Origin: Candidatus Poseidoniales archaeon
GTDB lineage: Archaea > Thermoplasmatota > Poseidoniia > Poseidoniales > Poseidoniaceae
Direction of reading: 5' to 3'
Length of the DNA stretch: 64,000 bases
Assembly: GCA_038105035.1 (NCBI GenBank)
Contig: JAYOBT010000006.1
Coordinates: 4,704 to 68,703 of the forward strand
Part shown: one piece after another, positions 1 to 64,000 of the stretch
Layout of the letters: the number at the start of each line of letters is the position of its first letter
Position numbering within the stretch: the stretch's first letter is position 1
Notes under the pieces: model-generated
What the model saw: only the letters and a program-made list of their open reading frames with translations
Databases searched by the model: none
Told to the model about the DNA's origin: nothing
Program-made: the position numbers and the translations under genes

Positions 1-83
1 AGATACCCGACTTGCGTCATGAGTATCATCAGTGTTACCAACAACAAGGATTTCTTCGTGTTTGCATAGCGTCCGCTGGCCAT
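1..83 (-). CDS. partial CDS (N-terminus only) running off the left edge; probable membrane or secreted protein
   Basis: Reverse-strand ATG at 83-81 followed by MASGRYANTKKSLLLVTLMILMTQVGY, open to the window edge. Basic N-terminus then a hydrophobic stretch. Not in the ORF track because no stop lies in the window. Sits 81 nt downstream of the SPFH gene on the same strand. Confidence 0.3.
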   Translation of the reverse strand, partial: MASGRYANTKKSLLLVTLMILMTQVGY

Positions 84-163
84 GCATTGAAGATTAACTC
101 ATCTATGTTATTGATTTATCCTATAGGAATAGGGTCGAAATGGAGTTTGAACGGGGGTGAATT

Positions 164-1198
164 TTATCCCGATGAATCTATTGTTTGTTGACGGCGCATT
201 CGTTTCTTCTCTTGGACCGATTCAAACATGGCCATGGCCATGCCCAAATCGTGTTGCTGCTTGCGTTCGCGTAGATCCAATTCCTTGCTTCGTAGGATGT
301 CAAGAACTTCGGCTTTGGACATGGCCTTGTTACGAGCAAGTTCAGCTTCATGGGCTTGGCTGCGATGCTTGTTGGCCCACTCTGCTTCTGCAATGGAGCC
401 TTCCGCCTTGATTTGAGCGATACGTGGTTCGGCCTTGGCTCGTTCAGTGGCTGCTTTTCCAGCCATTTGTGAACGAGCCGTATAATCGGCTCGACGTTGT
501 TGCGTAGCGAGTTGTGCATCGAAATGAATCTGTTCTCGTTCGGCTTGAATGGATGCATGTTCGGCCATGTTGTTGACATGTTCACGTTCAGCTTCAAGTC
601 GAACCTTGTCCGATTGTTTCCAGGTGATGAAGGTATGATCGATGCTCATACCAAACGATTCCACCGTACGTCGAAGGGCGAGGGATAGACCGATGTTGGC
701 ATCTTCGTTGGCTGCCTCTTGAACGAGATCATCGTTGGAATACTTCTGAATGGTTCGAGCCATGTAGGCTTGGGCTTCTGCAAGGAGCATGTTCTCAAGG
801 TCTTGAACACGAATCTCCATCATCCCATTGGCTGGAAGTTGGATGATACGTGCGATCTGTTCGCGTGTTGCAAAAAGACGTACGGTGGCTTGACCGCGAA
901 GTGTTTGATGATCGCTCGATTTGGATGCAAACGGGAGATTGACCGTGTACGGTCCAAGGAAGGCGAACAGGTAGGAACGTCGTCGCTTTCCTCCAAACAT
1001 GCGTCGTAGCATCGAGGTGGTTGGATTGGCTCGCATCACTTGTTGGGTCACAATTCCAGCGATGCGTCCGTTTTCGAGGACGACGCACACTTCGTTGGGA
1101 CGAAGTAAGATCGGTGTGTTTCTTGGTAGTTCTTTATCATGGACAAATCGAGCGATTTGGTCCGGGTCGGTTCTCCATCGGTATGTGTTTCGTGTCAT
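164..1198 (-). CDS. SPFH/band-7 (stomatin/flotillin-like) domain protein with a long A/E/R/Q-rich coiled-coil C-terminus
   Basis: 344-aa ORF with an ATG start. The N-terminal ~200 aa have the SPFH-like layout (ILLRPNEVCVVLENGRIAGIV..., ...ATVRLFATREQIARIIQ..., ...LAEAQAYMARTIQKY...). This is followed by a flotillin-like heptad-rich tail (EAEREHVNNMAEHASIQAEREQ...). No TM segment seen. Confidence 0.6.
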   Translation of the reverse strand: MTRNTYRWRTDPDQIARFVHDKELPRNTPILLRPNEVCVVLENGRIAGIVTQQVMRANPTTSMLRRMFGGKRRRSYLFAFLGPYTVNLPFASKSSDHQTLRGQATVRLFATREQIARIIQLPANGMMEIRVQDLENMLLAEAQAYMARTIQKYSNDDLVQEAANEDANIGLSLALRRTVESFGMSIDHTFITWKQSDKVRLEAEREHVNNMAEHASIQAEREQIHFDAQLATQQRRADYTARSQMAGKAATERAKAEPRIAQIKAEGSIAEAEWANKHRSQAHEAELARNKAMSKAEVLDILRSKELDLRERKQQHDLGMAMAMFESVQEKKRMRRQQTIDSSG

Positions 1199-1207
1199 TG
1201 TTTCACC

Positions 1208-1720
1208 TCAGTTTCGTAGATCGTCAAGCAGACGATTGCGTTCAGCAAAGTGACGGCGTGCTTTGTCAAGCACACCATCGATGATGTCAAGGTCGATGTT
1301 TCTGGTTTCAACATAGGCAGCCATGGTAGCGTTCAGATGCTGAGAAGCGTGTTCGAGCATGGCGATGGTTTCTCGATCATGTTCGATGAGCTTCTTGTGG
1401 ATTTTTCGCGTCATTCGACGTATGCCGTCGTGTTTTGGTCGGTTTTCACCAGCGATAGCAAACTGGGCATCTTCTGCGAAGGCTTTCAAATTATGCAGAA
1501 TGAATTGAATTCTATTCATTCCGTATTTCTCACCGTTTGCGTAGGCTCGCACCATCCATCGCTCAACTTGTCGATGCACTTGGTGAATACGTCGTCGAAC
1601 GTCTTCTCGTACTGCACGATCGGTTCGACGTACGCGTGTTTGCTCATATCCTTCATAGGCAGAAATTAACACCTTCATTCCGTTAACTGCTGCAGGAATG
1701 GCGAGAGATGCTGGTTCCAT
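1208..1720 (-). CDS. hypothetical all-helical basic protein (170 aa), probably co-transcribed with the SPFH gene
   Basis: Clean ORF with an ATG start, ending 9 nt upstream of the SPFH start. Charged, helix-favouring composition with no motif I recognise. Confidence 0.55.
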   Translation of the reverse strand: MEPASLAIPAAVNGMKVLISAYEGYEQTRVRRTDRAVREDVRRRIHQVHRQVERWMVRAYANGEKYGMNRIQFILHNLKAFAEDAQFAIAGENRPKHDGIRRMTRKIHKKLIEHDRETIAMLEHASQHLNATMAAYVETRNIDLDIIDGVLDKARRHFAERNRLLDDLRN

Positions 1721-1761
1721 ATAGGAGAATATCTCTCTGGTCCGTCTTAATGCTATTGGGA

Positions 1762-2214
1762 CTATTTCTTGAAACCGCGCTTCTTGAAACCACTTCTCTG
1801 ACTACCTTGTGTGCGTTGTCCTGCCTTGCGTTGTGAACGTGCTCGTCGGTCTCCTGTTCGAGGTCCTGCGGCTTGTTGTTCCTTTTCTGCAGCCTTGCGA
1901 TCTTTCTGCATTTGACGCCATTGGCCGCCAATGAGTTGGAGAACTTCTTCCTTGGAATTGGCACCAATGGATTGCTTGGCGCCTGAACTGCTAACCCACA
2001 GTCGACCTTCTTTGCCGTACGGTCGCTGTGGATGTGATGTGCCTTCCTCACGCTTGATTTTCTTGAGGCCGACTTTACGAGCTGCAAGATACAAGCCCTC
2101 GAGGTCGGGCTTGAGAACGGATGAGTCGCGGGGGACGCGACGTCCACCACGTCGAGACGTCTTTGCATCGAAGTAACCAGGCCAAACGCAGATACGGTCT
2201 GGATTGTGTTCCAT
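1762..2214 (-). CDS. srp19: signal recognition particle protein SRP19
   Basis: N-terminus ICVWPGYFDAKTSRRGGRRVPRD matches the SRP19 signature (IWPaYfD...SR.eGRRvp). Basic C-terminal tail. Sits next to S8e, as is common in archaea. Confidence 0.85.
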   Translation of the reverse strand: MEHNPDRICVWPGYFDAKTSRRGGRRVPRDSSVLKPDLEGLYLAARKVGLKKIKREEGTSHPQRPYGKEGRLWVSSSGAKQSIGANSKEEVLQLIGGQWRQMQKDRKAAEKEQQAAGPRTGDRRARSQRKAGQRTQGSQRSGFKKRGFKK

Positions 2215-2271
2215 CGTCTCGCCTCAGATTTGCCTCAAGGTCGAGAGGTATCAACCCAACGATGGTGATGT

Positions 2272-2652
2272 TCACTCAAGGAGAACGCCGTTGATGACGC
2301 CGTCCTTGCCAGGTCGGGACGTGATCTTGACGTTGCCTTCACTGGTTTCGATAACTGCACCCTTGACGAGGATGTTTCGTCGGACGTAGTTCGGATCGGA
2401 TTCGTTCTGAATCACGTTGATGATGTCAGCATTGACGGTCTTACCGGTCTTTGGATTGTTGACCGAGACCTTGTTGGCAGCCATAACACGAACCATGGTG
2501 TTGCCGCCAGCCTTGCGGTAGATCTTGCGTCGAGCCTCACCGACGAGAGCGAATTGCTTCTCGGTTGAGATTTCAGTCGAGCGCTTACCTCGTGCTTGTA
2601 CACGTCGTCCGCCGCTTGCTTTTTTCTTGGAAATTCCATGCCATTGTGCCAT
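2272..2652 (-). CDS. rps8e: 30S ribosomal protein S8e
   Basis: MAQWHGISKKKASGGRRVQARGKR... is the typical eS8 N-terminus. The ATG at 2652 is preferred over the upstream GTG at 2676 given in the ORF track. Confidence 0.9.
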   Translation of the reverse strand: MAQWHGISKKKASGGRRVQARGKRSTEISTEKQFALVGEARRKIYRKAGGNTMVRVMAANKVSVNNPKTGKTVNADIINVIQNESDPNYVRRNILVKGAVIETSEGNVKITSRPGKDGVINGVLLE

Positions 2653-2706
2653 GTGTCTCTCTCCTTGCATCGCCACCGACTTGCAGGGCGTATATCAAGG
2701 CAACCC

Positions 2707-3360
2707 CTAGGAGCAACGACCCGAATAGGTGGAAAGAAGTTCACCATCGTGGGCGATCAGACGTGCTTCAATCACATCACCAGGCTTCAATTGGGCAACC
2801 CCTTGAGGCGTTCCCGTGTAGAGCAAATCGCCGTTGGAAACGGGTGCCCACGCCATCAACGATGCAACTTGTTCAGCAGGCGTGATGCTCATCTCTGAGA
2901 GCGATGCTTGCTGCCAGCGTTCACCGTTGACATCGCATTCGATGCGAAGTGCCGTGGCTTCGTTGGTCAGCGCTTCGAGTCCGTGCCGCCACGGATAGAA
3001 GGTGCCGAGAACAGCCGCTTGTCGGAACGTCTTGCCTTTGGCCCATGGTAAGCCATCGGCTCGTAGAAGCGATTGTGCTGCTCGGTCGGTCAGATCGAGG
3101 CCAATGGCGACCGCATCAATGTCGCCGTGTTGCGTCAATCGGACAACGCATTCGGTTTCGAGGTGGACTTCTCCTGGATGTTTGGAGACGTGAAGGACAT
3201 CCGATTCGGTCTTGCAACCGTCCGGTTTAACGAAGAAAATGGGTTCGGGCGGTTGCTCGTTTCCAAGTTCCTTGGCATGGGCTGCAAAGGTTCGAATGGT
3301 GCACCATACGGCCATGAATTGCCCATTGGACGCCAGTTCTTGAACCGAAGGGTGAAACAT
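2707..3360 (-). CDS. fumarylacetoacetate hydrolase (FAH) family protein
   Basis: 217 aa. Contains IFFVKP..., ...HLETECVV..., and the C-terminal GDLLYTGTPQGVAQLKPGDVIEARL typical of the FAH fold (GD.i.TGTP.GV..l.pGD). Confidence 0.8.
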   Translation of the reverse strand: MFHPSVQELASNGQFMAVWCTIRTFAAHAKELGNEQPPEPIFFVKPDGCKTESDVLHVSKHPGEVHLETECVVRLTQHGDIDAVAIGLDLTDRAAQSLLRADGLPWAKGKTFRQAAVLGTFYPWRHGLEALTNEATALRIECDVNGERWQQASLSEMSITPAEQVASLMAWAPVSNGDLLYTGTPQGVAQLKPGDVIEARLIAHDGELLSTYSGRCS

Positions 3361-3380
3361 GGTCGACGTTTGGACGAGGT

Positions 3381-3890
3381 ATGGCGAAAGAATTCCAAGT
3401 CAAGAAACGGCGACCTGTGCGACGAAAGCACATCGCTCCATTGTTGAAGGAACTCGAAGAGGGGCTGAACATTGACCTAGCTGTGGATGGTGCATTTTTG
3501 GAAATGGCCAACTATGGACCGTGGCAACTGGTGTTTGTTGACAAAGTGGCCAAGACGATTGAAGTCAACGATGATGATGGTCGCCGTTGGGCGTTTTTGA
3601 CGCTTCGTGGCTTCTTGGAACATCCTGATTCGAAGCGCTGGGTTGCCGTCGATCACGGTGCGATTCCATTCCTGATGAACGGTGCTGACTGCATGGTCGC
3701 TGGTGTTCACGGTGCAGATGAGGACATCGAAGTGGGTGATCTTGTGTGGATTCGCGACAAGGAACACGGTCGACCGCTCGCACTTGGATGGGCCACCATG
3801 GCTGGAAGCGAGATGGTGGAAGCGTCCAAAGGCAAGGGCATCAAAACCATCCATTGGGTTGGCGATGAATTGTGGGACATGGAAGCATAA
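3381..3890 (+). CDS. PUA-domain RNA-binding protein (archaeal Tma20/MCT-1-like)
   Basis: 169 aa. The C-terminal half (VDHGAIPFLMNGADCMVAGV...GDLVWIRDKEHGRPLALGWATM) matches the PUA-domain pattern. Conserved neighbourhood with translation genes. Confidence 0.75.
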   Translation: MAKEFQVKKRRPVRRKHIAPLLKELEEGLNIDLAVDGAFLEMANYGPWQLVFVDKVAKTIEVNDDDGRRWAFLTLRGFLEHPDSKRWVAVDHGAIPFLMNGADCMVAGVHGADEDIEVGDLVWIRDKEHGRPLALGWATMAGSEMVEASKGKGIKTIHWVGDELWDMEA

Positions 3891-3922
3891 CTCAAATAGA
3901 TGAGTTGAACCTAATTTTATCC

Positions 3923-4480
3923 ATGCGAACCGTCATTGCCCTGACACTCATCGCTCTTCTCGCTGTTTCAACCACATCCTATGCTGCGAAAACAGCCGGC
4001 CAAGACAACGGTCCTGAAGCAGAAGACACACCGTTTGAATCCTATACTGCGACCTCACCATCCGTTAGTGGTGAAACGTGGACACTCGTTGTGGTCATGG
4101 ATGAAGCCCACATGAGCAACAACACAACCTTCGAGATCTCTTCGCAGATCTGTCTCAACGATGGTGTCTGTGACCCGCCAGTGGTTCAAGAGTTGACCAT
4201 TGATGGTGCAACACACACCACGTCCTTGACACCTCCAACCGACCACTCCTACGTCAACTGGCGAGTCAAGGCCATGTACGAAGACGATACCAAGGATTAC
4301 TTCCCATATGGCTCATGGTACACCATTTGGTCGAGTTGCTACTACGATGATGGCAGCTACTACGGCCCAGATGCTGAAGGCGATGGATGTGGTGAAGAGA
4401 GCGAAGATTCACCAGGCTTCACACTAATTCCTGTCCTCGCAGCCGTTGGCTTGGCCATCGCCGTTGCACGACGTGATTAA
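3923..4480 (+). CDS. secreted acidic protein with a PGF-CTERM-type archaeal sorting signal
   Basis: The ATG at 3923 gives a signal peptide, MRTVIALTLIALLAVSTTSYAAK. The C-terminus EESEDSPGFTLIPVLAAVGLAIAVARRD is a PGF motif, then a TM helix, then a basic tip. Confidence 0.7.
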   Translation: MRTVIALTLIALLAVSTTSYAAKTAGQDNGPEAEDTPFESYTATSPSVSGETWTLVVVMDEAHMSNNTTFEISSQICLNDGVCDPPVVQELTIDGATHTTSLTPPTDHSYVNWRVKAMYEDDTKDYFPYGSWYTIWSSCYYDDGSYYGPDAEGDGCGEESEDSPGFTLIPVLAAVGLAIAVARRD

Positions 4481-4878
4481 GCACAGTGTTCGACAAGTCG
4501 TTCGAGGAAACGACGGTGCTCACCGCCCCACATCTGAAGGATGACGGACAGTTTTGATTTGTCTGCATGAAGCATACCTTGGAAGAAACCAACACGGTCC
4601 AAATCGCTGTGGACCAATGGAAGATGCTCGTGCTCAATTTCGATGAGAAGGCCATCTTCGTGTTTGGAGATGTGGATTGAAGGATGTGTGATGGTATCCT
4701 CAACCACTTCAAACTCGACTCTCCTCGAGGAAAGGAATGCTTCAACGCCAGAAAACAGGGCTTCGACATCGATGCCCATTCCGTCCATGTCAGCACCATA
4801 GGAAGCAAGGAACGGTAGGTCCGTTTCGTTCTGTTCCATCAGATGATCCAGCCCACGAGCCATCTCATCTTCGTCCAT
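4477..4878 (-). CDS. hypothetical acidic cytoplasmic protein (133 aa)
   Basis: Start moved to the ATG at 4878 (MDEDEMARG...). The ORF-track start at 5010 would overlap the upstream 720-aa gene by 128 nt. This start leaves a 4-nt gap after that gene's stop. Confidence 0.5.
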   Translation of the reverse strand: MDEDEMARGLDHLMEQNETDLPFLASYGADMDGMGIDVEALFSGVEAFLSSRRVEFEVVEDTITHPSIHISKHEDGLLIEIEHEHLPLVHSDLDRVGFFQGMLHADKSKLSVILQMWGGEHRRFLERLVEHCA

Positions 4879-4882
4879 GGAA

Positions 4883-7045
4883 TCACGCAACCTGAGAGAG
4901 TTTGGTCCAACCGACCACGCGTCCATCGGTTGCATCGACGGCCACAGCAAACGTATGCGTGTAGATGCCTTCGTCCCATGTTCGTGAGAGGTCGAGCGTC
5001 GTTGCTCCAACGGTCGTACTGGTCAATTGGCCGAGCAAGTCGTTGGCGCCATCACCAGGGACGGCAACAAGGAAGCCGACGCGTGCATCGGCATGATAGG
5101 CACCACTCGTATCGAAGATGGCCTCAGAACCTGTCAATTGCGGGTATCGCTGCGTATCCGACAAGCGTTCTTCCAAGGCCGAGATGTTGGCCACGGGTGG
5201 GATCGATTCGCGATTGTGTGAAGCCAGTTCTTCGAACGAACCTTTGTCAAGATAGGTACAGTTGTCGCTTGTAGGCTCTCCAGTCAATTCGAACAAGACC
5301 CATCCGGATGTGTCGTCACGGTACACCCAAGACACGTTCCATTGTGTGGAAGCACCCGTTCGTTGATCGAGTCCACGCCAAATGTAGCCTCCATCGTCGA
5401 GTGCGGCTTTAGCGCCACTGGCTGAACCGCCGATGTAATCGAAACATTGCATGGCCTTCTCAAGCGTGTGTTCACGCATGCTGGAAGCATCGGGCGGATG
5501 GAGCTTGTCTTGACCACCCCAGTCTTCCTGAACGTCTTCGTCAAGAGCGAGAAGGTTGGCTCGTGGACGAATGTTGTAGTCCTTACCAAGATCGAGAACC
5601 TTTGACCCACGTGTCAGTTTGGTCGTCTTGAACGAATGATGCAGTTCCAATTCACCTTCTGGAAGTAGATAATCACCGAAGGCTTCCGAGAACGGAGAAC
5701 ACGAGGACTGCAAGGAACCATCGTTGGAAATAATCACATCTACGGTTTGTTGACTGGCCCATGGATTGTCTTCCTCTGCCCAAATCTCCATGGTGGCTGA
5801 ACCGAGACAGAGGCGTTCAATATCGACGTGGGTGGCAGCAATTTTCCACGCTTTGTCATCACCAAGTGTGTCTTGACCAACAACCCGCCATCGCCAACCC
5901 AATCGCTCACCGGATGCACCTTCTTCGATGACATCCGTTGCGAACAGGTCTTGCAATTCAATCGGTTGAAGCATCAAGGAAACGCCAGGAAGAATCACAT
6001 CGAGTGAACCCAACAAGCCACCAACATCGAACGTCTTGGCTGAGCCTTCGTAAGGCTTGTTGTCGATGGTTGCCGAGAAGTCGAATGCAGTTGACAGGGT
6101 CACTTGCTCCTTCAATTCGACGTGTCGCTTCGTGGTCAGGACTGCTTCACCTGGAACGTACGCACCGTCTTCTGCTTCAGGACAGCTGCCCTGATTGATG
6201 ACCGAGTAGGTGTTTCGACCAATGTCGAAATCGTCGAATTCGTAGGTGTTGGCAATCTCAACGGCCAACCAATCGTTGCTGCCGTACGGGCCTTGCGAGC
6301 GTACCGCTCCTAGGAGACTTTGTGAGGACACACCAACCAAGTCCTGGCTTGTTCCTTGACTGACCGATAAGGTTCCACGTCCTTGGTAATCCATGAAGAT
6401 GCGACAGTAGTCATCATCCGGTTCAAGGAAATTGAACACGAGGTCAAGGAATCCTTCGCTCGCCATGATGGCTGGACGGTCGCCAAGACCACCGGAAATG
6501 GTGTACTCCATTGTATCACCATACCGAAGCGGTTCGGCCGTAAACGGTTCCAATGAGGAATTGATGTACCACCATCCTGCTGCTCCAAGGAACAGTGAAA
6601 CGATGACGACAGCGATGACTTTTGGATCTTTGATCATGTCACCAAGGGTCGCAACATCCTGTCGCTTTGTCGCAACAGGCGTGAACACTTCCTCAGGTTC
6701 CTCATCGACGACATCAGCGACCAAAACCGCTTCGAGAACATCGTCTTCCTTCTCTTCAATGACGGCTTCTTTGACCGGTTCAGGTTCGTCATCTTCCATC
6801 GAAATGGTGGTCTCATCTTCGAGTGAGAGAATGATTTCTTCCTCCACCGCCTCCTCAGCAGTTTCAGCCTCAGACAAACCGACATCCGTGCGCGACAATC
6901 CTGCCTCAAGAAGACGGTCGACCAACTCGGCTTTCTTGCCGGATGTTGGAAGGTCGTTGATGACACACAGGGCCTTGAGTTTGGCCACTGTCAGCGATGA
7001 TGCTTCATCTGCCATCTGTTCACCTCGATTGATTCGATGGCTCAT
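4883..7045 (-). CDS. membrane protein: N-terminal cytoplasmic SAP (HeH) domain, acidic linker, one TM, ~550-aa extracytoplasmic domain
   Basis: LTVAKLKALCVINDLPTSGKKAELVDRLLEAGL fits the SAP consensus (L.kLkv.eLr..L..rgL...G.KaeLi.RL). The E/D-rich linker follows, then the TM helix VIAVVIVSLFLGAAGWWYI. An alternative start is MADEAS at 7015. Confidence 0.65.
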   Translation of the reverse strand: MSHRINRGEQMADEASSLTVAKLKALCVINDLPTSGKKAELVDRLLEAGLSRTDVGLSEAETAEEAVEEEIILSLEDETTISMEDDEPEPVKEAVIEEKEDDVLEAVLVADVVDEEPEEVFTPVATKRQDVATLGDMIKDPKVIAVVIVSLFLGAAGWWYINSSLEPFTAEPLRYGDTMEYTISGGLGDRPAIMASEGFLDLVFNFLEPDDDYCRIFMDYQGRGTLSVSQGTSQDLVGVSSQSLLGAVRSQGPYGSNDWLAVEIANTYEFDDFDIGRNTYSVINQGSCPEAEDGAYVPGEAVLTTKRHVELKEQVTLSTAFDFSATIDNKPYEGSAKTFDVGGLLGSLDVILPGVSLMLQPIELQDLFATDVIEEGASGERLGWRWRVVGQDTLGDDKAWKIAATHVDIERLCLGSATMEIWAEEDNPWASQQTVDVIISNDGSLQSSCSPFSEAFGDYLLPEGELELHHSFKTTKLTRGSKVLDLGKDYNIRPRANLLALDEDVQEDWGGQDKLHPPDASSMREHTLEKAMQCFDYIGGSASGAKAALDDGGYIWRGLDQRTGASTQWNVSWVYRDDTSGWVLFELTGEPTSDNCTYLDKGSFEELASHNRESIPPVANISALEERLSDTQRYPQLTGSEAIFDTSGAYHADARVGFLVAVPGDGANDLLGQLTSTTVGATTLDLSRTWDEGIYTHTFAVAVDATDGRVVGWTKLSQVA

Positions 7046-7098
7046 CCCCTATCAAGGATGGTGGTCAATGCGTCAACATTGACCTTCTTTTGTTCTGT

Positions 7099-8091
7099 TC
7101 AGGCTTGATACGGAACGTAGGAACCGTCCTCGGCTTGGACGTACACGGTTTGATCGTAGGTTCCATCCGGCATCTTGCGGAAGAAGTAGCCGTTTTCGGC
7201 TGGCTCAAACACTGGTTCTGTTGCTGCAACTTCAGCCGCTGGCTCTGGTTCTGCCGCCTGAGGTGGGCCACTCGGGCCTACTGCTGCGGGTGGTGGCCCA
7301 CTTGGTCCAGCCGCTGCGGGTGGGGGTCCACTAGGCCCTGCAGCCGTCTCGAGGACTTCTTCTTCGGTCGTCTTCTTGCTTGGCTCGGTCAAGGCTTTGA
7401 CACCTTCACCGTGGCGCTGTGCGCCAATGAATGCAAATCCTGAGAGGCCGAGGAAGAGCAATGCAAAGATGCCTGCCCAGATTTGATTGGGCCACATGCT
7501 TCCGTCGATCTCCATCGCACCAGAGAGTGTGTTTCCTCGGTCGTTGTTGTCAACGTACTCAGCAAACAGACACTGTCCACCACCATCAACATCGAATTCA
7601 AACACGAACACTTCGTCAACGATTGGCGCTTTGTCGCTGATTTGGAATTGATAATCATGCGTTGGATTCGATCGAGAATCACGCTTGATATCGAGAATAT
7701 CGCTCGAGAGACAATTGTCTGAATTCAACATGTAGACGGCGATTCGGGCGTTGGGATTGGCCGGCGGATTTGTCGCAGTAATCTCGACTTCAATCGGTAC
7801 ATCGGTGAAGTCTTCACCGTCGATGGGGGGTCCCCAGACGAATCCGAGATCCTGTTCGTATGTGTCACCCAAAGCAGCGGCAGTGAACGGGAATGGGAAC
7901 AACGCAAATCCGAACATTAAGGCGGCCAAACCAAGGTAAAGGAAGACGTTCCAACGGGAACGCTTGAGGGCTTCTTGACGCTCTTCAAGCGTCATTTCTT
8001 TCATCGCTTCTTCATGATGGTCATCAAGAGGAGGTACGGATTCTGTGGTTTCTTCCTCCGCTGGCTCGGCGGGTTGTTCCTCATCGGACAT
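7099..8091 (-). CDS. two-TM membrane protein with an acidic N-terminus and a C-terminal GPSGPP tandem repeat
   Basis: Start set at the ATG at 8091 (MSDEEQPAEP...). The ORF-track start at 8355 would run antisense through rimK. TM helices are WNVFLYLGLAALMFGFALFPF and IWAGIFALLFLGLSGFAFIGA. The tail reads AAGPSGPPPAAAGPSGPPPAAVGPSGPPQAA. Confidence 0.6.
   Translation of the reverse strand: MSDEEQPAEPAEEETTESVPPLDDHHEEAMKEMTLEERQEALKRSRWNVFLYLGLAALMFGFALFPFPFTAAALGDTYEQDLGFVWGPPIDGEDFTDVPIEVEITATNPPANPNARIAVYMLNSDNCLSSDILDIKRDSRSNPTHDYQFQISDKAPIVDEVFVFEFDVDGGGQCLFAEYVDNNDRGNTLSGAMEIDGSMWPNQIWAGIFALLFLGLSGFAFIGAQRHGEGVKALTEPSKKTTEEEVLETAAGPSGPPPAAAGPSGPPPAAVGPSGPPQAAEPEPAAEVAATEPVFEPAENGYFFRKMPDGTYDQTVYVQAEDGSYVPYQA
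7262..7345 (-). repeat. three tandem 27-30 nt coding repeats (encode A-A-G-P-S-G-P-P units)
   Basis: The + strand reads ggtgggccactcgggcctactgctgcg / ggtggtggcccacttggtccagccgctgcg / ggtgggggtccactaggccctgcagcc. Confidence 0.8.
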
Positions 8092-8146
8092 GTAGAAGGT
8101 CCAAAACGGCCGAGCATTTGAAATCCTCTCTGTTTTTCTTCTGACC

Positions 8147-9364
8147 ATGAGCGAGTTGAGAGAACAGGATGGGCTTCGCCTAGCCGTCTTGTCTCGCGGC
8201 GCTCGTCTGTACTCGACGCGACGTCTTGTCGAAGAAGCTCGAAAACGTGGACTTGATGTCAATGTTCTCGATCCGATGAGCTTCTCTCTGTTCGTTGATG
8301 ACAACGGCATTGATGTCATGCACGAAGGGCGTCCAGCGGCCTTTGATGCGGTCATTCCTCGTATTGGTCACTCCATCACGCGTCACGGTGTTGCCGTGCT
8401 TCGCCATCTTGAGCAAATGGGCATATGGACGGCCAACACAGGACAAGGCATTCTCCAGAGTCGAGACAAATTGCATGCTTCGCAACTGCTGGCTCGGAAC
8501 AAAATTCCAGTTCCACGCACCGTCTACGTTCGAGATACAGCCGATATCGAACATGCCATCGAAGCGGTTGGCGGCCTTCCAGTCGTCGTTAAGGTGACCG
8601 AAGGAACCCAAGGTCAAGGCGTGTTCTTACGCCACACCCATCACGAGACACGCAACCTTGTTCAGGGATTGTTGCACACCAAGAAGGCCATTCTCATTCA
8701 GGAATACATTGCTGAATCGCACGGTACTGATATCCGTGCCTTGGTCGTTGGCGACCGAGTCGTTGCTTGCATGCGTCGACGTGCCCGTGGACGTGAATTC
8801 CGAAGCAACTTCCACCTCAATGGAACCGTTGAACCGGTTGACCTCGACCCTGTTTTTGAAGAAGTCGCCTGTCGAGCAGCACGTGTTCTCGGCCTTCGAG
8901 TTGCTGGTGTCGATTTGCTCGAATCCGAAGACGGTCCGCTCGTTCTCGAAGTCAATTCAAGCCCAGGATTGGAAGGCATCGAGAAGGCCAGTGGTGTGAA
9001 CGTCGCTGGAGAGATCATCGATTTCGTCATCAACGATGCGGTCTTCACAGAGGTTGAGTTGGACAAGTTGCTGCGAACCGTTCCTGGTGAAGGTGTGTTG
9101 TCGATTCAACTGCTTCATCATCCGAATCTGATTGGTCATTCCATTGACGAAATCTTTGCCAACAGTGAGCAACCACCCGTCTATGCGCTCAGTCGAGGTG
9201 ACAAAATGATGTGGAATCCAGAACCAAGTGTCCAACTTCGTTACGATGATGTCTTGATTTGTTATGGTGAACTTGAATCGCTTCGAGCAACGCTACGTAA
9301 GGCGGTTTTGATGTCCCCACCGATCGCATCAGACTCGCCTTCGAGCGAAGAGACCAACGCTTGA
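8147..9364 (+). CDS. rimK: RimK-family ATP-grasp alpha-L-glutamate ligase fused to a C-terminal TrkA-C (RCK_C)-like domain
   Basis: Residues 1-300 match RimK throughout (LAVLSRGARLYSTRRL..., ...VVVKVTEGTQGQGV..., ...LIQEYI...G.DIRALVVGDRVVA..., ...RSNFHLNG..., ...AGVDLLES.DGPLVLEVNSSPGLEGIE). The last ~90 aa (LIGHSIDEIF...VYALSRGDKMMWNPEPSVQLRYDDVLICYGELESL) look like TrkA-C. Confidence 0.85.
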   Translation: MSELREQDGLRLAVLSRGARLYSTRRLVEEARKRGLDVNVLDPMSFSLFVDDNGIDVMHEGRPAAFDAVIPRIGHSITRHGVAVLRHLEQMGIWTANTGQGILQSRDKLHASQLLARNKIPVPRTVYVRDTADIEHAIEAVGGLPVVVKVTEGTQGQGVFLRHTHHETRNLVQGLLHTKKAILIQEYIAESHGTDIRALVVGDRVVACMRRRARGREFRSNFHLNGTVEPVDLDPVFEEVACRAARVLGLRVAGVDLLESEDGPLVLEVNSSPGLEGIEKASGVNVAGEIIDFVINDAVFTEVELDKLLRTVPGEGVLSIQLLHHPNLIGHSIDEIFANSEQPPVYALSRGDKMMWNPEPSVQLRYDDVLICYGELESLRATLRKAVLMSPPIASDSPSSEETNA

Positions 9365-9478
9365 TTCGCGTTCGGGATTTCATTCAACAGATTCATATGG
9401 AGGTGTGCTAACTGCACCTTGTCCGCAAGGACACGGGATGCACTTCCGCTTCGGCGGAATCAACGGCGATGATGCCAT

Positions 9479-10570
9479 ATGGAGAGAAAACACACACAGC
9501 CGAAGGCTCGACGACCGAGCCAGCTTCGTCTATCGGACGAAGACATTCAGCTTCCTCCACGTCTCGTTCACATCCAGAACCTTCCTTGGTTGGATTGTTA
9601 CGACCAACAACTGCGTACGGAGAACAAATCCGAAAACACGCGCAAAACCTACCTCAACGGTCTTCGCGCCCTTGTAGAAACAACCCTGCCTGGAGAGAAC
9701 GTCCTCTCTGAGCACGATCTTGAATCAATGGATGTGGCAACGCTTGCACAACGCCTCGAACCACTCAATGGACGCATCGACCGATGGACGCATTCGATGA
9801 GCGAATTGAGTCCATCAACCTACAATGCTCGTCTAGCGGCTGCTCGTCACATGATCAAGTGGCTCGGTCATCGATGGCCAGACCACCTCGTGCGCGCTCG
9901 AACAGGTCGTAAACTGCCACGAACACTCACTCGACGAGAATTGACTTCGGTGATTGAAGCGGCCAACACCTCTGAAAACGCCATCGCTTCTGTGGTCGTG
10001 ACGGTCTTGCTCGATACGGGTATGCGCGTTTCGGAATTGTGCAACCTGAATCTGTCCGACATTGAACTCGAAGGATTGCATGCGAAAGTCATCGGTGGAA
10101 AGGGTGACAAGGATCGTATCGTTTTGTTCACGCAACGGACCAAGAACTGCATCGATGCCTATCTTCCGATTCGAAATGCACGCATTCGTGATGACGATTT
10201 GCCGTTCCTCCTCAATCAAGCTGGACGACGTTTGCAACCTCGAGGTGTGCAACGTCTCATGGATCAACTGGCTTTGGAAGCGAATCTACCGAAAGGAAAA
10301 CTCACACCGCACGTCCTTCGCCACAACTTTGCGACTGGATTGCTCGAGCGTGGAGCCGATCTGGTCACCATTCAGCGACTGCTTGGTCACACCAGCATAG
10401 CCACCACACGTGTCTATCTCGACATCTCGGACCAAACCTTGCGAGAGGTCTACCATCGTGCGCAATCCATGCGTCAAACCATGGATGAGGAACAAGCACA
10501 ACGCGATGAGAAACTCACCGAACAAGAAGGTGGAACCGAAACGTTCGGTATTGACATCTCACGAACGTGA
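9479..10570 (+). CDS. xerA: tyrosine recombinase XerA/XerC/XerD family
   Basis: The C-terminal catalytic region is ...TGMRVSELCNLNLSDI..., ...GKGDKDRIV..., ...HVLRHNFATGLLERGADLVTIQRLLGHTSIATTRVYLD (R..HxxR..Y). The N-terminal SAM-like core-binding domain contains NTRKTYLNGLRAL. Confidence 0.85.
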   Translation: MERKHTQPKARRPSQLRLSDEDIQLPPRLVHIQNLPWLDCYDQQLRTENKSENTRKTYLNGLRALVETTLPGENVLSEHDLESMDVATLAQRLEPLNGRIDRWTHSMSELSPSTYNARLAAARHMIKWLGHRWPDHLVRARTGRKLPRTLTRRELTSVIEAANTSENAIASVVVTVLLDTGMRVSELCNLNLSDIELEGLHAKVIGGKGDKDRIVLFTQRTKNCIDAYLPIRNARIRDDDLPFLLNQAGRRLQPRGVQRLMDQLALEANLPKGKLTPHVLRHNFATGLLERGADLVTIQRLLGHTSIATTRVYLDISDQTLREVYHRAQSMRQTMDEEQAQRDEKLTEQEGGTETFGIDISRT

Positions 10571-10741
10571 TCGCTTTCGCTTTTCGATAGCATCAGGACC
10601 CGCCCATTCACGATGTGGGGTCACATCTTGACCAGAATGTCCAGGAATCGGACAATGCTTTCCAGAACGACATCGAGAACAATTTTCCTTTGGAGGCAAT
10701 TCAACGGTCTTTCGCAAACGACCGTACTTCCTCCTTGGCAT
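10559..10741 (-). CDS. possible small basic zinc-knuckle-like protein (60 aa)
   Basis: The ATG at 10741 gives MPRRKYGRLRKTVELPPKENCSRCRSGKHCPIPGHSG...KRKRSRS. It has a C-x2-C-x4-H-C-x4-H cluster flanked by basic termini. It lies 48 nt downstream of the HhH gene on the same strand and overlaps the xerA 3' end by 12 nt. No homolog recalled. Confidence 0.35.
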   Translation of the reverse strand: MPRRKYGRLRKTVELPPKENCSRCRSGKHCPIPGHSGQDVTPHREWAGPDAIEKRKRSRS

Positions 10742-10789
10742 GGACAACCATCGGTCAAGACGGTTTTACAATGTAGCGCTCAAATCGAC

Positions 10790-11230
10790 TTACTTCTTGT
10801 TGAACCAAGGCATATCGGTTACATTTCGTGGAACCTTCAAGGTCTTGCCCTTGCGTCCATCATCGGATTTTTCCGACTTGACTTTGTGATCTCCCTTGGC
10901 TTTCTCAACGGTCTTTTCTGCAACCTTCTTGCCAGCTGCAGTGGCTTTGGAAGCAGCCTTCTTGGTGGACGAAGCGGCTTTCTTTGCGGTTGACTTCGCC
11001 TTTGCAACAGTTTTCTTGGCAGCGGATTTGGCACTCTTCTTGGCCACGGCTGCAGCCAACTTGGCTGCACTTGCCTTGTTCAATCCAGCCTTCTCAAGTC
11101 CAGCCTTTCCAGCCTTAGCAATCTTTGCAGCCGTATTCAATCCAGCCGCTTGGAGTTTCTTTGCCGTCGCTGCGCCTACGCCTGGTAGTTCAGTCAAGTC
11201 TTCGCCTTTGGAACCAGTCTTCTTTGCCAT
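10790..11230 (-). CDS. helix-hairpin-helix DNA-binding protein with a Lys/Ala-rich histone-H1-like body
   Basis: LTELPGVGAATAKKLQAAGL is an HhH motif. It is followed by ~90 aa of AKK/KKA low complexity (KKSAKSAAKKTVAKAKSTAKKAASSTKKAASKATAAGKK). Confidence 0.7.
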   Translation of the reverse strand: MAKKTGSKGEDLTELPGVGAATAKKLQAAGLNTAAKIAKAGKAGLEKAGLNKASAAKLAAAVAKKSAKSAAKKTVAKAKSTAKKAASSTKKAASKATAAGKKVAEKTVEKAKGDHKVKSEKSDDGRKGKTLKVPRNVTDMPWFNKK

Positions 11231-11364
11231 GGTCTCGCCTGACCAACCATACCATCGAGTATTCTTGAACTATTCCACGATATTTATTTGCACTCGAAAA
11301 TGGAAAACCAAGCTGTTTATCGATATGGAATGGGATTAAGAATTATCAACGCTTACGCTGAACA

Positions 11365-14300
11365 ATGCGCCCGAAAACAGCCTTAGCGATTGCCGTTTTG
11401 TTTTTCTTGAATGCCTTTTCTGCATCTTTTGCAACCATTCCGACCCAAAGTGATGCCGAATTGTTCTTCCCTGAAGCCTCTGAAACCAGTGCCCGGAACA
11501 GTTCCTGTGGTACGAATTCGACCCTGACCGATCTCATGGTTTGGACTGATGCGACAAGTTACACGCAAGGTGCTTCTCCGACAGCATACTTCGTTGTGAA
11601 CTGCAGTGTAAACGGTGACTTTTACGAACTCACCGTGACAACAAGTGGCCCAGGATGGCAGAACGGAGATTATTGGAATTGGACCGAGTCCAATGCCTAT
11701 GAATCGTTCAATACAACATGGAACAACCTCTCAGCAGGCACCTACTGCATCAACGCAACGTTGTATCACCTCCCCAGTGGAGGCAGTTGGCAAGTTGCTG
11801 ACTCAGAATATCAGTGCTTCACGATCACATCAACAACTGGAGGAGGCGGAGGTTCCTCGACCTACGTTCCAAACGGAAGCCTTTCGATCTATGGCGTCTC
11901 TTCGAACTACTCGAGCGGTTCAAACGTTACTGCCTTCTTCGATTACACCAGCCTCGATGTTGGCGTGACCTATGGTGAGATGTGGTATCTCACCGATGCC
12001 AACGGAAACGTTGTGCAAGGCTATGGTGTGAACCAAACCTGGAATGCAACCGCGTCATACACCAATTCAACGGAAACCCTTGGAAATCTCGCCAATGGTA
12101 CATATTGCATTACAGCAACGCTTTACACCGTTTATTCCAACGGTACAGCAATCATTCTCGACACCGTAACAACCTGTTTCACCATTGGTTCAACAACCCC
12201 AACCACAGGCTGTGGATACGACTGGAGTCTTGTATCGCTTTCCGTTTATCCAAACGACATTGCCTTCGTACCGGGAGAGGATCACAACGTCAGCATCTAT
12301 TCTCAGTGCAATCTGTACGATGAAAATATGGTGATTATATACAACGTCACCGATACATCAAGCGGTCAAACACTGAGTTACGGAAGTTGGCAATGGGTTC
12401 CGACCTCAACCAGTGATACACATTACTTCGAAAATCTGAATCTCGTAACAGGCGTTTATCACGTCCAAATTGGACTGTACCACTACAATGGTGCAGCAAC
12501 ATACACCATGTTGGATTCTGTGAATTACAACTTCACGGTTGCTCAAACTTCAACGATCAACGAAACGCTGGATATTGATTTCAACTCGATGAGCTACACG
12601 ACTGGTCAGAGTGTTGCGGCAACAGTGGAAGCATTTGATCTGCAAACATACTCGAATTATACCGTTACTTGGGTCTTGCTCGATGGCAGCGCCGTTGTCG
12701 ATTCAGGAAACTACACCATTGATACCTTTAATCTGAATGAAAGTATGGAGTCTCTTCTCTTCACAGCAGGGGCAAACGGAACATATTGTCTCAGCGCGAA
12801 ACTCTTCGATGTGAACGGAACCATGGTCGCTCAAGACGATACATGCTTCAACGTGGGTTCAACCACACCACCGAACAATGGAGGCGGAGGCAATGGTTCG
12901 ACCGATGTAGGAAACAATGCAACCAATCCGGTTATGCCTGTTTTCAATTGCTCAAACATTGCATGGAACTTGACGACCAACATCACCATCAATGATTGCT
13001 GGAACATGACCGATGCGTTCTGGTTTGAGTTCAATCAATCCGGTTCGATTGTTTGGATTGATCCTGTTGTTGCCGTCGGATACAATTACATCGTTTACAG
13101 CGGTCACTTGATGACCTCTGTAACCGTTCCAACAGGATACGGTGACGATGTCTTCGACCTCTATCTGTGGGATGGAACGGCTTGGTATGATTCGAACACA
13201 GATCTCTATGGAGGCGTAACGCACACCTTTGCAACACCGCTCGATCGAATGTCGATTCGTGGTATTGAAGCCTATGAAATGCTTGACCCAACCGACCCAA
13301 CGGTCTTCGTCACTGGATTGACGTTCAGCACCGCAGGAACAGTCGTCATGATCATGGATCCAATCACTGAGAATTACACCATGCAAGGCTGTGGCTACGA
13401 CCCAGCCTACACCGACCTAATGATTTGGACCGATTTGCAAGCATATGTGCAAGGTGCAACAACCTATGCTGATTACTACGTAAACTGCAGTGTGAACACC
13501 AAGGATTACGAATTGCACGTCTTTGCATACTCTGCGAGTGGTTCGTCATGGAGCGACTACGATGTATGGAACTGGACGGAAACCGACAGTTACGAGATGA
13601 TGGACGATGATTGGACGAACCTTGACCCTGGCACGTATTGTATCAACGCCACCCTGTACATGGTCAGTGGCGGTGCCTACCAATTCGTTGACTTCGAATT
13701 CACCTGTTTCACCGTGACTGCCAACAACAACGGTGGTGGAAACAACGGAACACTCGATCCTTGTGGCTTGAACAGTTCCTATACCACAATCATGAGTTGG
13801 TCGGATGCACAATCCTACAATTACGGTGACAGCCAAAACCTCAGCTTTTACGTAAATTGTACACGAATTGGTGACTCCTACACGCTCGAATACCATGTCT
13901 ATGACATCACAGACCCTGCGAACTACGTTGTCGCAGGAAGTTACTCTTGGCTTGCAACCATCACTTACCAGAGTTGGAATGACATCGTCATTGGTCTAAC
14001 CCCTGGCGATTACTGTGTACATTCCAACCTGTATCAGGCAGGTACCTATCTCACAGATGATGGAGGAACAACCAACTGTTTCACCGTTGTTGGAACGACA
14101 GTAAATACCCCTCCAACATTGGCTGCAACCCAGCAAGCTCTGATTGCTTATGCGGGCGATCCTCTGGATTGTTATGCAAACGGTATGGTTTTCATTGACC
14201 CCGATAACGATCCTGATAATTCCAACATCGATTGGTACGTCAACGGAAATTCAGTCGCTTCAGGTGTTCAAGCCATCCTACCATCTGGTTCTGTCTCACT

Positions 14301-14766
14301 CGGCGACACCCTCTACTGTGAGGCGACTGCGCATGATGGAATTACAAGCGGCAACACCTTGCAACGACACTACTACGTCGTCCCTTCCAACAACACTGCT
14401 CCAACAGTGTCTGGTGTAACCATTTCACCGACTTCACCGGAAGAGACCGATCCACTCACTTGTTCGTACACGTACAATGACCCAGAGAACGATCCAGATG
14501 CTTCAATTATGATCTGGTCCATCAATGGCGTTGCAACAACAACGCAAGGATCGACCTTGACCACTGGCTATGCCGCAGGCGATTTCGTCACATGCAGTGT
14601 GACAGCATTTGACGGCACCTCAGCAGGAAACACGGCAACGGGTACTGTTTTGGTCTTCTCACCAGGATCTGGCGGAGGTTCGACACCAACAATCGGCGTT
14701 CTCGGAACACTGGCTGTCTTGAGTGTTGCTTTCTTGCTCGTTTCTCGAAAAGAGCTTGAAGAATGA
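11365..14766 (+). CDS. large secreted, membrane-anchored surface protein built from repeated Cys-containing beta-rich modules; probable glycoprotein or adhesin
   Basis: Signal peptide MRPKTALAIAVLFFLNAFSASFA. There are at least 7 modules ending in YC(I/V/L).A.L(Y/F)....CF(T/N)(I/V), two of them near-duplicates (TDLMVWTDATSYTQGA.. and TDLMIWTDLQAYVQGA..). I count about 40 N-x-S/T sequons by eye. Two C-terminal DP.ND-type Ig-like modules follow, then the C-terminal TM IGVLGTLAVLSVAFLLV plus a charged tip. Confidence 0.75.
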   Translation: MRPKTALAIAVLFFLNAFSASFATIPTQSDAELFFPEASETSARNSSCGTNSTLTDLMVWTDATSYTQGASPTAYFVVNCSVNGDFYELTVTTSGPGWQNGDYWNWTESNAYESFNTTWNNLSAGTYCINATLYHLPSGGSWQVADSEYQCFTITSTTGGGGGSSTYVPNGSLSIYGVSSNYSSGSNVTAFFDYTSLDVGVTYGEMWYLTDANGNVVQGYGVNQTWNATASYTNSTETLGNLANGTYCITATLYTVYSNGTAIILDTVTTCFTIGSTTPTTGCGYDWSLVSLSVYPNDIAFVPGEDHNVSIYSQCNLYDENMVIIYNVTDTSSGQTLSYGSWQWVPTSTSDTHYFENLNLVTGVYHVQIGLYHYNGAATYTMLDSVNYNFTVAQTSTINETLDIDFNSMSYTTGQSVAATVEAFDLQTYSNYTVTWVLLDGSAVVDSGNYTIDTFNLNESMESLLFTAGANGTYCLSAKLFDVNGTMVAQDDTCFNVGSTTPPNNGGGGNGSTDVGNNATNPVMPVFNCSNIAWNLTTNITINDCWNMTDAFWFEFNQSGSIVWIDPVVAVGYNYIVYSGHLMTSVTVPTGYGDDVFDLYLWDGTAWYDSNTDLYGGVTHTFATPLDRMSIRGIEAYEMLDPTDPTVFVTGLTFSTAGTVVMIMDPITENYTMQGCGYDPAYTDLMIWTDLQAYVQGATTYADYYVNCSVNTKDYELHVFAYSASGSSWSDYDVWNWTETDSYEMMDDDWTNLDPGTYCINATLYMVSGGAYQFVDFEFTCFTVTANNNGGGNNGTLDPCGLNSSYTTIMSWSDAQSYNYGDSQNLSFYVNCTRIGDSYTLEYHVYDITDPANYVVAGSYSWLATITYQSWNDIVIGLTPGDYCVHSNLYQAGTYLTDDGGTTNCFTVVGTTVNTPPTLAATQQALIAYAGDPLDCYANGMVFIDPDNDPDNSNIDWYVNGNSVASGVQAILPSGSVSLGDTLYCEATAHDGITSGNTLQRHYYVVPSNNTAPTVSGVTISPTSPEETDPLTCSYTYNDPENDPDASIMIWSINGVATTTQGSTLTTGYAAGDFVTCSVTAFDGTSAGNTATGTVLVFSPGSGGGSTPTIGVLGTLAVLSVAFLLVSRKELEE

Positions 14767-14781
14767 TGCAGCAGTTTCGGG

Positions 14782-14985
14782 TCAATCAATGCTGAAACCC
14801 ATTGCGATGCAATCGACACACTTCTCGACGTTCATCGTACCGATTTCGTCGGTTCGACCACAGCGATGACAGTATCCAATGTGATTGATGATGCTCTTGC
14901 TTTGACTAGGCTGCACAGGCCTGTTGTAACACCATCCTAATATGAAGACTTGTTCAGTCCTTAGGTGACATTCATGTGGTTGCAC
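14782..14985 (-). CDS. possible small zinc-ribbon protein (67 aa, GTG start)
   Basis: Contains CHRCGRTDEIGTMNVEKCVDC (CxxC-x13-CxxC). It is the only ORF filling the 209-nt gap. The start is GTG and would overlap the neighbouring divergent gene if that gene uses its GTG at 14976. Confidence 0.25.
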   Translation of the reverse strand: MQPHECHLRTEQVFILGWCYNRPVQPSQSKSIINHIGYCHRCGRTDEIGTMNVEKCVDCIAMGFSID

Positions 14986-14999
14986 GGTACCCGTTTGTC

Positions 15000-15785
15000 A
15001 TGGACGTCGACCTTCATCCGGAACGTTCCATCCTCCACGCACAGGTTCGTAAAGCGAAAGCGAGTCATTGCGTTGATGAGGCTGGACGGTTTCTACGGCC
15101 TTCGACCTTCCGAGGACCCTCATCGAAAGTCTACCTCGGTGATGTTGCCGAAACGCTGCTTCGCTGTTCCACCGGTGCTGAAACGCCGACGTTTACGCAG
15201 CCTCCAGGTTTTGATGAGCAACGTTGGATCATGGAGTATACTGCAGGTTCGATTTACGTCACCATTCAATCCCTACCTTACTGGGGCTTTGGATTGTTGA
15301 CCTCTGGTTATCGAAACGAAGTGGTCATTCGAGGTCCGGTCGAAGAACGAGCACGCTTGGTTCACGATTGGGTTGCAGCCTTGCAACACAATCCATGGGA
15401 ATTTGCGCATCGCGGTTCGGCCAAGAAAGCACTCGATCTTGCAAGCAGTTCGCTCAAAACGAACGAAGACAACTGGCGTTCGCATCAAACGCGTGCTCGC
15501 AGTGTGTTGAACGAAGCCATCGCATCGCTTGAGCATCACATCGACCGTATTGAGAAGAAGGGGAATGTTGGGGCCGAAATGATCGAGCTTGCAAGGCTTG
15601 AAATCGACTTAGCACAACAAGCCCTTGCTGATGACAATACGCCTGCTATCGAACGTGCTCTTTCACGCGGGGAGGCCGTATTGTTGGTTCCGGTTGAAGA
15701 CGATGAAGAGGAAGCACACGGCTCGGTGCTGACCATCGAAGACGACATTCCCTTCGTCGATTTGAGCGATGATGCCTCCGAGTGA
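15000..15785 (+). CDS. hypothetical cytoplasmic protein with a helical, acidic C-terminus
   Basis: The long ORF starts at a GTG at 14976 in the track. The first ATG is at 15000 (MDVDLHPERS...). No recognisable motif. Confidence 0.55.
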   Translation: MDVDLHPERSILHAQVRKAKASHCVDEAGRFLRPSTFRGPSSKVYLGDVAETLLRCSTGAETPTFTQPPGFDEQRWIMEYTAGSIYVTIQSLPYWGFGLLTSGYRNEVVIRGPVEERARLVHDWVAALQHNPWEFAHRGSAKKALDLASSSLKTNEDNWRSHQTRARSVLNEAIASLEHHIDRIEKKGNVGAEMIELARLEIDLAQQALADDNTPAIERALSRGEAVLLVPVEDDEEEAHGSVLTIEDDIPFVDLSDDASE

Positions 15786-15834
15786 CCGCGCGTTGCGTTG
15801 ATAAAGGGAAGGCAACTCGGAGGGATTGGTCCAC

Positions 15835-16020
15835 ATGGCAAAGAAGTCGGAAGGAAGCGGAATCCAGCAAGCAGCAGGATTGATTCGATACTTCGATGAG
15901 GAGTCGGAAGAATCGATGAAGATTTCACCGTTCCAAGTCTACTTTGCTTGTTTCGTCATTGGTGGCTTCTTTTACCTCGTCAACGAGGGCGTTGTTCAAG
16001 CCATCATGGACTTGTTCTGA
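15835..16020 (+). CDS. secG: preprotein translocase subunit Sec61-beta (archaeal SecG)
   Basis: MAKKSEGSGIQQAAGLIRYFDEESEESMKISPFQVYFACFVIGGFFYLV matches the aGL.RYfdee...ki.P..V pattern plus a C-terminal TM anchor. GGAGGG lies 10 nt upstream of the ATG at 15835. Confidence 0.85.
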   Translation: MAKKSEGSGIQQAAGLIRYFDEESEESMKISPFQVYFACFVIGGFFYLVNEGVVQAIMDLF

Positions 16021-16024
16021 GCCC

Positions 16025-16462
16025 TTACATCGGACGAATCAGAACGATTTTTTGTTCCTGTTCAGCCATGCATTTCGCAACATGCATCGCTGATGCGAGA
16101 TTGATGGTCGCACCAATCGTTCGTGTTCCTTCTTCTTCGTGAAGGACCAATCGATGTGTGAGTTGATGCAGGACGTCTTGATCGATTCGCTCAAAGACCC
16201 ACTTTTCATCTTCGATTCGTACCAGAGCCGGAACATCAACAAGTGGCCCCATGCTTTGTTCAATGGTCTTGCTTCGTGCTTCTAAGCCAGCAAGATCTCG
16301 AAGTGGTTGCCAACGACGTCGCCGTGTTGGTGCTTTGATTCTACGATTTTTTTCAACGCCTGCGCGAAACGCTCTGCTCATTCCCATCCCATCCAGAAAT
16401 CCGAAGATTTCTAGTTGTTGCATCGCCATCTGGCATATAACAAGCGCGACAAGATTGTCCAT
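16025..16462 (-). CDS. hypothetical protein (145 aa)
   Basis: Start set at the ATG at 16462 (MDNLVALVICQ...) to avoid a 150-nt overlap with the upstream gene. No motif recognised. Confidence 0.5.
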   Translation of the reverse strand: MDNLVALVICQMAMQQLEIFGFLDGMGMSRAFRAGVEKNRRIKAPTRRRRWQPLRDLAGLEARSKTIEQSMGPLVDVPALVRIEDEKWVFERIDQDVLHQLTHRLVLHEEEGTRTIGATINLASAMHVAKCMAEQEQKIVLIRPM

Positions 16463-16491
16463 GAAACAGTCAATTTCAAACCGATATTGTA

Positions 16492-17619
16492 TCAATCCAC
16501 ACGGAACAAGCATTCTGTTGGACGTTTGAAGAACACATGACGGTATTTGGCAATCAAACGATAGCCAATGTTGCGCAGTGGTAATGGAATCGCCCAAAGT
16601 ACGGGGAACCACATCTTGTAGTACCAACGCATGTACAACACGCAACGAATACCTGCGGCTGAACGGATGTAGGGTTTGCCGTTTCGAATCAAATACACGG
16701 AATCTGCATTGCGTAACTTCGCTGGAAGTGTTTCGATAACTCGCTGTGCATCTTCATGGAGAATCGGTCGATAACCCAGCTGTTTGCCTTTCGCCAAGCG
16801 TTTGTCAAGGAACGTCGCAAGACGATGACAAAGGCCACAGTCACCATCCAAGAACAGGAAATCACGTTGATCGCTCACCTCAATACGTTCAGCCACTTCA
16901 ATCGACCACGTTTTGACGGGAAGTCCTTTGGAGATATGAACCACATCTGGGGAAAGGACGTCCAATCCCATCTTGTACGATTCGAGCAACGTGTTCGTTT
17001 CAAGTTCGACCCCACCTTCTTGGAACGACCAAGGTTGATGATGCACGTAGGCGCGTCGAAGGCAACCTTCGTGTTCGGTGTACAGGCAGTAACGTTCGAA
17101 GAGGAAGTATTCCAATGAATCAGGTTCAGCCGATTGCATCGAACCTTTGGCATTCGACGTTCCTCGCAATTCTGCACCATCGCTTGATCGGCGCGATTGC
17201 CATTGCAAGGTATCTCCACTGCGTTTCACTTTGGCTTTTGCATAGCGATACGCAAGACCGTATGCTCGAGGGGCATGGAAACAGGTGACAAGACTTTTCG
17301 CGTCCAACGTAAGGAAGAAAACGCCCGGTTGTCCGTCCTTGACGACGTAGGTGCGCACATTGAATTCAGCAAAGGTGGAGATACCTGGAACAGCAGGCAA
17401 TCCTCGCGGCCGTACATTCTTCATGATGAATGGAATCACGCCAACGTAGGCTTCACCTTCGAACACATCGATCTCCAATCCATCTGGAAGGTGTGGTTGC
17501 AGTCGTTCAGCGTCAACCTTCCAGTGCATGAAAGTCAGGTCACGCCATTCTTGCGAGACGGCATAAGGGCGGTTTGGCATTGGGAACGGAAGATGTCCGT
17601 CCTCACGCTTTGCGCCCAT
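16492..17619 (-). CDS. fusion protein: N-terminal DUF2071 (YqjF-like) domain plus C-terminal DCC-family thiol-disulfide oxidoreductase (DUF393)
   Basis: The N-terminal half (WRDLTFMHWKVDAERLQPHLPDGLEIDVFEGEAYVGVIPFIMKNVRPRGLP...FAEFNVRTYV) is the DUF2071 pattern. The C-terminal FLFLDGDCGLCHRLATFLDKR is the DG.C.LC motif of the DCC family. Confidence 0.75.
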   Translation of the reverse strand: MGAKREDGHLPFPMPNRPYAVSQEWRDLTFMHWKVDAERLQPHLPDGLEIDVFEGEAYVGVIPFIMKNVRPRGLPAVPGISTFAEFNVRTYVVKDGQPGVFFLTLDAKSLVTCFHAPRAYGLAYRYAKAKVKRSGDTLQWQSRRSSDGAELRGTSNAKGSMQSAEPDSLEYFLFERYCLYTEHEGCLRRAYVHHQPWSFQEGGVELETNTLLESYKMGLDVLSPDVVHISKGLPVKTWSIEVAERIEVSDQRDFLFLDGDCGLCHRLATFLDKRLAKGKQLGYRPILHEDAQRVIETLPAKLRNADSVYLIRNGKPYIRSAAGIRCVLYMRWYYKMWFPVLWAIPLPLRNIGYRLIAKYRHVFFKRPTECLFRVD

Positions 17620-17650
17620 GCCTTGCCCAAGCCGTGCTCATGTTTGAACA

Positions 17651-18982
17651 TCATTGACGGCTTCTTGTTGCATGACGCAGATCGAGCATGGAGGAAAACA
17701 CGCACAGCGCAGCACCCATTGGAAGTGCGTAGCGCAAGCCTTCACCGCTCAACAAGACCACAGCCAGCGTGATTATTGCCAGTAGGGCAATCGTGGCCAT
17801 TTGGTAAACTGGAGGTGAAGGTGCAGATGCTTCCAAGGCCCATGACAGGGGCGTCGTTGCCATGATGGCAAACCATGCCCCGAGAACGAGGAACGGAGCA
17901 TGCTCAAACATGAGGAACCACAGCAATGGTCCAAACATCAAGCTCCAGCGAACCCAGTTGAGTTCAGGTCGCGGGCCATCGTCAAAACCAAGCAACGGAA
18001 GCAGCAACACACCTGCCATCAAGGCACACATCCATCCAACCAACCACAACGAAGAACGTACGGAGATCGCATCCGGCGTCTGTTGATTCTGCATGAGGAG
18101 GCTTGTAACCAGCAACAGAAGGGCAACACTCACACCGATGCTCCACGCAAGCGCTTTGCTTCGACCGTTCCCGGCACCGAGGTGCGGGTCAACGTCACGA
18201 TGTGGAACCACGAACACGTGAAGATTGAAGGCGACGATGACCCACAACCACAACGTCGCTGTTTGGTCATCTTGTCTCGGATTAGTCCACCATGAGGCAT
18301 CAAAGACACCAGATTCGAGAAACGCCATGAACAGATAGACGAAGGCCGTGAATAGCAATGGCGACATTGGGAGATAGAAGCGTTGCTGATGGTGTCGCAG
18401 ACCACGTTGTGGGGCATGTGCATTGAGCATACCTGTGATGACAACCAATTGAACCAAAACAAGAAACACAACGCTCCAGAGATCGACCTGTGGTGCTGGC
18501 ATGGAGATCAATGGCAGCGTCTCTGGAGCGATGTAGGCCGAATCGTCGAAGACCAACGTCGATGAAATCAACAGCATAAGGGCCAAGCTTCGCTTGAGTT
18601 TTTGCAGTCCTTCAACCGACCATGCCTGACGTGATCCTTGCCCGTTCCATGCAAACAGATAGACGAGTGGAAGAACCATCCACTCAACCAATCCGTCGCC
18701 CGCAAACAAAACATGCAGTCGCTCGGTCATGCTCGAGCCGCTGTCCAAGTAGGCTGCCACCTCAAGGTGCGTGGTATCATGAGAGAAGAGAGCAGAAATA
18801 CGTAGTGAGATGATGACAGCAAGCAGAGCGAATGGAAGCCATCGCAATACCCGAAGCAAGGATTCACTCTTGTTGCGTGCGAAAGTTTCCACCGACTTGG
18901 GAAACATCCACATGGCGATGGACCCGAAGAAGAGCGGGACCAACCAAGGCATGTCATCGCCCAGCATGAACCGACCACACAT
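17651..18982 (-). CDS. polytopic integral membrane protein (~12 TM), function unknown
   Basis: 443 aa, almost entirely hydrophobic helices separated by short loops. The true start could be M6 or M11. Confidence 0.6.
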   Translation of the reverse strand: MCGRFMLGDDMPWLVPLFFGSIAMWMFPKSVETFARNKSESLLRVLRWLPFALLAVIISLRISALFSHDTTHLEVAAYLDSGSSMTERLHVLFAGDGLVEWMVLPLVYLFAWNGQGSRQAWSVEGLQKLKRSLALMLLISSTLVFDDSAYIAPETLPLISMPAPQVDLWSVVFLVLVQLVVITGMLNAHAPQRGLRHHQQRFYLPMSPLLFTAFVYLFMAFLESGVFDASWWTNPRQDDQTATLWLWVIVAFNLHVFVVPHRDVDPHLGAGNGRSKALAWSIGVSVALLLLVTSLLMQNQQTPDAISVRSSLWLVGWMCALMAGVLLLPLLGFDDGPRPELNWVRWSLMFGPLLWFLMFEHAPFLVLGAWFAIMATTPLSWALEASAPSPPVYQMATIALLAIITLAVVLLSGEGLRYALPMGAALCVFSSMLDLRHATRSRQ

Positions 18983-19043
18983 TCTCGCGCTATGATGCTA
19001 ACGGCTTCGTAAGACACAAAGGGGCGCGTCTTCAGGGACAGGT

Positions 19044-20753
19044 ATGGGCGAGCGCAGTGGTGAGGACGGTCTCCTTGCCCAAGCAGAAATTGCACCGCTC
19101 ACCGGCCTTGCAGAATCGCTTGGTCTTGACCGCAATGAATGGATTGAAACGGCAACCAAACCTCTTCCAGAAACGCTACGCCTCACCATGAACCACTACG
19201 ATGTGGAGTGGACTCGGCAGCAACTTCTCGAGATGGGTGCCACGCCTCTGTCTTGGTCGGTTGGGAACGAAGCCTATCAACTCCCCTTTGCTCGAGGCCA
19301 AGCTCCTCGCGATGGAACACGTGAACTGCTCGCCTTGCTTCACGACACGGGACGTGTGACACGACAAGAAGCGGCCAGTATGCTTCCGATTCTGGTGCTT
19401 GATCCACAACAGGACGAACTTCTTCTGGACCTCTGTGCAGCTCCAGGTTCGAAAGCCACCCATGCAGCAGAACGTATGGCGCCAAGCGGTGTCGTCGTTG
19501 CCAACGAACCGATTTCTGGTCGCGTCAACATGCTGGCGAGCAACCGAGGACGATTGTCGCTCCACAATGTGATCATCACCCAACACGATGGTCGTCACGT
19601 TGGACGTATTCCGAAACCAGGCTTCGATGCCATCGTCGCCGATGTCCCATGTACGGGAAGCGCCACATCTCGCAAGAACAAGGATGTGTGGTGGAGTTGG
19701 TCACCAAAAGGTGGGCGAACGATGTTCCAATTGCAAGTTGATATCGCTACCAGAGGAGCACAGTTGCTTCGACCCGGTGGGATGATGGTTTACTCCACAT
19801 GTTCCATCGACCCTGTCGAAAACGAGGCGGTCATCAGCGAGTTGGTTCGTAAGTGTCCATGGATGGAAGTTGTTGGAATCGATGAATCCAAGGTTGAAGG
19901 CTTGGTTTGGCATCAGGGCTTGACCTCATGGATACCACTCGATGAGAATGGAAAGGTCCCCGAACAACCAGAAGATGTTCCGTTCTTTGATGAACGATAC
20001 CTGCCGCCTAAGGAGCAAGAACTGCTTGCAGCATTGCCAAAGACCCGTCGATTGTATCCACAAGACAACAACACGGGTGGCTTCTATGTGGCCCTACTTC
20101 GACATCGAGAGGATGCCACCCCTGAAGGCGTTGCCAAGACGTTCATCGATAAGTTGGCCAAGCGACGTGAGGACTCCGGATGGGAGTCACGCCTCCTTGA
20201 CAAGCCGGGAACCAATCGCCACACCGTCCATGCTGCCGAAGAGGGAGAAGCCGCTATTGTCATGGAACAATGCCAATTGATGGATGCTGGGTTCTCGTGG
20301 TGGAAGCGTGGCAAGCGTATGGCTGTCGCTCCGAAACTTGTTCATGACCGTATTTGGGCACAAGAAACGCCAAACAAACGCGGCGATCGATGGCCAGGTG
20401 GAACCTTCCACCCACTGCAAGTGCTCCATGTAGGCCTGCCTGCATTTGTTTCCAAAAACGGCAACTGGCGGGCTCGACAAGAATCCATTCCTCTGCTCTA
20501 TTCACAACTCTCCGAGACAATTACGCACATCGAACACGATGTCTTGATGCGTCTTCTCAACAATGAGGCCCTGGAACCAGACGTGGTGTTCGGACAACAA
20601 GACCCGCCACAAGGTGCCTTCCTGCTGCGATGCATCCATCATACTGGCTCTCTTATCATCAACGCATGGTGCGGTACAAGAATCACGCTGATGCTTGACA
20701 AGGCTGAACGGCGCTTGTTGTCGATTCGTTTGGGTTTGGAGGAAGAGGAATGA
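19044..20753 (+). CDS. NOL1/NOP2/Sun (RsmB/Trm4-like) RNA cytosine-C5 methyltransferase with a ~230-aa C-terminal extension
   Basis: LLLDLCAAPGSKATH (SAM motif I), VVANE, FDAIVADVPCTGSATSRKN (motif IV, PC), and MVYSTCSIDPVENEAVI (motif VI, TC). Confidence 0.85.
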   Translation: MGERSGEDGLLAQAEIAPLTGLAESLGLDRNEWIETATKPLPETLRLTMNHYDVEWTRQQLLEMGATPLSWSVGNEAYQLPFARGQAPRDGTRELLALLHDTGRVTRQEAASMLPILVLDPQQDELLLDLCAAPGSKATHAAERMAPSGVVVANEPISGRVNMLASNRGRLSLHNVIITQHDGRHVGRIPKPGFDAIVADVPCTGSATSRKNKDVWWSWSPKGGRTMFQLQVDIATRGAQLLRPGGMMVYSTCSIDPVENEAVISELVRKCPWMEVVGIDESKVEGLVWHQGLTSWIPLDENGKVPEQPEDVPFFDERYLPPKEQELLAALPKTRRLYPQDNNTGGFYVALLRHREDATPEGVAKTFIDKLAKRREDSGWESRLLDKPGTNRHTVHAAEEGEAAIVMEQCQLMDAGFSWWKRGKRMAVAPKLVHDRIWAQETPNKRGDRWPGGTFHPLQVLHVGLPAFVSKNGNWRARQESIPLLYSQLSETITHIEHDVLMRLLNNEALEPDVVFGQQDPPQGAFLLRCIHHTGSLIINAWCGTRITLMLDKAERRLLSIRLGLEEEE

Positions 20754-21889
20754 GGGCCTACATCGTCCTGTTCCTCGTTGCTCTCCTGCCGCTCGCATCT
20801 GCTGCAACAAGCATTCACATCGAGTGGGATGTTGAGCAACCCGTTGATGATGACCGTCGTTATGTCGAACATTTTCCCAGTTCAACGGTTGAATGCACGG
20901 ATTGTGTGCAAACGACCAACGATGACATCGTCGTAAATTGGTGGAGATACAGCGACCAAACCGGCTCCTCATGGCCTGATGACGATGCGAATCTCCGAGC
21001 TGGACTGATGGGCGTTGAGTTGAATCAAAGCCGTTCCATTATCAACGGGAACGGTGAGGAAGAGCGGCAACATCTCATCGACATCCAAGGAACACTATCG
21101 ATCCGTTCGGAACTTGAAGACCAGTACTTTCTTGTTGCCAATTTGACGGTCGAACCATTGGTTGATCTTCGCAACGACGTCATCATGCAATTCCTGTTCG
21201 TCGAAGAGCAGAGTACCGATCAACACGGGCGTGAGTTGTCCTATCTTGTTCGTGATTTGACATCGGAGGTTGGTTTCTTTCGAACCGCAGGCAACATCTC
21301 AGAGGTGAACGTTACCGTTTCGTATGAACACCTCTTTGCTGCAGGCGTTGACCTTGTCGATGAGCGCTATGGCTGGAAGGTGTTCATCGTCGTCATGGGT
21401 GCGGAATCGGCTTCCCTCGACTCCCCTGGTGTTATCGCTCTCTACGAAACGTCGGTACCAACTTCGAGTGAGCAACTTAGCTTCATCGATTATTTACCAC
21501 CCATCGTGTTCATCGCAGTCGCCCTTGTTATCGTGTTCTCTGTCGTTCGTAGTTCGTTCAATCAGGAACATGGCTTGCCTGAAATCCGAGCACGCTGGAA
21601 GGATGGGGCCGATCCGGCCATCACCATCGAAATCGATGCCAAGCGTCGGGATGTTGCCATCCAAGGATGTGAAGCCTCCGAGCCGTGGTCCATGCGAGGT
21701 GGTGTGAAACGAAGCACCATCGAATCCGGATCAACAACGAATTTCGATGTTCGATTCAAAAAATGGCATCAACAAGGTTTGGTTTTGAAATTGAAGATGG
21801 AGGTCGACACGCTCGGTGGATGGACCCAAAACATCCGCTTACCGGTTCGCAGCAAAGCCGAACGAAGCGTTGAAGATGAGCAAGACTAA
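20750..21889 (+). CDS. hypothetical type-I membrane protein (signal peptide, ~240-aa ectodomain, TM, ~100-aa cytoplasmic domain)
   Basis: MRAYIVLFLVALLPLASAAT is the signal peptide. The TM is LPPIVFIAVALVIVFSVV. Its ATG overlaps the methyltransferase stop (ATGA). Confidence 0.6.
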   Translation: MRAYIVLFLVALLPLASAATSIHIEWDVEQPVDDDRRYVEHFPSSTVECTDCVQTTNDDIVVNWWRYSDQTGSSWPDDDANLRAGLMGVELNQSRSIINGNGEEERQHLIDIQGTLSIRSELEDQYFLVANLTVEPLVDLRNDVIMQFLFVEEQSTDQHGRELSYLVRDLTSEVGFFRTAGNISEVNVTVSYEHLFAAGVDLVDERYGWKVFIVVMGAESASLDSPGVIALYETSVPTSSEQLSFIDYLPPIVFIAVALVIVFSVVRSSFNQEHGLPEIRARWKDGADPAITIEIDAKRRDVAIQGCEASEPWSMRGGVKRSTIESGSTTNFDVRFKKWHQQGLVLKLKMEVDTLGGWTQNIRLPVRSKAERSVEDEQD

Positions 21890-21898
21890 CGTCTGCTC

Positions 21899-22354
21899 AT
21901 GGACCTCGATACGACCGACCGTGACCTCTTGGCAGCCTTGCTCGAAGATGCACGCATCAGCCAGCGTGGGCTTGCAAAGCGTGTTGGTGTTGCTCAAGGG
22001 ACCATCACCAATCGTTTACGGCGTCTCGAAGAGATGGGCATCATCAAAGGGTACACTGTGCTTCTCGATGCTGAAAGCATCGGTTGGACCATGACCGTCA
22101 TCACAGGCCTGCGCATCCAGAAAGGATCGATGATCGATGTTCAGCAACAAATCGCTGCGGACCCTCGTGTCTTCGCAGTATACGATGTGACAGGTGATTA
22201 CGACTCCATGGTGCTTGCACGCGTTCGTGGCCGGAAAGACCTCGACGACTTGACCAAGACTGTCTTCACCTTACAGGGTGTCCAGCGTTCCTTTACGCAG
22301 GTCGTCTTGAACACGGTCAAAGAAGATGGACGTGTCGTTCCGCCGAGCGAATGA
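21899..22354 (+). CDS. Lrp/AsnC family transcriptional regulator
   Basis: DRDLLAALLEDARISQRGLAKRVGVAQGTITNRLRRLEEMGIIKGY is the HTH. It is followed by a RAM-type ligand domain (...VTGDYDSMVLARV...). Confidence 0.9.
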   Translation: MDLDTTDRDLLAALLEDARISQRGLAKRVGVAQGTITNRLRRLEEMGIIKGYTVLLDAESIGWTMTVITGLRIQKGSMIDVQQQIAADPRVFAVYDVTGDYDSMVLARVRGRKDLDDLTKTVFTLQGVQRSFTQVVLNTVKEDGRVVPPSE

Positions 22355-22356
22355 TA

Positions 22357-22821
22357 TCATTCCTCATCTTGACGGATGATGGCTTCCATGTCCATGTGAG
22401 GGGCTAGCGCACCTGCGAGACCGCCCAAACTTTCCACCACTCGGGTTTCGGGTTTGAGCGTCTTCATCAAATTCTTCCGTAGGTCCTCGTCGATCATCAC
22501 ATCGAACGACTCGAGACGGCGGCGAAGATTGGATTGCAACTTTCCTCCAGTCCGGTCCCAATCCATCAGGAGGGTCATGGTCGAGCGCCTGTCGTTCGTT
22601 CGCGTCCCGTAGGTTTCGTAAAGATACGCAGCCAATCGATCCATTCCCCAGCCGCGATTGACGACCTCAATGGGGCCGACGAATCCAAGTCGAAGCAATG
22701 CTGCTTTGTCCCTCGGACCTTCGACGATGATGGCAAATCCTTCCTCGCGATTGCGGTACCTCGCCTCACCCAAGGCTTTTCCAGCAGACTGGAATCGCTC
22801 AATGGTGTTGGTTGGGTCCAT
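22357..22821 (-). CDS. small Toprim-domain protein (archaeal RNase M5/primase-like family)
   Basis: Start set at the ATG at 22821 (MDPTNTIERF...). FAIIVEGPRDKAALLRLGF and LLMDWDRTGGKL are the Toprim E and DxD motifs. Confidence 0.7.
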   Translation of the reverse strand: MDPTNTIERFQSAGKALGEARYRNREEGFAIIVEGPRDKAALLRLGFVGPIEVVNRGWGMDRLAAYLYETYGTRTNDRRSTMTLLMDWDRTGGKLQSNLRRRLESFDVMIDEDLRKNLMKTLKPETRVVESLGGLAGALAPHMDMEAIIRQDEE

Positions 22822-22988
22822 CTTTGCACCTGAAACTCGGACGATGGAATCTCTCTTGAAGATGTGTGAAATTGCGAAAGAACATACATTCATATGATAG
22901 AAAATTGAGGTCAAGAATTTCACTCTGGTGCTCGCTTTACGCCAACGCTTAAAGTGGGCCCTCTCGCCCCTTAGAACAAGGTGCAACC

Positions 22989-23966
22989 ATGCCAGCGGAA
23001 GATACCGTTTTCTACGTGCTTTACGACAAATACATGTTCTGGTCAATTCTTGTAGCGATTTTCACTTTTGGATGGCTCTTTACCGCCATGTTGCGCTACC
23101 GTGACGGTGTTGAACCAGATACCACAAAACTCGACCACATCGAGGTTGGCGCCTTCCCTGTGGATCGGCATAACACGAAACTGGAAGCCATGTTCTACAT
23201 CCTTCCAACCATCCTTGTTGTTTGGCTCACCATTCTTGCCCTCGGCTCCAACACAGCCGTTTGGAACCCTGACACCGAGGACTCCTTCGAGATCAACATC
23301 AACGCCTACCAATGGTACTTCGAATTCGACTATGCTGAGCAACTCACATGGGAAGACACCGACACTGGAATTGATGTCCAGTGGGACCAAGGTATCATGC
23401 AAGTCGATGCCTCTGGCAACCCTGATGCTGCGAGCATCGAAGTCAAGCTCGACAATCAGAAGTCTGACTATGAGATCAACAACGGTTCAAGCCTCATGGC
23501 CATCACAGCGACCTATGATCTTGGTCGACACACCTACGTCAAGGTCTTCGATGCTGAAGGTGCTTTGATTCACACATGGGAGCACATCCCTCGAGGACAC
23601 ACATTCATCACACCTTCTGAGCCAATGATCGTTCCTTGCGACCAACTCGTTGACGCGACCATGAAGTCCAGAGGTATCGAGGGCGATGAGCGCAACGTTG
23701 GTGTTCAACACGCCTTCTGGGTTCCAGAATGGGGAATGAAGGAAGACTTCGTTCCTGGGCTCGAAGCAGGTACAACACTCTACTTCATGCCAGACGATGC
23801 TGGCACTTTCCCAATCCGCTGTGCTGAGTACTGTGGTCTTCAGCACTCTGTCATGACCGGTCAGGTCATGGTCGTCGCTCCAGAAGGTACAACCTGTGAC
23901 TACGACTCCGGTGTCAAGAAGACAAACACGGACACGTCTGGAGACGATTATGGAGGTGAAATGTGA
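22989..23966 (+). CDS. coxB: heme-copper (cytochrome c/quinol-type aa3) oxidase subunit II, with a ~90-aa insertion in the cupredoxin domain
   Basis: Two N-terminal TM helices. QWYFEFDY, then the insertion, then VQHAFWVPEWGMKEDFVPG and the CuA motif CAEYCGLQHSVM. Confidence 0.85.
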   Translation: MPAEDTVFYVLYDKYMFWSILVAIFTFGWLFTAMLRYRDGVEPDTTKLDHIEVGAFPVDRHNTKLEAMFYILPTILVVWLTILALGSNTAVWNPDTEDSFEININAYQWYFEFDYAEQLTWEDTDTGIDVQWDQGIMQVDASGNPDAASIEVKLDNQKSDYEINNGSSLMAITATYDLGRHTYVKVFDAEGALIHTWEHIPRGHTFITPSEPMIVPCDQLVDATMKSRGIEGDERNVGVQHAFWVPEWGMKEDFVPGLEAGTTLYFMPDDAGTFPIRCAEYCGLQHSVMTGQVMVVAPEGTTCDYDSGVKKTNTDTSGDDYGGEM

Positions 23967-26347
23967 TGCGACGACGCGTTGTCGGCATCCTTTCCCTGCT
24001 TCTTGTCGCCTTGATGTTGGTCCCTCAATTTAGTGCCCTCCCAGGTGGAATTGGTGCTGCAGGAAACGCTGGTTGTTCCTGTCACGCTGGTGGCGATGAT
24101 GGTTCAACCGCCATCCTCGTTGAGGGCCTTCCTGAAACCTTCAATGCAAGCGAGAGTTACGTCTTCACCATCACACTCGTCAACGACGAGATGACACTCT
24201 ACGGTAACGGTGACCCAGCCCAAGGCTGGAGCGGCGTCCAAGGTGGATTCCGAATCGTCCTTGAGGGCGGTGGAAGCGTTACCACCATCGATCCATCCTA
24301 CAGCCAAGTTGTTGATGGTGGATTAACACACTCAGAGGACGGAAACAAATTCCGTTCATGGGACTTTGAATTCCAAGCACCTGTCAGCGATGCTGCAACC
24401 GTTGAGATGACCATCATCGGTAACGCCGTTAGCGGTGGTGCAGTCAGTGGCGGTGCAACCGGTGCTGGTGATGGTACAGCCAACGATTACTGGAACGTCC
24501 AGACCGTTGTCGTCCCAGGATTGAACGCTGAAGCCAAAGGGCCAAGCGCACCTCCATTGGTCATCCTCTTGACCGCTGTTGGACTGTCCATCTCCATTAT
24601 CCTCCTTGGAACGATGTGGGTCTTCTACCGACGCAGCCCTGAAACATTCACCGTTGGAAGTTTCTGGAGCTACCTCAAGCCGTGGTTGACCACAACAGAC
24701 CACAAAGAAGTCGGTATCCTCTACTTCTTGTTTGGATTCTTCTTCTTCCTCGTTGGTGGCGTTCTTGCGCTCTTGTTCCGTATTCAACTCGCTCTCCCAG
24801 AGAACGATTTCCTAACGCAGCAAGAGTACAACTCGTTCTTCACCTTGCACGGAACGACCATGATTTTCCTTGGTGCTATGCCAATGATCGCTGGATTCCT
24901 CAACTACGTTCTACCGCTCCAAATCGGTGCAAAGGACCTTGCTTTCCCTCGAATCAACGCCATGGGTCTTTGGCTTCTCGTCTTCTCAGCACCACTCATC
25001 TTCTCAGGAATTTGGTCTGGCGAAGGTGCGGACATTACGTGGGTCATGTATCCACCATACTCCTCACTGAGCAACGCTGGAGATTACGGTGCCAATGCAG
25101 GAACGACAGCGTTCATTGCAGGTATGCTGATGCTGGGTGCATCATCGACACTGGGTGGTGTCAACTTCATCACCACGGTGTTCACCATGCGAGCTCCTGG
25201 TATCACATGGATGAAGATGCCACTCTTCACTTGGTCTGCCTTCGTCAGCGTCTTCATGCTGTTCATGTCCTTGCCAGCACTCATCATTGGTGTTGCCTTC
25301 CTGATGTTTGACCATACGATAGGTTCGACGTTCTTTACAGGCGGAGGCGATCCGTTGCTGTTCCAACACCTGTTCTGGTTCTTCGGCCATCCTGAGGTCT
25401 ACGTTGTTATCATTCCAGCCTTTGGTATCGTTTCCGAAGTACTAGCGACGAGTGCGCGACGTTCCATCTTCGGCTACAAGTCGATGGTCTTCGCCATGGC
25501 GGGTATCGGTATCGTCGGGTTCATCGTTTGGGGGCACCACATGCTCACCTCGGGTATGGACCCATTCTGGCGTGCTGCCTTCATGATCACGACCATGGCG
25601 GTTGCGATTCCAACCGGTGCGAAGATCTTCAACTGGTTGATGACACTCTGGGGCGGCTCACTGGTCATGAAGACCCACACGCTTTGGGCTCTTGGATTCC
25701 TTATCACCTTCACACTCGGAGGTATCTCTGGAATGTTCTTCCCTGTTGCAGGGCTTGACACGCACTTCCACGATTCCTACTTCGTCGTTGCTCACTTCCA
25801 CTACGTGTTTATCGGCGGTACGGTGTTCGCACTGTTCTCTGGCGTCTACTACTGGTACCCGAAAGCAACTGGACGCAAGCTCAACGAGACACTTGGTCTC
25901 TGGCACTTCTTGATTGGATTCGCTTCCTACAACGCTGCCTTCTGGCCAATGCACGCTCTTGGTATCCAAGGTATGCCTCGTCGAACCCACTCCTACACCG
26001 TAGAGAGTGGCTTTGCCGAGTACAACATGGCGATCACCATCTTTGCCTTCATCTTCGGATTGAGCCAACTCCTTCTGGTTTGGAACCTCGTCTATTCCGG
26101 AAAGAACGGCGAAAAGGCTGGCAAGGACCCGTGGGGCGGTTGGTCCCTCGAGTGGTCCACCACTTCGCCACCACCAACTCCTTCCTTCCACGTCATTCCT
26201 ACACAGCGTGACATGAACGAAATCTACGGCCACCATGCTGAAGACTCGATGAAAGAGAAGCTGTGGAAAGGCAAGAAGAAAGGTGATGCAGCCAAGAAAT
26301 CCACTGTGGTGAGTGCTGTACTCTCCACCTCAGGGGAGGAGATTTGA
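23966..26347 (+). CDS. coxA: heme-copper oxidase subunit I fused to an N-terminal ~230-aa extracytoplasmic domain
   Basis: The ATG at 23966 overlaps the coxB stop (TGATG). From about residue 235 the canonical subunit I is present: TTDHKEVGILYF, WFFGHPEVYVVIIPAFG, GHHMLTSG, VAHFHYVFIGG. The N-terminal part is a signal/TM segment, a beta-rich domain with GCSCH, and an extra TM. Confidence 0.9.
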   Translation: MRRRVVGILSLLLVALMLVPQFSALPGGIGAAGNAGCSCHAGGDDGSTAILVEGLPETFNASESYVFTITLVNDEMTLYGNGDPAQGWSGVQGGFRIVLEGGGSVTTIDPSYSQVVDGGLTHSEDGNKFRSWDFEFQAPVSDAATVEMTIIGNAVSGGAVSGGATGAGDGTANDYWNVQTVVVPGLNAEAKGPSAPPLVILLTAVGLSISIILLGTMWVFYRRSPETFTVGSFWSYLKPWLTTTDHKEVGILYFLFGFFFFLVGGVLALLFRIQLALPENDFLTQQEYNSFFTLHGTTMIFLGAMPMIAGFLNYVLPLQIGAKDLAFPRINAMGLWLLVFSAPLIFSGIWSGEGADITWVMYPPYSSLSNAGDYGANAGTTAFIAGMLMLGASSTLGGVNFITTVFTMRAPGITWMKMPLFTWSAFVSVFMLFMSLPALIIGVAFLMFDHTIGSTFFTGGGDPLLFQHLFWFFGHPEVYVVIIPAFGIVSEVLATSARRSIFGYKSMVFAMAGIGIVGFIVWGHHMLTSGMDPFWRAAFMITTMAVAIPTGAKIFNWLMTLWGGSLVMKTHTLWALGFLITFTLGGISGMFFPVAGLDTHFHDSYFVVAHFHYVFIGGTVFALFSGVYYWYPKATGRKLNETLGLWHFLIGFASYNAAFWPMHALGIQGMPRRTHSYTVESGFAEYNMAITIFAFIFGLSQLLLVWNLVYSGKNGEKAGKDPWGGWSLEWSTTSPPPTPSFHVIPTQRDMNEIYGHHAEDSMKEKLWKGKKKGDAAKKSTVVSAVLSTSGEEI

Positions 26348-27693
26348 TGGGCGGAGGAGGCGGCAGCGACGTCAAGAACGCTGTCTGGATGCGTGCTCTG
26401 ATCATGGCAGGTATGATTCTCGGTTTTGCCGTCGTCTCATACGTCGGTCTCGGTGTTGTTGTTGCTGATGTGAAGCACCACACTTGGGAAGACGAAGAAG
26501 CACACTATTACGAGGTCAAGAAAGAGTGGCAAGATGCTGTCGATGCTGGTGAAATTCAAAGCGATGACAAGGATGCTGATCTGTACAAAGCCAAGGAAGA
26601 AGCCCATCATCATGAGATTGATGCGCACCTCTCTTATCTTACATACCGAGTTGCTGGATTGGCAATTCTCTTTGTTGGAATCATCTTCACAGCCTTCCTG
26701 GTCATCAGTGGAATCATGAATTCTTCACGACCAGATGAGCATCACGATGACCATCATGGTCACGATGAGCACGAGCATCATGGTTCGGCTTCGCCGATCA
26801 TCTTCTCGTTCGGTTGTCTGTTGTTCCTTCTCGGATTCCCTGACTTCGCTGACGGCCTGCACGGCCTGATGATGGGAAGCGCCAAGGGTACCATTGCAGA
26901 CCTCTCCGTCTCAATGATCGGATTGACCGTCGTCACGGTTGGTATCGCCAACTGGTGGCGAGAAGACCTCCCGTTCAACGGCTACGGTGAGCAACTCGCA
27001 ACCTCTGATCCATTTGCAGGACAACACATCCGCAAAGCAGGCATCTGGGTCTTCTTGATGTCTGAAGTGATGGTCTTCGCTACCTTCTTCTCATCCTACC
27101 TACGTATGCGTACCGAGTGGTGCACAAAGTGGGCGCTCGATGATGGCAAGTGTACCCTTGCTGAAGGCGAGTCCGTGGTCATGACTGCGTCGGATTATCT
27201 CCGGCCTGGTGGTGCTGCTGGCACAGGTGACTTCTGGACCATGCTACCTGGAGCTGTCAACACCTTTGCGTTGATTATTTCCTCATACACCATTGTCTTG
27301 GCACTCAAGGTTGCCAAGTCGCACGATTACAAAATGCCAGGTGGCTTGCTCGGCAAGATGATGCCAACCAAGAAGGCAGCCATTCGCAACTACCTCATCA
27401 TCACCCTCGCATTGGGTACAATGTTCATTGTTCTCAAGTTGGTTGAGTGGAGCCATCTCATCGCAGAAGGCTTCACCGTCGGAACCGAACAAGGTTCAAT
27501 CTTCTATGTGGCAACTGGTGCACACGGTGTTCACGTCTTCGCTGGATTGTTGGTCATGCTCTACATGGTCTTCAAGGCCGACACGGTTGAGTGGAACGAG
27601 GAGAACGCACAGGGAATCGAATACTTCGGTCTCTACTGGCACTTTGTCGATTTGGCTTGGGTTGTTATCTTCCCAGCCTTCTATCTGTATTGA
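26347..27693 (+). CDS. coxC: heme-copper oxidase subunit III with a ~215-aa N-terminal extension (extra TMs plus a His-rich loop)
   Basis: The ATG at 26347 overlaps the coxA stop (TGATG). The C-terminal ~230 aa match subunit III (GAHGVHVFAGLLVMLYM, YWHFVDLAWVVIFPAFYLY). Confidence 0.85.
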   Translation: MGGGGGSDVKNAVWMRALIMAGMILGFAVVSYVGLGVVVADVKHHTWEDEEAHYYEVKKEWQDAVDAGEIQSDDKDADLYKAKEEAHHHEIDAHLSYLTYRVAGLAILFVGIIFTAFLVISGIMNSSRPDEHHDDHHGHDEHEHHGSASPIIFSFGCLLFLLGFPDFADGLHGLMMGSAKGTIADLSVSMIGLTVVTVGIANWWREDLPFNGYGEQLATSDPFAGQHIRKAGIWVFLMSEVMVFATFFSSYLRMRTEWCTKWALDDGKCTLAEGESVVMTASDYLRPGGAAGTGDFWTMLPGAVNTFALIISSYTIVLALKVAKSHDYKMPGGLLGKMMPTKKAAIRNYLIITLALGTMFIVLKLVEWSHLIAEGFTVGTEQGSIFYVATGAHGVHVFAGLLVMLYMVFKADTVEWNEENAQGIEYFGLYWHFVDLAWVVIFPAFYLY

Positions 27694-27698
27694 GGTGA
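27692..27698 (+). promoter_or_regulatory. Shine-Dalgarno-like GAGGTGA upstream of the coxD-like gene
   Basis: GAGGTGA lies 4 nt upstream of the ATG at 27703 and overlaps the coxC stop. Similar GGAGG/AGGTGG elements precede the SCO1, Sec61-beta, rpoD and rps13 genes. Confidence 0.5.
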
Positions 27699-27702
27699 AA
27701 TT

Positions 27703-28068
27703 ATGGGCGAACACAAGTTGATTATGGGCAAAGACATTTACTTCTGGAACTTCATCGTTTTGATGCTGTTTACACTGTTTGAAGTTGGGGCGGTTTTCTT
27801 TGAAGAGGTTCCTGGAACGGACATTCCAATTTCGCTGACAGCGGTGTGGGCGATCCTCATCGTTGTTGGAATCGTCAAGGGATTCGGCATCGGTGCGTTC
27901 TTCATGCACCTTTGGGACGATCCTCGAATCTACCTTCGAGTAGCCATGTTCCCAACACTCTTCGTCTTGTTGATGCTTTGGGGAATTGGCCTTTCCAACC
28001 CTGAAGGTGTTACTGGGCTTCCTGGATGGTGCACACCAAACTGGGATTCATTAGTGACCGAGCGCTGA
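27703..28068 (+). CDS. small 3-TM oxidase subunit IV-like protein (prokaryotic COX4 family)
   Basis: 121 aa with three hydrophobic helices. The KGFGIGAFFMHLWDD motif resembles the FMHL signature of prokaryotic subunit IV. Its position is between coxC and SCO1. Confidence 0.6.
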   Translation: MGEHKLIMGKDIYFWNFIVLMLFTLFEVGAVFFEEVPGTDIPISLTAVWAILIVVGIVKGFGIGAFFMHLWDDPRIYLRVAMFPTLFVLLMLWGIGLSNPEGVTGLPGWCTPNWDSLVTER

Positions 28069-28077
28069 GGGGGACTA

Positions 28078-29604
28078 ATGCGAACCATCGCTGTCTTCAT
28101 CACCGGATTGCTGTTGTCGGTCGTTCTTGCTGGAGCACCTGTATCTGCCTACAACGGCATTCAGTTGAGTTATGCCAGTGTGGGCAATTTCACATTGGTC
28201 GATCAAAACAATTCTGAATACAAGCTATCGGATGCAACAGAAGAAATCGTGGTCGTCTCGTTCTTCTTCACACGCTGTCCTGACGTATGTCCGGTCATCA
28301 CCCAGAATCTCAAATTGGTTCATGATACGCTTCCAGAAGAACTTGAAGACAATGTGGGCTTCGTTGCCATCACCCTCGATCCAAAGTACGACACACCTGA
28401 AGTTCTGACCGACTACATGGATCGACACGGCGTTGATTGGCCTCACCTTACAGGCCCGACCGAGGATGTCAAGGACGTTTGGTCACGCTTCGCTATCTAT
28501 GCTGAGGAATACATCACCGATGCACACGATGACAACGTCAGCGACATGGAAGGTCAAGTTCATGATTCCAGCGTCGTTTATGTTCGACCTGATGGTACTG
28601 CTGAGGAACTGATGTTCCTTCCGACGGGCATGACCATGACCTCTGCAGCGGCTGCAGAAGCAGGTTGGTCGCTCAATACATCAGACACACAATACGGTAC
28701 GATGATCAACGGAATCGAAGGCTACGACTCACCAGCAGACTGGAGTTGGTGGTGGAGTCTCAAATTGTTTGATGAGGCAACACAACGTTGGGAAGATTCT
28801 CCTGTTGGTGTTGATTCCGTGAACGCACTTGAAGAAACGCACCTTGCATGGTATGCGACCAACGCTAACATCAGTCTCCTCGAACCACCAATGGGCGACA
28901 CACCGAGCGTTCAAGTCGTCTTCCCAGACAATACGACCTCCTTCACGAATGTTTCCACATTCACTGGTTACCACCTCACACAAGGTGCCTTTGATGGCGC
29001 TGAAATCGACGTTGATGTTCAGGACAGTCAGTTTGGCCACTTCCTGAACAGCATCGACAATGTTTCCGCTCCAGCCGACTGGAGTTGGTACTGGGAACTT
29101 CATACATGGAACGACACCTCAGCACAGTGGGAAGACTCCATGGTCGGCATGGATGGAATCGATGATCCGATGGCCATCGCTTGGGCTTCCAACAACACGA
29201 GCAACGATGCCATACCACTCCCAGGCTTTGCTGTCGTTGAAGACAGTGAGTGCAACGGACATGGTTGGGTCATGGGATCGGGAAGCAGGGCGCACTGCAT
29301 GTGCGACGCTGGCTACGAATGGGCCGAAGACGACATGCTCACATGCATCCCTGTTGAATCTGAACCAGAATACACTGTTGGGCATTTTGCCTACACCTAC
29401 ATTCTCGATGAGGACAAGAAACCTCGTGTCCGATACGTCGACGATTCATGGCTCGCTTCTGATTTCGTTGAGGATGTTGTCGAACTCGCTGAGCGAGAAG
29501 GCATCATCTCAAATGAATCGGAAGGCATCCCTTCGATTGGACTCCTTGTCTCCGTCGCAGTCGTCTCAATGGCTGCGATTTCTCTGCGATCAAAATCTGA
29601 GTAA
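28078..29604 (+). CDS. SCO1/SenC copper chaperone fused to two W-rich (DUF4430-like) modules, an EGF-like Cys module and a C-terminal TM anchor
   Basis: VVVSFFFTRCPDVCPVITQNL (CxxxC) and QVHDSSVVYVRPDG (conserved His) define the SCO domain. This is followed by the repeats ..SPADWSWWWSLKLFDEATQRWEDSPVGVDS.. and ..APADWSWYWELHTWNDTSAQWEDSMVGMDG... Then comes CNGHGWVMGSGSRAHCMCDAGYEWAEDDMLTC and the TM IGLLVSVAVVSMAAI. Confidence 0.8.
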   Translation: MRTIAVFITGLLLSVVLAGAPVSAYNGIQLSYASVGNFTLVDQNNSEYKLSDATEEIVVVSFFFTRCPDVCPVITQNLKLVHDTLPEELEDNVGFVAITLDPKYDTPEVLTDYMDRHGVDWPHLTGPTEDVKDVWSRFAIYAEEYITDAHDDNVSDMEGQVHDSSVVYVRPDGTAEELMFLPTGMTMTSAAAAEAGWSLNTSDTQYGTMINGIEGYDSPADWSWWWSLKLFDEATQRWEDSPVGVDSVNALEETHLAWYATNANISLLEPPMGDTPSVQVVFPDNTTSFTNVSTFTGYHLTQGAFDGAEIDVDVQDSQFGHFLNSIDNVSAPADWSWYWELHTWNDTSAQWEDSMVGMDGIDDPMAIAWASNNTSNDAIPLPGFAVVEDSECNGHGWVMGSGSRAHCMCDAGYEWAEDDMLTCIPVESEPEYTVGHFAYTYILDEDKKPRVRYVDDSWLASDFVEDVVELAEREGIISNESEGIPSIGLLVSVAVVSMAAISLRSKSE

Positions 29605-29648
29605 TCGAGCGAAAAGAGTTTGATAGAGGGCGTTGTCGCAAAAGCACT

Positions 29649-29733
29649 GCGGAGGTCGCATAGCCAGGTATTGCGCCGGATTTGAAATCCGGTGTCTTAT
29701 GACTCGGGGGTTCAAATCCCTCTCTCCGCGCCA
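29649..29733 (+). tRNA. tRNA-Ser (anticodon UGA), class II with a long variable arm, CCA encoded
   Basis: Manual fold. Acceptor stem GCGGAGG/TCTCCGC. Anticodon stem CCGGA/TCCGG with loop TT-TGA-AA. Variable arm GTC-TTAT-GAC. T-arm GGGGG-TTCAAAT-CCCTC. Discriminator G plus CCA. Confidence 0.85.
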
Positions 29734-29781
29734 TCCATTTCAAGAGAAGCATTCACAAACTCTAGGACCTCTCAACCGGAT

Positions 29782-31245
29782 ATGGGCCGAGTGTTGCTAG
29801 GCATTCTTCTTGCATCCACCATTCTTCTCGCTGGTTGTCTTGCACCCGTTTCACCCGATTGGGGGAGCGACATTTCCGTTGAACGAAACGGCGATGGTTC
29901 CTTCACGTTCACATCTTCAATGGCCGGTCAAACCGTGAATTCACAATACGATGAGCGCGGTTGTACCGATGGAACTGTGAATGCGGATCAAACTGGAAAA
30001 ATCAAATTCGAAGGATACATGAGTGCGAGCCAAATTTACGAGTCGCACGATTCTGAACTGTTGAACGAAGATGTGGCTTTTGCTACTGCTGCAGCGATTG
30101 CCGTTCACTCCATGCCGTTCGCTGATGCAAAGAATCTCCAATCGGGAGAAGGAGAGCGGGTCGAAGTGAAGGATTGGACCGATCCTGTCGGCCCAAAGAC
30201 TGGAGCAGGTACAGCAAACCTTGAGAAAATCGATAGTGAATCGGACAGCAAGTGGTTCGTTCTTGGATTGATTCCAGCTTCTGAGAACATCAATGATGGT
30301 GTTGCTGCACTCGGAAAATACCACCAACCAGTCCGTATCACAGGATATCTTGTCGAGAGCACAAATGGTGGGTCTCCTGTGGGAGGCATCTGGAGCGGTC
30401 CAAATGACGTCCAGGTATCACAAGATTGTGTTGCACGAACTGGAAATCAAAACATTGCTCAGGTCTATGTCCTTGTCACAAAGATCGAACTCGCCGACAG
30501 CGTTGTTAGCCTTGACGGTGAACATGAAGATGAGTACACCTTTGGTGATGTATCGATGCTCGGTCGTACAGGATTCATTCTCTTCTTGCTCGTTGTCGGT
30601 GCAGGTGGTGCAGTTGGTGCCTACATGTATTCCTCACTTCGACTCAGAATGAGTGCTCGAAGTGTCGCTCTTACCCTCCTTGGCAAAGAGGGTGTCGAAA
30701 AGGCGGCTCAAGTTCGTAAGGACGTCAAAGATGCGAAGCGCTCTGGAATGACAACACCTGATGAGCGACGGGCTGAACAACGCAAACAAAGCAAACCTAC
30801 TGAGACCCCTAAGAAGTCGAAAAAGAACGAAGACGATGGATTCGGTTCCTTCTCAATCGATAGTGCACTTGGAAGCGCTAGTTCATCACCTTCACGCTCA
30901 GAATTCGGTTCTGGAAGTTCTGTCGTTGCCTCTGATGATGCGAATCGCGTCGAGAAACAAATCAAAGACAGCGAACCTTTCGTCCCCCCATCCTCAACCT
31001 TTGGTGGAGGCGCTCCTGTCTCAAGTTCCTCTCCCTCTGCACCGACATCAGTGCCTTCATCCAGCGCTCGGTCCTCAGAGCCAGCGAAGACCTCTGAACC
31101 TGCTGACAAACCAAAGCCTCGACGTCGTAGAGCTGTTCGAAAGCAGGCCGAGCCCGAACCTGAGCCTGAAGCAGAACCAGAACCTCAACGACAGAAAGAG
31201 TTCTGGAACGATGATGAAGAAGAGTTCTCGGACTTCAGTTTCTAA
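29782..31245 (+). CDS. lipoprotein-like membrane protein with a ~190-aa disordered S/P/K/E-rich cytoplasmic tail
   Basis: Start set at the ATG at 29782, because the track start lies inside the tRNA. MGRVLLGILLASTILLAGC has a lipobox-like LAGC. The TM is GFILFLLVVGAGGAVGAYMY. The tail ends in EFWNDDEEEFSDFSF. Confidence 0.6.
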   Translation: MGRVLLGILLASTILLAGCLAPVSPDWGSDISVERNGDGSFTFTSSMAGQTVNSQYDERGCTDGTVNADQTGKIKFEGYMSASQIYESHDSELLNEDVAFATAAAIAVHSMPFADAKNLQSGEGERVEVKDWTDPVGPKTGAGTANLEKIDSESDSKWFVLGLIPASENINDGVAALGKYHQPVRITGYLVESTNGGSPVGGIWSGPNDVQVSQDCVARTGNQNIAQVYVLVTKIELADSVVSLDGEHEDEYTFGDVSMLGRTGFILFLLVVGAGGAVGAYMYSSLRLRMSARSVALTLLGKEGVEKAAQVRKDVKDAKRSGMTTPDERRAEQRKQSKPTETPKKSKKNEDDGFGSFSIDSALGSASSSPSRSEFGSGSSVVASDDANRVEKQIKDSEPFVPPSSTFGGGAPVSSSSPSAPTSVPSSSARSSEPAKTSEPADKPKPRRRRAVRKQAEPEPEPEAEPEPQRQKEFWNDDEEEFSDFSF

Positions 31246-32279
31246 GCCCAAGAGACGTCCTTTGCGCCTCTGAAGATGATTTGATCCTGATGCCACTCCA
31301 ATGTTGCAGGTAGTTGCAACAACGGTTCACCATCGGCTTGGATAAACGTTGGATGTCCAACTGGAGCATCCGAAGGTTTCCCATCCTTGTCAACAGGTCG
31401 AAGCGAAACACGATTGACATCGATTTGTTCGATGCCCCACTTACCAACGTGCTTTCCTTTCTTGACCGGGCCCATGAGTGAGAGCATTTGCAAGCGACTC
31501 AGACGATAGGCGAGGACGATGGAGCCATCCTTACGGGTTGGATACATGTTGGGAACAACGCGATAGCCTCCGCCAAAGGTCTCTCCTGTCGTCACCGTCA
31601 TCATAGTCAAATCGTGAATCGTTGGCTCGGCATCATCCAAAGTCATCTCGACCTTTCTACGTGGCCAGAACGGAATGGTTGTTACACCGAGATAGGTGTA
31701 CTTCTTCGGACCTTTGATCCATTTTGCTCGACGGAGTTTGGCTCGACTGATGGCCGAGGTAATACCTGCATCGGACTCAAGGAAGACCCATCGGACGGTC
31801 CGACCTTCGTGCTTCACTTCCCCATCCCAAGCGTTGGAAGGTGGACTCGGATACCCATCGAGTGTGGGTGCTGCAACACCTTCGAGTCGCCAAGCTCCAC
31901 AACTTCGATCCACACCATCCGCGAGAATGTCGAGTGCTGCGTTGAGATTGTTTCGTGGAATACCATGGGTAATGCAACAATCGTTTCCTGAACCAAAAGG
32001 AATCTGTCCTAATGGAATCGGTGATCCCCGAAGGCCAGATGCAACTTCGTGGACGATGCCATCGCCTCCGACGGCGACAACAAGTGGTGATTCCTCCCCA
32101 CTGGCTTCAATTTCAATACGAATCTGATGAGCAAGTTCAGCACCATGACCTATGCGTTCGGTCATGTGTTCAACGACATCAAATCCACGCTCAATCAATC
32201 GTTTTTTGATGCCTGGCCAAGCCTTACCACAACGAAAGTCCCGACTTGCAGGATTGATGATAAAATGTGCTTTGACCAT
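31242..32279 (-). CDS. diacylglycerol kinase catalytic-domain (YegS/LCB5-like) lipid kinase
   Basis: FIINPASR..., ...LVVAVGGDGIVHEV..., ...IPFGSGND... are the DAGK_cat motifs. Confidence 0.75.
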   Translation of the reverse strand: MVKAHFIINPASRDFRCGKAWPGIKKRLIERGFDVVEHMTERIGHGAELAHQIRIEIEASGEESPLVVAVGGDGIVHEVASGLRGSPIPLGQIPFGSGNDCCITHGIPRNNLNAALDILADGVDRSCGAWRLEGVAAPTLDGYPSPPSNAWDGEVKHEGRTVRWVFLESDAGITSAISRAKLRRAKWIKGPKKYTYLGVTTIPFWPRRKVEMTLDDAEPTIHDLTMMTVTTGETFGGGYRVVPNMYPTRKDGSIVLAYRLSRLQMLSLMGPVKKGKHVGKWGIEQIDVNRVSLRPVDKDGKPSDAPVGHPTFIQADGEPLLQLPATLEWHQDQIIFRGAKDVSWA

Positions 32280-32374
32280 ACGGTTTGCTGATTCTTACAC
32301 GGTTTCAATGTATCCATGGATGAACGAACAGACTCATCAACTCGATACCTTTCGGAATCGTTGAGGACCCCTCG

Positions 32375-33397
32375 ATGTGGACTGAGGAAGACGAGGCATT
32401 CATGCAACGTGCGTTGGACGTTGCTGAGCGTGGCCGCGGTCGCGTCGCTCCCAATCCGTTGGTAGGATGCGTTCTCGTCAAGGATGGTGAAGTCATTGCG
32501 GAAGGATGGCACGACCACCTTGGAGGCCTCCATGCTGAACAGATGGCCATCCATGATGCTGAATCAAAAGGAAAGTCCCCGAATGGTGCAACGGCTTACG
32601 TTACGTTGGAACCGTGCAATCACTATGGTAGGACTCCTCCTTGCACCGAAGCACTGCTTTGGTCTGGCGTCAAACACGTGATCGTTGCCCATCCAGATCC
32701 AAACCCAACCGTTCGTGGGAAAGGCTTCCAAGTGCTCGAAGATGCTGGAATTTCAGTTCAATCAGGACTTCTCGAACACCGTGCTGCTGAGCAAATGAAG
32801 CCGTTCTTGCACTGGTGCGAACATCGCCGACCAATGGTCACGGTCAAACTCGCAGTCGATGCGAACGGGTCGGTGGATGATCGTAGCGAAGAAGCACAAC
32901 GTTTCACCAGTGAGGCATGTCTCGATGAAGTTCATCGCTTGAGAAAGGATTGCGATGCTATCCTCGTCGGAGCTGAAACGATTGAACGCGACAATCCTTC
33001 ACTCACCGTTCGTCGGATTGAGACAGAACGTCAACCGCTTCGGATCATCCTCGACCCACAAGAACGAACCAATCGAGAAGCCATCGTTTACACGGATGGT
33101 CACGAAACTGTGCAAATCGGAGCAGATTACAACGGCTTGCTTCCTCTACTCAACCGCTTAGGAGATATGGAAAAGCAACGACTGCTCATCGAAGGAGGTC
33201 CTACGACCATCCATTCCTTCCTCATGGAAGGGTTGGTAGATGAATTCTATCTGGTTCAAAGCAAGGTTGTACATCAGGAACCTGTCCAATCCAACATCGA
33301 TCAAGACGTGTTAAGTCAGGCAGGATTGTCACTGCATCGAACTGAAACATGGGGCGAAGAGTCGGTTCAAGTTTGGTTGCGAAAGGCTTCGCAGTGA
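32375..33397 (+). CDS. ribD: bifunctional riboflavin biosynthesis protein RibD (pyrimidine deaminase plus reductase)
   Basis: HAEQMAI and TLEPCNHYGRTPPC are the CDA zinc motifs. The C-terminal RibD_C reductase domain shows VTVKLAVDANG..., ...ILVGAETIERDNPSLTVR..., ...LLIEGGPTT. Confidence 0.9.
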   Translation: MWTEEDEAFMQRALDVAERGRGRVAPNPLVGCVLVKDGEVIAEGWHDHLGGLHAEQMAIHDAESKGKSPNGATAYVTLEPCNHYGRTPPCTEALLWSGVKHVIVAHPDPNPTVRGKGFQVLEDAGISVQSGLLEHRAAEQMKPFLHWCEHRRPMVTVKLAVDANGSVDDRSEEAQRFTSEACLDEVHRLRKDCDAILVGAETIERDNPSLTVRRIETERQPLRIILDPQERTNREAIVYTDGHETVQIGADYNGLLPLLNRLGDMEKQRLLIEGGPTTIHSFLMEGLVDEFYLVQSKVVHQEPVQSNIDQDVLSQAGLSLHRTETWGEESVQVWLRKASQ

Positions 33398-33410
33398 TGT
33401 GAAGATTGAG

Positions 33411-33484
33411 CGGGCGATGCAGGATTCGAACCCACGTCTCCGGCTCCGAAGGCCGGAAGGATATCCAGACTACCCTAATCGCCC
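33411..33484 (-). tRNA. tRNA-Arg (anticodon UCG)
   Basis: Reverse complement GGGCGATTAGGGTAGTCTGGATATCCTTCCGGCCTTCGGAGCCGGAGACGTGGGTTCGAATCCTGCATCGCCCG. Acceptor stem GGGCGAT/ATCGCCC. Anticodon stem CCGGC/GCCGG with loop CT-TCG-GA. T-loop TTCGAAT. No encoded CCA. Confidence 0.85.
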
Positions 33485-33542
33485 AACCCATCCGAGTTGG
33501 CTCCCCTTTTTGAAGGAGTTGGCTCTGTCGATTCTGAGAACC

Positions 33543-33959
33543 TCACCAACCGCCTTCGAATACGATGAGCAAGAAGATTATTGGCGCAATATAGAGTGCT
33601 AACGTAATGTAGCCAAGGGTCAAACCGATGATACCCTGCGCACGGCCAATACCGATTTGCTTGCCTCTTGCAGCTCCAATGTGACCGAAGATGATGCCAA
33701 GAAGACCAAACAACCAGCCAACGAGGCATGTGAGGCCTTCAACGAATGGACCCGCTATGGTGAGTGCAATCCCTGTAATTCCGAGAGTAAGACCTGAGTT
33801 TGCCATCCCATTCGATATTGGACTTTGTTGTAGGATGATTTGGTTGTTTGGAAGGGCGTTGATTTGACCAGCCAGGGTTGACTGGGAAGGTGCGGATTCC
33901 TGAACCTGCGCCGTTTGGATAACAACCGATTTAGGTTGCTTCTGCTCGCCATTCGTCAT
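33543..33959 (-). CDS. DUF4190-like small membrane protein (138 aa), paralog 1
   Basis: Q/S-rich N-terminus, then TM helices with the GLLGIIFGHIGAARGKQIGIGRAQGIIGLTLGYITL pattern typical of DUF4190. Confidence 0.65.
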   Translation of the reverse strand: MTNGEQKQPKSVVIQTAQVQESAPSQSTLAGQINALPNNQIILQQSPISNGMANSGLTLGITGIALTIAGPFVEGLTCLVGWLFGLLGIIFGHIGAARGKQIGIGRAQGIIGLTLGYITLALYIAPIIFLLIVFEGGW

Positions 33960-34018
33960 GATGGGAAGTCAACTTCCTCAGTAATCAAGATGTTCCCGTC
34001 AAACATTTCGAACTCGGT

Positions 34019-34435
34019 CTAAATCGACGCACCGGCTCCAATCGATCCGAGCAGAAGGAAAGGGAGAAGATAGCCAGCAAGTGTCAGGTATCCAAGAACC
34101 AAACCAGCCACACCTTGGCCTCCGCCAACACCGGTCTTGCTTCCTTGTGAAGCCCCAATGTGTCCGAAGATAACAGCGAGAAGAGCGAACAACCAACTGA
34201 CCAAGAAGAAGAAACACAAGAACGGAATAAATCCGAGAAGGAAGGTTGTAATGGCGAGAATTCCCATCACCAATCCAGTTGTTGCAGCACCGTTACCGCT
34301 GTTTTGAGCGACCATGATGTTCTGAGCCATCATCGGTTGTGCTTGCCCATAGAGCATCGGTTGAACGGGTTGCGACATGGGCATGGTCTGAATCGGAATA
34401 GATGCAGGTTGCCCATTCGGCTGCTGCGGTTGCAT
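34019..34435 (-). CDS. DUF4190-like small membrane protein (138 aa), paralog 2
   Basis: Start set at the ATG at 34435 (MQPQQPNGQP...), because the track start overlaps pckA. Q/P/M-rich N-terminus. ALLAVIFGHIGASQGSKTGVGGGQGVAGLVLGYLTL parallels paralog 1. Confidence 0.65.
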   Translation of the reverse strand: MQPQQPNGQPASIPIQTMPMSQPVQPMLYGQAQPMMAQNIMVAQNSGNGAATTGLVMGILAITTFLLGFIPFLCFFFLVSWLFALLAVIFGHIGASQGSKTGVGGGQGVAGLVLGYLTLAGYLLPFLLLGSIGAGASI

Positions 34436-34472
34436 GCTTGATGCTATGCATCTCGGATATTCAAGATGACGG

Positions 34473-36065
34473 TCAAACAGCCTTTGGCGCTGCTTGGTTG
34501 ACAGCATCTGATACTCCAGCAGCGTATCGCTCGAAATTCTCGTTGAACATGTTGGCGAGTTTTTCCGCTGTCGCATCGTAGGCCGTCTTGTCATCCCATG
34601 TGGTACGTGGCTGCAAGACGTCGCTTGGAACATCTGGGCATGAGGTTGGAACTTCGAAACCGAAACGGTCGTCCTTGACGTACGCAACGTTGTCAAGTTC
34701 ACCATCGAGAGCTGCGTTCAACATAGCACGAGTGTATCGGATCTTCATTCGGTTTCCGACACCGTATGGGCCACCATTCCAGCCGGTGTTGATGAGCCAA
34801 GCCGTCGATCCGTGCTGTTCCATCTTTGCAGAGAGGAGGTCAGCGTAGACGCCTGGATGCATAGGCATGAACGGTTCACCAAAGCAGGCAGAGAAAGTTG
34901 CTTGTGGTTCTTTGACACCAACTTCGGTTCCTGCTACCTTTGCGGTGTAGCCAGAAATGAAGTGGTAGGCTGCCTGTTCTGGCGTGAGACGAGAAATCGG
35001 TGGAAGAACGCCGAACGCATCACAAGTCAGGAAGATGACGTTCTGAGGATGGCCTCCGCGTGAATCCATGGTACGGTTGTCGATGAATTCGATTGGGTAA
35101 GAGCCTCGTGTGTTCTGAGTCTTACTGACATCAGTAAAGTCAGGCACACCGCTTCCATCGAGAACAACGTTCTCAAGAACAGTCCCTCGACGCCGAGTTG
35201 TTCCGAAAATTTCAGGCTCATCTTCCTCTGACAAGTCGATGAGTTTCGCATAGCAGCCACCTTCGAAGTTGAAGACACCGTTGGCACCCCATCCGTGCTC
35301 ATCATCACCGATGAGGGCACGCTTTGGATCGGCTGAAAGTGTGGTCTTTCCTGTTCCTGAAAGACCGAAGAAAATCGCCGTGTTTTCACCGTTGGTGTTC
35401 GCAGAACAGTGCATTGGGAGGATACCCTTCTTCGGTAGAATTAGGTTCATGACCGAGAAAATCGATTTCTTAATCTCTCCAGCATATCGTGTTCCACCGA
35501 TGATGACTTCCCCAGCAGCATAGTTGACGATGACGAAACATTGTGAGTTGAGCGCATCGTCATCAGCTTCGAAATGTGGTGCGTGGAAGACAGTGAATTC
35601 TGGTGTGTGCGATGCAAGTTCTTCATCCGATGGTCGAATGAACATGTTGCGGGCGAAGGTGCTGTGCCATGCATTGTGCGTAATGACACGGATTGGTAGT
35701 GCTTCGCTTGGCTCTGCTCCACATGCCAAGTCCTGAACGAACAAGGCGTCCTGCTCGGAAAGGAAGCCAACAACCTGGGCTCGCATGCGCTCAAAAGTGG
35801 CGAGATCGGTTGAGACATTCACATCTCCCCAATTGACGTCGTCATGTGTGGATGCTTCATCGACGATGTACTTGTCGTTCGGGGAACGGCCGGTGCGTTC
35901 ACCCGTCTCGGTGACGAGTGCTCCGTGAGCACTCAAAACGCCTTCATTTCTTGATAAGGAAATGTCGATCAGTGCATCGGTATTGAGGTTCCAATGAACC
36001 TCACCTTTCGCATTGATACCATGTGCCGAAAGAGGGGTTGATGTCGGGGTGGAGGTCTCCGCCAT
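34473..36065 (-). CDS. pckA: phosphoenolpyruvate carboxykinase (ATP)
   Basis: 530 aa. Contains GRSPNDKYIV, FFGLSGTGKTTLS (kinase-1a), IGDDEHGW and NTGWNGG. Confidence 0.9.
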   Translation of the reverse strand: MAETSTPTSTPLSAHGINAKGEVHWNLNTDALIDISLSRNEGVLSAHGALVTETGERTGRSPNDKYIVDEASTHDDVNWGDVNVSTDLATFERMRAQVVGFLSEQDALFVQDLACGAEPSEALPIRVITHNAWHSTFARNMFIRPSDEELASHTPEFTVFHAPHFEADDDALNSQCFVIVNYAAGEVIIGGTRYAGEIKKSIFSVMNLILPKKGILPMHCSANTNGENTAIFFGLSGTGKTTLSADPKRALIGDDEHGWGANGVFNFEGGCYAKLIDLSEEDEPEIFGTTRRRGTVLENVVLDGSGVPDFTDVSKTQNTRGSYPIEFIDNRTMDSRGGHPQNVIFLTCDAFGVLPPISRLTPEQAAYHFISGYTAKVAGTEVGVKEPQATFSACFGEPFMPMHPGVYADLLSAKMEQHGSTAWLINTGWNGGPYGVGNRMKIRYTRAMLNAALDGELDNVAYVKDDRFGFEVPTSCPDVPSDVLQPRTTWDDKTAYDATAEKLANMFNENFERYAAGVSDAVNQAAPKAV

Positions 36066-36178
36066 GGCTTTGGCTACCGCGGACCCTCTTTGTCCCTTTC
36101 TCTTCGGCCGTGATAAAATCCGTGCAAAACTTTGGGAAAGGGAGAAGGTTTCAAACGGGACTCTGCTAGGACATTGGT

Positions 36179-39100
36179 ATGGAGGAGGACGGTCTAGACC
36201 ACGACCCTGTGGAAGACGATGTTCTCCGCCAGAAAGAATTCCGCCGAGGTGGAGGAATCGACCTCGGCCAATTCATGATTCAAGAGCCTGAAAACGATGT
36301 GAAAATCGAAGAGGTCGTTCCAGAGAAGGAAACGGACGAAGCTGTTGGGGAAATCGCTTCTTTGTTCAGTTCTGAAGACGAACAAACCGACGAGCCGGGT
36401 GCCATCAAGCGTGATGGAACCGTCGATGAAGCCGCAGCACCAGACAGTGTGACCGATATGGCGGTTCATGGCGAGCGGCGGCTCGGTTATGGCCTTCTTG
36501 CGGGAATGGTTCTTGTCTGGTCTGTTTTGGGCTGGGTGGTAGGAACCGCATTGCCTCCCTTCCTCGGAGGGCCGTTGCTCATCATTATGGGCCTCTCCGG
36601 ATTATGGGCTGGAGAAAAATGGATTCCAAATCCAGCGATGCACCTTCTCGGTGTGACATGGGTCATCATTTCGATGAAAATCTTGTACGGATTTGCCCTC
36701 GATGTGCATCACTGGGGTTGGCTGGATGCTTCACCGCTTGGCGCAGATCTCTCGCTCGGCATCTTCTTGCTTGCGTTGATTGGTTTCAACGTCCTCATTG
36801 CTCAACGCCACGATGATGATGCCATCGCTGCACAAGCGACATTGGTTTTACTCGCTCTTGGGAGCGCAACTGGAGCTCTGTACGACGAACTTGGTGTTGC
36901 AGGAATGATTCTACTTGGCACCTTATCCATGCATGGTCTCGCTCTCCATCGAAAGTCAGGAAACCTAGCAAGTCTCGGCATTGCCGTATCCTATCTCTGG
37001 ATCGGACTGCATGCCTTCTCCAACGATTGGACCATCGCCAGCATCGAAATCGTTTCCTTCGATGATGACCTTCTGTTGTTCATGCTGATGTTTGCAGTGA
37101 CCGCAACCAACTCCGTAATGGCAACACAGTTCCACAAAGCCGAGAATTGGTTCTCGGCTGCTGCGAAAGCCCTCGGTCTCGGCAAACCAGGTTTGTGGGC
37201 CATCTCTGTTGGTCTTGGAATGATTGGAGCATTGCTTTCGATTGCAGCGAATCGAGACGAGACCGGTTATGCACTCGCTCAACTGCTGTTGCTCATGAGC
37301 GCCTTTGGTGGCTCCTATCTCGCTGTACGTGGCGTTGAGTGGAGGCGTCTCGCCCCGTTCATCTTGTTCCCAGCACCGTTCCTTCTGATTCTCGTGATCC
37401 TTCTCAATTTGGAAGTCGTTACCGTCGACATTGCCAATTTGAGCGCTTACAGCATCTATGCGATTCTCACAGCCCTTCTCACGACCATCGCACTGCTTCG
37501 CAATCAGCAGGCAGTTTCCGATCACGTTCTATGGATGGGTGGCATCATCATCGTTATCCTTCTAACCGTCTTGATTCCGGCAGATACCGATGGTTGGCGA
37601 CTCCTCGCCTCTCAAGCAATTGTTTGGCTTGGTCTTGCATGGCTTGGGGTCCAACGCAAATCTCCTTCCATCTCTGGAGTTGCCGTTCTGATGCCATGGG
37701 TTTGGTTGTTGATGTTTGCAACCGATGTTGAATCCCGGATGTTTTCGAACGATTTCATTCCTGTCGTCCTCGACGAGCAGCATGTTGCAGCATGGATGCT
37801 GTTGCTCGTTGTTCAGCAACTCTATGTCAACCTGAGTCAAGGTCAGGCGACGTTGAATCTTGCTGGACGATTGGCGGGTTTGAGCGAACTCGGTGCTCGA
37901 GCTCGTGATTCTGGGCTCTTGCAATTGTGGAACCTTTCGTTCGTTCTTTCTCTCGTTTCGGTATGGGGCATCACTCGCGTCGGAGGCATGCCCGCTTGGG
38001 GTCTTATCGGCATCATGGCAGCGGTCCTTGTCTTCCATGGAACCTTGGTCGCCCTCGGCCAACATCGTGGACAACCAAGAACCATGTTGGTCGCATGGAG
38101 CATCTTTGCACTTCACTTCGGATGGAAATTCGGCCATACCTCGATGTTTGCTGCTACGATGGTCGCTGGATGTTCCCTGATGTTGGTTCATACCGATCGG
38201 TTCCTGAGCGACAAAGACAACGCAAAGCGGAACCAAACCAACAGCATCGTCACCTACCAATTACTCGCTATGAGTGCCCTCCTAGCCATTCCAGCATTGA
38301 GGAACGAAGCATCGCTTGAGTTGACCAATGCGGATTGGTTCCCACAAGATGGGCAAGATGCCATGATGATGGGTCTCATCTCAATGGGGACGCTGTTCCA
38401 TTACCTAAGCCGTGTCACAAAGATGGACAAGTTGCTTCCACCAACGCTTGCAACAGTCGCCATGATTGGTTTGATGTTGTTCACTGGCACTGCACTCGAA
38501 CTTCAATTACTGACCATTATGGCATTGCTCAGTTTCGTTGGTTCAGGCGCTTACCTAGCCTTCCAAGGTGAATGGCGCTCAGGTATGCGTTCCGTCGCTC
38601 GACGCGATGAACGTTTGCGAGAAATTGAAACCAAACAGCGTACACAGATTGCATACAATCAGACACGTGAGGAGACGGGCGTTCAGTTCATCGATCCGAA
38701 GATGATCGAACTCGCTGAAAAGCAGAAGAAGCGTGCTAAACGTGCTGGCTCCACGGGTGAGATGGATCTTGAATTGGGGGATATCCAACACCGCCCCAGC
38801 ATCGTTCTCTCCTTCATTGGTGTGACGATTTTTGCCTCAACGTTCTTTGCCTACCTCAGTGGTTCTGGCATAATCGCCTTGTTGCTGATGGGTGGTATGT
38901 CCTTCCTGTTCATCAGTTTAGCACGATTGCGAGCCGATTCGCTCAACCTCCGCTTGGTCGACGTTCTCGGTGTCGAGATTCCCATTGCCGTCACGATGGC
39001 TGGTTTGGTGTTGGTTCATCTGGCATCACGAATGACGCAAGGTAGTGTGTTCCTCGAGGATCAGTATGATTTGCTAATTCTCATTGCTGGCTTGGTCGCT

Positions 39101-39976
39101 TTGGCTGGTTTTGCAATGGTAGGGCGAAACGACCTGGGCGTACGGATACCAAACGTCCTCGACATGGTCGTTGGTTTGTTGGTCATCGATCGCCTGTTTG
39201 GTGTTCTCGCTGGTGGCGAACTTCCGATTCCAACCCTTACGAATCCTCTCGAGTTTGCCGAGATGTCATGGATGGTCCCAGTCATCGGCAACGAAGTCCT
39301 GTTGATAGGTGCAGCTCTGCTGTGGAACTGGGTTGAGCGTGAACGTCAGAAACGCAATTTGCAAGACCATCGTGGTGCGCTTGGTCGTATCTCCTACGGA
39401 TTGTCTATTCTCCTTCTTTCGTTTGGACCAGCAGCCTTGGTTGCCCTTGCACTGATGTTTTTGCGTGGGTGGGAATGGAAGCAGCCAGCCGTCTTGATGA
39501 TTGGATTCATCGTTCTCCCAGTGGCCCTCAACGAACTTGTCTGGTGGGTCGAAGATGAATTCAGTCTTACCTTGTTCGAAATGTGGATGTCATCGATTGC
39601 AATTGGTACACTTGGCCTCATCGCAGGAGGACTTGCAACCTACACCAATCAGGGTCTATGGGTTTCAGCATCGCTCTGGGTTGCTCAGGTGCTCTTCATC
39701 GTCACAGGACTTCTATCGCCATCGTTGCTGTTGTTCGTCCTTCTGACCCTCGCCATGTCGACAACCTCGTGGGTGATTGGCGTGCTTACCTTACGCCGGG
39801 GATGGCGTATTGTTGGATTCCTCAACCTTGTTCTTGCATGGATCGTCGCTAGCGTGCTCATCTTCCAAGGCATGACATCCCTCGCAGCCCTGGCTCTGCT
39901 GCTCGCAACCGCAACTTTGCTTGCCATCATCACCTATCTAACGCAATCACGAGACGAATTGCTCGCATCTCAGTAA
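36179..39976 (+). CDS. giant polytopic membrane protein (1265 aa, roughly 30 predicted TM helices), function unknown
   Basis: Acidic ~100-aa N-terminus, then near-continuous hydrophobic helices. One ~90-aa charged loop interrupts them (RRDERLREIETKQRTQ...KQKKRAKRAGSTGEMDLELGD). No catalytic motif recognised. Confidence 0.65.
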   Translation: MEEDGLDHDPVEDDVLRQKEFRRGGGIDLGQFMIQEPENDVKIEEVVPEKETDEAVGEIASLFSSEDEQTDEPGAIKRDGTVDEAAAPDSVTDMAVHGERRLGYGLLAGMVLVWSVLGWVVGTALPPFLGGPLLIIMGLSGLWAGEKWIPNPAMHLLGVTWVIISMKILYGFALDVHHWGWLDASPLGADLSLGIFLLALIGFNVLIAQRHDDDAIAAQATLVLLALGSATGALYDELGVAGMILLGTLSMHGLALHRKSGNLASLGIAVSYLWIGLHAFSNDWTIASIEIVSFDDDLLLFMLMFAVTATNSVMATQFHKAENWFSAAAKALGLGKPGLWAISVGLGMIGALLSIAANRDETGYALAQLLLLMSAFGGSYLAVRGVEWRRLAPFILFPAPFLLILVILLNLEVVTVDIANLSAYSIYAILTALLTTIALLRNQQAVSDHVLWMGGIIIVILLTVLIPADTDGWRLLASQAIVWLGLAWLGVQRKSPSISGVAVLMPWVWLLMFATDVESRMFSNDFIPVVLDEQHVAAWMLLLVVQQLYVNLSQGQATLNLAGRLAGLSELGARARDSGLLQLWNLSFVLSLVSVWGITRVGGMPAWGLIGIMAAVLVFHGTLVALGQHRGQPRTMLVAWSIFALHFGWKFGHTSMFAATMVAGCSLMLVHTDRFLSDKDNAKRNQTNSIVTYQLLAMSALLAIPALRNEASLELTNADWFPQDGQDAMMMGLISMGTLFHYLSRVTKMDKLLPPTLATVAMIGLMLFTGTALELQLLTIMALLSFVGSGAYLAFQGEWRSGMRSVARRDERLREIETKQRTQIAYNQTREETGVQFIDPKMIELAEKQKKRAKRAGSTGEMDLELGDIQHRPSIVLSFIGVTIFASTFFAYLSGSGIIALLLMGGMSFLFISLARLRADSLNLRLVDVLGVEIPIAVTMAGLVLVHLASRMTQGSVFLEDQYDLLILIAGLVALAGFAMVGRNDLGVRIPNVLDMVVGLLVIDRLFGVLAGGELPIPTLTNPLEFAEMSWMVPVIGNEVLLIGAALLWNWVERERQKRNLQDHRGALGRISYGLSILLLSFGPAALVALALMFLRGWEWKQPAVLMIGFIVLPVALNELVWWVEDEFSLTLFEMWMSSIAIGTLGLIAGGLATYTNQGLWVSASLWVAQVLFIVTGLLSPSLLLFVLLTLAMSTTSWVIGVLTLRRGWRIVGFLNLVLAWIVASVLIFQGMTSLAALALLLATATLLAIITYLTQSRDELLASQ

Positions 39977-41559
39977 GCAACGGGATTGAACGTACGCAGC
40001 AAGAGGTTCTGAACCGAACGCATCAGAAGCATGGCATCGAACCCTGGTTCAGGCTCAGAAAAGCGTAAACTGATGCTCGTCTTCTCTTGCGTTCCACTGT
40101 TTCTTAATCCAAAACTGACGTCCATGCCATTGAATTGACAGCGCAGAAGCATCAAATTGGCCTCACCCTCCAGTCCCATGCGTTGCCAGTTTCCAACCTG
40201 ACCTGCGAGTTCCAAGTGTGTTCGAACCATCGCTTCAACAGTATCCGCAAGTTCATTTCGACCGTCCCACATCCAACGGTTTGGATTCTTGACGCTCAGT
40301 CGCTTCTTCCATCCTTTTTCCATCGATTCAGTTCCTGTGCTTTCGAAGGCAAGCAAGGCAAGAAGCAAGGTCATCGCTCCATCGCCAACAAGACTCCATC
40401 GATTGCTTTCGGATGGATGCGGTGATGGAAGAACGATGTGACCCGAATCCTCAATACCGAACAGGAGTGGTTGCTGTTCCTGATTTGGTATGTATGGGGC
40501 AAGAGCATGCGACAACCATCGATCACCAACGGCTGTTTCGAAACCTTGCATGTTGGCATCTTCTTCGATGTTGGATAGGAGTTTGAGATTCGACTCAATG
40601 CTTGCAGCGACGTTCCATGCCATTGGACAAGCACGAAGAACTGCATCTGCGATATCATCACCATCGACTACTTCGACTCCGTCGTTGGTTTCACGAACGA
40701 GCAAGCAACGATCCCCGTCACCGTCGAGAGCAGCACCCAGAAGTGTTCCAATGCCTTGACTTGTCAAGGATTGAATCAAGAGATGTCCGCTCGTGCTCAA
40801 TTCATCCCAATTCCACGATTGCCCCGGAGAGAGTTCTCCTGCTCCACATCCATCGTTCATGGCTGGTGCATTCTGACTGACTTCCTCAACAGAGATTCCT
40901 TGCTGTTGCAGCCAAGTCGCTAACCAATGTGCTGCATGCCCTTTCGAAGAGTCCAACAGCAAACCATTGGAGGGCAACGCCGCTCCAAAAATGGGCTGAA
41001 GCAGAGCAAGTCGGCGCTCCAACCATGCTGCGTGATCAACCGTATGTTCCGAGTCCGGCTTCATCCATGCTTGTCGGTCAACATCGTCGATTTCACGGTC
41101 TTCTTGCGACAACGCGTACGCTGTTTCCGAGACCAGTGTTTCGTAAGCAGGCATGGATTTTCGACCGTGCGCATCAAACACTTTGATGCCTGAATCGTCC
41201 ACAGGATTGTGGCTTGCAGTGATCATGCAGCCGAGTCGAGATTTGGTTTCAAGAACAGCATAATGCAACATCGGTGTTGAAACACAACCGATGTGAACCA
41301 CTTCACAATTGGATGCATGGAAGCCAAGTGTCAACCATGCTGCAAGCGTTGCATTGTGCGGTCGGTCGTCCCATCCAATGACAACCTGACTGCCTTCGCC
41401 GTCTTCAGGCAAACAACGTCCAAGAGCTTCACCGAGCAGTTTCATCAATTGTGGTGTAAGTTGACGTTCGTCAACGACGCGTTCCAATGCACCCTCGTCG
41501 TCGCACGCATCAAGAGAAACACGTCCACGGATTCCATCGGTTCCGAACAGATTGGACAT
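39970..41559 (-). CDS. phosphohexomutase family enzyme (GlmM/phosphoglucosamine mutase-like), long form
   Basis: MSNLFGTDGIRGRV, the active-site loop TASHNP, and the Mg site ALDGDGDRCLLV. At 529 aa it is longer than typical GlmM. Confidence 0.8.
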   Translation of the reverse strand: MSNLFGTDGIRGRVSLDACDDEGALERVVDERQLTPQLMKLLGEALGRCLPEDGEGSQVVIGWDDRPHNATLAAWLTLGFHASNCEVVHIGCVSTPMLHYAVLETKSRLGCMITASHNPVDDSGIKVFDAHGRKSMPAYETLVSETAYALSQEDREIDDVDRQAWMKPDSEHTVDHAAWLERRLALLQPIFGAALPSNGLLLDSSKGHAAHWLATWLQQQGISVEEVSQNAPAMNDGCGAGELSPGQSWNWDELSTSGHLLIQSLTSQGIGTLLGAALDGDGDRCLLVRETNDGVEVVDGDDIADAVLRACPMAWNVAASIESNLKLLSNIEEDANMQGFETAVGDRWLSHALAPYIPNQEQQPLLFGIEDSGHIVLPSPHPSESNRWSLVGDGAMTLLLALLAFESTGTESMEKGWKKRLSVKNPNRWMWDGRNELADTVEAMVRTHLELAGQVGNWQRMGLEGEANLMLLRCQFNGMDVSFGLRNSGTQEKTSISLRFSEPEPGFDAMLLMRSVQNLLLRTFNPVAY

Positions 41560-41568
41560 GAGCTTCCC

Positions 41569-42249
41569 TCAACGTAGCACGGTCTCATCAGCATGATATC
41601 CACTTACGGTCGTATTTGGGTGTACCATGCATGATTTTCCAAGAACGGTTCCTGGGTTGGTGACAGCATTGCAACCGAGTTGTGCATCATCACCAAGGAC
41701 AGCTCCAAATTTACGCAATCCCGTTTCTCTTCGAACATTGTCAAGCCAGATGCCAATCTGTTGACCATCGTTGCGAAGGTTCGACAACTTGACCCCTGCG
41801 CCAAGGTTCACGTTGGATCCGAGAATGGAGTCACCAACATAGTTGAAATGTGGTGCCTTTGCACCAGAAAGGAACAACGAATGCTTCGATTCACTGGCAT
41901 GACCAAGGAGACTACCCGGCATCATCCACGTGTATTCTCGAACATACGCATGCGAGCGAATGGTTGCACTGGCTTCAATCAAACATGGTCCAATCAAATG
42001 GACATGAGGTTCGATGGTGGCTCCTTCTTCGACGTGCACAGGACCTTTTCGCTCATCGATGGTAACGTAATCAACGCCTTGAGGATGCTTCGAGCCTACA
42101 TCTGAAAGCTTGGCATCGAGTTGATGTTTCAAGCCAGAAGGATTGTTTGGATCGAGCAGTGACCAAGCAGGCTCGCTCGAATTCATCATGCTGCGAGCAA
42201 CATCCGATGAAAAAAGAGCCTCAGCTTTGACACCTGAAGGCCAGTCCAT
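41569..42249 (-). CDS. left-handed beta-helix (hexapeptide-repeat) acyltransferase, GlmU C-terminal-domain-like, without a nucleotidyltransferase domain
   Basis: Repeated [LIV]-G-x4 hexapeptides (IGPCLIEASATIRSHAYV, VGDSILGSNVNLGAGVKLSN, LGDDAQLGCNAVTNPGTVLGKSCMV). Ends 10 nt from the mutase gene. Confidence 0.7.
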   Translation of the reverse strand: MDWPSGVKAEALFSSDVARSMMNSSEPAWSLLDPNNPSGLKHQLDAKLSDVGSKHPQGVDYVTIDERKGPVHVEEGATIEPHVHLIGPCLIEASATIRSHAYVREYTWMMPGSLLGHASESKHSLFLSGAKAPHFNYVGDSILGSNVNLGAGVKLSNLRNDGQQIGIWLDNVRRETGLRKFGAVLGDDAQLGCNAVTNPGTVLGKSCMVHPNTTVSGYHADETVLR

Positions 42250-42285
42250 GCCTCATCGAGAGACCTCGCCACATTGAATGTTTGG

Positions 42286-42546
42286 TCATCCCATGGCGTG
42301 ATAGATGCGCTTGCCTGTGGTTGCATCAAGTTTGAAGCCGATGCGGTTCTTCATATGACGCGGGATGAAGTATCCGATCTTTCGCGCGGTTAAACCATGA
42401 TTCCTCATTTTGCGTTCGTTCGACAAGTATGCAACAATATCCGCTGCCGAGCAACCTGGTCGATCTTCGATGTAGGTTGCAATCTCTGCCTTGAGGCGTT
42501 CCAATCGTGCCTCTTTTTGTGTGCCTTTTCCTTTCATTGCGGCCAT
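42286..42546 (-). CDS. small hypothetical protein (86 aa), possibly winged-helix
   Basis: The ATG at 42546 gives MAAMKGKGTQKEARLERLKAEIATYIEDRPGCSAADIVAYLSNERKMRNHGLTARKIGYFIPR... The rest of the 233-aa track ORF is antisense to thioredoxin and is discounted. Confidence 0.45.
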   Translation of the reverse strand: MAAMKGKGTQKEARLERLKAEIATYIEDRPGCSAADIVAYLSNERKMRNHGLTARKIGYFIPRHMKNRIGFKLDATTGKRIYHAMG

Positions 42547-42652
42547 ATAGTAAAGTTGTCTTTGGAAGTATATGACACATCGATGGGACCTCCTTGGGCA
42601 TCCCATGATTTTGCCGGCAAAGGTTCTTGAAACGACGGCCGACCGTTCTTCC

Positions 42653-42982
42653 ATGGGCGAAGTAAAAGCGGTCACAGATTCGGAGTTTGAAGGCGCACTC
42701 AGCGAGAACGAATGGGTTCTCGTTGATTTCTGGGCAGAATGGTGTGGGCCGTGCAAGGCCATTGCTCCTATCTTGAACGATCTTGCATCCGAACGTGATA
42801 TTCTCGTTGCCAAGGTCGATACCGATGCCAACACCATGCACGCTGCTCGACTCGGCGTACGTGGAATCCCTGCTCTCTTCTTGTTCCGAAACGGAACCAT
42901 GGTCGACAACAAAAGCGGAATGATGTCCAAGGCTGCTTTGACCTCTTGGGTCGACAACCACATGACTGCTGATGACTTCTGA
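42653..42982 (+). CDS. trxA: thioredoxin
   Basis: VLVDFWAEWCGPCKAIAPIL contains the WCGPC active site. A start at the ATG at 42653 gives the canonical ~109-aa length. Confidence 0.9.
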   Translation: MGEVKAVTDSEFEGALSENEWVLVDFWAEWCGPCKAIAPILNDLASERDILVAKVDTDANTMHAARLGVRGIPALFLFRNGTMVDNKSGMMSKAALTSWVDNHMTADDF

Positions 42983-42983
42983 A

Positions 42984-44534
42984 TCACTTGATTCGTTGCC
43001 GGCGTTCTGTTTCTGCAGAACCAACTTCACGTACAAGACGTTCACGTAGAGCTTCATGCAACCACATGCCTTGCTCCAACTCAATGAGGAGGCCATAATC
43101 GATCAATCGTTGTGGAGGCGTACCGTCCCAATCCAAACTGTTCGCAAGGGATTTCCAAGGAATCGGTTTTTCCGAAAGGGCGAGCGTTGCTAAGAGTTCT
43201 CGCTCATCGTCTGGCAGAGGTGCTAAGATTTCTTCATCCAAGAACCGCAACCAATCTTCGTGCGTTGGTTTGCCATACAATTCGAGCATTTCGATGGCTA
43301 GCGGATGTCCGCCTGTTCGCTCGTGAACATCGCTCGGGTCAACATCGTTGAGGTCAAGTTCGTCCAACCATTGTGAGGTTTCATCCAAGGATAGACCGGA
43401 AAGAGGCAACTCTTCGACAATGTCTCGAGTGTGAACATCTCTTCGATCGTAGAAGTCCAATGACGTTCGAGAGATGAGAACGAAGCGCAACGGCGTTTTC
43501 TGGGAGATTTGCAGCAATGCTCCAAGGAGATTCTTCGATTCAGATGCAATGTGATGGACGTCATCAAGAACAATCAACCAGTATGGAGGAGGGCCGCCGG
43601 GTGCGATGGAGAAGCGCTCTCGAACCGTATACGCGTCCGTCAAGTATGCAAGCAATCGACGTCGCCACGTATCAACGTCCAATGGAGCACCTGGGCGCAG
43701 AGGAAGCGTCTCAATGAGATTGTATGGGTCGTGTTTTTCATCAATACCGAATCGATGCAAAAGACTGACGGCAAGCCCAACTTCACGGTCCCAAGGTTGG
43801 CAAGGGTACCAACAGATGGACAAATTCGGTTGCTCGTCTTGCCTGCCTGCCAACCATTCTGCGACAAGCGTCGACTTTCCAATTCCTGCAATTCCAGAAA
43901 CAACAGCGAAGGCAGAACGCCCCTCAAACCATTCATCCAAACGCTCGAGTTCATCATCTCGTCCACGCATTTTTCGAGTCTGGGGGGCGCTTGTGTGATA
44001 GGTTGCATGGACGCCAGCGAGCGGCTGGAGGCGCCCTGGAGGAGGAGTTGTGTCTTCATCATCCTGCTTTTTGATAAGACCGAAACGAATGTCGCCCCAT
44101 GTAAGAACACCTTCATGTTGAGCGTGAAGAAGAACTTGCAACAACGACATGTCCGAGGCCAGACGATTGGCAGCATCCTTTGATTCAATTTCGAGAAGTT
44201 GCCCGTCCTTGTCCCGTACCAAGACCTTGGTTTCACCCAATTTATTGGTCCGAAGCTTGGCCATGTCACGTCCGTCCTCGGTCAATTGCCATGTCTTCTG
44301 ACGACGATCATCGTTCTGAATTGAACGGGTATGTTCGCTAACCCAACCTTTGCGAACGAGATCCCGCATCGTACGACTCACGTTGGGTGGATGTTGGGCG
44401 CAGGCTTCCGCAATCCCTGGGCGAGTTAATGCGGCTGTGACGATGAATCGGTCGGCGAGATGGTCATGGTGCAAGAGGTGGAGCAAGACGCGGTCTGAGA
44501 CAGCGACGTTGACTTTTGGAAGCCCCTCGGCCAT
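42984..44534 (-). CDS. wHTH plus STAND/AAA_16-type P-loop NTPase signalling protein
   Basis: N-terminal MarR-like wHTH (RPGIAEACAQHPPNVSRTMRDLVRKGWV). GRDDELERLDEWFEGRSAFAVVSGIAGIGKSTL is Walker A and YWLIVLDDVHHI is Walker B. A helical C-terminal region follows. Confidence 0.7.
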   Translation of the reverse strand: MAEGLPKVNVAVSDRVLLHLLHHDHLADRFIVTAALTRPGIAEACAQHPPNVSRTMRDLVRKGWVSEHTRSIQNDDRRQKTWQLTEDGRDMAKLRTNKLGETKVLVRDKDGQLLEIESKDAANRLASDMSLLQVLLHAQHEGVLTWGDIRFGLIKKQDDEDTTPPPGRLQPLAGVHATYHTSAPQTRKMRGRDDELERLDEWFEGRSAFAVVSGIAGIGKSTLVAEWLAGRQDEQPNLSICWYPCQPWDREVGLAVSLLHRFGIDEKHDPYNLIETLPLRPGAPLDVDTWRRRLLAYLTDAYTVRERFSIAPGGPPPYWLIVLDDVHHIASESKNLLGALLQISQKTPLRFVLISRTSLDFYDRRDVHTRDIVEELPLSGLSLDETSQWLDELDLNDVDPSDVHERTGGHPLAIEMLELYGKPTHEDWLRFLDEEILAPLPDDERELLATLALSEKPIPWKSLANSLDWDGTPPQRLIDYGLLIELEQGMWLHEALRERLVREVGSAETERRQRIK

Positions 44535-44636
44535 GTCCCGCTGTGGAGAATATCACGTTCAAGCGTTGCGATTCCATGATGCCAAATTTAAACACAAAGA
44601 CCACAACCCCTAATAATAGATAAGTGACGCGTTGCC

Positions 44637-47600
44637 ATGCAATCTAACGTGCCTCATCGGAAACCCCTGAGCGTCCTGCTCATCCTTCTGATGATTGGCG
44701 TTGTACTTACACCATTGAGCGCACACGCTGCGGATTCGGATGGAGACGGTGTCGACAACTCTGTCGACGATTGCCCATATGCTAGCGGTACATCGACGGT
44801 CGATCGAGATGGGTGCCCCGATCGTGATGGCGATGGTACGTCCGACTTGATGGATGGTTGGACGAGTCAGAATCCAAATTTCGTTCTCAATGCAAACAAT
44901 CCACGTAGCTCTGATTTCAACGATGTTGATTTCTCTCCGAACGGCTCGGAAGTTGCAACTTCAAGTGATGACGGATACATCCGAATCTGGAACACCTCAA
45001 CTGGGCAAAACACGCGCTCCGTTATCGCTGTCTCAGGCGGAGGTACAGGAAAATTGTCGTGGTCTGCAGATGGTCGCTTCATCGGCGTCACTTCTCAGGC
45101 TGCAGATGAATTTGACATCTTTTATGCATCCAACCTGACATCCGTCCATGGTGCTTTGTCATCCGACGTTGGCGGAGGCGACTACACCTATGACATTGAT
45201 ATCTCTCCTGACGGTTCTAAGGCTGCTGTAGCCATTGGCCGGTCTGGAAACGGAGGCACAAACGGTGTTGTCCGAGTTGTGGATGTTATCAATGGCACCG
45301 TTATGCAGAATCTCAATCCAGGTGGCGAAGACCGATTCCATTCCGTTGATTTCTCACCAAGTGGCTCGCACATGGCCATCGGAACGGTTGGCGATTACTA
45401 CGTCGTTGATGCTTCGAGTTGGGCAACGACCCGAAGTGAAAGCGCTCCTGCAGGTACTGTCAACTCCATTGCATGGTCTCCAAGCGGAGAGCACATCGCC
45501 GTGTGTGAAGGCTACGTCAACAGCCAGGGCGGCTCCCGATTGCGTCTCTTTGAGGTCGATGTATGGACCAACATACAGACCATCGCAGGTTCAACCTCTT
45601 GTTATGCAACTGACTTCTCGCCGGATGGCAACCAAGTTGTCTTCGGTATGGGATGGTATGCAGCAGATGGTGCAACGGCGAAGATCTATGAGGTCTCGAG
45701 TGGAACGCTCATTGACACATTTTCACAGAGTCGTCCTGGAGGATGTACATCAACAAACAACAACCAGTGCGGGCAAAACAACGGCGTCTCGTGGTCGCCC
45801 GATGGAGTCTACATCGCCCAAGCATTTGGCCGAAACAACGAGGGATTCTACATTTGGAAGAGCGACCTCGACCCGGACAACGATGGTTGGAACACCACCG
45901 ATCAAGGCGACGGTAAGGTCGATGAATTCCCAGATGATGGCACACAGTGGGCAGATTCTGATGGAGATGGATACGGCGACAACCCTGCCCCTGCACTCAA
46001 CCCTGACGAATGCCCACTTGTCTTCGGAAACTCAACCATGGACCGATTTGGCTGTCCTGATGCTGATGGCGATGGTTACTCAGACGAAAACGACTGGGCG
46101 CCGAGCAACAAAGAGCAGTGGATTGATACAGATGGCGACGGCCATGGTGACAACTATCTCTACGACATAGCCTCCAATCAACTCCATCTCAACCAGCGAG
46201 GTGATGCATTCCCGAACGACGATACGCAATGGAACGACACTGACGGTGACGGTTACGGCGACAACTACGAAGATGTCTCTTGGAACGAATACCGTGCACC
46301 TGAGTGGCCTGGTGAAATCATTGTTGGCGCTCAGAGCATCGACGTTTTCCCACTCGATCGAACCCAGTGGAGGGATACCGACGGAGATTGGGTTGGCGAT
46401 GAGCAAATGAGCGATCGAGCGGATGGTTGTCCAACGGTTTGGGGCAACTCAACCTACGACCGACTCGGATGCATTGACACCGATGGCGACGGCTACTCCG
46501 ATCCAGATGCAGGATGGCCCACACGAACTGATTGTTACGGAGCAGACGCGTTCCCGAACGATCCGACGCAATGGTGCGACGAGGACAACGATGGTTTCGG
46601 AAGCAACCCTGACGGAAACAACGCAGACGATTGTCCAAATCAAGCCGGACCTTCCTCCGAAGACCAATATGGATGTCCTGACCGAGACGGGGATGGTTAC
46701 TCGAATACGGGCGATCCATTCCCAGACGATGGCACGCAATGGGAAGATTCGGACGGTGACAACTACGGTGACAATCCTGATGGAAACAATCCAGACTTCT
46801 TCCCCGACGATGCATCACAATGGCGAGATTCCGATGGCGATGGGTATGGCGACAATCCTGGTGGCACCAACGGAGATCGATTCCCGAACGACCCAACGCA
46901 ATGGTCCGATGCTGACAACGACGGTTACGGAGACAACTTTGTCGATACCGATGGCGATGGCATTTCAGAAGGAAACTCCGACGTTTGTCCACAGACCTAT
47001 GGCGAATCCAACTCGGCATCATCCCGTGGATGCCCAGATTCCGATGGTGACGGTTTCACCGATCCTGAAGACGCCTTCCCGGACCAACCGCTCCAGTGGG
47101 CCGACCAAGACGGTGATGGTTTTGGCGACAACGTCCAGTTCACCGATGGTGACGAGTGCATCGATGTCTACGGCAAGAGCACGGAGAACGGTGTTCAAGG
47201 CTGCCCTGATTCCGATGGTGATGGTCATGCCGATCCCTTCGGTGACTTCGTTCCCAAATCCGATTGTACAGGTGCAGACGCCTTCCCGGACGACCCACTT
47301 CAGTGGTGTGACAAAGACGGTGATGGTGTTGGTGACAATTATGTCTTTACGAACATCACCGTTCCTGACGAAGAGAATACTGGATTGATGATTGAGCTTT
47401 GCGAACAAATTGGCGATGCCTTCCCGAACGATGCCACGCAATGGGCTGACATGGATTGCGATGGCCGCGGTGACAACAGCACCGGTATCGCTCCAGACGC
47501 CTTCCCACTGCGTAAGACACAGCAAGACGACAACGATGGTGATGGATACGGAAACAACTTCACAAACGGTGCATATCAACCGGACGAATGCCGAAACGAG

Positions 47601-48113
47601 TTTGGAACATCAACCACGGATAGGTACGGTTGTCCAGACAGTGATAGCGACGGTATGTCCGACTTGAACGATCCGTGCAAGTGGGACCCTGCCGTTTCAG
47701 TAGGTATTCCCGGGCAAGTCACGTGTTCGATTACAGAAGATCCAAACAAAGCCGACGAGGAAGAGACGGTTGCTGAAGTCGAGGCAAAATCATCCAATGT
47801 GATGCTGTATGCGATGGGCGGTATCATTGCGTTCATGCTCGCAGCCATTCTTGTTGCTATGCTCGCTCGACAAGCAAGTCGCAACAAGATGATGCGAGAG
47901 CGAGCCATCGAGCGAAAGGCCGAGGAACAGTTCATGGATGAAGAAGAGCGCCGCCAACAATGGATCGACTACTACGTCGCTAACGGTGAATTCGACAAAG
48001 CACGTGAACTTGGTTGGGTTGATCCTGCATCGCTTCCAGCATGGAAACAGCATGAGATTCAGCAACAAGAAGCACTCCAAGCATCCATCCCATCCATGCT
48101 TGACCTGGATTGA
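44637..48113 (+). CDS. giant surface protein: signal peptide, 2 TSP3 repeats, 7-blade WD40-like propeller, ~20 TSP3-like Ca-binding repeats, TM, ~80-aa cytoplasmic tail
   Basis: Signal peptide LSVLLILLMIGVVLTPLSAHA. Blades include FSPNGSEVATSSDDGYIRIWN, WSADGRFIGV, ISPDGSKAAV, FSPSGSHMAIG, WSPSGEHIAV, FSPDGNQVVFG and WSPDGVYIAQ. Repeated D.DGDG(Y/F/H)(G/S)D(N/P) units follow. The TM is VMLYAMGGIIAFMLAAILVAML. Confidence 0.85.
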   Translation: MQSNVPHRKPLSVLLILLMIGVVLTPLSAHAADSDGDGVDNSVDDCPYASGTSTVDRDGCPDRDGDGTSDLMDGWTSQNPNFVLNANNPRSSDFNDVDFSPNGSEVATSSDDGYIRIWNTSTGQNTRSVIAVSGGGTGKLSWSADGRFIGVTSQAADEFDIFYASNLTSVHGALSSDVGGGDYTYDIDISPDGSKAAVAIGRSGNGGTNGVVRVVDVINGTVMQNLNPGGEDRFHSVDFSPSGSHMAIGTVGDYYVVDASSWATTRSESAPAGTVNSIAWSPSGEHIAVCEGYVNSQGGSRLRLFEVDVWTNIQTIAGSTSCYATDFSPDGNQVVFGMGWYAADGATAKIYEVSSGTLIDTFSQSRPGGCTSTNNNQCGQNNGVSWSPDGVYIAQAFGRNNEGFYIWKSDLDPDNDGWNTTDQGDGKVDEFPDDGTQWADSDGDGYGDNPAPALNPDECPLVFGNSTMDRFGCPDADGDGYSDENDWAPSNKEQWIDTDGDGHGDNYLYDIASNQLHLNQRGDAFPNDDTQWNDTDGDGYGDNYEDVSWNEYRAPEWPGEIIVGAQSIDVFPLDRTQWRDTDGDWVGDEQMSDRADGCPTVWGNSTYDRLGCIDTDGDGYSDPDAGWPTRTDCYGADAFPNDPTQWCDEDNDGFGSNPDGNNADDCPNQAGPSSEDQYGCPDRDGDGYSNTGDPFPDDGTQWEDSDGDNYGDNPDGNNPDFFPDDASQWRDSDGDGYGDNPGGTNGDRFPNDPTQWSDADNDGYGDNFVDTDGDGISEGNSDVCPQTYGESNSASSRGCPDSDGDGFTDPEDAFPDQPLQWADQDGDGFGDNVQFTDGDECIDVYGKSTENGVQGCPDSDGDGHADPFGDFVPKSDCTGADAFPDDPLQWCDKDGDGVGDNYVFTNITVPDEENTGLMIELCEQIGDAFPNDATQWADMDCDGRGDNSTGIAPDAFPLRKTQQDDNDGDGYGNNFTNGAYQPDECRNEFGTSTTDRYGCPDSDSDGMSDLNDPCKWDPAVSVGIPGQVTCSITEDPNKADEEETVAEVEAKSSNVMLYAMGGIIAFMLAAILVAMLARQASRNKMMRERAIERKAEEQFMDEEERRQQWIDYYVANGEFDKARELGWVDPASLPAWKQHEIQQQEALQASIPSMLDLD
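45864..47678 (+). repeat. coding array of ~20 degenerate thrombospondin type-3-like (DxDxDGxxDxxD) calcium-binding repeats
   Basis: Units seen include DSDGDGYGDN (twice), DTDGDGYGDN, DADGDGYSDE, DTDGDGHGDN, DRDGDGYSNT, DQDGDGFGDN and DKDGDGVGDN. Spacers are of the F-P-x-D-x-T-Q-W type. Confidence 0.85.
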
Positions 48114-48167
48114 TTTACGCATGGTTTGTACCGTTGCCCTTTAAATCAATGAGAACTATGCAAAACC

Positions 48168-50747
48168 ATGGGAGAGGGGCGTATGCGTCGTCTTGTTGCA
48201 ACATCCATGGTGATGTTGCTCGTTCTTCTCATCCCAGTAAGTGCTGAAGAAACTGCCACGGTTCGTCTCGAAATCGAGACATTGGATGAGAATTCCAAGC
48301 CTTGGTATGGCGCAGGAGATCGTGTTCTTTTCGCCTCTTCCATCGTCAACGAAGGTGCTGCAACCTCAATCACTGAAGACCCGTCATGTGGCGTCATCAT
48401 GCGTGTGGCCGATGCAGCGGGTACAACCATTCTTGACGAAGGCACAACATGTCGAGGACAAAGCCGTGGTCTTGACATCGGAGCAGGTACAACAGATCTG
48501 GACCAACATTCTTGGGATTTGACCGATCAAGATGGTGAACTGGTTTCTGCAGGACTCTATTCCATCAGCATCGAACTTGCAGGATCTGGACTTTCAGCAA
48601 CATCCGAAGTTATGGTTCAACAAAACGCTGGCATTCCACCAGAGTTGATCTTCTCAACCTCCATCGCACATCGAGAAGATGTGTTGTCCCTTGGTGAGCC
48701 ATTCGTCGTCGCTTACGAACTTCACAACCCAACGTCGGAAGCTATCGACATCAGTGGTCTTGATGCTTGTCAACTTCTGATTTCCTTTGAAGAGCAACAG
48801 CTCGGCCCATCATGCAATGCAGGCACAACGACCATCGATGCCTATGCTGTTCTCGGATTGGGCCACACCATGCACCAAGCGACATCAATCGACGCCCCCA
48901 CGCTAACGATTGAAACGCCTGATGCTCAAGTCATCGGTTCGTTCGAACTCTCTGTACAAGATGACGAAACCCTCTCAACTCCGCTTGATGCCTCGGTCAA
49001 CACACTCTCGACCTCCTTCCTCCAAGGCGAATTGTTTGGAGGTTCCCTTACGCTTGAAAACGATGGAAGCGAGAACGAACTGTTGCGCTTCACCAACACA
49101 TGTCGCGCCAGCTATTGGATTGCAGGTGGCGACGGTGTTGTGTTCGATTCTCTCGATCAAGCCAACTGTCGAGCGGCTGAGCTCGACGTGATCGTGGGTG
49201 CATCCTCGCAAACCACATTCCCTCTTCAGTCCTGGGCTTTTGTCGATGAAACCGGTTGTTCCATGTTGAGCGGTGACTACGTCCTCGTCGCTGAAATACC
49301 CGAATTCGGTTACGCTGCCTCAATGGATGTTGACTACCGTCGCATTCAGTCCACAGATTGTGGGACCGTATCCGAACCTCTCACATCTCTGTCCATCGAT
49401 CTTGATGACAACGATGAAGCATTGTTCGAATTGCAACTCGTTGGAATGGACGAGGAAACCGATATTCGCTGGCTGGAAATCTGCAAGGCATCGCTCCAAT
49501 TGTGGAACCTTGACCTCACTGAGAAGGTCATTGAAAAGAACGTCCTCTGCAACAGTGATGTTCAGGTCGACCAAGCCCTTCGAATCTCCTCAGAGGATGT
49601 TCTTCGATTCGAACTTGAAGAATTGAACACCTTCGAGTACCAAGACGCGGAATATCGAGTTCGAATCGATCTGGCAACGGACCAAGATATGATGCTCGAG
49701 TATGAATTCTCGTGGCCGTTGAACGTCGATGTTGAAGAAGCGGTGATTGTTGAAGAAGACGTCGCAGCAGACGCTCCAATCGTTCTCGTCGATGGTGTTT
49801 GGAGTGGCGTCTTGACACCAGACGGAACCTGCTGGATGCTTGAAAACGATGCAGGCGTCATTCACATGCTCGCAGATGCGACCATGGCTTCTTGGGCACC
49901 AGAGCGTGGATTGACGGGCACCTACCAAGCCCAACAAACAGATGCAAACCAGGCTTGTACACGATTCACCGCTGACAGTTTCACATTTGTCGGAATTGTA
50001 CAGGAAATTCCATTGATTGAAGAATCGCCCGCTGTCGAAGAATCATCCATCGTCGAGAACGAAGTTGTCGAGCAAGAAGCGCTCCCCGCCTGGGCACCAC
50101 AAGCGGTGACTGTACTCACAGTAAGCGCGATTCTCTCCATGCTTGGCTTTGCTGCTTTCAACAACGAAGCGATTCGTATCTCGACCACTCTCACAGGATT
50201 GTGGTTCCTCGGTCTGATCGGTAAAACCTCAGAGACAAGCGATGGGCGATTCCAACGCGGACGACTGCTTGGTTACCTTACAGCAAACCCTGGTTGTCAC
50301 TTCCGTGCTCTCTTGTCTGCTTTGGACATGAGCAACGGACAACTCTCTCATCACCTTCGAGTTCTCGAACAAGAAGAAAGCATCTGGCGACGTAAGGACG
50401 GTCGCTTGGTACGCTACTACCCATTGACCAACACGCTCCATCCATTGCTTGAGGATGATGCACTACCAGTGCCAATTCTCGCTCCTGATCCTCTTTCGCT
50501 TCAAGGCAAAATTCTGGTTTTGCTCGATCATGACAGTCAAATGGGAGACTTCCCTACCCAAGCTGAACTCGCAAAGCGACTCGACAAATCCCAACAACTC
50601 ATCTCCCACCATCTCCGTACCTTGGAGAAATACGGCCTCATCGAAGGACGACGTATGGGCATGCGCAACCGCTACAAACTCACCAAGGAAGCAATGTTCC
50701 TTTTGGAGACCAGCGAAGCATACGTACAGAACGAGATGAACCTCTGA
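48168..50747 (+). CDS. membrane-anchored transcription regulator: ~630-aa extracytoplasmic Cys-paired Ig-like repeats, 2 TM, two C-terminal ArsR-type winged-helix domains
   Basis: Signal/TM MRRLVATSMVMLLVLLIPVSA. TMs are AVTVLTVSAILSMLGFAAF and LTGLWFLGLIG. wHTH 1 is GRLLGYLTANPGCHFRALLSALDMSNGQLSHHLRVLEQEESIWRRKDGRLVRYYPL. wHTH 2 is QGKILVLLDH...FPTQAELAKRLDKSQQLISHHLRTLEKYGLIEGRRMGMRNRYKLT. Confidence 0.75.
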   Translation: MGEGRMRRLVATSMVMLLVLLIPVSAEETATVRLEIETLDENSKPWYGAGDRVLFASSIVNEGAATSITEDPSCGVIMRVADAAGTTILDEGTTCRGQSRGLDIGAGTTDLDQHSWDLTDQDGELVSAGLYSISIELAGSGLSATSEVMVQQNAGIPPELIFSTSIAHREDVLSLGEPFVVAYELHNPTSEAIDISGLDACQLLISFEEQQLGPSCNAGTTTIDAYAVLGLGHTMHQATSIDAPTLTIETPDAQVIGSFELSVQDDETLSTPLDASVNTLSTSFLQGELFGGSLTLENDGSENELLRFTNTCRASYWIAGGDGVVFDSLDQANCRAAELDVIVGASSQTTFPLQSWAFVDETGCSMLSGDYVLVAEIPEFGYAASMDVDYRRIQSTDCGTVSEPLTSLSIDLDDNDEALFELQLVGMDEETDIRWLEICKASLQLWNLDLTEKVIEKNVLCNSDVQVDQALRISSEDVLRFELEELNTFEYQDAEYRVRIDLATDQDMMLEYEFSWPLNVDVEEAVIVEEDVAADAPIVLVDGVWSGVLTPDGTCWMLENDAGVIHMLADATMASWAPERGLTGTYQAQQTDANQACTRFTADSFTFVGIVQEIPLIEESPAVEESSIVENEVVEQEALPAWAPQAVTVLTVSAILSMLGFAAFNNEAIRISTTLTGLWFLGLIGKTSETSDGRFQRGRLLGYLTANPGCHFRALLSALDMSNGQLSHHLRVLEQEESIWRRKDGRLVRYYPLTNTLHPLLEDDALPVPILAPDPLSLQGKILVLLDHDSQMGDFPTQAELAKRLDKSQQLISHHLRTLEKYGLIEGRRMGMRNRYKLTKEAMFLLETSEAYVQNEMNL

Positions 50748-50826
50748 ATTCGATTCGCTGAGGTGGATTGAAGAAGGATAGCATGGAGGCGTGTTTAGCG
50801 TAGGATGTGTCGACGTGTCGGATGAG

Positions 50827-53640
50827 ATGAAGACGACGGATGAAGTTGCATGGCAACAAGCATGGACCGATGCTAACGTCTTCGGTTCAAGTGATGATGC
50901 ATCCAAACCGAAATTCTACTGTTTGGAAATGTATCCGTATCCTTCCGGAAAAATGCACATGGGACACGTTCGAAACTATTCGATTGGCGATGCTGTTGCC
51001 CGTTACAAGCGGATGAAAGGTTTCAACGTCCTTTACCCAATGGGATTTGATTCGTTTGGAATGCCTGCAGAAAATGCTGCCATAGCTGAAGGTGGGCATC
51101 CTCATGACATCACCGAGAAGAACATGGCCTCCATTACGGAACAGATCAAGCGCATGGGATTCTCGTACGACTGGAGTCGATTGGTCAAGAGTCACGATCC
51201 GAATTATTACAAGTGGAACCAATTGTTCTTCACCCGCTTTTTCAATTCAGGACTCGCCTATCGTGAGTTTGCTCCAGTCAATTGGTGCGAATCCTGTTCA
51301 ACGGTCCTTGCCAACGAACAAGTCAAAGCGGGCCGATGCTGGCGATGCAACGGTCCTGTACGACAAAAGGACATGAGCCAATGGTTCATTGACATCACCA
51401 AGTACGCTCAACAATTGCTCGATGGACTCGATACCATCGAGTTTCCAGAAAGTGTTCGGTTGATGCAAGAGGACTGGCTTGGCCGTTCCGAAGGAGCAGA
51501 AATCGAATTCGGTATTGAAGGGAGTGAGGAAACCATCCGCGTTTTCACAACCCGGCCTGACACCCTGTTTGGCGTCACCTTCGTCACGCTCGCACCGGAA
51601 CACCCCCTTGCAGAACAACTGGTCAAAGGGACCGAGTATGAGGCGGGCTGGCAAGCCATGCACGATGTGTATGCCAACATGAGCGAGTTCGATCGAATCA
51701 AGAATCTCAACAAGAAGGAAGGTGTTTCTCTCGGGCGCTTTGCTATCCACCCGCTTACTGGTGAGAAAATTCCAATCTGGGCAGGTAACTTTGTTCTCGC
51801 TACCTACGGAACGGGAGCTGTCATGGCTGTTCCTGGTCATGATGAACGCGATTTTGACTTTGCCAAAACATACGATTTGCCAATCAAGCGTGTGCTCATC
51901 GAAAACGAGAACGATGATGCTGATGAAGAACTTGAATCAGCCTATACGGAAGATGGATACATGGTTCATTCAGGAATGGATGGATTCGATGGCCGCTTCG
52001 GAGATGCTGCGCGTACGGCTGTTATCGATGCCCTCGAAACCGCTGGAAAGGGCGATCGTCGAGTCAATTGGAAGATTCGCCCTTGGCTCATCAGTCGCCA
52101 GCGTTACTGGGGCACACCGATTCCAATCATCCACTGTGAGGACTGTGGAGCCGTTCCTGTTCCTGAAGATCAACTGCCAGTTGAACTTCCACGCGACGTT
52201 GTCTTCGATGGGAAAGGAAATCCATTGGAAACATCAGAATCATTCCTTAACGTAGATTGCCCCAAGTGCGGTAAGCCTGCACGAAGAGAAACCGATACGA
52301 TGGATACGTTTGTTGATTCATCGTGGTACTTCTTGCGCTATACCGATGCCAACAACCTCGAACAATGGTACGATGCAGACATCGCTGATTATTGGATGAA
52401 CGTTGATTTCTATTGTGGGGGAATCGAACATGCACAAATGCACCTGATTTACGCCCGTTTCTACACCAAGGCGCTTCGCGATCTTGGCTTCCATAGTATT
52501 GATGAACCATTCAACGAATTGCTCTGTCAAGGCATGGTCAACAAGAGCGCCCCTTTCTGTGAAACCTGTTCCGTGACCCTCTCGGTCGATCATGCTGGCT
52601 CACCATGTCCGCATTGCAATTCACCACTCGGTGAACGCTCTGCAAAAATGAGCAAATCGCTCGGTAACACGGTTTCTCCTGAACAGATGATCGAACAATT
52701 CGGGGCCGATACGGTTCGCTTGTTCATTCTCTTTGCTGCAAATCCGACCGCTGGAATGGACTGGTCCGATTCCGCTGTTGAAGCCAATCATCGAGTGATG
52801 CAACAACTGCAAACGATGCCTGACCAACTCCTTGGATGGAACAAGCCTGCCCATTCCATCGATGATTGGATGATGGCTCGACTCCGACAACGCCTCCAAC
52901 AATGGTCCGATGCGATGGACCGATACGACTTGCGTCGAGCTGTCGAATGCTCCCACTATGACATGGTCAAAGACATCAACTGGTACGTACGTCGCGGAGG
53001 AGGCAATGCTGAAATCGGCCGAACATTGCTTCACTCATGGACCCACATGATCGGCATCGCCACACCGCATCTTGCAGAAGATTGGTGGGCGCAACTTGGT
53101 GGAGAGGGACTCCTCGCTACGCATGTCATGGACGACATTCAGGCCGTCAGCGAAGAAGATCAGGCCGTCCTCGATGGAGAAGCATTGATTCGAGATCTCC
53201 TCGAACAAGCACGAAAAGTTCGCAGTGTTGCTGAGCGACACATCGATGGGGAAGCAACATCGCTCACCATCGTCACCTCCGCACCATGGAGAAACACCAT
53301 GGCAGAAATGGCATTAACACATCTTTCCGAAGGAAACAACGTCAAGACCTTCATGGGCATTTTGACCCAATCCGAACTCGCTCAAGGTGAAACACGGGGT
53401 GAACGACTCGGATTCTGGAACAAGCGCATGCTACCTCAAGTGTTCAAGTGGGACGATGAAAAGAAGCGAATTCTTCTTTCAACACTTGATGAAACACAGG
53501 TCTATGCTAATGCTTCCAACTTCATCGCAGAAGAACTCGGTCTTGCATCGGTACGCATCGTCCGTGGTGAAGGCGAAGAGGATGAAACAGGGAAAGCAGG
53601 CGTTGCGATGCCACTTTCACCCGCATTCATCTATGCTTGA
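50827..53640 (+). CDS. leuS: leucyl-tRNA synthetase
   Basis: The first in-frame ATG is at 50827; the track start at 50791 is GTG. Contains [15 protein letters not shown] (HIGH), TRPDT, [19 protein letters not shown] (CP1 editing) and KMSKS. Confidence 0.9.
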   Translation: [937 protein letters not shown]

Positions 53641-56336
53641 GTCTCTTCTCCGACCGGTTCCGAAGAAGCCTCAGGCGCAGTTGCTGGTTCGGTTTCAAGT
53701 GTTGGAACCGCTTTCTGTTGTGGTTGATTCGTCGGTGCCTTGACTGGTTTGAACGTGAAATAGCCAGCAACACAAGCAAGAGCGAGTGCAACCAAGATCA
53801 GAATTTGATTGATTCCAAAGGAAGAATCAGAACTTTCACTCTTGTTCTCAACAATGATCAAAGTACAACCATCCGAATCGACCTGTTCGCCAAGAGGTGT
53901 TGAAGGGCATAGGTCATCATCGTTCAGGATTCCATCGGAATCAGAATCAGCTTGTTCGGAGGAACATCCCGCACCATTGACAACAGTACTCAATGGTGTC
54001 CTTGGACAGATATCGGCATCGTTGAGAACTCCGTCTGCATCGTCGTCCACGTCTTCTTCACCATCGACACATCCGTCCGCATCGAAGTCTTGGGAAGGCA
54101 ACACTGGTCCAACAAGACCACGCGGGCACAGGTCGAAGATGTCTTCGAAACCATCGCCATCGTCATCGTCGTCTTCTTCGTCATCATGGCAACCATCCTG
54201 ATCACGATCGAGTGATGTATCGGTCGCATTCCAATCTCGGAACCCCTTTGGACACATATCGAGCTGGTTCGATCCAATCATATCGAGCATCATATCGTTG
54301 TCATCATCAAGGTCGTTGATGCTGTCTTGACAACCATCACGATCCCAGTCGTTCATTTCTGTTGAATCCCACAAAGCGAGATCACGTGGACAACCGTCCT
54401 CGATGTTGACGATTCCATCCCCATCCTCATCCAAGTCGCAAGCATCGCCAATGGAGTCACCATCAAGGTCTTCCTGTCCAGCGTTTGAAGTGCTTGGACA
54501 GTTGTCACGTTGATCAACAAAACCATCTTCATCCGTATCGAAGTCTGAACATCCATCTCCCTCAACGTCGGTTTCCAGAGTTGAGACCCATCCGATTGGA
54601 CCCTTCGGACACGAGTCAAGGTGGTCGTAGACTGTGTCGTTGTCATCATCAAAATCCTCGTCTGCATCACGGCATCCATCGCTGTCGTGATCGGTTGAAC
54701 CGCTGCTTGTCCAGCCAACTTCGCCTTGTTGACAGACGTCAAGATCGTCAGCAATCCCATCGTTATCGTCGTCATCATCGCAGACATCACCAAACACATC
54801 CGATTCGAAGTTCGCTTGGTCTGAATTGGACACTCTTGGACAATTGTCGATACCATCGAGCACACCGTCACCATCAAGATCGGTCTCATAGTGCCAGACA
54901 CCACCATCTTGTCCACCTACTGAAACCACAGAATGGTTACCGTACATACCTGAATCTTCGAATGAGAAGGCGATAAGAGAACCACCTGAAGAAGAGGAAA
55001 CCATGTCGTAAACACGGTCCCGGCCATCGCTTCCACCAGTGAGCGCCCACAACCAACCATCATTGAAATCGTATTCACCGAGGAAAATGTCGGTTCCAAA
55101 GTACCCCGTATCATCGTCGTAGTCAACCAAGGTTTCGCCACCGAGGGTGAACGTATACGTTGTCACACCAGCATAGATGACCGAACCAGATGCTGTTCGA
55201 TATGCTGCACTGTACATATCGTAACCCGAACCACCCTCAACAATGAGTCCGTCCCAGGCCCCATTGGTGGTGATGTCGGCTCGGAAAGCATCGAACCATT
55301 GTGTGGTCTCACTGTAATCCGTCCCGAACGTCGAATTGCCCTCAATGGTTCCGTAGACTTGCACATCCAATCCAGCCCCTGCAACGCAGCCGTTGACCAG
55401 GTCGTCGCCTGTGCCACCCGCTTGTTGCAACCAAATCCAACTGGCCGCATCGTATTTGGCGACAACGATGTCACCGCCACCGTTTGAATCAATAGAACCA
55501 ACCTCATCGAATGCGAGTTGTCCAATGAACGTGAAGGCGATGAACGTATCACCAACGCTGTTCTGACAGAAGCCACCAAAGGGCTCAACACCGTCTTCTG
55601 ACATGGCAGTAAATCCGTTGGTGAAGGTTCCGTATTCATCGAAAAGCATCACTGCAAGACTGGATTGGGAGCCACCAGCAAAAATGGTCTGATTCATATC
55701 AAGAAGTTCCTTGAACAATACACTCACATGGATTCGATCGTATTCATCAACAAACATATCGAACATCAAAATCTCTTGTTGGTTAGAGATGGAAACAGCC
55801 CATTGCCAACCAGTTTCAACGTCGTATCGAGCGATGTAGGCATTGCCCTCGTCAGAATCTGAATCCTTGTCCAATGTTGGAAGAGACCCCAAGGTCATGT
55901 TGCATTGAAGGCCTGCACTGCCAAGGCAATAATTGCCTGCAATGATGAAATCACCATCGCTCATCAAAGCAAGAGCATCCACGGAATCGACTCCGATGCT
56001 ACCGAACGATTCACTGAAATTCCAATCGTTGGTCTCGTTCGAGATGGCAATGAAACCATCCATGTCATCGAATCCAAGCTGGTTGGAATCGTGTCCGTTA
56101 TCGCCAATCAAGATTGAAGAAGTGAAACTACCGCCAACGAGAACGGAGTTGTTGGATAGAGGTGCAAGTGCATTGATGGAATCTTCTCCAAAGCCACCAA
56201 CTGTGACTGCCCATCCCAACGGTTCCGACTCCTCACCGTTGAATTGTGGAGAAATTTCAGCATCGAGAACCTCTGCTTGAGGGTGAGGCATTGTTGCGAG
56301 AAGGAGTGCAAAAACGATGAACAATGGACGAAGCAT
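53631..56336 (-). CDS. giant surface protein: signal peptide, SBBP-like beta-propeller region, ~10 Cys-containing TSP3-like repeats, C-terminal TM
   Basis: Start set at the ATG at 56336 (MLRPLFIVFALLLATMPHPQA). The N-terminal half has repeated ..GG.G.D......D.....G.F.. propeller-like units. Next come DLDGDGVLDGIDNCP, DHDSDGCRDADEDFDDDND, DLDEDGDGIVNIEDGCP and DSDSDGILNDDDLCP. The TM is ILILVALALACVAGYFTF. Confidence 0.8.
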   Translation of the reverse strand: MLRPLFIVFALLLATMPHPQAEVLDAEISPQFNGEESEPLGWAVTVGGFGEDSINALAPLSNNSVLVGGSFTSSILIGDNGHDSNQLGFDDMDGFIAISNETNDWNFSESFGSIGVDSVDALALMSDGDFIIAGNYCLGSAGLQCNMTLGSLPTLDKDSDSDEGNAYIARYDVETGWQWAVSISNQQEILMFDMFVDEYDRIHVSVLFKELLDMNQTIFAGGSQSSLAVMLFDEYGTFTNGFTAMSEDGVEPFGGFCQNSVGDTFIAFTFIGQLAFDEVGSIDSNGGGDIVVAKYDAASWIWLQQAGGTGDDLVNGCVAGAGLDVQVYGTIEGNSTFGTDYSETTQWFDAFRADITTNGAWDGLIVEGGSGYDMYSAAYRTASGSVIYAGVTTYTFTLGGETLVDYDDDTGYFGTDIFLGEYDFNDGWLWALTGGSDGRDRVYDMVSSSSGGSLIAFSFEDSGMYGNHSVVSVGGQDGGVWHYETDLDGDGVLDGIDNCPRVSNSDQANFESDVFGDVCDDDDDNDGIADDLDVCQQGEVGWTSSGSTDHDSDGCRDADEDFDDDNDTVYDHLDSCPKGPIGWVSTLETDVEGDGCSDFDTDEDGFVDQRDNCPSTSNAGQEDLDGDSIGDACDLDEDGDGIVNIEDGCPRDLALWDSTEMNDWDRDGCQDSINDLDDDNDMMLDMIGSNQLDMCPKGFRDWNATDTSLDRDQDGCHDDEEDDDDDGDGFEDIFDLCPRGLVGPVLPSQDFDADGCVDGEEDVDDDADGVLNDADICPRTPLSTVVNGAGCSSEQADSDSDGILNDDDLCPSTPLGEQVDSDGCTLIIVENKSESSDSSFGINQILILVALALACVAGYFTFKPVKAPTNQPQQKAVPTLETEPATAPEASSEPVGEETQA

Positions 56337-56436
56337 AGTCTTGTGATGAACTGCCACTTCATGAAGGTGTTGCGTTACAGTCCATTCACTTGTTTGTGAC
56401 GATTGGTTCAAAGACGGTCGACGTCGAGGTCCAACC

Positions 56437-57483
56437 ATGTCCCAAGGTCGTAAGCCAAAACGCAGCGGTCAGGGGCGGCAACGAAACCGTCGTCGCTACG
56501 GCGGCCCGCGCAAAGCCAATCTGATTGAACAATCGAAGAAAGAACTTCTCGAATACAATCAACGAGCCAACAACCGATTCGATTATGAGAAAACAGGTAT
56601 CCAGCCGGTCGGATTACCAGATGATTCATCAAACGCGAAATCCTTCTCATTTACGTGGAAATGCAACCCAGTCCGCCTCACGGATGAAGAGAAAATGGCC
56701 GATTTTGTCGTTCGCAAGGGTGAATTCGGTTGGCTCGATGATGACCGTGTCGATGAGATCGCGAACTTTGCTGAACCTCTTTCTATCTCAGCAGACCAGG
56801 CCCTGTCCCTTCGCTCAGCTCTTCTCCAGCAGAAGACCGTCTATGGCCACTCAACCATGCGGAATCGTGGTCGTCAAATCCACCGTGATTACAAGCAAGG
56901 AATGTCGGTGGTCGATTTGTCCAAGAAATACGACTTCCCCCCGATGAACATCTTTCGACAAATCCTCGCCGAGAAAGGATGGTCGAAGACGAAAATCAAG
57001 GAAGCCGTTCGGGCACCATCTCGTTTTTCAGAACGTGAACGAAAAGAATTCGAAGCTGCAGAGGAAGCTGATCGAGTCTCAAACGTTGACCAAAGCGAGA
57101 CCCACCTTCGGGCCGATGTGTTTGAGAACATTCTTGCCGATTGGTTTGAAGAGCAAGGTGTGCGACTTCGCCGTCAACCTGAACTTGTCAAAGAACAATC
57201 GATTGAGATCGGCGGTCCAAAACTAACGCCAGATATTCTGTTCCTCGACCATGTTGAGATCAATGGCCAACCGGTTGCATGGATTGATGCAAAACACTTC
57301 TACGGGGCTGATGTTGGGTTCCAACGCAAGAAGATGTCCAAACAAATGATGCGTTACATCAACGAATGGGGAAGTGGAGCCATCGTTTTCAGGCATGGAT
57401 TCTCAGAAAATCTGTACATGGCTGGCGTGACCATGTTGGACGCCAGTCCTTTGGACCTCTCTGAATTGCAAGACCGACCTTAG
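56437..57483 (+). CDS. TPD-motif PD-(D/E)XK nuclease-fold protein (CDIN1/C15orf41-like) with a basic N-terminal tail and HTH-like middle region
   Basis: The C-terminal region is ...ADVFENILADWFEEQGV...KLTPDILFLDHVEINGQPVAWIDAKHFYG: a helix E, then PD, then D-A-K. The middle region is YKQGMSVVDLSKKYDFPPMNIFRQIL. The N-terminus is MSQGRKPKRSGQGRQRNRRRYGGPRK. Confidence 0.6.
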   Translation: MSQGRKPKRSGQGRQRNRRRYGGPRKANLIEQSKKELLEYNQRANNRFDYEKTGIQPVGLPDDSSNAKSFSFTWKCNPVRLTDEEKMADFVVRKGEFGWLDDDRVDEIANFAEPLSISADQALSLRSALLQQKTVYGHSTMRNRGRQIHRDYKQGMSVVDLSKKYDFPPMNIFRQILAEKGWSKTKIKEAVRAPSRFSERERKEFEAAEEADRVSNVDQSETHLRADVFENILADWFEEQGVRLRRQPELVKEQSIEIGGPKLTPDILFLDHVEINGQPVAWIDAKHFYGADVGFQRKKMSKQMMRYINEWGSGAIVFRHGFSENLYMAGVTMLDASPLDLSELQDRP

Positions 57484-58511
57484 TCAACTCGCTGCGGAGC
57501 GATTCGGGTAACAAGTGAGTCCAAGTCAATGGAACGGAGGCGCTCGGAAAGATGTCGTAAATCACCCTCGTCAAGAGGTTGATTGGCTTTCGCAGGAAGG
57601 AGGACACACGATGTTCCAAGCATACACAATCGTGCCCTAATCTGTGCTTGAAGATTCAATTCGTTAATCGTAGATTGAACTGAAGCGAGCATCGATTGCC
57701 TAGAAGGCTCTTCCAACATCTTGGACATTCGGCCAAACGTTTGTGCTTCCTTCAACAGTTCATTCCAAATCGATGCATCCCATCGTTTCGAAGCGAGACG
57801 GTCCACTGCAGCATCGCCTGCACGTGTAATGCTTGATTTCCAGTCAGGATGATCGATGTATTCCGATGTATGCTTGGATTCACTTGATTGCCAAACCAAT
57901 AGGACATGCGAGTCGAGTGAGAAACTTTGAGCAACCCCAGGAGAAGGCGGAGAACCTGGATGTGTTCGAAGTTCAACACCTCCAACATAGAGCCCGAGTA
58001 CGTCGCCGAGACCTCCAGAATATCGTCGTTCAATGTGATGAGCAGCTCTGAAGTACTGCGGTATCGACCCTTTCTCAGTCATTTGATAACAAGCCAAAGC
58101 CAGTGCTGAAAGACCTGCAGCAGACATACCAAACCCTTGACTGAGTGGTAATTCGATTTCAACTTGAATGGAATAATTGGCATCCATTGGAAGAAGACGC
58201 GCTTGGCGCAGTTCATCGATGAGATCGTCGTACATTTGCTGACTGAGTGATTCATTCGGTATGTGCGCATTGATGATGACTTCGGTGATACCCTTCGATT
58301 TGACATCGGGAATGTCTTGATCCCAACCAGCCATCTCTTGGCCTGCTTCGATAACCTCACTTCGACCCGTTTCCTGAATTGAGACGGAAACACCATGCTC
58401 AAGACAAAGACCTGCTCCCCGACTTCCTTGATTTCGGGGGAGAAGAGCATCGTCATGGATTGAAAACAGCAAGGTGATGTGTCCACCAACCCGAACTGTT
58501 GCCATAGTCAT
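57480..58511 (-). CDS. pantoate kinase (archaeal CoA pathway, GHMP superfamily)
   Basis: GGHITLLFSI...GSRGAGLCLEHGVSV, LPLSQGFGMSAAGLSALALA and GGLGDVLGLYVGGVELRTHPGSP parallel the remembered Thermococcus pantoate kinase motifs (HITAFF, GSLGAGV, GFGNSAGGAL, GGLGDVIGQLAGGIEVR). Confidence 0.75.
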   Translation of the reverse strand: MTMATVRVGGHITLLFSIHDDALLPRNQGSRGAGLCLEHGVSVSIQETGRSEVIEAGQEMAGWDQDIPDVKSKGITEVIINAHIPNESLSQQMYDDLIDELRQARLLPMDANYSIQVEIELPLSQGFGMSAAGLSALALACYQMTEKGSIPQYFRAAHHIERRYSGGLGDVLGLYVGGVELRTHPGSPPSPGVAQSFSLDSHVLLVWQSSESKHTSEYIDHPDWKSSITRAGDAAVDRLASKRWDASIWNELLKEAQTFGRMSKMLEEPSRQSMLASVQSTINELNLQAQIRARLCMLGTSCVLLPAKANQPLDEGDLRHLSERLRSIDLDSLVTRIAPQRVD

Positions 58512-58559
58512 GCCATCTCATCAAGAATCATCAAGATGGCGGAAGGTCCGGTGTTCGAA

Positions 58560-59492
58560 TCAAGCAAATGCTCGACCGAGATCGTCGCCAAGGGCGGTGA
58601 AGCGGGACTTCAATTCCTCGATGGCGCTGTTGAAGACAGCCTCAGGAGCCAATGAACCATCGGTCTCAAAGGAGAAGACGAAACTACCGTCAACCTTGTT
58701 GAAAACAATCGCCTCATCGAAGTCTGCATCTCGACCGGTGCCGTGACCGACTTGATGGAGAGCCTTCTCGAGGTCGAGAACGGTTGAAACATCGTCGCAC
58801 TTCTTGTTGCTGAAGAGTTTCGCATCAATGGCTCGACCGTCACTGGTCTTGAGGTCAAGATCAAAGAGAACGGAGGCCTTCTTCGGCTTCTTGAGTTCTG
58901 CTACGTAACGTGGTTGGAAGGTGACGGCAGATGCAGCGGACCACTTGGCGTGGTCTCGGCCTCGACCGAGTGTTGCAAACGCAATGAACTCGAGGAACTG
59001 TCCTTGAGCAAGGTATGTGATTGGGATGGATTGCATTTCTTCACTGATGTCGAAGGCTGGGTCTGATACATTGGTCAAATCGCCTGCACGAACAACTCGG
59101 TACGGCTCATCACTGTCAGAAGATGGGCCTTGGACGTTGAGTGTGTACAAGACTTGACAGGTTGGGCAACCCTTGTCTTCTTCTGCAAGATCCATGCAGT
59201 TCTCACATTCGTCCGGGAACGCCATGCCCTCATCGGGTTGTGTTGGAATAGGAACCATAGCCAATCGGTGAGCAATGACTTCATCTGGAAGTGCGTTCAC
59301 GGATTCGTAAATTTCGCCACGATTGTTGTCTTGATTGACACCGAGTGTGAACATGACCTTGCTGATGGCCATTTTAGGGACATCAGCCATGATCGCACGT
59401 CGAAGTGCATTCACCTGGGATGCATCAGTATCTTCGATAAGGATCTTCATTTTGTTTCCTTTAGGATAACCGTCAACAACGCTTGCCTTCAT
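58560..59492 (-). CDS. rpoD: DNA-directed RNA polymerase subunit D (Rpo3)
   Basis: KILIEDTDASQVNALRRAIMADVPKMAI and the Cys cluster CENC...CPTC. The ATG at 59492 is preferred because GGAGG (59500-59504) sits 7 nt upstream. The track start at 59498 is 1 nt from that element. Confidence 0.85.
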   Translation of the reverse strand: MKASVVDGYPKGNKMKILIEDTDASQVNALRRAIMADVPKMAISKVMFTLGVNQDNNRGEIYESVNALPDEVIAHRLAMVPIPTQPDEGMAFPDECENCMDLAEEDKGCPTCQVLYTLNVQGPSSDSDEPYRVVRAGDLTNVSDPAFDISEEMQSIPITYLAQGQFLEFIAFATLGRGRDHAKWSAASAVTFQPRYVAELKKPKKASVLFDLDLKTSDGRAIDAKLFSNKKCDDVSTVLDLEKALHQVGHGTGRDADFDEAIVFNKVDGSFVFSFETDGSLAPEAVFNSAIEELKSRFTALGDDLGRAFA

Positions 59493-59507
59493 ATTCATTC
59501 CTCCAAA

Positions 59508-59891
59508 TCAGACACGTCGTCCACGTCGTCCACCCTTTTTCTTGGTGCCGTCGTGAGCGATTGGTGTAACATCCTCGATTCGAGTGATGGTCATACCTGC
59601 ACGTGTCAGTGCTCGAATAGCTGCTTGTGCACCAGGTCCAGTGTTGTTGGACTTGTTACCTCCAGGTGCACGATACTTGACGATGAGTTGTGTGAATTCC
59701 TTGTCCTTGAGCATGTCAGCAAGACGCTCTGCAGCACGAGTAGCAGCGAATTGGCCACCACTGTCCTTGGAGGACTTGACAACCTGTCCACCGGAGCAGG
59801 TTCCAATCGTCTCAGCACCGGTCAAATCGGTTGCTGTCATGAGGATGTTGTTGTAGGACGAGAAGATGTTGACGATGGCTCGACGTGTCAT
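59508..59891 (-). CDS. rps11: 30S ribosomal protein S11 (uS11)
   Basis: [25 protein letters not shown]...[31 protein letters not shown]. Its start overlaps the S4 stop (ATGA). Confidence 0.9.
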
Positions 59892-60547
59892 CAGGCTTCA
59901 CCTCCATCTTCTGCGCTTGGTGCTGCTGCTGCAGCTTCAGCGACTTCATCGGCGAATGGCTTGGTTGCTTCTGGATCGACTTCTTCTTCGTCGACAGCAT
60001 ACTCAGCCATTTCACGGCGTCCGTCAATGGCCTTGCGGATGTCATGATCTGGGTTGTTGAGTTCGCTTGATGGGTGGTATTGGATGATCTCTTCCTCGTC
60101 ACGGGTGACAGGATAGGAAGGGATTGTGACCTTTTGGTCGCCAATGCAAATGTGACCGTGGGTTACCAGTTGTCGTGCTTGCTTGAGTGAGCAAGCAAGA
60201 CCCTTGTAGTAGACTTGTGCTTGGAGACGTCGGTTGAGGATGTCCTCTGCGTTGAGCGAGAGAATGTCGTCAAGAGATGCTTCCTTGGTGATGAGGCCCT
60301 TGTGGTGAAGAGAACGAAGAAGGTCGTCCTTCTCTCGCATTCCGTGACCCTCGGTGGTGTCAATCATACCGATCAAGCGCATGGCTTGACGTCGATGGCG
60401 GCGGAGTTGGGACTTGGCCTTCCAAATCTCACGCATGTTCTTCAAGCCGTGATTGGCTTGGATGAGATGCTCTTCTTCGATTCGTGCCTTCTTCCATGGA
60501 TGCGGAGGCGTATCGAACTTTGGTCTGGAAAACTTTGGCTCACCCAT
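59891..60547 (-). CDS. rps4: 30S ribosomal protein S4 (uS4) with a ~45-aa acidic/Ala-rich C-terminal extension
   Basis: [18 protein letters not shown]...[41 protein letters not shown] (S4 domain). The tail is ...[34 protein letters not shown]. Confidence 0.9.
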
Positions 60548-60559
60548 ACTTCATCACCC

Positions 60560-61030
60560 TCATGCTTTCTTTCGGCTTACACCGAGCGTTAGGCCACCAC
60601 GGCCATTGCTTCGTCCGCGCTGACCACGGACCTTGTTGCCGCTAGCGTGGCGAACACCACGGTAGCACTTCATGGTTCGAAGACGGTTGATGTCTTCTTC
60701 GAGTGTGAGTTTGACCTCTTGTCCGGTCAAGTGGATGTCGTTGCCGGTTTCAACATCGGCCGCACGGTTAACCATCCAGTAAGGAACGTTGTTGACGTAA
60801 TCCTCGATCGCAAGTCGGAGTGTTTCTTGCTGCTCTGGGCTGAGGTGGCCAGCCATTCGAGCAGGGTCGAATCCAGTGGACTTGCAGATTTGGATAGCAC
60901 TACGTACGCCGATTCCCTTCACCGAGGTCAATGCAGATGAGAGCGGCTTGAGACCGTCCATATCCGTATCAGCCATTCGGAGAATGTATGAAAAATCGTC
61001 GCCGAGTTCCTCTTCTTTTCCTTTTGCCAT
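60560..61030 (-). CDS. rps13: 30S ribosomal protein S13 (uS13)
   Basis: ILRMADTDMDGLKPLSSALTSVKGIGVRSA...YRGVRHASGNKVRGQRGRSNGR. AGGTGG lies 6 nt upstream of the ATG. Confidence 0.9.
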   Translation of the reverse strand: MAKGKEEELGDDFSYILRMADTDMDGLKPLSSALTSVKGIGVRSAIQICKSTGFDPARMAGHLSPEQQETLRLAIEDYVNNVPYWMVNRAADVETGNDIHLTGQEVKLTLEEDINRLRTMKCYRGVRHASGNKVRGQRGRSNGRGGLTLGVSRKKA

Positions 61031-61117
61031 TCTTGTCCACCTAACGTTGCGACATGATGTCGAGCAAGTTTCCGACCAACCTCCCCTATATCAAGACCGC
61101 GATGCAGGGGTCCGATT

Positions 61118-62395
61118 TCAGGTATCAGAATTATGAGGATATTGAACACAAAGGAGGAGATGATTTGAGGTTGTATGTCGCGTCAAAAACGCTTTCCTGC
61201 GGCCTTGTCGGTTGCGAAGCTGTCGATCGATGCTTCCTTGCAGACGAGGTTGAAGCGTCGCTTCAAGACCACAACGAATCGTCAACGCCGAAATGTCGTT
61301 GTCGAGGGCAGTTGCAACAATCGTGTCGATGTTGGCCTCATTAAGAGGAACATCGAGGAGTTCGACAACCCGGCCTGAGGCGACAACAAATGGGTGGGTA
61401 TCGTCTTTCAACGGCCCATTGTGATGAATGCGTGGACGGCGAGGTGATGCATCTGCCCATCGAACATCCGAAGCAGTACTCAGTTGCTCGCTTAACCATG
61501 CATCAACAAGTCCACTCTCGACCAAAGCCGCATCAAGAATCGTCACCCATTCGTTTCGACGTACTGGCTGCAAACCAACTCGTTCAAATTGAATTGTTTC
61601 CTGTTGTTCGATGACGGCATCCTCGCCGCCAAAAGTACGTGAGAGACGAACAAATCGCTTGCTGATAGCAGGGGTTGCAACACCACCAAGCCAGAGTTCA
61701 AGTCGATCCACACGTCCACCCCCACGAGACATCCACGTCCACGTCCGCTCAATGTCTGGCCAGAACGAATCAACGATGGCTTCAACGCCATCTCGAAGTT
61801 CTTGCGTCAATCGAGGAGAGAGGTCGAGCACGATACAAGGTCCACGGCTGGTGGAGGCAAGATACGGTTTCCATGCTTCGAACACGCTCGGCAGGTTGGG
61901 TTGCATCTCGTCAAGGTCGTGCGTTCGTGAGTTACGTGGACGAGCAGGGTCAAGCATGAGCACTGCAACACTGTTCGATTCAAGCCCAACCGCTGAAGCG
62001 ATAGCATCGCTCGCAGTTCCATCACCTGATACGACGAGCGAACGACGGTGCCATCCTTGATCGTACGAAGCGTAGTGACGAGCTACAGTGTTGAGATTCA
62101 GACAACTCGCAACTGCACGGTCACGGTCCAGTTCAATCCCGAGAGCGGGTTGCTTGAGACGTGAAGCATAAGCCGCCAATTGTATCCCTGAGCCACAAGC
62201 GCAATCGAGCAGCTTTCCCTTCGGCAGGTCGAATTGCGCCAAATAATCCGCTCGTGTCATGGCTACTTGCCATGGTGTTGCGAGTGGTTTTCCCTCACTC
62301 GCATGAAAAAACGAAAGATCGCTGAACGATGCATCTGGAACCGATAGACCCGTTTCGGTCTGTTCAGATGGCACCAGAACATCCAATTCAGTCAC
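61118..62395 (-). CDS. class I SAM-dependent methyltransferase (TGS1/Methyltransf_15-like layout) with a ~220-aa C-terminal domain
   Basis: LLDCACGSGIQLAAYA (motif I), LGIELDRDRA (motif II), and VLMLDPARP (motif IV position). The start is GTG at 62395, abutting the pyrE stop. The next Met is 45 codons in. Confidence 0.65.
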   Translation of the reverse strand: MTELDVLVPSEQTETGLSVPDASFSDLSFFHASEGKPLATPWQVAMTRADYLAQFDLPKGKLLDCACGSGIQLAAYASRLKQPALGIELDRDRAVASCLNLNTVARHYASYDQGWHRRSLVVSGDGTASDAIASAVGLESNSVAVLMLDPARPRNSRTHDLDEMQPNLPSVFEAWKPYLASTSRGPCIVLDLSPRLTQELRDGVEAIVDSFWPDIERTWTWMSRGGGRVDRLELWLGGVATPAISKRFVRLSRTFGGEDAVIEQQETIQFERVGLQPVRRNEWVTILDAALVESGLVDAWLSEQLSTASDVRWADASPRRPRIHHNGPLKDDTHPFVVASGRVVELLDVPLNEANIDTIVATALDNDISALTIRCGLEATLQPRLQGSIDRQLRNRQGRRKAFLTRHTTSNHLLLCVQYPHNSDT

Positions 62396-63016
62396 CTACT
62401 GAGCGATATCGGAGCGCGTAAGGATGCTTTCGAACGGAATTCCTGCTTCTGCAAAGGCCTCAACACCGCCTTCTTCTCGATCGAGAATGCTGATGACTGC
62501 GATAACATCGCACGAGGTGGTCTCACGAATGCGTTCAACAGCTTGTATCGAGGAACCTCCGGTCGTGGTGACATCTTCGAGAATGACGATGCTACCGCCG
62601 CCTGCAATGGAAGCACCCTCGATACCTGGTGGATTGTTGGTCTTTCGACCGCCTCGCCCCTTTGGGGATTTGCGGACCATGAATCCTTTCCGATGATTCG
62701 ATTCGGCACCGGTGATAACAATCGCCGTTAGCGGGACTGCACCGAGCTCAAGGCCTCCGACAAAATCGGGGCCGAGGTCGTCCAATCGATGGTTGAAGAG
62801 GTGAGCGAGTAATTTCGAGGATTCGGTATGCATCATCACGGGCTTCATGTCGAAAAACCAGCGTGATTGACGACCGGATGCAAGCGTGAATGCATCATCT
62901 GAGCCACCATCGAGGAACGCAAGTTCTCGGACGAGTTCGACCAATCGGTTCCACTCTGGTAACGATTTCAACGATGCATGAACGCTCATGCTCTGATGCT
63001 GTGGCATCCAACGCAT
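62396..63016 (-). CDS. pyrE: orotate phosphoribosyltransferase
   Basis: FTLASGRQSRWFFDMK and the PRPP loop IVILEDVTTTGGS. The start could also be M4 or M10. Confidence 0.85.
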   Translation of the reverse strand: MRWMPQHQSMSVHASLKSLPEWNRLVELVRELAFLDGGSDDAFTLASGRQSRWFFDMKPVMMHTESSKLLAHLFNHRLDDLGPDFVGGLELGAVPLTAIVITGAESNHRKGFMVRKSPKGRGGRKTNNPPGIEGASIAGGGSIVILEDVTTTGGSSIQAVERIRETTSCDVIAVISILDREEGGVEAFAEAGIPFESILTRSDIAQ

Positions 63017-63101
63017 GAATGTTGGGCTGGTAAAGGAGATGCGGTCCCGCCGATTGCATCATAAAGTCTCGACAACAACAGAGGAACAGGGGTCGAAGTT
63101 C

Positions 63102-64000
63102 ATGTCAAAAGAAGCATCGACCAACCAACTCAACCCTTTGATTGGCGTTGATGTTCCAAGGCTTGAGAAAGAAATGGAGCGCTACCAACAGATTCTCGAC
63201 GAACATGCCGATCATGCATACAGAGTCGCCGAAGAAGCGCGAAATCTTGGCCTTGACCCGAAACCGTTCGTCGAGATTCCACGCGCCAACGATCTCGCAG
63301 GTCGAACTGAAAAATTGTTGATTGAACATTTGGAGTCCTATCCAGTTGCAGACGATATTCGAGCCCTCCTTGCGGAATATGACCGTGAAACGACCTCGAT
63401 TATGATGGCCCAACGCGTTGCCAAAGGGTTCAGAGAGAAAGGATACGACATGGTCAAATCCATCGATGTTGGCTTGCGCGTCGGTCTTGCAATCTTGACC
63501 GAAGCGGTCCTCGTCGCTCCTCTGGAAGGCATCAGTGAAGTTCGCTTGTTGAACAACGTCGATGGATCTCCGTTTGTCTCCGTCCATTTCGCTGGACCCA
63601 TTCGCGCTGCGGGAGGGACGGCGCAAGCTCTTGCTGTTCTCATTGCTGATATGATTCGACGTGAATTGAATGTCGGGCCATACATTCCAAGCGATGGTGA
63701 AGTCGAGCGGGTCAAGGAAGAATTCGGCTTGTATCGAGGGAACCTGCAGTACCGTCCATCTCCTGCTGAAATCGACGAAATCGTACGAGCCTGCCCTGTC
63801 ATGATCAACGGTGAATCAACCGAGTCAATCGAATGTGCTGGATACGGTCGTGTTCGCAACATCGACGAAGCGCGTATTCGCGGTGGTGTCCTCCTCGTCA
63901 TCGGAGAAGGCATGTGTTTGAAGGCACCAAAAATCCAGAAACATACCGAACGACTCAAGGTCCCCGGATGGGATTTCATCTCCAAATTTGCATCCAAAGG
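63102..64000 (+). CDS. polC: DNA polymerase II (PolD) large subunit DP2, N-terminal ~299 codons, open at the right edge
   Basis: My own translation from the ATG at 63102: MSKEASTNQLNPLIGVDVPRLEKEMERYQQ...LVAPLEGISEVRLLNNVDGSPFVSVHFAGPIRAAGGTAQALAVLIADMIRRELNVGPYIPSDGEVERVKEEFGLYRGNLQYRPSPAEIDEIV...IRGGVLLVIGEGMCLKAPKI. It has the conserved DP2 N-terminal motifs (FAGPIRsAGGTaQA, LQY.PS..E, RGG..LV..EG..LKA.K). It is absent from the ORF track because there is no stop in the window. Confidence 0.85.
   Translation, partial: MSKEASTNQLNPLIGVDVPRLEKEMERYQQILDEHADHAYRVAEEARNLGLDPKPFVEIPRANDLAGRTEKLLIEHLESYPVADDIRALLAEYDRETTSIMMAQRVAKGFREKGYDMVKSIDVGLRVGLAILTEAVLVAPLEGISEVRLLNNVDGSPFVSVHFAGPIRAAGGTAQALAVLIADMIRRELNVGPYIPSDGEVERVKEEFGLYRGNLQYRPSPAEIDEIVRACPVMINGESTESIECAGYGRVRNIDEARIRGGVLLVIGEGMCLKAPKIQKHTERLKVPGWDFISKFASK

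Follow-up and report, generated by a model that had tools for sequence, protein, structure and literature searches.

A candidate type-I membrane-bound transcription regulator with an exported Ig-like repeat rod and tandem cytoplasmic winged helices in Poseidoniales

The Poseidoniales (Marine Group II), which are uncultured, rank with the most abundant archaea of the surface ocean, and, to our knowledge, almost nothing is known about the way in which they sense their environment. A gene lying in a stretch of 64,000 nucleotides from a Candidatus Poseidoniales archaeon (contig JAYOBT010000006.1 of assembly GCA_038105035.1, positions 4,704 to 68,703; the window in what follows) raises the question of whether a single chain could carry information from the cell surface to the chromosome in these organisms. 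An earlier sequence-only reading had proposed for its product a Cys-paired ectodomain rich in β-structure, anchored in the membrane and followed on the cytoplasmic side by a pair of ArsR-like winged-helix (wHTH) domains, an architecture that is borne out by the analysis reported here, as is the 859-aa open reading frame (ORF) itself. The account that we favour, with moderate confidence, is that of a type-I single-pass regulator composed of an exported rod, one transmembrane (TM) segment, and a cytoplasmic tandem wHTH pair, with a function of the transmembrane transcription regulator (TTR) class. If the tandem winged helices bind DNA, this one protein would couple the cell surface directly to transcription. 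The features of the locus are collected in Table 1.

Table 1. Features of the regulator gene and its surroundings, with positions counted from the first nucleotide of the window.
Feature	Residues	Position	Strand	Basis
wHTH + AAA_16 STAND ATPase, divergently transcribed		42984..44534	-	Pfam, synteny
Upstream neighbour ("giant"), 1158-aa WD40-propeller/TSP3 surface protein		44637..48113	+	Pfam, synteny, co-occurrence
Conserved upstream element ACGCATGGTTTGTACCGTTGCCC and TATA-like TTTAAAT (48140-48146)		48117..48146	+	conserved sequence
Regulator ORF, 859 aa		48168-50747	+	
Signal peptide, MGEGRMRRLVATSMVMLLVLLIPVSA/EE	1-26	48168..48245	+	hydrophobicity scan; kept in orthologues
Four BsuPI-type/FlgD-Ig-like β-sandwich repeats, M1-M4	M1 29-152, M2 158-262, M3 270-395, M4 402-518	48252..49721	+	AF2, hhalign, PF12690, Foldseek
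Membrane-proximal module M5, GxWxxxxxDGTCW ... C597	536-616	49773..50015	+	hhalign, alignment
Acidic low-confidence stalk, conserved P-x-W-A-P end	617-642	50016..50093	+	AF2, alignment
TM1	643-665	50094..50162	+	hydrophobicity, AF2 helix, alignment
Helix 2	667-687	50166..50228	+	hydrophobicity, AF2 helix
Winged helix 1 (wH1), PF24266 HTH_HVO_0163_N type, recognition helix NGQLSHHLRVLE	691-752	50238..50423	+	Pfam, AF2
Pro-rich inter-domain linker, ...LPVPILAPDPLSLQ...	753-777	50424..50498	+	alignments, AF2 coil
Winged helix 2 (wH2) and two C-terminal helices, recognition helix SQQLISHHLRTLE	778-856	50499..50735	+	Pfam, NCBIfam, Foldseek

Both winged helices, taken for ArsR-type domains in the sequence-only reading, were confirmed as wHTH domains by profile searches, with matches above curated cutoffs. 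Residues 696-753 of wH1 match PF24266 with 51.6 bits (cutoff 31), while ArsR-type models cover approximately residues 780-845 of wH2, with 40.1 bits for HTH_5 (PF01022; cutoff 22) and 63.4 bits for NF033788 (NCBIfam cutoff 55), and HTH_5, HTH_20, HTH_24, and MarR_2 all exceed their own Pfam cutoffs in this domain. The AF2 model of the C-terminal region (pLDDT 90.7) consists of two H-H-H-wing units; wH1 is built as H-H-H-β-β, its closest solved sequence being 5DUK, a putative DNA-binding protein, and Foldseek superpositions of wH2 on CzrA, SmtB, CadC, and MepR give an rmsd of 2-3.5 Å over ~80 residues. Moreover, GN.Q..HHL and SQQL.S.HL recur throughout the superfamily as recognition-helix motifs, and the LP.P motif of the inter-domain linker is conserved family-wide. 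By homology, the wHTH pair is predicted to bind DNA.

Nevertheless, tandem winged helices are also found in adaptors such as ScpB and the ESCRT-II subunits, and, instead of regulating transcription, the pair could act in protein-protein contacts or in non-specific DNA contacts, connecting the surface rod with a cytoplasmic partner or with the nucleoid. The top Foldseek matches of the whole module are TFIIIC, ESCRT-II, RPC62, and ScpB (E 4e-5 to 1e-3), and the E-values for the tandem-winged-helix scaffolds (TFIIIC, ESCRT-II, ScpB) are on a par with those for ArsR/MarR proteins. In addition, the rate of evolution of the cytoplasmic module is as low as that of LeuRS, that of the ectodomain being much higher, with tail/LeuRS identities of 96/94, 85/84, 68/67, and 56/53% against 46, 46, 28, and 22% for the ectodomain, and a conserved macromolecular partner would fit such conservation of the tail; the near-universal, single-copy presence of this core gene and the failure of the motif searches to return a regulon agree with an adaptor as well. 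However, the TM-scores to the scaffolds are only ~0.24, with an rmsd of 13-21 Å, both domains fall within DNA-binding wHTH families above curated cutoffs, and the whole family retains the ArsR signature in the recognition helix, so that an adaptor role is considered improbable.

A DNA-binding pair could operate at the membrane or after release from it. The favoured tethered account builds on the layout predicted in silico, in which the signal peptide exports ~615 residues, placing four disulfide-braced BsuPI-type repeats and M5 outside the cell, the TM segment crosses the membrane, helix 667-687 lies at or in the inner leaflet, and the wHTH pair resides in the cytoplasm. The state of the ectodomain, set by the binding of a ligand or partner or by oligomerisation, and possibly involving neighbouring surface proteins, might be relayed through the near-invariant M5-TM-juxtamembrane segment and might then alter the DNA binding of the tandem wHTH domains at the membrane. 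Alternatively, an event in the ectodomain could be followed by cleavage in or near TM1 and by liberation of the winged helices as a soluble transcription factor, as in Notch or SREBP signalling. The type-I single-pass layout with its effector at the cytoplasmic end would suit such proteolysis, as would the near invariance of TM1 and of the NNE-x-x-R segment after it, a degree of conservation that a passive anchor would not normally show. Moreover, wH1 begins ~3 residues beyond helix 2, and this very short linker would constrain the access of the wHTH pair to DNA and would hinder binding in the tethered state. Two M50 site-2 proteases and one rhomboid are encoded in the genome; however, all 14 control genomes also contain M50 and rhomboid proteases, so that their presence carries no specific information, and they were rejected as evidence of proteolytic release. 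No protease gene was found in the conserved gene block, prokaryotic TTRs that have been characterised generally work from the membrane (PMC10269533), and release by proteolysis seems distinctly improbable.

The position of the winged helices depends on how many times the chain crosses the membrane. The N-terminus displays a positively charged start, a hydrophobic core at residues 8-26, and a cleavage-type end (VSA/EE), and most members of the superfamily contain an equivalent hydrophobic segment at the N-terminus. TM1 has a core (residues 646-664) with a Kyte-Doolittle value of 2.09 and an approximate Hessa sum of ~0, coincides with an AF2 helix at 643-665, and is nearly invariant among orthologues, and Glu667, located shortly after it, is at least 90% conserved in 62 diverse members. 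Two TM helices had been counted previously; with a signal peptide and two true spans the wHTH domains would therefore be outside, at odds with the topology drawn in that same reading. Only one robust span is found, and the second segment, helix 2, has an uncharged core (residues 671-685; Kyte-Doolittle 1.47) of just 15 residues, too short to cross, and is read as a probable juxtamembrane or re-entrant element. Its equivalent is hydrophilic in homologues P0165 and P0170, and in many homologues the stretch from the signal peptide to the first wHTH domain contains just a single hydrophobic segment. The family-wide comparison thus places the wHTH domains in the cytoplasm, and a single span is predicted. 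It could still be argued that both hydrophobic helices span as a hairpin and leave the wHTH domains extracellular, since AF2, used for this region only as a source of secondary structure, gives one helix of 23 residues and, after a single-residue break, another of 21 (with a lower-confidence hinge ahead of wH1), and helix 2 is hydrophobic rather than amphipathic (μH 0.10). However, besides the shortness of the helix 2 core, many members that keep the signal peptide and one TM segment have in this position either a hydrophilic stretch or one of 10-12 residues, basic residues follow helix 2 (KTSETSDGRFQRGR), and the tail (22 D/E vs 23 K/R) shows neither the extreme acidity of the exported part (111 D/E vs 22 K/R) nor its Cys pairs; as an extracellular DNA-binding wHTH would also have no plausible role, the hairpin is regarded as very improbable.

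The exported part agrees with the large, Cys-paired ectodomain of β-modules that had been proposed, comprising ~615 residues; its 12 Cys group into six successive pairs (74/95, 201/216, 312/334, 364/398, 439/461, and 555/597), each of them invariant or conserved to at least 90% among 43 orthologues with identities down to 15%. These modules had been described as several units of ~110 aa each; β-modules with Cys pairs are indeed present, but they are not equivalent, as five are distinguished and only M1-M4 are mutually homologous (pairwise hhalign probability 82-99%). Each of the four repeats contains a conserved Cys pair, the additional pair 364/398 being situated at the M3-M4 border, and the BsuPI family PF12690 was matched in 27 of the 43 orthologues (best E 7e-13); the regulator of the window itself gave only a FlgD_ig match below threshold in Pfam, so that the PF12690 matches come from its orthologues. 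The ectodomain model reached a pLDDT of 86.6, falling below 50 in the C-terminal stalk, and a Foldseek search with this model, a check suggested by the sequence-only reading, retrieved strings of MG/Ig-like β-sandwich domains with probability 1.0; a recognisable small-molecule sensor fold was not found in the ectodomain by this search, its shape being that of a generic Ig/MG-like rod. M5, a two-Cys module, shows no hhalign similarity to M1-M4 and is homologous to the whole ~90-aa ectodomain of short family members of 310-355 aa (hhalign 91.4%, E 9e-7). In distant orthologues, identity amounts to 27.7% in M1, 26% in M5, and 24.3% in M3, and to 15-18% in M2 and M4.

The possibility, also raised in the sequence-only reading, that assembly or annotation had artificially fused a surface-protein gene with a separate ArsR gene can be practically discarded, because many independent assemblies hold the same intact ORF, which runs unbroken over 854-861 aa in more than 100 independent contigs from ENA, JGI, NCBI, Logan, and Tara assemblies and occurs, free of internal stops except for one match with a single TGA, in 95 of the 151 genomes of the order. 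A total of 159 homologues of the regulator were detected, of which the 120 listed share 55-97% identity with it, and the full-length ones measure 854-861 aa. Relatives are encoded in 325 species genomes, including the original MG-II assembly CM001443.1, and the gene is present in 74 of the 75 genomes of its own family, always as a single copy. The regulator is thus a single-copy core gene of the main Poseidoniales family, and its distribution indicates that the ORF is real and ancient.

The surroundings of the gene are likewise conserved. The regulator starts after a 54-nt gap on the same strand as the giant surface-protein gene, which ends at 48113, exactly as had been noted, and the two genes co-occur, both being found in 92 of 151 genomes, the regulator only in 3, the giant only in 4, and neither in 52. 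The supposed pairing of both genes is supported by this adjacency and co-occurrence, but it is inseparable from inherited gene order, because leuS and RNA-polymerase/ribosomal genes share the same conserved block; the STAND ATPase keeps its position in four genomes of growing evolutionary distance, at 56-93% identity, and one lineage has a gene on the opposite strand between the giant and the regulator. The element upstream of the regulator, with its TATA-like sequence 22-28 nt before the ATG, follows the consensus ACRCAYnnnwTGYACCGYTKnCCTTTMAA in several genera, including loci whose LeuRS is just 67% identical, and is read as a putative promoter of the regulator's own, which would yield a leaderless or near-leaderless mRNA. 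In the regulon search, no further copy of TGYACCGYTKnCCTTTMAA was found in the genome above the control rate, the upstream half of the element occurred at chance level in the window, and motif searches across genome, window, and orthologous loci revealed no shared operator, regulon, or target. An operator shared with the divergent promoter of the STAND and giant genes was rejected, as the apparent CGTTGC repeat of this genome is not conserved in orthologous loci. A link to defence systems was also discarded, since the PADLOC matches corresponded only to the generic wHTH of Csa3/CasR and the STAND and giant genes gave none.

Beyond Poseidoniales, the cassette formed by the TM segment and the tandem wHTH domains yielded 2267 representative matches in proteins of 200-1460 aa, always at the C-terminus, and was found in 217 of 301 Thermoplasmatota genomes, where the ectodomains attached to it are of many kinds; the larger genomes carry 8-11 or more copies, and dozens of ectodomain types exist across the phylum. 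Large secreted proteins are encoded by 12 of 38 adjacent genes vs 16 of 209 non-adjacent ones (p 1.7e-4), in a small sample that takes in orthologous loci and two false positives, and the enriched neighbours contain mostly PKD, β-propeller, CARDB, or Big domains. These comparisons indicate that in Thermoplasmatota the cassette is an output module that is both conserved and mobile and that often lies beside genes for large surface proteins; if DNA binding is true, its family would constitute a major, so far unstudied signalling family of this phylum. An apparent occurrence of the regulator's own module on a short ectodomain in streamlined Thalassarchaeaceae was withdrawn, as the strong profile matches correspond to paralogous subfamilies, the search profile containing P0165- and P0187-type sequences (42% and 32% identity to the module of the regulator, respectively). 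A broader reading, which is rather unlikely, is that M5, the TM and juxtamembrane helices, and the tandem wHTH domains define a Thermoplasmatota receptor superfamily in which each member reports the state of an adjacent large surface protein to the chromosome, maybe via intramembrane proteolysis that releases the wHTH pair. The partners would be the propeller/TSP3 giant in this locus and PKD, PF09826-propeller, or CARDB/FG-GAP proteins elsewhere, and the reported state would be adhesion, Ca-dependent assembly, or damage. Such a superfamily, if true, would give archaea that largely lack two-component systems a dedicated route for outside-in signalling.

Regarding known systems, the ectodomain repeats are modelled as serial β-sandwiches of the same kind as those of complement C3/C5, α-2-macroglobulin, and BsuPI, but Foldseek TM-scores to macroglobulin proteins are just 0.15-0.19, with 9-12% identity, and neither a thioester domain, a bait region, nor an A2M/TED match was found in the regulator with Pfam; as modelled, the likeness would be one of generic fold and not of function. 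At the other end of the chain, the profiles of the ArsR/SmtB family (CzrA, SmtB, and CadC of pI258) match wH2, members superpose as described above, and the S-HHL--L recognition-helix signature is present in both winged helices. However, members of the ArsR/SmtB family measure ~100-120 aa, dimerise with themselves through an α-1/α-5 interface, are soluble, and bear metal or metalloid sites, whereas the regulator is an 859-aa, membrane-anchored protein with tandem domains. The metal sites of that family (α-3N CXC or α-5 D/H/E cluster) were not found in wH2, which has no Cys and no α-5 His/Asp motif, and the sole cytoplasmic Cys, Cys710 (NPGCH), is kept within Poseidoniales only, other members having I, A, L, or V at this position.

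The bacterial one-component regulators ToxR, CadC, and TcpP, which are membrane-bound, share with the regulator a single TM helix and presumably bind DNA through their wHTH at the membrane; the extracytoplasmic domain of ToxR and CadC, moreover, contains functionally important disulfides. Their order is reversed, nevertheless, with an N-terminal cytoplasmic OmpR-type wHTH, a C-terminal periplasmic domain, and no signal peptide, and they possess one wHTH instead of two; no Trans_reg_C match was found in the regulator with Pfam, and its domain order is not that of ToxR or CadC. In ArnR, the HTH is N-terminal, the TM helices are C-terminal, and a large ectodomain is absent. ArnR and ArnR1, membrane-bound regulators of the archaellum in Sulfolobus acidocaldarius (PMC10269533), resemble the regulator in being archaeal transcription regulators anchored in the membrane.

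The closest frame is the TTR class, defined by at least one predicted TM region, provided here by residues 643-665, and by the presence, within that chain, of a DNA-binding domain that can be recognised as such, identified here above Pfam and NCBIfam cutoffs. DNA-binding domains tethered to the membrane had been called rare in archaea by the sequence-only reading, a statement contradicted by the occurrence of the cassette alone (217/301 Thermoplasmatota genomes) and by the 2023 survey of Demey et al., in which TTRs are reported in 367 of 404 archaeal species, 56% of the TTRs being single-pass (PMC10269533), as the regulator also seems to be. The class is operational, and no member is known to have been characterised that has the layout of the regulator, which differs in its type-I orientation with a signal peptide, its N-terminal ectodomain with an Ig-like repeat rod outside, its C-terminal tandem pair of ArsR-like wHTH domains, and the near-invariant juxtamembrane helix that precedes this pair. 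Since membrane-bound regulators are already common in archaea, the protein is probably a variant within this known class of membrane-bound transcription regulators, and, should its TTR-class function hold, it extends a recognised theme instead of opening a new one.

The product of the ORF at 48168-50747 (+) is best read as a transmembrane one-component transcription regulator, an assignment that seems rather probable. The ORF translates without stops into 859 aa, begins with a signal peptide (MGEGRMRR, hydrophobic core 8-26, VSA/EE) and has its ATG exactly 54 nt from the end, at 48113, of the upstream giant gene, which encodes a 1158-aa WD40/TSP3 surface protein; both ORF and gap are as the sequence-only reading had them. 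A word-indexed search returned 159 homologues on contigs from ENA, JGI, NCBI, Logan and Tara, labeled by NCBI as 'ArsR family transcriptional regulator [Candidatus Poseidoniaceae/Poseidoniales archaeon]'; among the 120 matches listed, identity was 55-97% and full-length proteins had 854-861 aa. Full-length homologues from several assembly sources thus speak against the fusion or assembly artefact that had been feared. Scanning of species-representative genomes gave 325 loci, the best 80 of which are all from Poseidoniales, with the original MG-II assembly, CM001443.1, among them. With an ectodomain-only query, matches appeared in 74 of the 75 genomes of the window's family, mostly once per genome (twice in a few, partly split across contigs), and in the larger-genome genera of the sister family, none being detected in its streamlined genera.

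The ectodomain (residues about 28-642) is strongly acidic (111 D/E vs 22 K/R) and carries 12 Cys as six sequential pairs, each of them invariant or conserved at 90% or more across 43 orthologues with ectodomain identity down to 15%, which upholds the Cys-paired ectodomain proposed earlier. The AlphaFold2 model from the 43-sequence alignment is all-beta and confident (pLDDT 86.6, pTM 0.71), and Foldseek matches it to strings of macroglobulin/Ig-like domains in the PDB (probability 1.0), including complement C5/C3/C4 beta chains, A2ML1, alpha-2-macroglobulin, CD109, TEP1 and LILRB3, with TM-scores of just 0.15-0.19 and 9-12% identity. On this model, the ectodomain is predicted to be a generic beta-sandwich rod with no specific sensor fold. 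PF12690 (BsuPI) was found in 27 of the 43 orthologues (best E 7e-13) and FlgD_ig in nine. Beta modules with Cys pairs had been correctly perceived, but not their count, since profile-profile comparison separates four mutually homologous repeats, M1-M4 (probability 82-99%), from M5, which is homologous to the entire ~90-aa ectodomain of short family members of 310-355 aa (hhalign probability 91%, E 9e-7). M5, M1 and M3 are the better conserved modules in distant orthologues.

Features of the regulator, its relatives and the surrounding promoters
Feature	Position	Strand	Description
Ectodomain module M1	residues 29-152		homologous repeat with M2-M4 (profile-profile)
Ectodomain module M2	residues 158-262		homologous repeat with M1, M3, M4 (profile-profile)
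Ectodomain module M3	residues 270-395		homologous repeat with M1, M2, M4 (profile-profile)
Ectodomain module M4	residues 402-518		homologous repeat with M1-M3 (profile-profile)
Ectodomain module M5	residues 536-616		unrelated to M1-M4 (profile-profile)
wHTH + AAA_16 STAND ATPase	42984-44534	-	divergent from giant; position kept across order
Giant promoter-like element ACCACAAnnCCTAATAA	44584-44625		about 25-30 nt upstream of giant ATG, conserved
TATA-like TTTAAAT	48140-48146		22-28 nt upstream of regulator ATG
Minimal 222-aa paralogue	L002 1399-2067	-	Gly/Ala-rich TM region + two wHTH, 27% identity; same genome, other contig
P0187, P0197, L102 family members (370-407 aa)	L102 9408-10520	-	ectodomain of thrombospondin type-3 Ca-binding repeats

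Two ArsR-type wHTH domains, wH1 and wH2, are confirmed by models all above their cutoffs: PF24266 (HTH_HVO_0163_N) at residues 696-753 (51.6 bits vs 31), HTH_5, HTH_20, HTH_24 and MarR_2 at about 780-845 in Pfam, and the NCBIfam ArsR/SmtB model NF033788 (63.4 bits vs 55). By sequence, wH1 is closest among solved chains to 5DUK, a putative DNA-binding protein, and wH2 to DNA-binding domains of LexA or the ArsR family; the cytoplasmic module conserves no metal-site motif. This module shows 96, 85, 68 and 56% identity to four increasingly distant genomes, tracking the LeuRS of the adjoining gene (94, 84, 67 and 53%), the corresponding values being 74, 70, 53 and 42% for the giant and 46, 46, 28 and 22% for the ectodomain. 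Proteolytic release of the wHTH part is a rival to action from the membrane. Another rival is a non-transcriptional adaptor role. In Foldseek, single domains superpose on the ArsR/MarR repressors CzrA, SmtB, CadC and MepR with an rmsd of 2-3.5 A across some 80 residues, and the tandem arrangement resembles TFIIIC, ESCRT-II, RPC62 and ScpB at comparable E-values (4e-5 to 1e-3).

Residues 646-664, with a KD of 2.09 and an approximate Hessa sum near 0, form the sole robust TM segment, followed by a second hydrophobic segment of 15 residues (671-685, KD 1.47). When residues 630-859 are modeled by AF2 with a 62-sequence alignment (pLDDT 90.7), helices 643-665 and 667-687, one residue apart, precede a lower-confidence hinge and two H-H-H-wing units. 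The usual order in the superfamily is signal peptide, ectodomain, single hydrophobic segment and wHTH pair, with a Glu past TM1 that is at least 90% conserved; in many members, the helix-2 equivalent has no more than 10-12 uncharged residues, and in the homologues P0165 and P0170 it is frankly hydrophilic, so the proposed second TM is not supported. Two real spans past the signal peptide would place the wHTH pair outside, in conflict with these homologues and the charge distribution. Thus, we read helix 2 as a putative juxtamembrane or re-entrant element and the wHTH pair as probably cytoplasmic, the comparison of homologues being decisive. An inverted topology, with the pair outside via a TM1-helix 2 hairpin in the regulator's own subfamily, could appeal to the hydrophobic, non-amphipathic helix 2 (muH 0.10) but is unlikely, being incompatible with that same evidence. 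Apart from the two TMs and the module count, what the sequence-only reading observed was essentially right, and the outside wHTH that would have spoken against it is unlikely.

An exhaustive search with residues 640-859, the cassette of TM, helix 2 and wHTH pair, returned 2267 representative proteins, of which 351 reach E <= 1e-10. Always C-terminal in its host proteins, whose lengths range from about 200 to 1460 aa, the cassette occurs in 217 of 301 Thermoplasmatota genomes and 107 of 136 genera, and larger genomes carry 8-11 or more copies. The named members belong to Poseidoniales and Methanomassiliicoccales, and the PF24266 wHTH type is also present in M. jannaschii, H. volcanii and M. acetivorans. 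The window's genome has one further member, consisting of just TM and two wHTH; it adjoins a 370-aa protein whose 'ALNHHLARL' helix is ArsR-like. The TSP3 repeat of the P0187, P0197 and L102 ectodomains is the one that builds both giant neighbors in the window.

The regulator lies in a conserved block (thioredoxin, STAND ATPase (-), giant (+), regulator (+), leuS (+), TPD-domain protein, GHMP kinase, RNA polymerase subunit), complete in loci with the regulator at 55-60% identity, whose core is kept even at 22-28% ectodomain identity while outer flanks differ. In locus L007, from one distant lineage, an opposite-strand metallo-beta-lactamase-fold gene (7080-7934, -) separates giant from regulator and, therefore, their co-transcription is not general; moreover, given the housekeeping genes within the block, synteny alone is no proof of a functional link. 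Among 151 genomes of the order, tallied by hand from separate searches, 92 have both genes, three only the regulator, four only the giant and 52 neither, a near-coincidence that one deletion of adjacent genes could cause. The STAND ATPase, conserved nearly at LeuRS level (93, 83, 65 and 56%), may be a cytoplasmic regulator of the giant gene. LeuRS (50791-53640, +) matches bacterial-type TIGR00396 at residues 18-801 (902 bits), and its last ~330 residues (618-947) fit archaeal-type models. A convergent 935-aa TSP3 gene (-), a second giant, shares 10 nt with the leuS end (53631-53640) and is absent from the equivalent L007 position.

Across 19 diverse cassette loci of the phylum, large secreted or anchored proteins are encoded by 12 of 38 immediately adjacent genes and by 16 of 209 non-adjacent genes from those regions (odds ratio 5.6, one-sided Fisher p 1.7e-4), a suggestive enrichment beside large surface-protein genes in a small, partly non-independent sample. 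Two of the 12 are false by Pfam (UvrA, AFOR), the others comprising PKD, PF09826 beta-propeller (x2), Big_9/cadherin-like, DUF6345, CARDB + FG-GAP propeller and CarboxypepD_reg/Big_1 proteins. A 989-aa PKD protein follows P0165, and NosD/beta-helix and PPC proteins neighbor P0234. In the Poseidoniales loci L100, L103, L104, L105 and L096, members of 281-351 aa are immediately followed by a same-strand secreted protein of 799-994 aa (PKD in L100 and L096, PF09826 beta-propeller in L103 and L105), and these pairs look like conserved two-gene units.

In archaea, the TATA box lies ~26 nt before the start site and mRNAs are commonly leaderless; since the TTTAAAT spacing fits both, we infer that the regulator gene probably has its own promoter. 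TTTAAAT and an upstream element form a conserved ~30-35-nt block, ACRCAYnnnwTGYACCGYTKnCCTTTMAA, in several genera, one with LeuRS at only 67% identity. This element occurs just once in the genome and has no conserved sub-motif in common with the STAND/giant divergent promoter; neither an operator nor a regulon can be put forward. That divergent promoter has conserved elements of its own, among them CACGTTCAAGCGTTCC about 20 nt from the STAND ATPase start codon. Both giant and regulator promoters show 'CC' then a T/A-rich hexamer, which may be how BRE/TATA usually looks in these archaea.

A literature search found no publication on the cassette or regulator family. One-component regulators bound to the membrane form an established class, present in 367 of 404 archaeal species at about four per genome and 56% single-pass (Demey et al. 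2023, PMC10269533), so the supposed rarity in archaea does not hold for the class; the Poseidoniales protein falls within that study's operational definition. It adds to this recognized class by its orientation (type-I with signal peptide), its DNA-binding part (a C-terminal tandem ArsR-like pair) and its ectodomain (an Ig-like rod), in each of which it differs from the characterized ToxR, CadC and ArnR.

Follow-up and report, generated by a model that had tools for sequence, protein, structure and literature searches.

Sequence matches, separate trees of the two parts and AU tests support a composite make-up of the leucyl-tRNA synthetase (LeuRS) of Poseidoniales, in which a bacterial-style body is followed by an archaeal tRNA-binding rear third of the order's own lineage. 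The initial annotation, which had called the gene a chimera of a bacterial-type front and an archaeal-type C-terminal third, was thus confirmed. The best explanation of such a two-lineage enzyme, and in our judgement a probable one, is that the native leuS had its 5' two-thirds replaced in situ. Chimeras of this kind are already known and have been published for haloarchaea (Andam et al., 2012; Fang et al., 2014), and a literature search retrieved no paper tying Marine Group II or Poseidoniales to LeuRS. New here are the place of the junction, the kinship of the rear third with the LeuRS of two contigs, P0130 and P0296, and the presence within the Poseidoniales clade of an archaeal gene at the same locus.

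The stretch of DNA analyzed (the window, 64,000 nucleotides) belongs to a draft assembly of 79 contigs that is 86% complete; its source is a marine archaeon, Marine Group II, Poseidoniales. The leuS open reading frame begins with ATG and encodes 937 amino acids, an in-frame GTG upstream at 50791 being the less likely start as judged by the N-termini of homologues. No second LeuRS, including any of archaeal type, was found in the window's own genome in this 86%-complete assembly, and none of archaeal type turned up elsewhere in the order. The features of the locus are as follows.

44637–50747, plus strand: upstream neighbours, namely a WD40/Ca-repeat protein (44637–48113) and an 859-aa protein with C-terminal HTH domains (48168–50747)
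50827–53640, plus strand: leuS, 937-aa LeuRS, stop codon included; the sole LeuRS found in the assembly
50827–52791, plus strand: bacterial-type (LeuRS-B) part, residues 1 to ~655
51472–52035, plus strand: CP1 editing domain, residues 216–403 (PF13603, E 4.8e-62; alignments to 1h3n and 3zgz)
52558–52617, plus strand: Cys4 element CETC-x12-CPHC, residues 578–597, within an insert at residues ~574–604
52645–52659, plus strand: KMSKS, residues 607–611, a motif in the sequence
52792–52809, plus strand: junction, residues 656–661, where affinity changes from bacterial-type to native archaeal-type
52810–53166, plus strand: archaeal-type alpha-helix bundle, residues ~662–780 (tree; identity to P0130)
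53167–53637, plus strand: predicted archaeal-type C-terminal tRNA-binding domain, residues 781–937 (HMMER, tree, Foldseek)
56437–62300, mixed strands: downstream syntenic block, with a TPD-motif protein (56437–57483, plus strand) followed by minus-strand genes

Two affinities in one polypeptide

The front part carries the Rossmann fold, the HIGH motif (HMGH, residues 44–47), the zinc module ZN1 (C154...C174), CP1, a second zinc module, ZN2 (C437...C481), and KMSKS, and is collinear with the LeuRS of Thermus thermophilus (1h3n) and Escherichia coli (3zgz) at ZN1 (154–174), CP1, HMGH and KMSKS. CP1 sits after ZN1, which is the bacterial arrangement, and the editing motifs TTRPDT and GHDERD are kept. 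Over residues 6–573, where the match to 1h3n reaches 656 bits, the order ZN1-CP1-ZN2 is the same as in bacterial LeuRS (1h3n; E. coli 4aq7 and 3zgz) and identity is 42–56%; the N-part as a whole is 46–56% identical to bacterial LeuRS versus 23–27% to archaeal-type LeuRS. The TIGR00396 (leuS_bact) profile scored 901.7 bits against a cut-off of 548.4, with residues 7–789 covering profile positions 8–794 of 843, and TIGR00395 (leuS_arch) gave 279.3 bits for the whole protein, below its cut-off of 648.5, with a good match limited to residues 606–935. In trees, the N-part fell in the bacterial-type clade with support of 100/100. A full-length AF2 model (20 Poseidoniales sequences) was set aside for its mean pLDDT of 66 and poor N-part, and Foldseek identified it merely as 'bacterial LeuRS' at a TM of about 0.3; residues 650–937 were modelled instead.

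Ahead of KMSKS, at the site of the bacterial leucine-specific domain, lies the Cys4-bearing insert, located exactly as initially annotated (CETC from residue 578, CPHC to residue 597, 12 residues between). It was present in 120 of 120 Poseidoniales matches and in 114 of 120 archaeal LeuRS-B matches, the hosts of the latter being ANME-2, Nanoarchaeia, Asgard and Thermoplasmatota, and was missing in 10 of 10 bacterial LeuRS, in P0175/P0211 and in the LeuRS-B of Haladaptatus. On these alignments, the element is real and conserved.

The rear of the protein gave a different picture. Searched alone, residues 604–937 matched best the LeuRS of Pyrococcus horikoshii, 1wz2 (phmmer, E 1.4e-27; residues 606–934 against 649–964), the alignment reaching the last residues; among bacterial LeuRS, the best match (E 6e-16) stopped near residue 780, and alignments to bacterial LeuRS generally ended at about residues 760–780 with low scores. 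With HMMER, the C-terminal domain aligned with residues 811–964 of 1wz2. The AF2 model of residues 650–937 (pLDDT 93.6) returned 1wz2_A as the top Foldseek hit (E 4.6e-11, TMq 0.72), with human cytoplasmic LeuRS next and bacterial LeuRS at a TMq of 0.38 or less. The rear thus resembles P. horikoshii LeuRS (1wz2/1wkb, TIGR00395) in both sequence and fold, down to a common terminal AMPLxPA, whereas the N-terminal two-thirds are 23–27% identical to that enzyme, in which CP1 is placed differently. Relative to bacterial LeuRS, the Poseidoniales protein has a non-bacterial bundle, a Cys4 mini-domain in place of the leucine-specific domain, and no C-terminal VQVNG domain; the absence of the VQVNG block from the translation had been noted initially. 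All motifs quoted in the initial annotation occur in the translation, and the reference motifs that it had set against them are real: those of E. coli were read in 3zgz_A, and the aligned positions of P. horikoshii 1wz2 are DRWMLHRL, DLRWYLRR, TPHICEELWEKLGGEGF and AMPLKPAI.

A leuS_bact match above cut-off was obtained in all 64 sampled Poseidoniales genomes and an archaeal-type N-part in 0 of 401 in Poseidoniales. Judged by these genomes, the hybrid LeuRS is fixed in the order. That the hybrid is an artefact of a mis-assembled or mis-binned contig, or of composition-driven attraction, might be suspected from a draft in 79 contigs at 86% completeness; we regard this as practically negligible, since each Poseidoniales genome sampled, along with hundreds of independent protein clusters, has the same architecture and junction, and since P0130/P0296, at 69% GC versus about 50% in the window, still group with the C-part.

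The junction and the kinship of the rear third

The cumulative identity difference peaked at residues 656–661 in 11 of 11 Poseidoniales sequences from both families, f1 (that of the window) and f2, in agreement with sliding-window identity. The class-I catalytic domain ends before this junction and the anticodon-binding helix bundle starts after it, and a Pfam boundary lies there (PF01406 ends at residue 653, PF08264 starts at 679). The initial annotation had placed the change at nt ~52790–52860, about residue 680; the nucleotide range agrees with the measured nt ~52792–52809, but the residue number has to be corrected to 656–661. It had also raised the question of whether other archaeal LeuRS share the junction; the haloarchaeal, DPANN and Asgard-type hybrids do not.

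The closest published counterparts are NmLeuRS1 and NmLeuRS2 of Natrialba magadii, among the haloarchaeal chimeras termed 'LeuRS-B' by Andam et al. (2012; PMC3436685). Like these, the Poseidoniales enzyme is one polypeptide in which a Rossmann fold and CP1 of bacterial type precede a C-terminal tRNA-binding domain of archaeal type, in an archaeal host with type-II tRNA-Leu bearing A73, where it would be the cell's working LeuRS. In NmLeuRS1, however, the switch comes after the helix bundle, the bacterial-type region being Met1–Pro756 (Fang et al., 2014; PMC4005665), so that the Poseidoniales junction, which precedes the bundle, is at a new site.

Separate phylogenies of the two parts, as suggested in the initial annotation, gave different nearest neighbours and incompatible trees. 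For the rear, Poseidoniales and P0130/P0296 formed a clade (100/99, 100/99 and 100) inside Thermoplasmatota archaeal-type LeuRS (97–98), and they have in common a derived tail, PLEPG(I/F)A(F/Y). The helix bundle by itself placed Poseidoniales with P0130 (100/99) within Thermoplasmatota archaeal-type LeuRS, and was 41–55% identical to P0130 versus 10–26% to bacterial and other hybrid LeuRS. AU tests rejected the N-part topology for the C-part, that is, its placement with other hybrids or bacteria (p 3e-5, 0.003 and 5e-5). Sampling in the trees was thin, with 10–11 bacterial sequences and a single LeuRS-B from haloarchaea, plasmid-borne and long-branched; the Nonomuraea leuS was left out, the longest open reading frame at this high-GC locus being a wrong-strand artefact with a branch length of 8.75. 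The archaeal-type LeuRS of MGIII, the sister order, was considered as a source of the C-part and rejected, being 22–26% identical to it and not syntenic.

These results bear on whether Poseidoniales acquired a known LeuRS-B hybrid whole, with no recombination of their own. LeuRS-B with a tail of archaeal type occurs widely, in Woesearchaeota, ANME-2, Nanoarchaeia, Asgard and a Thermoplasmatota family, and the Cys4-bearing forms (ANME-2/Methanosarcinales, Nanoarchaeia, Asgard groups and f35) resemble the Poseidoniales protein in their bacterial-type N-part, the same CxxC...CxxC site, a near-equal length (about 925–932 aa) and an archaeal-style tail; the N-parts also group loosely (83/89). Acquisition of the whole gene is nevertheless highly improbable. 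The bundle and C-terminal domain of the Cys4-bearing LeuRS-B form a clade of their own (100) outside archaeal-type LeuRS, and the archaeal-type clade that holds the Poseidoniales bundle excludes those of f35, P0175/P0211 and Haladaptatus LeuRS-B (98/94). The Poseidoniales bundle also has the low identity to LeuRS-B given above. A clade of Poseidoniales with LeuRS-B was rejected for residues 661–937 (p 3e-5 and 5e-5, with one haloarchaeal sequence), and the hybrid gene occupies the locus at which a sister lineage has an archaeal-type gene. The Poseidoniales rear third is unrelated to that of other archaeal hybrids and is sister to the rear of P0130/P0296.

The leuS locus and the origin of the front part

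The gene order around leuS places the hybrid and the archaeal gene at one locus. The order WD40, HTH, leuS, TPD, GHMP kinase, RpoD, S11, S4, S13 is alike in the window, in f2 loci and in the P0130 and P0296 contigs, and was not found around leuS in MGIII, f18, f42, f49, f5 or f35. The upstream neighbours are collinear with both contigs and with the f2 Poseidoniales loci; downstream, the minus-strand genes (GHMP kinase, RpoD, S11, S4, S13 and a 424-aa homologue) belong to a block collinear with L048, L101 and L076–L078 by tblastn. P0130 and P0296 are two high-GC contigs that encode a fully archaeal LeuRS at the same syntenic position as the hybrid, and a four-protein tree placed them inside the Poseidoniales clade (100/100). 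That a sister lineage has an unrecombined orthologue at this locus sets Poseidoniales apart from the haloarchaeal chimeras; f35, by comparison, has its leuS at another locus and no archaeal-type copy.

The simplest reading is that P0130/P0296 are an outgroup keeping the ancestral state. The opposite polarity, with the hybrid ancestral and the front of the P0130/P0296 gene later replaced from another Thermoplasmatota lineage, is very unlikely. It draws on the branching of f1, f2 and P0130/P0296, which is a trichotomy in the ribosomal protein tree, and on the weak placement of P0130, when alone, as sister to f1 (86/72), a topology under which one origin and one reversal would cost as much as two gains. 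Yet it requires the same boundary to have recombined twice rather than once, a clade of f1 and f2 is not rejected (p-AU 0.30–0.35), and the P0130 LeuRS is congruent over its whole length: it is 40–48% identical end to end to Thermoplasmatota LeuRS, its N-part grouping with Thermoplasmatota LeuRS-A (97–98) and its C-part being likewise of the Thermoplasmatota type.

Another archaeon with a bacterial-type LeuRS, rather than a bacterium, may have donated the front part. The Cys4 insert, which is common in archaeal LeuRS-B and lacking in the sampled bacteria, points to such a donor, and in the N-part tree, with the insert columns removed, Poseidoniales grouped with all archaeal LeuRS-B at 83/89 and with the Cys4 clade at 59/62. 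A sister relationship of the N-part to f35, supported at 93 in a quick tree, was discarded after its support vanished in a carefully searched tree with more bacteria. Transfer straight from a bacterium, as implied by the initial comparison with E. coli, would fit the raw identities, since the N-part is as similar to Brevibacillus (56%), Monoglobus (54%) and T. thermophilus (52%) LeuRS as to archaeal LeuRS-B (52–56%), and would fit a tree whose deep branches lack resolution. With the insert in nearly all archaeal LeuRS-B matches and in 0 of 10 sampled bacterial LeuRS, and with the archaeal LeuRS-B, Poseidoniales included, forming one group, we nonetheless rate a direct bacterial donor as rather unlikely.

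Under the preferred reading of replacement in situ, the ancestor of the two Poseidoniales families would have acquired a bacterial-type leuS, likeliest from a Cys4-bearing archaeon. The archaeal leuS already present would then have recombined with it at the native locus, and the codons of the first ~655 residues would have been swapped, with a crossover exactly at the boundary between catalytic domain and helix bundle. The third deep lineage, P0130/P0296, would have kept a fully archaeal gene, untouched by recombination, in the corresponding syntenic position.

tRNA-Leu recognition and significance of the hybrid

Four tRNA-Leu genes were found, all having a long variable arm and A73. The G of the AG tip of the tRNA-Leu variable loop, supposedly invariant, has been lost in 29 of 29 tRNA-Leu loci of f1. 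In P. horikoshii LeuRS, A47c and G47d of tRNA-Leu are read by Asp845, Ile849, Pro962, Ile964, Ile966 and Glu967 (PMC4005665). Of these, Pro962 is kept in the window's protein and the others differ (Ile964 to Phe, Ile966 to Tyr, Glu967 to Ala, Asp845 to Gln and Ile849 to Val; HMMER and tail comparison). The chimeric LeuRS of Natrialba charges archaeal but not bacterial tRNA-Leu, for which it needs its C-terminal domain and the tip of the variable loop (PMC4005665). By analogy with the Natrialba and Pyrococcus experiments, the bacterial-type body of the Poseidoniales enzyme would carry out leucine activation, transfer and the editing of mischarged tRNA, and the native rear module would grip tRNA-Leu by its long variable arm; the rear module would not be exchangeable because it holds the tRNA in this way.

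We somewhat favour a wider interpretation, in which body and rear would have been joined in archaea at least twice independently and at different boundaries, in Poseidoniales by homologous or illegitimate recombination within the gene, with the state before the event surviving at the same locus in the sister lineage. The bundle and C-terminal domain would then form a unit locked to tRNA-Leu, and the rear and the tRNA of f1 would since have drifted together.

Aminoacyl-tRNA synthetases are standard examples of gene transfer between the domains of life, and such transfer is limited by compatibility with the recipient's tRNAs. In Poseidoniales, a foreign catalytic and editing body has become fixed in very abundant ocean archaea only when fused to the resident tRNA-binding module, and the constraint on transfer is directly displayed at this locus, where the unfused, presumably ancestral gene is available for comparison. 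The hybrid leuS would also give the evolution of Poseidoniales a dated marker event, and the junction at 656–661 defines constructs for locating tRNA-Leu specificity among the modules of LeuRS. If our reading is true, the gene is a natural domain-swap experiment, one that points to the helix bundle together with the C-terminal domain as the tRNA-Leu-locked unit.

Two sources of one leucyl-tRNA synthetase

The leucyl-tRNA synthetase (LeuRS) gene lies in DNA of ~50% GC whose encoded proteins are acidic and carry many Ca-binding repeats, and its product, P0001, is 68–95% identical to proteins labelled Candidatus Poseidoniales or Poseidonia (Marine Group II archaea).

50827–53640, + strand: leuS, encoding the 937-aa protein P0001
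Residues 216–403 of P0001: CP1 editing domain (PF13603)
52546–52638 (residues 574–604): Cys4 insert at the leucine-specific-domain site

A search of the 86%-complete assembly with the archaeal LeuRS model found P0001 as the sole LeuRS, the remaining matches being IleRS, ValRS, MetRS and CysRS. Since its catalytic and editing motifs (HMGH, KMSKS, TTRPDT and GHDERD) are intact, the Poseidoniales enzyme is expected from its sequence to be active and editing-competent.

The initial annotation had read this protein as a bacterial-type front joined to an archaeal-type rear. All LeuRS motifs it quoted are found in P0001, and the reference motifs it gave are accurate, both for E. coli LeuRS (checked on 3zgz_A) and for Pyrococcus, where the aligned positions of P. 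horikoshii 1wz2 read DRWMLHRL, DLRWYLRR, TPHICEELWEKLGGEGF and AMPLKPAI. Residues 6–573 matched Thermus thermophilus LeuRS with 656 bits, and the whole protein scored 902 bits on TIGR00396 (cut-off 548) and only 279 bits on the archaeal TIGR00395 (cut-off 648). CP1 is placed after ZN1, as in bacterial LeuRS. Residues 604–937 alone found 1wz2 as best match (E 1.4e-27), in an alignment reaching the very end; against bacterial LeuRS the best E was 6e-16 and alignments stopped near residue 780. An AF2 model of residues 650–937 (pLDDT 93.6) had 1wz2_A as its top structural match (E 4.6e-11, TMq 0.72), followed by human cytoplasmic LeuRS, and bacterial LeuRS reached E 0.036 or worse with TMq ≤0.38. 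The bacterial C-terminal VQVNG block is absent, as had been observed. P0001 is therefore built from two sources, a bacterial-type N-part (residues 1 to ~655) and an archaeal-type C-part (661–937), and the chimera first proposed is real: its two parts have different matches and, as described below, different trees.

A shared junction at a domain boundary

The junction was located in an alignment of 48 sequences: Poseidoniales of the window's own family (f1) and of a second family (f2), the Thermoplasmatota family f35, DPANN-like hybrids, the bacterial-type LeuRS (LeuRS-B) of Haladaptatus, bacteria, and archaeal-type LeuRS from Thermoplasmatota, the sister order MGIII and others. P0001 was 40–73% identical to bacterial-type sequences up to residue ~640–660, beyond which this identity dropped to 10–26% and that to P0130, a fully archaeal-type LeuRS, climbed to 33–55%. 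The affinity switch, taken as the peak of the cumulative difference, fell at residues 656–661 in all 11 Poseidoniales sequences (precision about ±10 residues), at the end of the class-I catalytic domain (PF01406 profile end, residue 653) and before the anticodon-binding domain (PF08264, from 679). A single junction, at a domain boundary, is thus common to all Poseidoniales.

Bacterial-like LeuRS-B is known from most haloarchaea, where it branches at the base of Bacteria and has GARD breakpoints at 628 or 780, according to the alignment (Andam et al., 2012, PMC3436685). Natrialba NmLeuRS1 and NmLeuRS2 are natural chimeras in which the bacterial-type region extends through the helix bundle (Met1–Pro756) and the C-terminal domain (CTD) that follows is archaeal. 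Both enzymes accept tRNA-Leu from archaea and fail to charge that of E. coli; they depend on the CTD, its last residues and tRNA A47c/G47d, and a CTD of bacterial origin leaves them without activity (Fang et al., 2014, PMC4005665). The Natrialba switch therefore lies after the helix bundle, whereas that of Poseidoniales precedes it. In f35, DPANN-like hybrids and haloarchaeal LeuRS-B, the helix bundle was about as distant from bacteria as from archaea, with a diffuse, later switch (equivalent to P0001 residues 678–750), which is consistent with Fang et al. (PMC4005665).

A native rear part and an archaeal-type gene at the same locus

The separate phylogenies suggested at the outset placed the N-part in the bacterial-type clade and the C-part among archaeal-type LeuRS of Thermoplasmatota. 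In the N-part tree (residues 6–655) Poseidoniales were monophyletic within the bacterial-type clade (100/100); with 10 bacterial sequences included, the tree did not resolve the deep branching order. When 14 named archaeal LeuRS-B were added and the Cys4 columns removed, all archaeal LeuRS-B, Poseidoniales included, grouped at 83/89, with Poseidoniales sister to the Cys4-bearing clade at only 59/62, in a sample with one haloarchaeal LeuRS-B and few bacteria.

For the helix bundle (661–780), Poseidoniales and P0130 formed a clade (100/99) inside Thermoplasmatota archaeal-type LeuRS (97/92), split at 98/94 from f35, DPANN-like hybrids, haloarchaeal LeuRS-B and bacteria. The same clade was recovered for the CTD (781–937; 100/99), the remaining hybrids clustering separately, and for residues 661–937 with the named LeuRS-B and P0296, a second archaeal-type enzyme (100, inside the Thermoplasmatota archaeal type at 97). 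Three alternative placements of the Poseidoniales C-part were rejected by AU tests: beside f35 and the DPANN-like hybrids (p 3e-5), together with the bacterial-type sequences as a whole (p 0.003), and with the full set of LeuRS-B (p 5e-5). The C-part is thus native to the lineage.

P0130 is a complete archaeal-type LeuRS of 1024 aa (TIGR00395, 673 bits). Over its full length it shares 40–48% identity with LeuRS from many Thermoplasmatota families, and its final 330 residues share 35–41% with the Poseidoniales C-part. For ~20 kb its contig (L048, SRR12463106, 55 kb, 69% GC) has the gene order of the window: WD40, HTH, leuS, TPD, GHMP kinase, RpoD, S11, S4, S13 and a 424-aa protein. P0296, 73% identical to P0130, has the same neighbours on a 3.0-Mb contig from a separate project (L101, ERZ26167216). 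The f2 Poseidoniales keep this order, which was not found around leuS in MGIII or in the Thermoplasmatota families f18, f42, f49, f5 and f35. P0001 therefore occupies the same locus as an unrecombined archaeal-type orthologue.

In a tree of S13, S4, S11 and RpoD the P0130/P0296 lineage, known from these two contigs, was placed in the Poseidoniales clade with 100/100 support, where it makes up a deep branch of its own in addition to f1 and f2. The tree did not resolve how these three are related, and an f1+f2 clade was not rejected (p-AU 0.30–0.35). With its high GC (69%) and a genome of ~3 Mb, this deep lineage had no match among 401 sampled genomes of the order, none of which (0/401) had an archaeal-type LeuRS N-part; a leuS_bact match above cut-off was present in 64/64 Poseidoniales genomes of an earlier sample.

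The WD40 and 859-aa genes are kept beside leuS across the clade. The 935-aa gene, located between leuS and the TPD gene, converges on leuS and overlaps its end by 10 nt. Neither f2 loci nor the P0130/P0296 contigs have it there, so it is an insertion specific to the lineage within an otherwise syntenic block.

44637–48113, + strand: WD40 beta-propeller protein of 1158 aa, with numerous Ca-binding repeats of the DxDxDG type and a membrane anchor at the C-terminus
48168–50747, + strand: protein of 859 aa whose N-terminus is signal-like and which ends in two winged-helix domains (HVO_0163-type, ArsR/MarR-type)
53631–56438, − strand: 935-aa protein with thrombospondin type-3 repeats

Cys4 insert, tRNA-Leu and proposed origin

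The CETC-x12-CPHC element lies at nt 52558–52617, exactly as initially annotated. All 120 Poseidoniales matches and 114 of 120 archaeal LeuRS-B matches carry the Cys4 insert, which Woesearchaeota-type LeuRS-B, Haladaptatus LeuRS-B and all 10 bacterial LeuRS lack. The insert characterizes a large family of bacterial-type LeuRS in archaea, comprising those of ANME-2, Nanoarchaeia, Asgard groups and f35. Hybrid LeuRS are far more widespread than haloarchaea: a 904-aa cluster takes in a Woesearchaeota protein, and ANME-2/Methanosarcinales, Nanoarchaeia, f35 and several Asgard groups have a form of 925–932 aa. In f35 (G077, G083, G146, G174; L009–L012, L072–L074; genomes of 3.1–4.4 Mb) the archaeal-type enzyme has been replaced entirely by a complete Cys4-type LeuRS-B encoded outside the syntenic position, an event separate from that in Poseidoniales within the same phylum.

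Four tRNA-Leu genes were found in the window's own genome, each with A73, an encoded CCA and a long variable arm:

C15:10984–11070, tRNA-Leu
C41:14920–15006, tRNA-Leu
C51:1799–1883, tRNA-Leu
C54:2432–2518, tRNA-Leu

Across f1 (11 genera) the variable-loop tip was UAA, UAU, CAA or UAC in 29/29 further loci (among L106–L163), and these non-G tips were also found in most tRNA-Leu of two genomes, whereas the tip is UAG or CAG in f2 Poseidoniales, MGIII and five other Thermoplasmatota families, f18, f42, f35 and f5 among them. In f1 the AG tip (the A47c-G47d identity pair) has therefore lost its G, which Fang et al. (PMC4005665) describe as absolutely conserved in archaea and essential. The last 11 LeuRS residues (53605–53637), compared with loci L009–L066 and P0130/P0296, co-vary with lineage: ordinary Thermoplasmatota enzymes end in the canonical PL(K/R)PAI(Y/F)xE, f2 and P0130/P0296 share the derived PLEPG(I/F)A(F/Y)x, and f1 has the altered PL(S/A)P(A/S)(F/I)(I/V)Y(A/N). 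The tail Ile essential in Natrialba and Pyrococcus LeuRS is Tyr or Phe in Poseidoniales. Loss of the tip G together with the changed f1 tail suggests that the rear module and tRNA-Leu may have gone on evolving together after the chimera formed.

A single recombination in the ancestor of f1 and f2 would have exchanged the first ~655 codons of the resident leuS for those of an incoming bacterial-type gene, whose probable source, given the distribution of the insert, is an archaeon carrying the Cys4 variant. By analogy with the Natrialba and Pyrococcus experiments, the native rear may have been kept because it carries tRNA-Leu recognition. A bacterial body with an archaeal tail is a kind of chimera already published; the Poseidoniales LeuRS is a distinct variant of it, with its own junction, its own rear-module origin and what is probably the ancestral gene preserved at the same locus.

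Follow-up and report, generated by a model that had tools for sequence, protein, structure and literature searches.

The locus and its conservation

The window, a stretch of 64,000 nucleotides from a Candidatus Poseidoniales archaeon (Poseidoniaceae, Marine Group II, MGII), carries a complete gene of the CDIN1/TPD nuclease family at positions 56437..57483 of the plus strand, recognized from its open reading frame, its Pfam match (PF14811), its homologues and its pN/pS values. The coding sequence of 348 aa plus stop codon is present exactly as given in the open reading frame listing, and its GC content is unremarkable. A Shine-Dalgarno-like GAGGT, read from the sequence, lies 6 nt before the ATG at 56437 (56426..56430, plus strand) and favours this codon as the probable start.

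A GHMP-kinase gene (57480-58511, minus strand) converges with the nuclease gene, and by the open reading frame coordinates the stop codons of the two genes overlap by 4 nt (57480..57483). The original prediction had both the reading frame and this overlap right. Its name for the downstream gene, pantoate kinase, is plausible at most, as the GHMP-family kinase scored 66.5 bits, far short of the NCBIfam pantoate-kinase cut-off of 380. On the other side, the upstream gene is divergent, as had been stated; according to Pfam, it encodes a 935-aa thrombospondin-type-3-repeat protein. This gene likely starts at an internal Met at 56336, the first residue of a signal peptide (MLRPLFIVFALLL), which would leave a divergent intergenic region of 100 bp and starts that do not overlap.

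The nuclease gene was found in 150 of 151 Poseidoniales genomes, covering 22/22 genera, and nearly always as one copy. Homologues 86-97% identical to the window protein are also 348 aa long. When the surroundings were examined in 20 Poseidoniales genomes, the kinase and TPD genes were adjacent in 19 and convergent in 17, and the neighbourhood LeuRS ... TPD / GHMP kinase-RpoD-S11-S4-S13 was present in nearly all 20, which span three families. Measured against eight same-genus orthologues, pN/pS was 0.09 overall. It was lowest in the nuclease domain (0.058), followed by the N-domain (0.074); the value of 0.175 for the N-terminal tail indicates that the tail is translated and under constraint. 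The gene is a housekeeping gene on which purifying selection is strong, and this selection extends to the polybasic tail.

As an annotation, the gene is ordinary. Public databases name the protein correctly: near-identical proteins are already called 'TPD domain-containing / C15orf41 family protein' by NCBI, and some of the 86-97% identical homologues are entered as 'TPD domain-containing protein'. In Thermoplasmatota, with Poseidoniales counted, the TPD family occurs in 170/301 genomes and 68/137 genera. A member of the family is also present in Methanosarcina. A scan of genome contigs for relatives gave a single match, a 1.5-kb MAG contig labelled 'Ktedonobacteria'.

Domains, motifs and predicted structure

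Membership of the TPD family had been proposed from sequence motifs, and the Pfam check agreed: the protein matched TPD (PF14811) with 71.3 bits (cut-off 27, E = 9.4e-20) over residues 201-329 and profile positions 5-127 of 138. A whole-genome Pfam scan gave the same match at 73.6 bits. The Hjc family (PF01870) was not among the Pfam matches of the protein. The proposed E...TPD...DAK arrangement and the numbering of D266 and K286 are correct, and all peptides quoted by the original prediction are present, the catalytic motifs being ADVFENILADWFEEQG (E230), KLTPDILF (T264-P265-D266) and WIDAKHFYG (D284, K286). In 127/127 aligned homologues from archaea, protists and giant viruses, E230, P265, D266 and K286 are invariant; T264 gives way to S in 4 of them and D284 to E in 4, the other 123 in each case having T or D. 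E230, which provides the catalytic Glu of the first core helix, is encoded at 57124..57126, the Asp of the TPD motif, D266, at 57232..57234, and D284-A285-K286, which form the (D/E)xK motif, at 57286..57294 (all plus strand). Invariance and alignment identify these as the counterparts of E166, D196 and E214-S215-K216 of human CDIN1.

An AlphaFold2 model built from the 127-sequence alignment reached a pLDDT of 93.9 and a pTM of 0.89, while a single-sequence model (pLDDT 39.6) was unusable. The C-terminal PD-(D/E)XK nuclease domain (residues 216-348; 57082..57480, plus strand), delimited by Pfam and the model, contains the Pfam TPD region. Its core is predicted to run as helix 220-239, strand 244-246, helix 247-258, strands 267-269, 272-275 and 282-286, helix 294-311 and strand 314-318. 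The alpha-beta-beta-beta-alpha-beta order expected of this fold is thereby present in the model, with E230 on helix 1, D266 just before strand 2, and D284 and K286 on strand 3. Motifs and model support the assignment of the window protein as a putative nuclease of the PD-(D/E)XK type, in the TPD family to which human CDIN1 also belongs.

In a Foldseek search against viral models, the best matches were TPD/CDIN1 proteins of giant viruses (best E = 1.5e-25, TM 0.72/0.82), including those of Powai lake megavirus (1e-12) and of mimivirus, the latter named 'CDAN1-interacting nuclease 1' (9e-9). Against the PDB, Foldseek found nothing at E <= 0.001; the best match was BbvCI (E = 0.69), and McrB-McrC ranked fourth. 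A PDB search with the protein sequence gave nothing relevant, and the sole match of the family profile to PDB sequences was T7 endonuclease I (3cae_A), which was non-significant (E = 0.66), with the catalytic Glu and TPD aligned. Neither the PDB sequence search nor the literature yielded a solved CDIN1 structure. As no PDB match was significant, the grounds for placing the protein in the PD-(D/E)XK superfamily are its motifs, the order of its secondary-structure elements and its family, and not a structural superposition.

Ahead of the nuclease domain lies an all-helical domain (residues 81-215; 56677..57081, plus strand), which by hhalign and AlphaFold2 corresponds to the CDIN1 N-domain of two HTH-like units and has eight helices between residues 102 and 211 in the model. 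The proposed helix-turn-helix-like segment, GMSVVDLSKKYDFPPMNIFRQIL, is present as quoted at residues 155-177. In the model, helices 158-165 and 169-179 stand on either side of a DFP turn; the feature spans residues 155-179 (56899..56973, plus strand). In the homologue alignment, P169 of the KYDFPP motif in this domain is invariant, and R174 is nearly so. PHROG matches to HTH regulators at residues 138-198 were weak and non-significant. Residues 27-80 (56515..56676, plus strand), which precede the stretch aligned with the human protein, are modelled as a helical extension with a short beta element (helices 26-45, strand 69-72, pLDDT > 90). Protist homologues begin to align at about residue 56-66 of the window protein.

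The N-terminus proper, residues 1-26 (MSQGRKPKRSGQGRQRNRRRYGGPRK; 56437..56514, plus strand), is a polybasic tail ending in RRYGGPRK, defined by composition, pLDDT and conservation. A basic, disordered N-terminus had been foreseen, and the tail indeed contains 11 K/R and no D/E and is predicted to be disordered, with a low AlphaFold2 pLDDT of 57-74. The motif R/K-R-Y-G-(G/S/T)-(P/T)-x-K is conserved across Poseidoniales. A polybasic extension is also found in the protist clade, with a median maximum of 10 K/R per 25 residues versus 11 in Poseidoniales. The giant-virus homologues have neither an N-terminal extension nor a basic tail, and a median of 10 residues ahead of the core.

Human CDIN1 and the two branches of the TPD family

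CDIN1 (C15orf41), the founding member of Pfam PF14811 'TPD', is a disease gene of congenital dyserythropoietic anaemia type I. All comparisons used a provisional human sequence, which was checked through its length (281 aa) and 20 published residue positions, of which 20/20 agreed. The proposed relationship to CDIN1 held in a profile comparison with this provisional sequence: hhalign gave a probability of 98% (E = 1.5e-13, 234 columns), aligning residues 81-327 with 5-256 and covering both domains, with the N-domain at 81-215 versus 5-150 of the provisional sequence. The pairwise identity of the window protein to the provisional CDIN1 sequence is ~21% (E = 5.6e-7). Within the hhalign alignment to the provisional sequence, E230 pairs with E166, D266 with D196, D284 with E214 and K286 with K216; other pairs are F167 with Y94, R174 with R101 and V242 with L178. 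F167 thereby falls on Y94 of the provisional sequence, the site of the disease mutation Y94C. The spacing from D266 to D284 is 18 residues, the same as from D196 to E214 in the provisional human sequence.

The two proteins have in common the two-domain architecture, the catalytic tetrad, the D-18-(D/E)-x-K spacing and a conserved HTH segment (KYDFPP/VDYAP), with R174 equivalent to R101. They differ in the last motif, which is DxK in the archaeon but ExK in human CDIN1, and in 80 additional N-terminal residues of the archaeal protein, including the polybasic tail. The original prediction described the function of CDIN1 as still unclear, which is outdated, because a 3' RNA exonuclease activity was shown in July 2026 (PMC13463051). 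According to that study, human CDIN1 cuts RNA but not DNA and needs a free 3' end; activity was reported on dsRNA and RNA:DNA substrates in 3'-to-5' direction, the catalytic residues are E166, D196, E214 and K216, R101 contacts nucleic acid in the published model, and the basic coiled-coil (CC) domain of Codanin-1 feeds substrate to CDIN1 (PMC13463051). D196A is the published nuclease-dead form.

The closest proteins outside Poseidoniales are CDIN1-like proteins of marine protists (40-50% identity), among them 'CDAN1-interacting nuclease 1' of the diatom Cylindrotheca closterium, a protein of Bacillariaceae sp. and MMETSP transcripts. They share the polybasic N-terminal extension with Poseidoniales, but their extensions are longer (median 118 residues), Cys-rich or Stc1-type zinc-finger modules are found in some of them (P0320: PF12898 + PF14811), and Codanin-1 is reported from the organisms that encode them (PMC7092493). 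Giant-virus TPD proteins (Pacmanvirus A23, Powai lake megavirus, Acanthamoeba polyphaga mimivirus, GVMAG contigs) belong to the same branch and have the same predicted fold (Foldseek E = 1.5e-25 to 9e-9, TM <= 0.82). They are 25-35% identical to the window protein over both domains, but are viral and not cellular core genes.

The TPD proteins of other Thermoplasmatota, including those of MGIII, which belongs to the same class as the window's organism, are archaeal members of the same Pfam family with the same nuclease motifs. Their identity to the window protein is only 20-32%; they have fewer residues (about 244-336 aa) and no basic tail. The Pfam model gives them scores of 123-167 bits, compared to 64-82 for Poseidoniales, and in some lineages the TPD gene is followed by a Cas4-like nuclease gene. 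They are also closer to human CDIN1: matches to the provisional human sequence reached E = 1e-20 to 4.5e-35 for other Thermoplasmatota, and 5.6e-7 to 2e-3 for Poseidoniales. In the tree, they lie with human CDIN1 across the deepest split from Poseidoniales.

The tree included human CDIN1, as the provisional sequence, as its one metazoan member. The environmental homologues being mostly unnamed, the identity of the clades was inferred from those few members that have names and from giant-virus contigs of IMG/VR. A clade of Poseidoniales with marine protists as their sister group had support of 96/96 and 98/92, and a clade of human CDIN1 (provisional sequence) with Thermoplasmatota/MGIII had support of 100/100. 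Grouping the provisional human sequence with Poseidoniales was rejected by the AU test (p-AU = 1.2e-6). Placements of Poseidoniales beside the Thermoplasmatota side or basal on the protist/virus branch were not rejected (p = 0.058 and 0.067), nor was human CDIN1 (provisional sequence) as sister to the Thermoplasmatota clade rather than nested in it (p = 0.26). As reconstructed from these sequences, the TPD family consists of two branches: Poseidoniales group with marine protists, beside giant-virus clades, and human CDIN1 groups with other Thermoplasmatota. The Poseidoniales-protist grouping suggests an old inter-domain transfer; in view of the p values of 0.058 and 0.067, we do not claim its direction.

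Euryarchaeal orthologues of CDIN1 were reported in 2020, so that archaeal relatives are already published (PMC7092493); what is new here is the placement in two branches. This placement qualifies the earlier expectation that an archaeal member could help define the ancestral activity. Because other Thermoplasmatota are closer to human CDIN1 and the clade of human and Poseidoniales was rejected, the Poseidoniales protein is a weaker proxy for the human enzyme than hoped.

Proposed function and origin

We consider it probable that the product of this housekeeping gene of Poseidoniaceae is a metal-dependent PD-(D/E)XK enzyme from the CDIN1/C15orf41 family, most likely a Codanin-independent RNA nuclease, and that it belongs to the protist/giant-virus branch. 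By analogy with the human enzyme, with which it shares the tetrad and the architecture, a metal-dependent RNA 3' exonuclease chemistry would be expected, although at ~21% identity (to the provisional human sequence) the substrate preference could differ. The N-domain, through R174 (human R101), would hold the opposite strand. Codanin-1 has been found in eukaryotes only (PMC7092493), and a search for Codanin-1_C (PF15296) gave no match in the window's genome and none in any control genome either. As no Codanin-1 was found in the genome, the polybasic tail may, by analogy only, act in cis as a positively charged 'substrate feeder' and so provide the archaeal protein with the surface that is supplied in humans by the Codanin-1 coiled-coil domain. 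The exosome is represented in the genome by three RNase PH-domain genes, so there is no obvious lack of a general 3' RNA exonuclease, and the genome also has a canonical Hjc gene of its own (G000:C2), as do 20/21 relatives. A role of the nuclease as a stand-in for a missing exosome or Hjc was rejected, as both are present.

An unlikely alternative is that the protein acts as a structure-specific DNA endonuclease, for instance one that resolves Holliday junctions or branched DNA. An enzyme of this kind is reportedly what was first predicted for C15orf41, in 2013, and the original prediction for the window protein touched on it too. The PD-(D/E)XK fold would fit such an enzyme, and the superfamily also includes archaeal Hjc and phage T7 endonuclease I, the latter with a Glu-helix and a literal TPD motif that both aligned in the profile match. 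This likeness is non-significant (E = 0.66), however, and both enzymes lack the N-terminal helical domain and cleave DNA. Foldseek matches to BbvCI, McrC, restriction enzymes, a viral 'endodeoxyribonuclease I' and proteins of the RecB-family and Mrr-like types were weak. A similarity of CDIN1 to Hjc has been noted, but in the same earlier study the human protein left Holliday junctions, flaps and forks uncut (PMC7261414), and in the recent one it was inactive on every DNA substrate and cut RNA (PMC13463051). Moreover, the Hjc gene already present in this genome and 20/21 relatives is the canonical one, and the window protein has no Pfam match to Hjc.

We regard it as highly unlikely that the protein is a catalytically inert pseudo-nuclease which binds nucleic acid or has a regulatory role through its HTH-like domain and basic tail. 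The HTH-like helical N-domain and the polybasic tail would suit such a function, and in two earlier studies no nuclease activity of human CDIN1 was detectable (PMC7261414). However, the human enzyme has since proved to be active (PMC13463051), the catalytic tetrad shows no change other than conservative replacement among 127 homologues, and the nuclease domain, with its pN/pS of 0.058, is the most constrained part of the gene. An anti-virus defence or mobile-element nuclease, recently acquired from a giant or other virus, is extremely improbable. PD-(D/E)XK nucleases are common in defence systems, and many homologues of the protein are encoded by giant viruses; yet the gene is a single-copy core gene of the order at a fixed spot by LeuRS and the S13-S4-S11-RpoD operon, and its GC content does not stand out. 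A defence role was rejected, as no family of the PADLOC defence-system models matched the window protein at E <= 0.1. A connection with viruses of these archaea was likewise dropped, because the viral contigs searched contained no close relative of the window protein.

For the Codanin-independent RNA nuclease, the two branches would imply two separate links between archaea and eukaryotes, a history that we put forward tentatively and that is about as likely to be wrong as right, if not slightly more so. The MGII ancestor may have given up the Thermoplasmatota-type gene, which is kept in the sister group MGIII, in favour of a version that came from an exchange with marine protists or with the giant viruses of these protists. 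The polybasic extension would have been part of this exchange and would have been kept throughout the order as a built-in nucleic-acid-binding 'feeder' of a Codanin-1-independent nuclease; in protists, it may direct the protein to the nucleus or nucleolus. Independently of this exchange, metazoan CDIN1 would be closest to the Thermoplasmatota type. A transfer from a eukaryote or virus to the archaeon is the more parsimonious direction of the MGII gene exchange, and the reverse is also compatible with the tests.

The enzymatic activity of CDIN1 was demonstrated only in 2026, and a small homologue from a prokaryote, with no need of Codanin-1, could make structure and mechanism easier to study. 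Of the two archaeal types, that of Poseidoniales is the more distant from human CDIN1, and better surrogates for the human enzyme would be found among the TPD proteins of other Thermoplasmatota (up to E = 4.5e-35 against the provisional human sequence). For the organism itself, the gene is a universally retained core gene in one of the most abundant archaeal groups of the ocean, and since its nearest relatives occur in marine protists and giant viruses, which share this habitat, an ancient inter-domain exchange is plausible.

The nuclease gene and its family assignment

The nuclease gene spans 56437-57483 on the plus strand and encodes 348 residues. GAGGT precedes its ATG with a 6-nt spacer, and the overlap of 4 nt between its stop codon and the convergent downstream gene was confirmed from the ORF coordinates. 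The peptides quoted in the original prediction were each found in the translation at the following residues: E230 lies in ADVFENIL, the TPD motif is T264-P265-D266, the (D/E)xK motif is D284-A285-K286, and the helix-turn-helix (HTH)-like segment GMSVVDLSKKYDFPPMNIFRQIL covers residues 155-177. The basic N-terminus was likewise recovered, with 11 Lys/Arg and no acidic residue among the first 26 positions.

The protein matched the Pfam TPD model (PF14811) with E = 9.4e-20 and 71.3 bits (gathering score 27). Close public homologues (86-97% identity, equal length) come from Candidatus Poseidoniaceae and are already named 'TPD domain-containing protein' or 'C15orf41 family protein' at NCBI. For comparison with human CDIN1 (C15orf41), we used a partly verified 281-aa sequence, and all results involving it depend on that sequence being correct. 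When it was checked against the literature, its length (281 aa) agreed, and 20 of 20 residue identities from two papers were present at their stated positions. A profile of 127 homologues aligned to this human sequence by hhalign with a probability of 98% (E = 1.5e-13), and the alignment spanned both domains (window protein 81-327, human 5-256). In that alignment, E230, D266, D284 and K286 correspond to human E166, D196, E214 and K216, F167 and V242 to the founder disease positions Y94 and L178, and R174 to R101, a modelled nucleic-acid contact. E166, D196, E214 and K216 are the four catalytic residues of human CDIN1 (PMC13463051).

AlphaFold2 gave a pLDDT of 39.6 from the single sequence, and a pLDDT of 93.9 with a pTM of 0.89 when the 127-sequence alignment was supplied. 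The alignment-based model begins with a disordered stretch (residues 1-25), continues through a helical extension (26-80) and leads into a domain made of helices only (81-215). Residues 216-348 follow the predicted order helix (E230), strand, inserted helix, strand (D266 just before it), strand, strand (D284, K286), helix, strand, which is that of a PD-(D/E)XK core. Each of the 127 sequences has E230, P265, D266 and K286; at residue 284, 123 have Asp and 4 have Glu. Among predicted viral structures, Foldseek retrieved giant-virus TPD/CDIN1 proteins (best E = 1.5e-25, TM 0.72/0.82), with matches to Powai lake megavirus (1e-12) and mimivirus (9e-9) and weak, lower matches to endonuclease I, restriction, RecB-family and Mrr-like proteins. 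No solved structure was matched significantly by Foldseek (top BbvCI, E = 0.69). CDIN1 itself lacks a solved structure. PDB sequence searches with the window protein found nothing, and the family profile returned T7 endonuclease I alone, at a non-significant E = 0.66, in an alignment that placed its Glu helix and literal TPD motif correctly. The Pfam match, the hhalign result, the tetrad and the model thus support the core of the original prediction, a TPD/CDIN1-family nuclease.

C15orf41 was predicted in 2013 to combine a PD-(D/E)XK nuclease with two HTH domains (summarized in PMC7261414). Euryarchaeota orthologues were stated in 2020, with a human-archaeal E-value (1e-34) stronger than the human-choanoflagellate one (1e-12) (PMC7092493), and CDIN1 was reported to be an RNA nuclease in July 2026 (PMC13463051). 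Therefore, the earlier statement that the function of CDIN1 is unclear is outdated, and the archaeal occurrence is not new; as an annotation, the gene is already known. Added here are a validated residue map onto human CDIN1, evidence of a real, selected tail, the order-wide core status of the gene, its fixed neighbourhood, and its placement in a protist and giant-virus branch.

Conservation and genomic neighbourhood

Every one of the 22 Poseidoniales genera has PF14811, as do 150 of the 151 genomes sampled from the order, almost always as a single gene without internal stops. Compared with eight same-genus orthologues, pN/pS was lowest in the nuclease domain (0.058), followed by the N-domain (0.074), and reached 0.18 in residues 27-80 and 0.175 in the basic tail; the last value indicates that the tail is translated and constrained. 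The window protein had no match among PADLOC defence models and only weak PHROG matches, all to HTH-type families. A second TPD match was seen in two genomes of the Poseidoniaceae genus g2 (G044:C4:120240-120626 and G060:C8:601-1008), in one case within a 940-aa open frame; duplication or fusion within that lineage may explain them.

Across 20 genomes of three families, the surroundings of the gene change little, with leucyl-tRNA synthetase (LeuRS) on one flank and a GHMP kinase, RNA polymerase subunit D and ribosomal proteins S11, S4 and S13 on the other. The convergent neighbour (57480-58511, minus strand), whose position is conserved across the order, had been called pantoate kinase. Its GHMP-family membership held, and its scores against the NCBIfam pantoate-kinase models fell far under the cut-offs (66.5 bits vs 380; 57.9 vs 500), so the specific name is plausible and putative: the gene may encode a pantoate kinase that has diverged, or a different member of the GHMP kinases. 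Upstream of the nuclease gene lies a divergent gene (53631-56438, minus strand) for a 935-aa protein with thrombospondin type 3 (TSP3, calcium-binding) repeats and a C-terminal hydrophobic helix, which is predicted to be secreted or anchored. Its longest ORF would reach 2 nt into the nuclease gene; a Met at 56336, internal to that ORF, is where the signal peptide begins, so the true intergenic gap is probably 100 bp. Among the 20 genomes, Poseidoniaceae alone have this gene inserted between LeuRS and the nuclease gene; the order's two other families do not.

Two large genes lie upstream of LeuRS. The product of the first (44637-48113, plus strand) has 1158 aa, with a signal-like segment at its N-terminus and WD40 beta-propeller repeats. 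That of the second (48168-50747, plus strand) has 859 aa, with a hydrophobic segment at its N-terminus and winged-helix domains of the HVO_0163 and ArsR/MarR types at its C-terminus; this second gene adjoins LeuRS in many Poseidoniales. A 425-aa ORF (61118-62395, minus strand) between the S13 and phosphoribosyltransferase genes had no Pfam match; its position is kept in nearly all of the 20 genomes, at 27-51% identity. In a few Thermoplasmatota, a co-directional gene for a ~330-aa Cas4/PDDEXK_1-like nuclease follows the TPD gene (loci L039:1943-2929, L052:1999-2976 and L053:1989-2975). In Poseidoniales such a homologue is unlinked, as it is in the window's genome (G000:C39:10138-11238), and 29 of 41 have one; the streamlined (small-genome) genera of family f3 lack it and keep the TPD gene.

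Two branches of the TPD family

Within Thermoplasmatota, 170 of 301 genomes and 68 of 137 genera carry a TPD gene. The proteins from outside Poseidoniales, including those of MGIII in the same class, have fewer residues (about 244-336, counted from the first Met), score higher with the Pfam model (123-167 bits vs 64-82 in Poseidoniales) and share only 20-32% identity with the window protein. The top non-Poseidoniales matches among the 1.8 billion representative proteins of a library were 40-50% identical; where relatives of these matches carry names, they are MMETSP transcripts or proteins of diatoms, such as the Cylindrotheca closterium 'CDAN1-interacting nuclease 1'. Two more large match groups consist of giant-virus proteins, from Pacmanvirus A23 and from IMG/VR and GVMAG contigs of up to 455 kb. 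The sole prokaryote-labelled match to the giant-virus clade (L054, DAIDIC010000064.1, 43% identity) is a 1530-bp contig of a 'Ktedonobacteria bacterium' MAG; so short a contig with a giant-virus-like gene appears to be mis-binned, or to contaminate the bacterial bin.

In IQ-TREE phylogenies (LG+C20+F+G4, PMSF), the Poseidoniales proteins were monophyletic (100/99), with the protist clade as their sister (96/96 and 98/92), and a long branch (100/100) separated these groups from the Thermoplasmatota plus MGIII clade. The partly verified human CDIN1 sequence fell on the Thermoplasmatota plus MGIII side (100/100). BLAST E-values agreed with this placement and reproduced the published human-archaeal figure: the human sequence gave 1e-20 to 4.5e-35 against Thermoplasmatota TPD proteins and only 5.6e-7 to 2e-3 against Poseidoniales. 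In topology tests, a clade of human CDIN1 and Poseidoniales was rejected (p-AU = 1.2e-6), and a position of Poseidoniales beside the Thermoplasmatota side was disfavoured without reaching the rejection threshold (p = 0.058 and 0.067). The window protein belongs to the branch of protists and giant viruses and not to that of human and Thermoplasmatota. On the whole, the ancestor of Poseidoniales is likely to have exchanged the gene with marine protists or with viruses of these protists. Of the two directions, transfer from a eukaryote to an archaeon would be the more parsimonious candidate, given that the other type is retained in MGIII and throughout the remainder of the phylum.

The non-Poseidoniales Thermoplasmatota proteins, MGIII included, at loci L034-L053 were 27-37% identical to the human CDIN1 sequence used here (blastp, E down to 4.5e-35), which was much nearer to them than to protist, giant-virus or Poseidoniales proteins. 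This matches the remark in PMC7092493 (1e-34 archaeal vs 1e-12 choanoflagellate), left unexplained there, and may represent a second archaeon-eukaryote link in the family; a sister rather than nested position of human CDIN1 relative to the Thermoplasmatota clade was not rejected (p = 0.26). Several CDIN1-like proteins of the marine protist clade (P0320, P0123 and P0124) carry Cys-rich N-terminal modules. P0320 is recorded as a fusion of an Stc1-type zinc-finger domain (PF12898) to TPD, which may point to a function in protists connected with RNA or chromatin.

The polybasic tail and a possible mechanism

A polybasic N-terminal extension is common to Poseidoniales and the protist clade, with median maxima of 11 and 10 K/R per 25 residues, respectively. 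The giant-virus proteins lack it (median maximum 2) and have ~10 residues upstream of the core. Tail length differs across the order, but the tail remains basic and ends in an R/K-R-Y-G-x-x-x-K motif.

The gene is intact and constrained, its product is a family member with a complete catalytic tetrad, and the two-domain model is confident. If it acts as the human enzyme does, the protein would be a metal-dependent enzyme that hydrolyses RNA at 3' ends presented within an A-form duplex (dsRNA or RNA:DNA), with the helical domain, including R174, holding the partner strand. In humans, a positively charged coiled-coil domain of Codanin-1 acts as substrate feeder for CDIN1 (PMC13463051); purely by analogy, the polybasic tail could replace this basic surface in cis. 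No Codanin-1 C-terminal domain was detected in the window's genome, in a search run without a positive control.

The window's genome also encodes an exosome and the Hjc resolvase. Therefore, the TPD protein is not the only 3' RNA exonuclease, nor is it needed as a junction resolvase, and together these argue for a specialised RNA or RNA:DNA-hybrid task. The gene's neighbours, translation and transcription genes in the window and CCA-adding enzyme, Nop56/58 or HisRS in some other Thermoplasmatota, are compatible with a possible RNA-related role.
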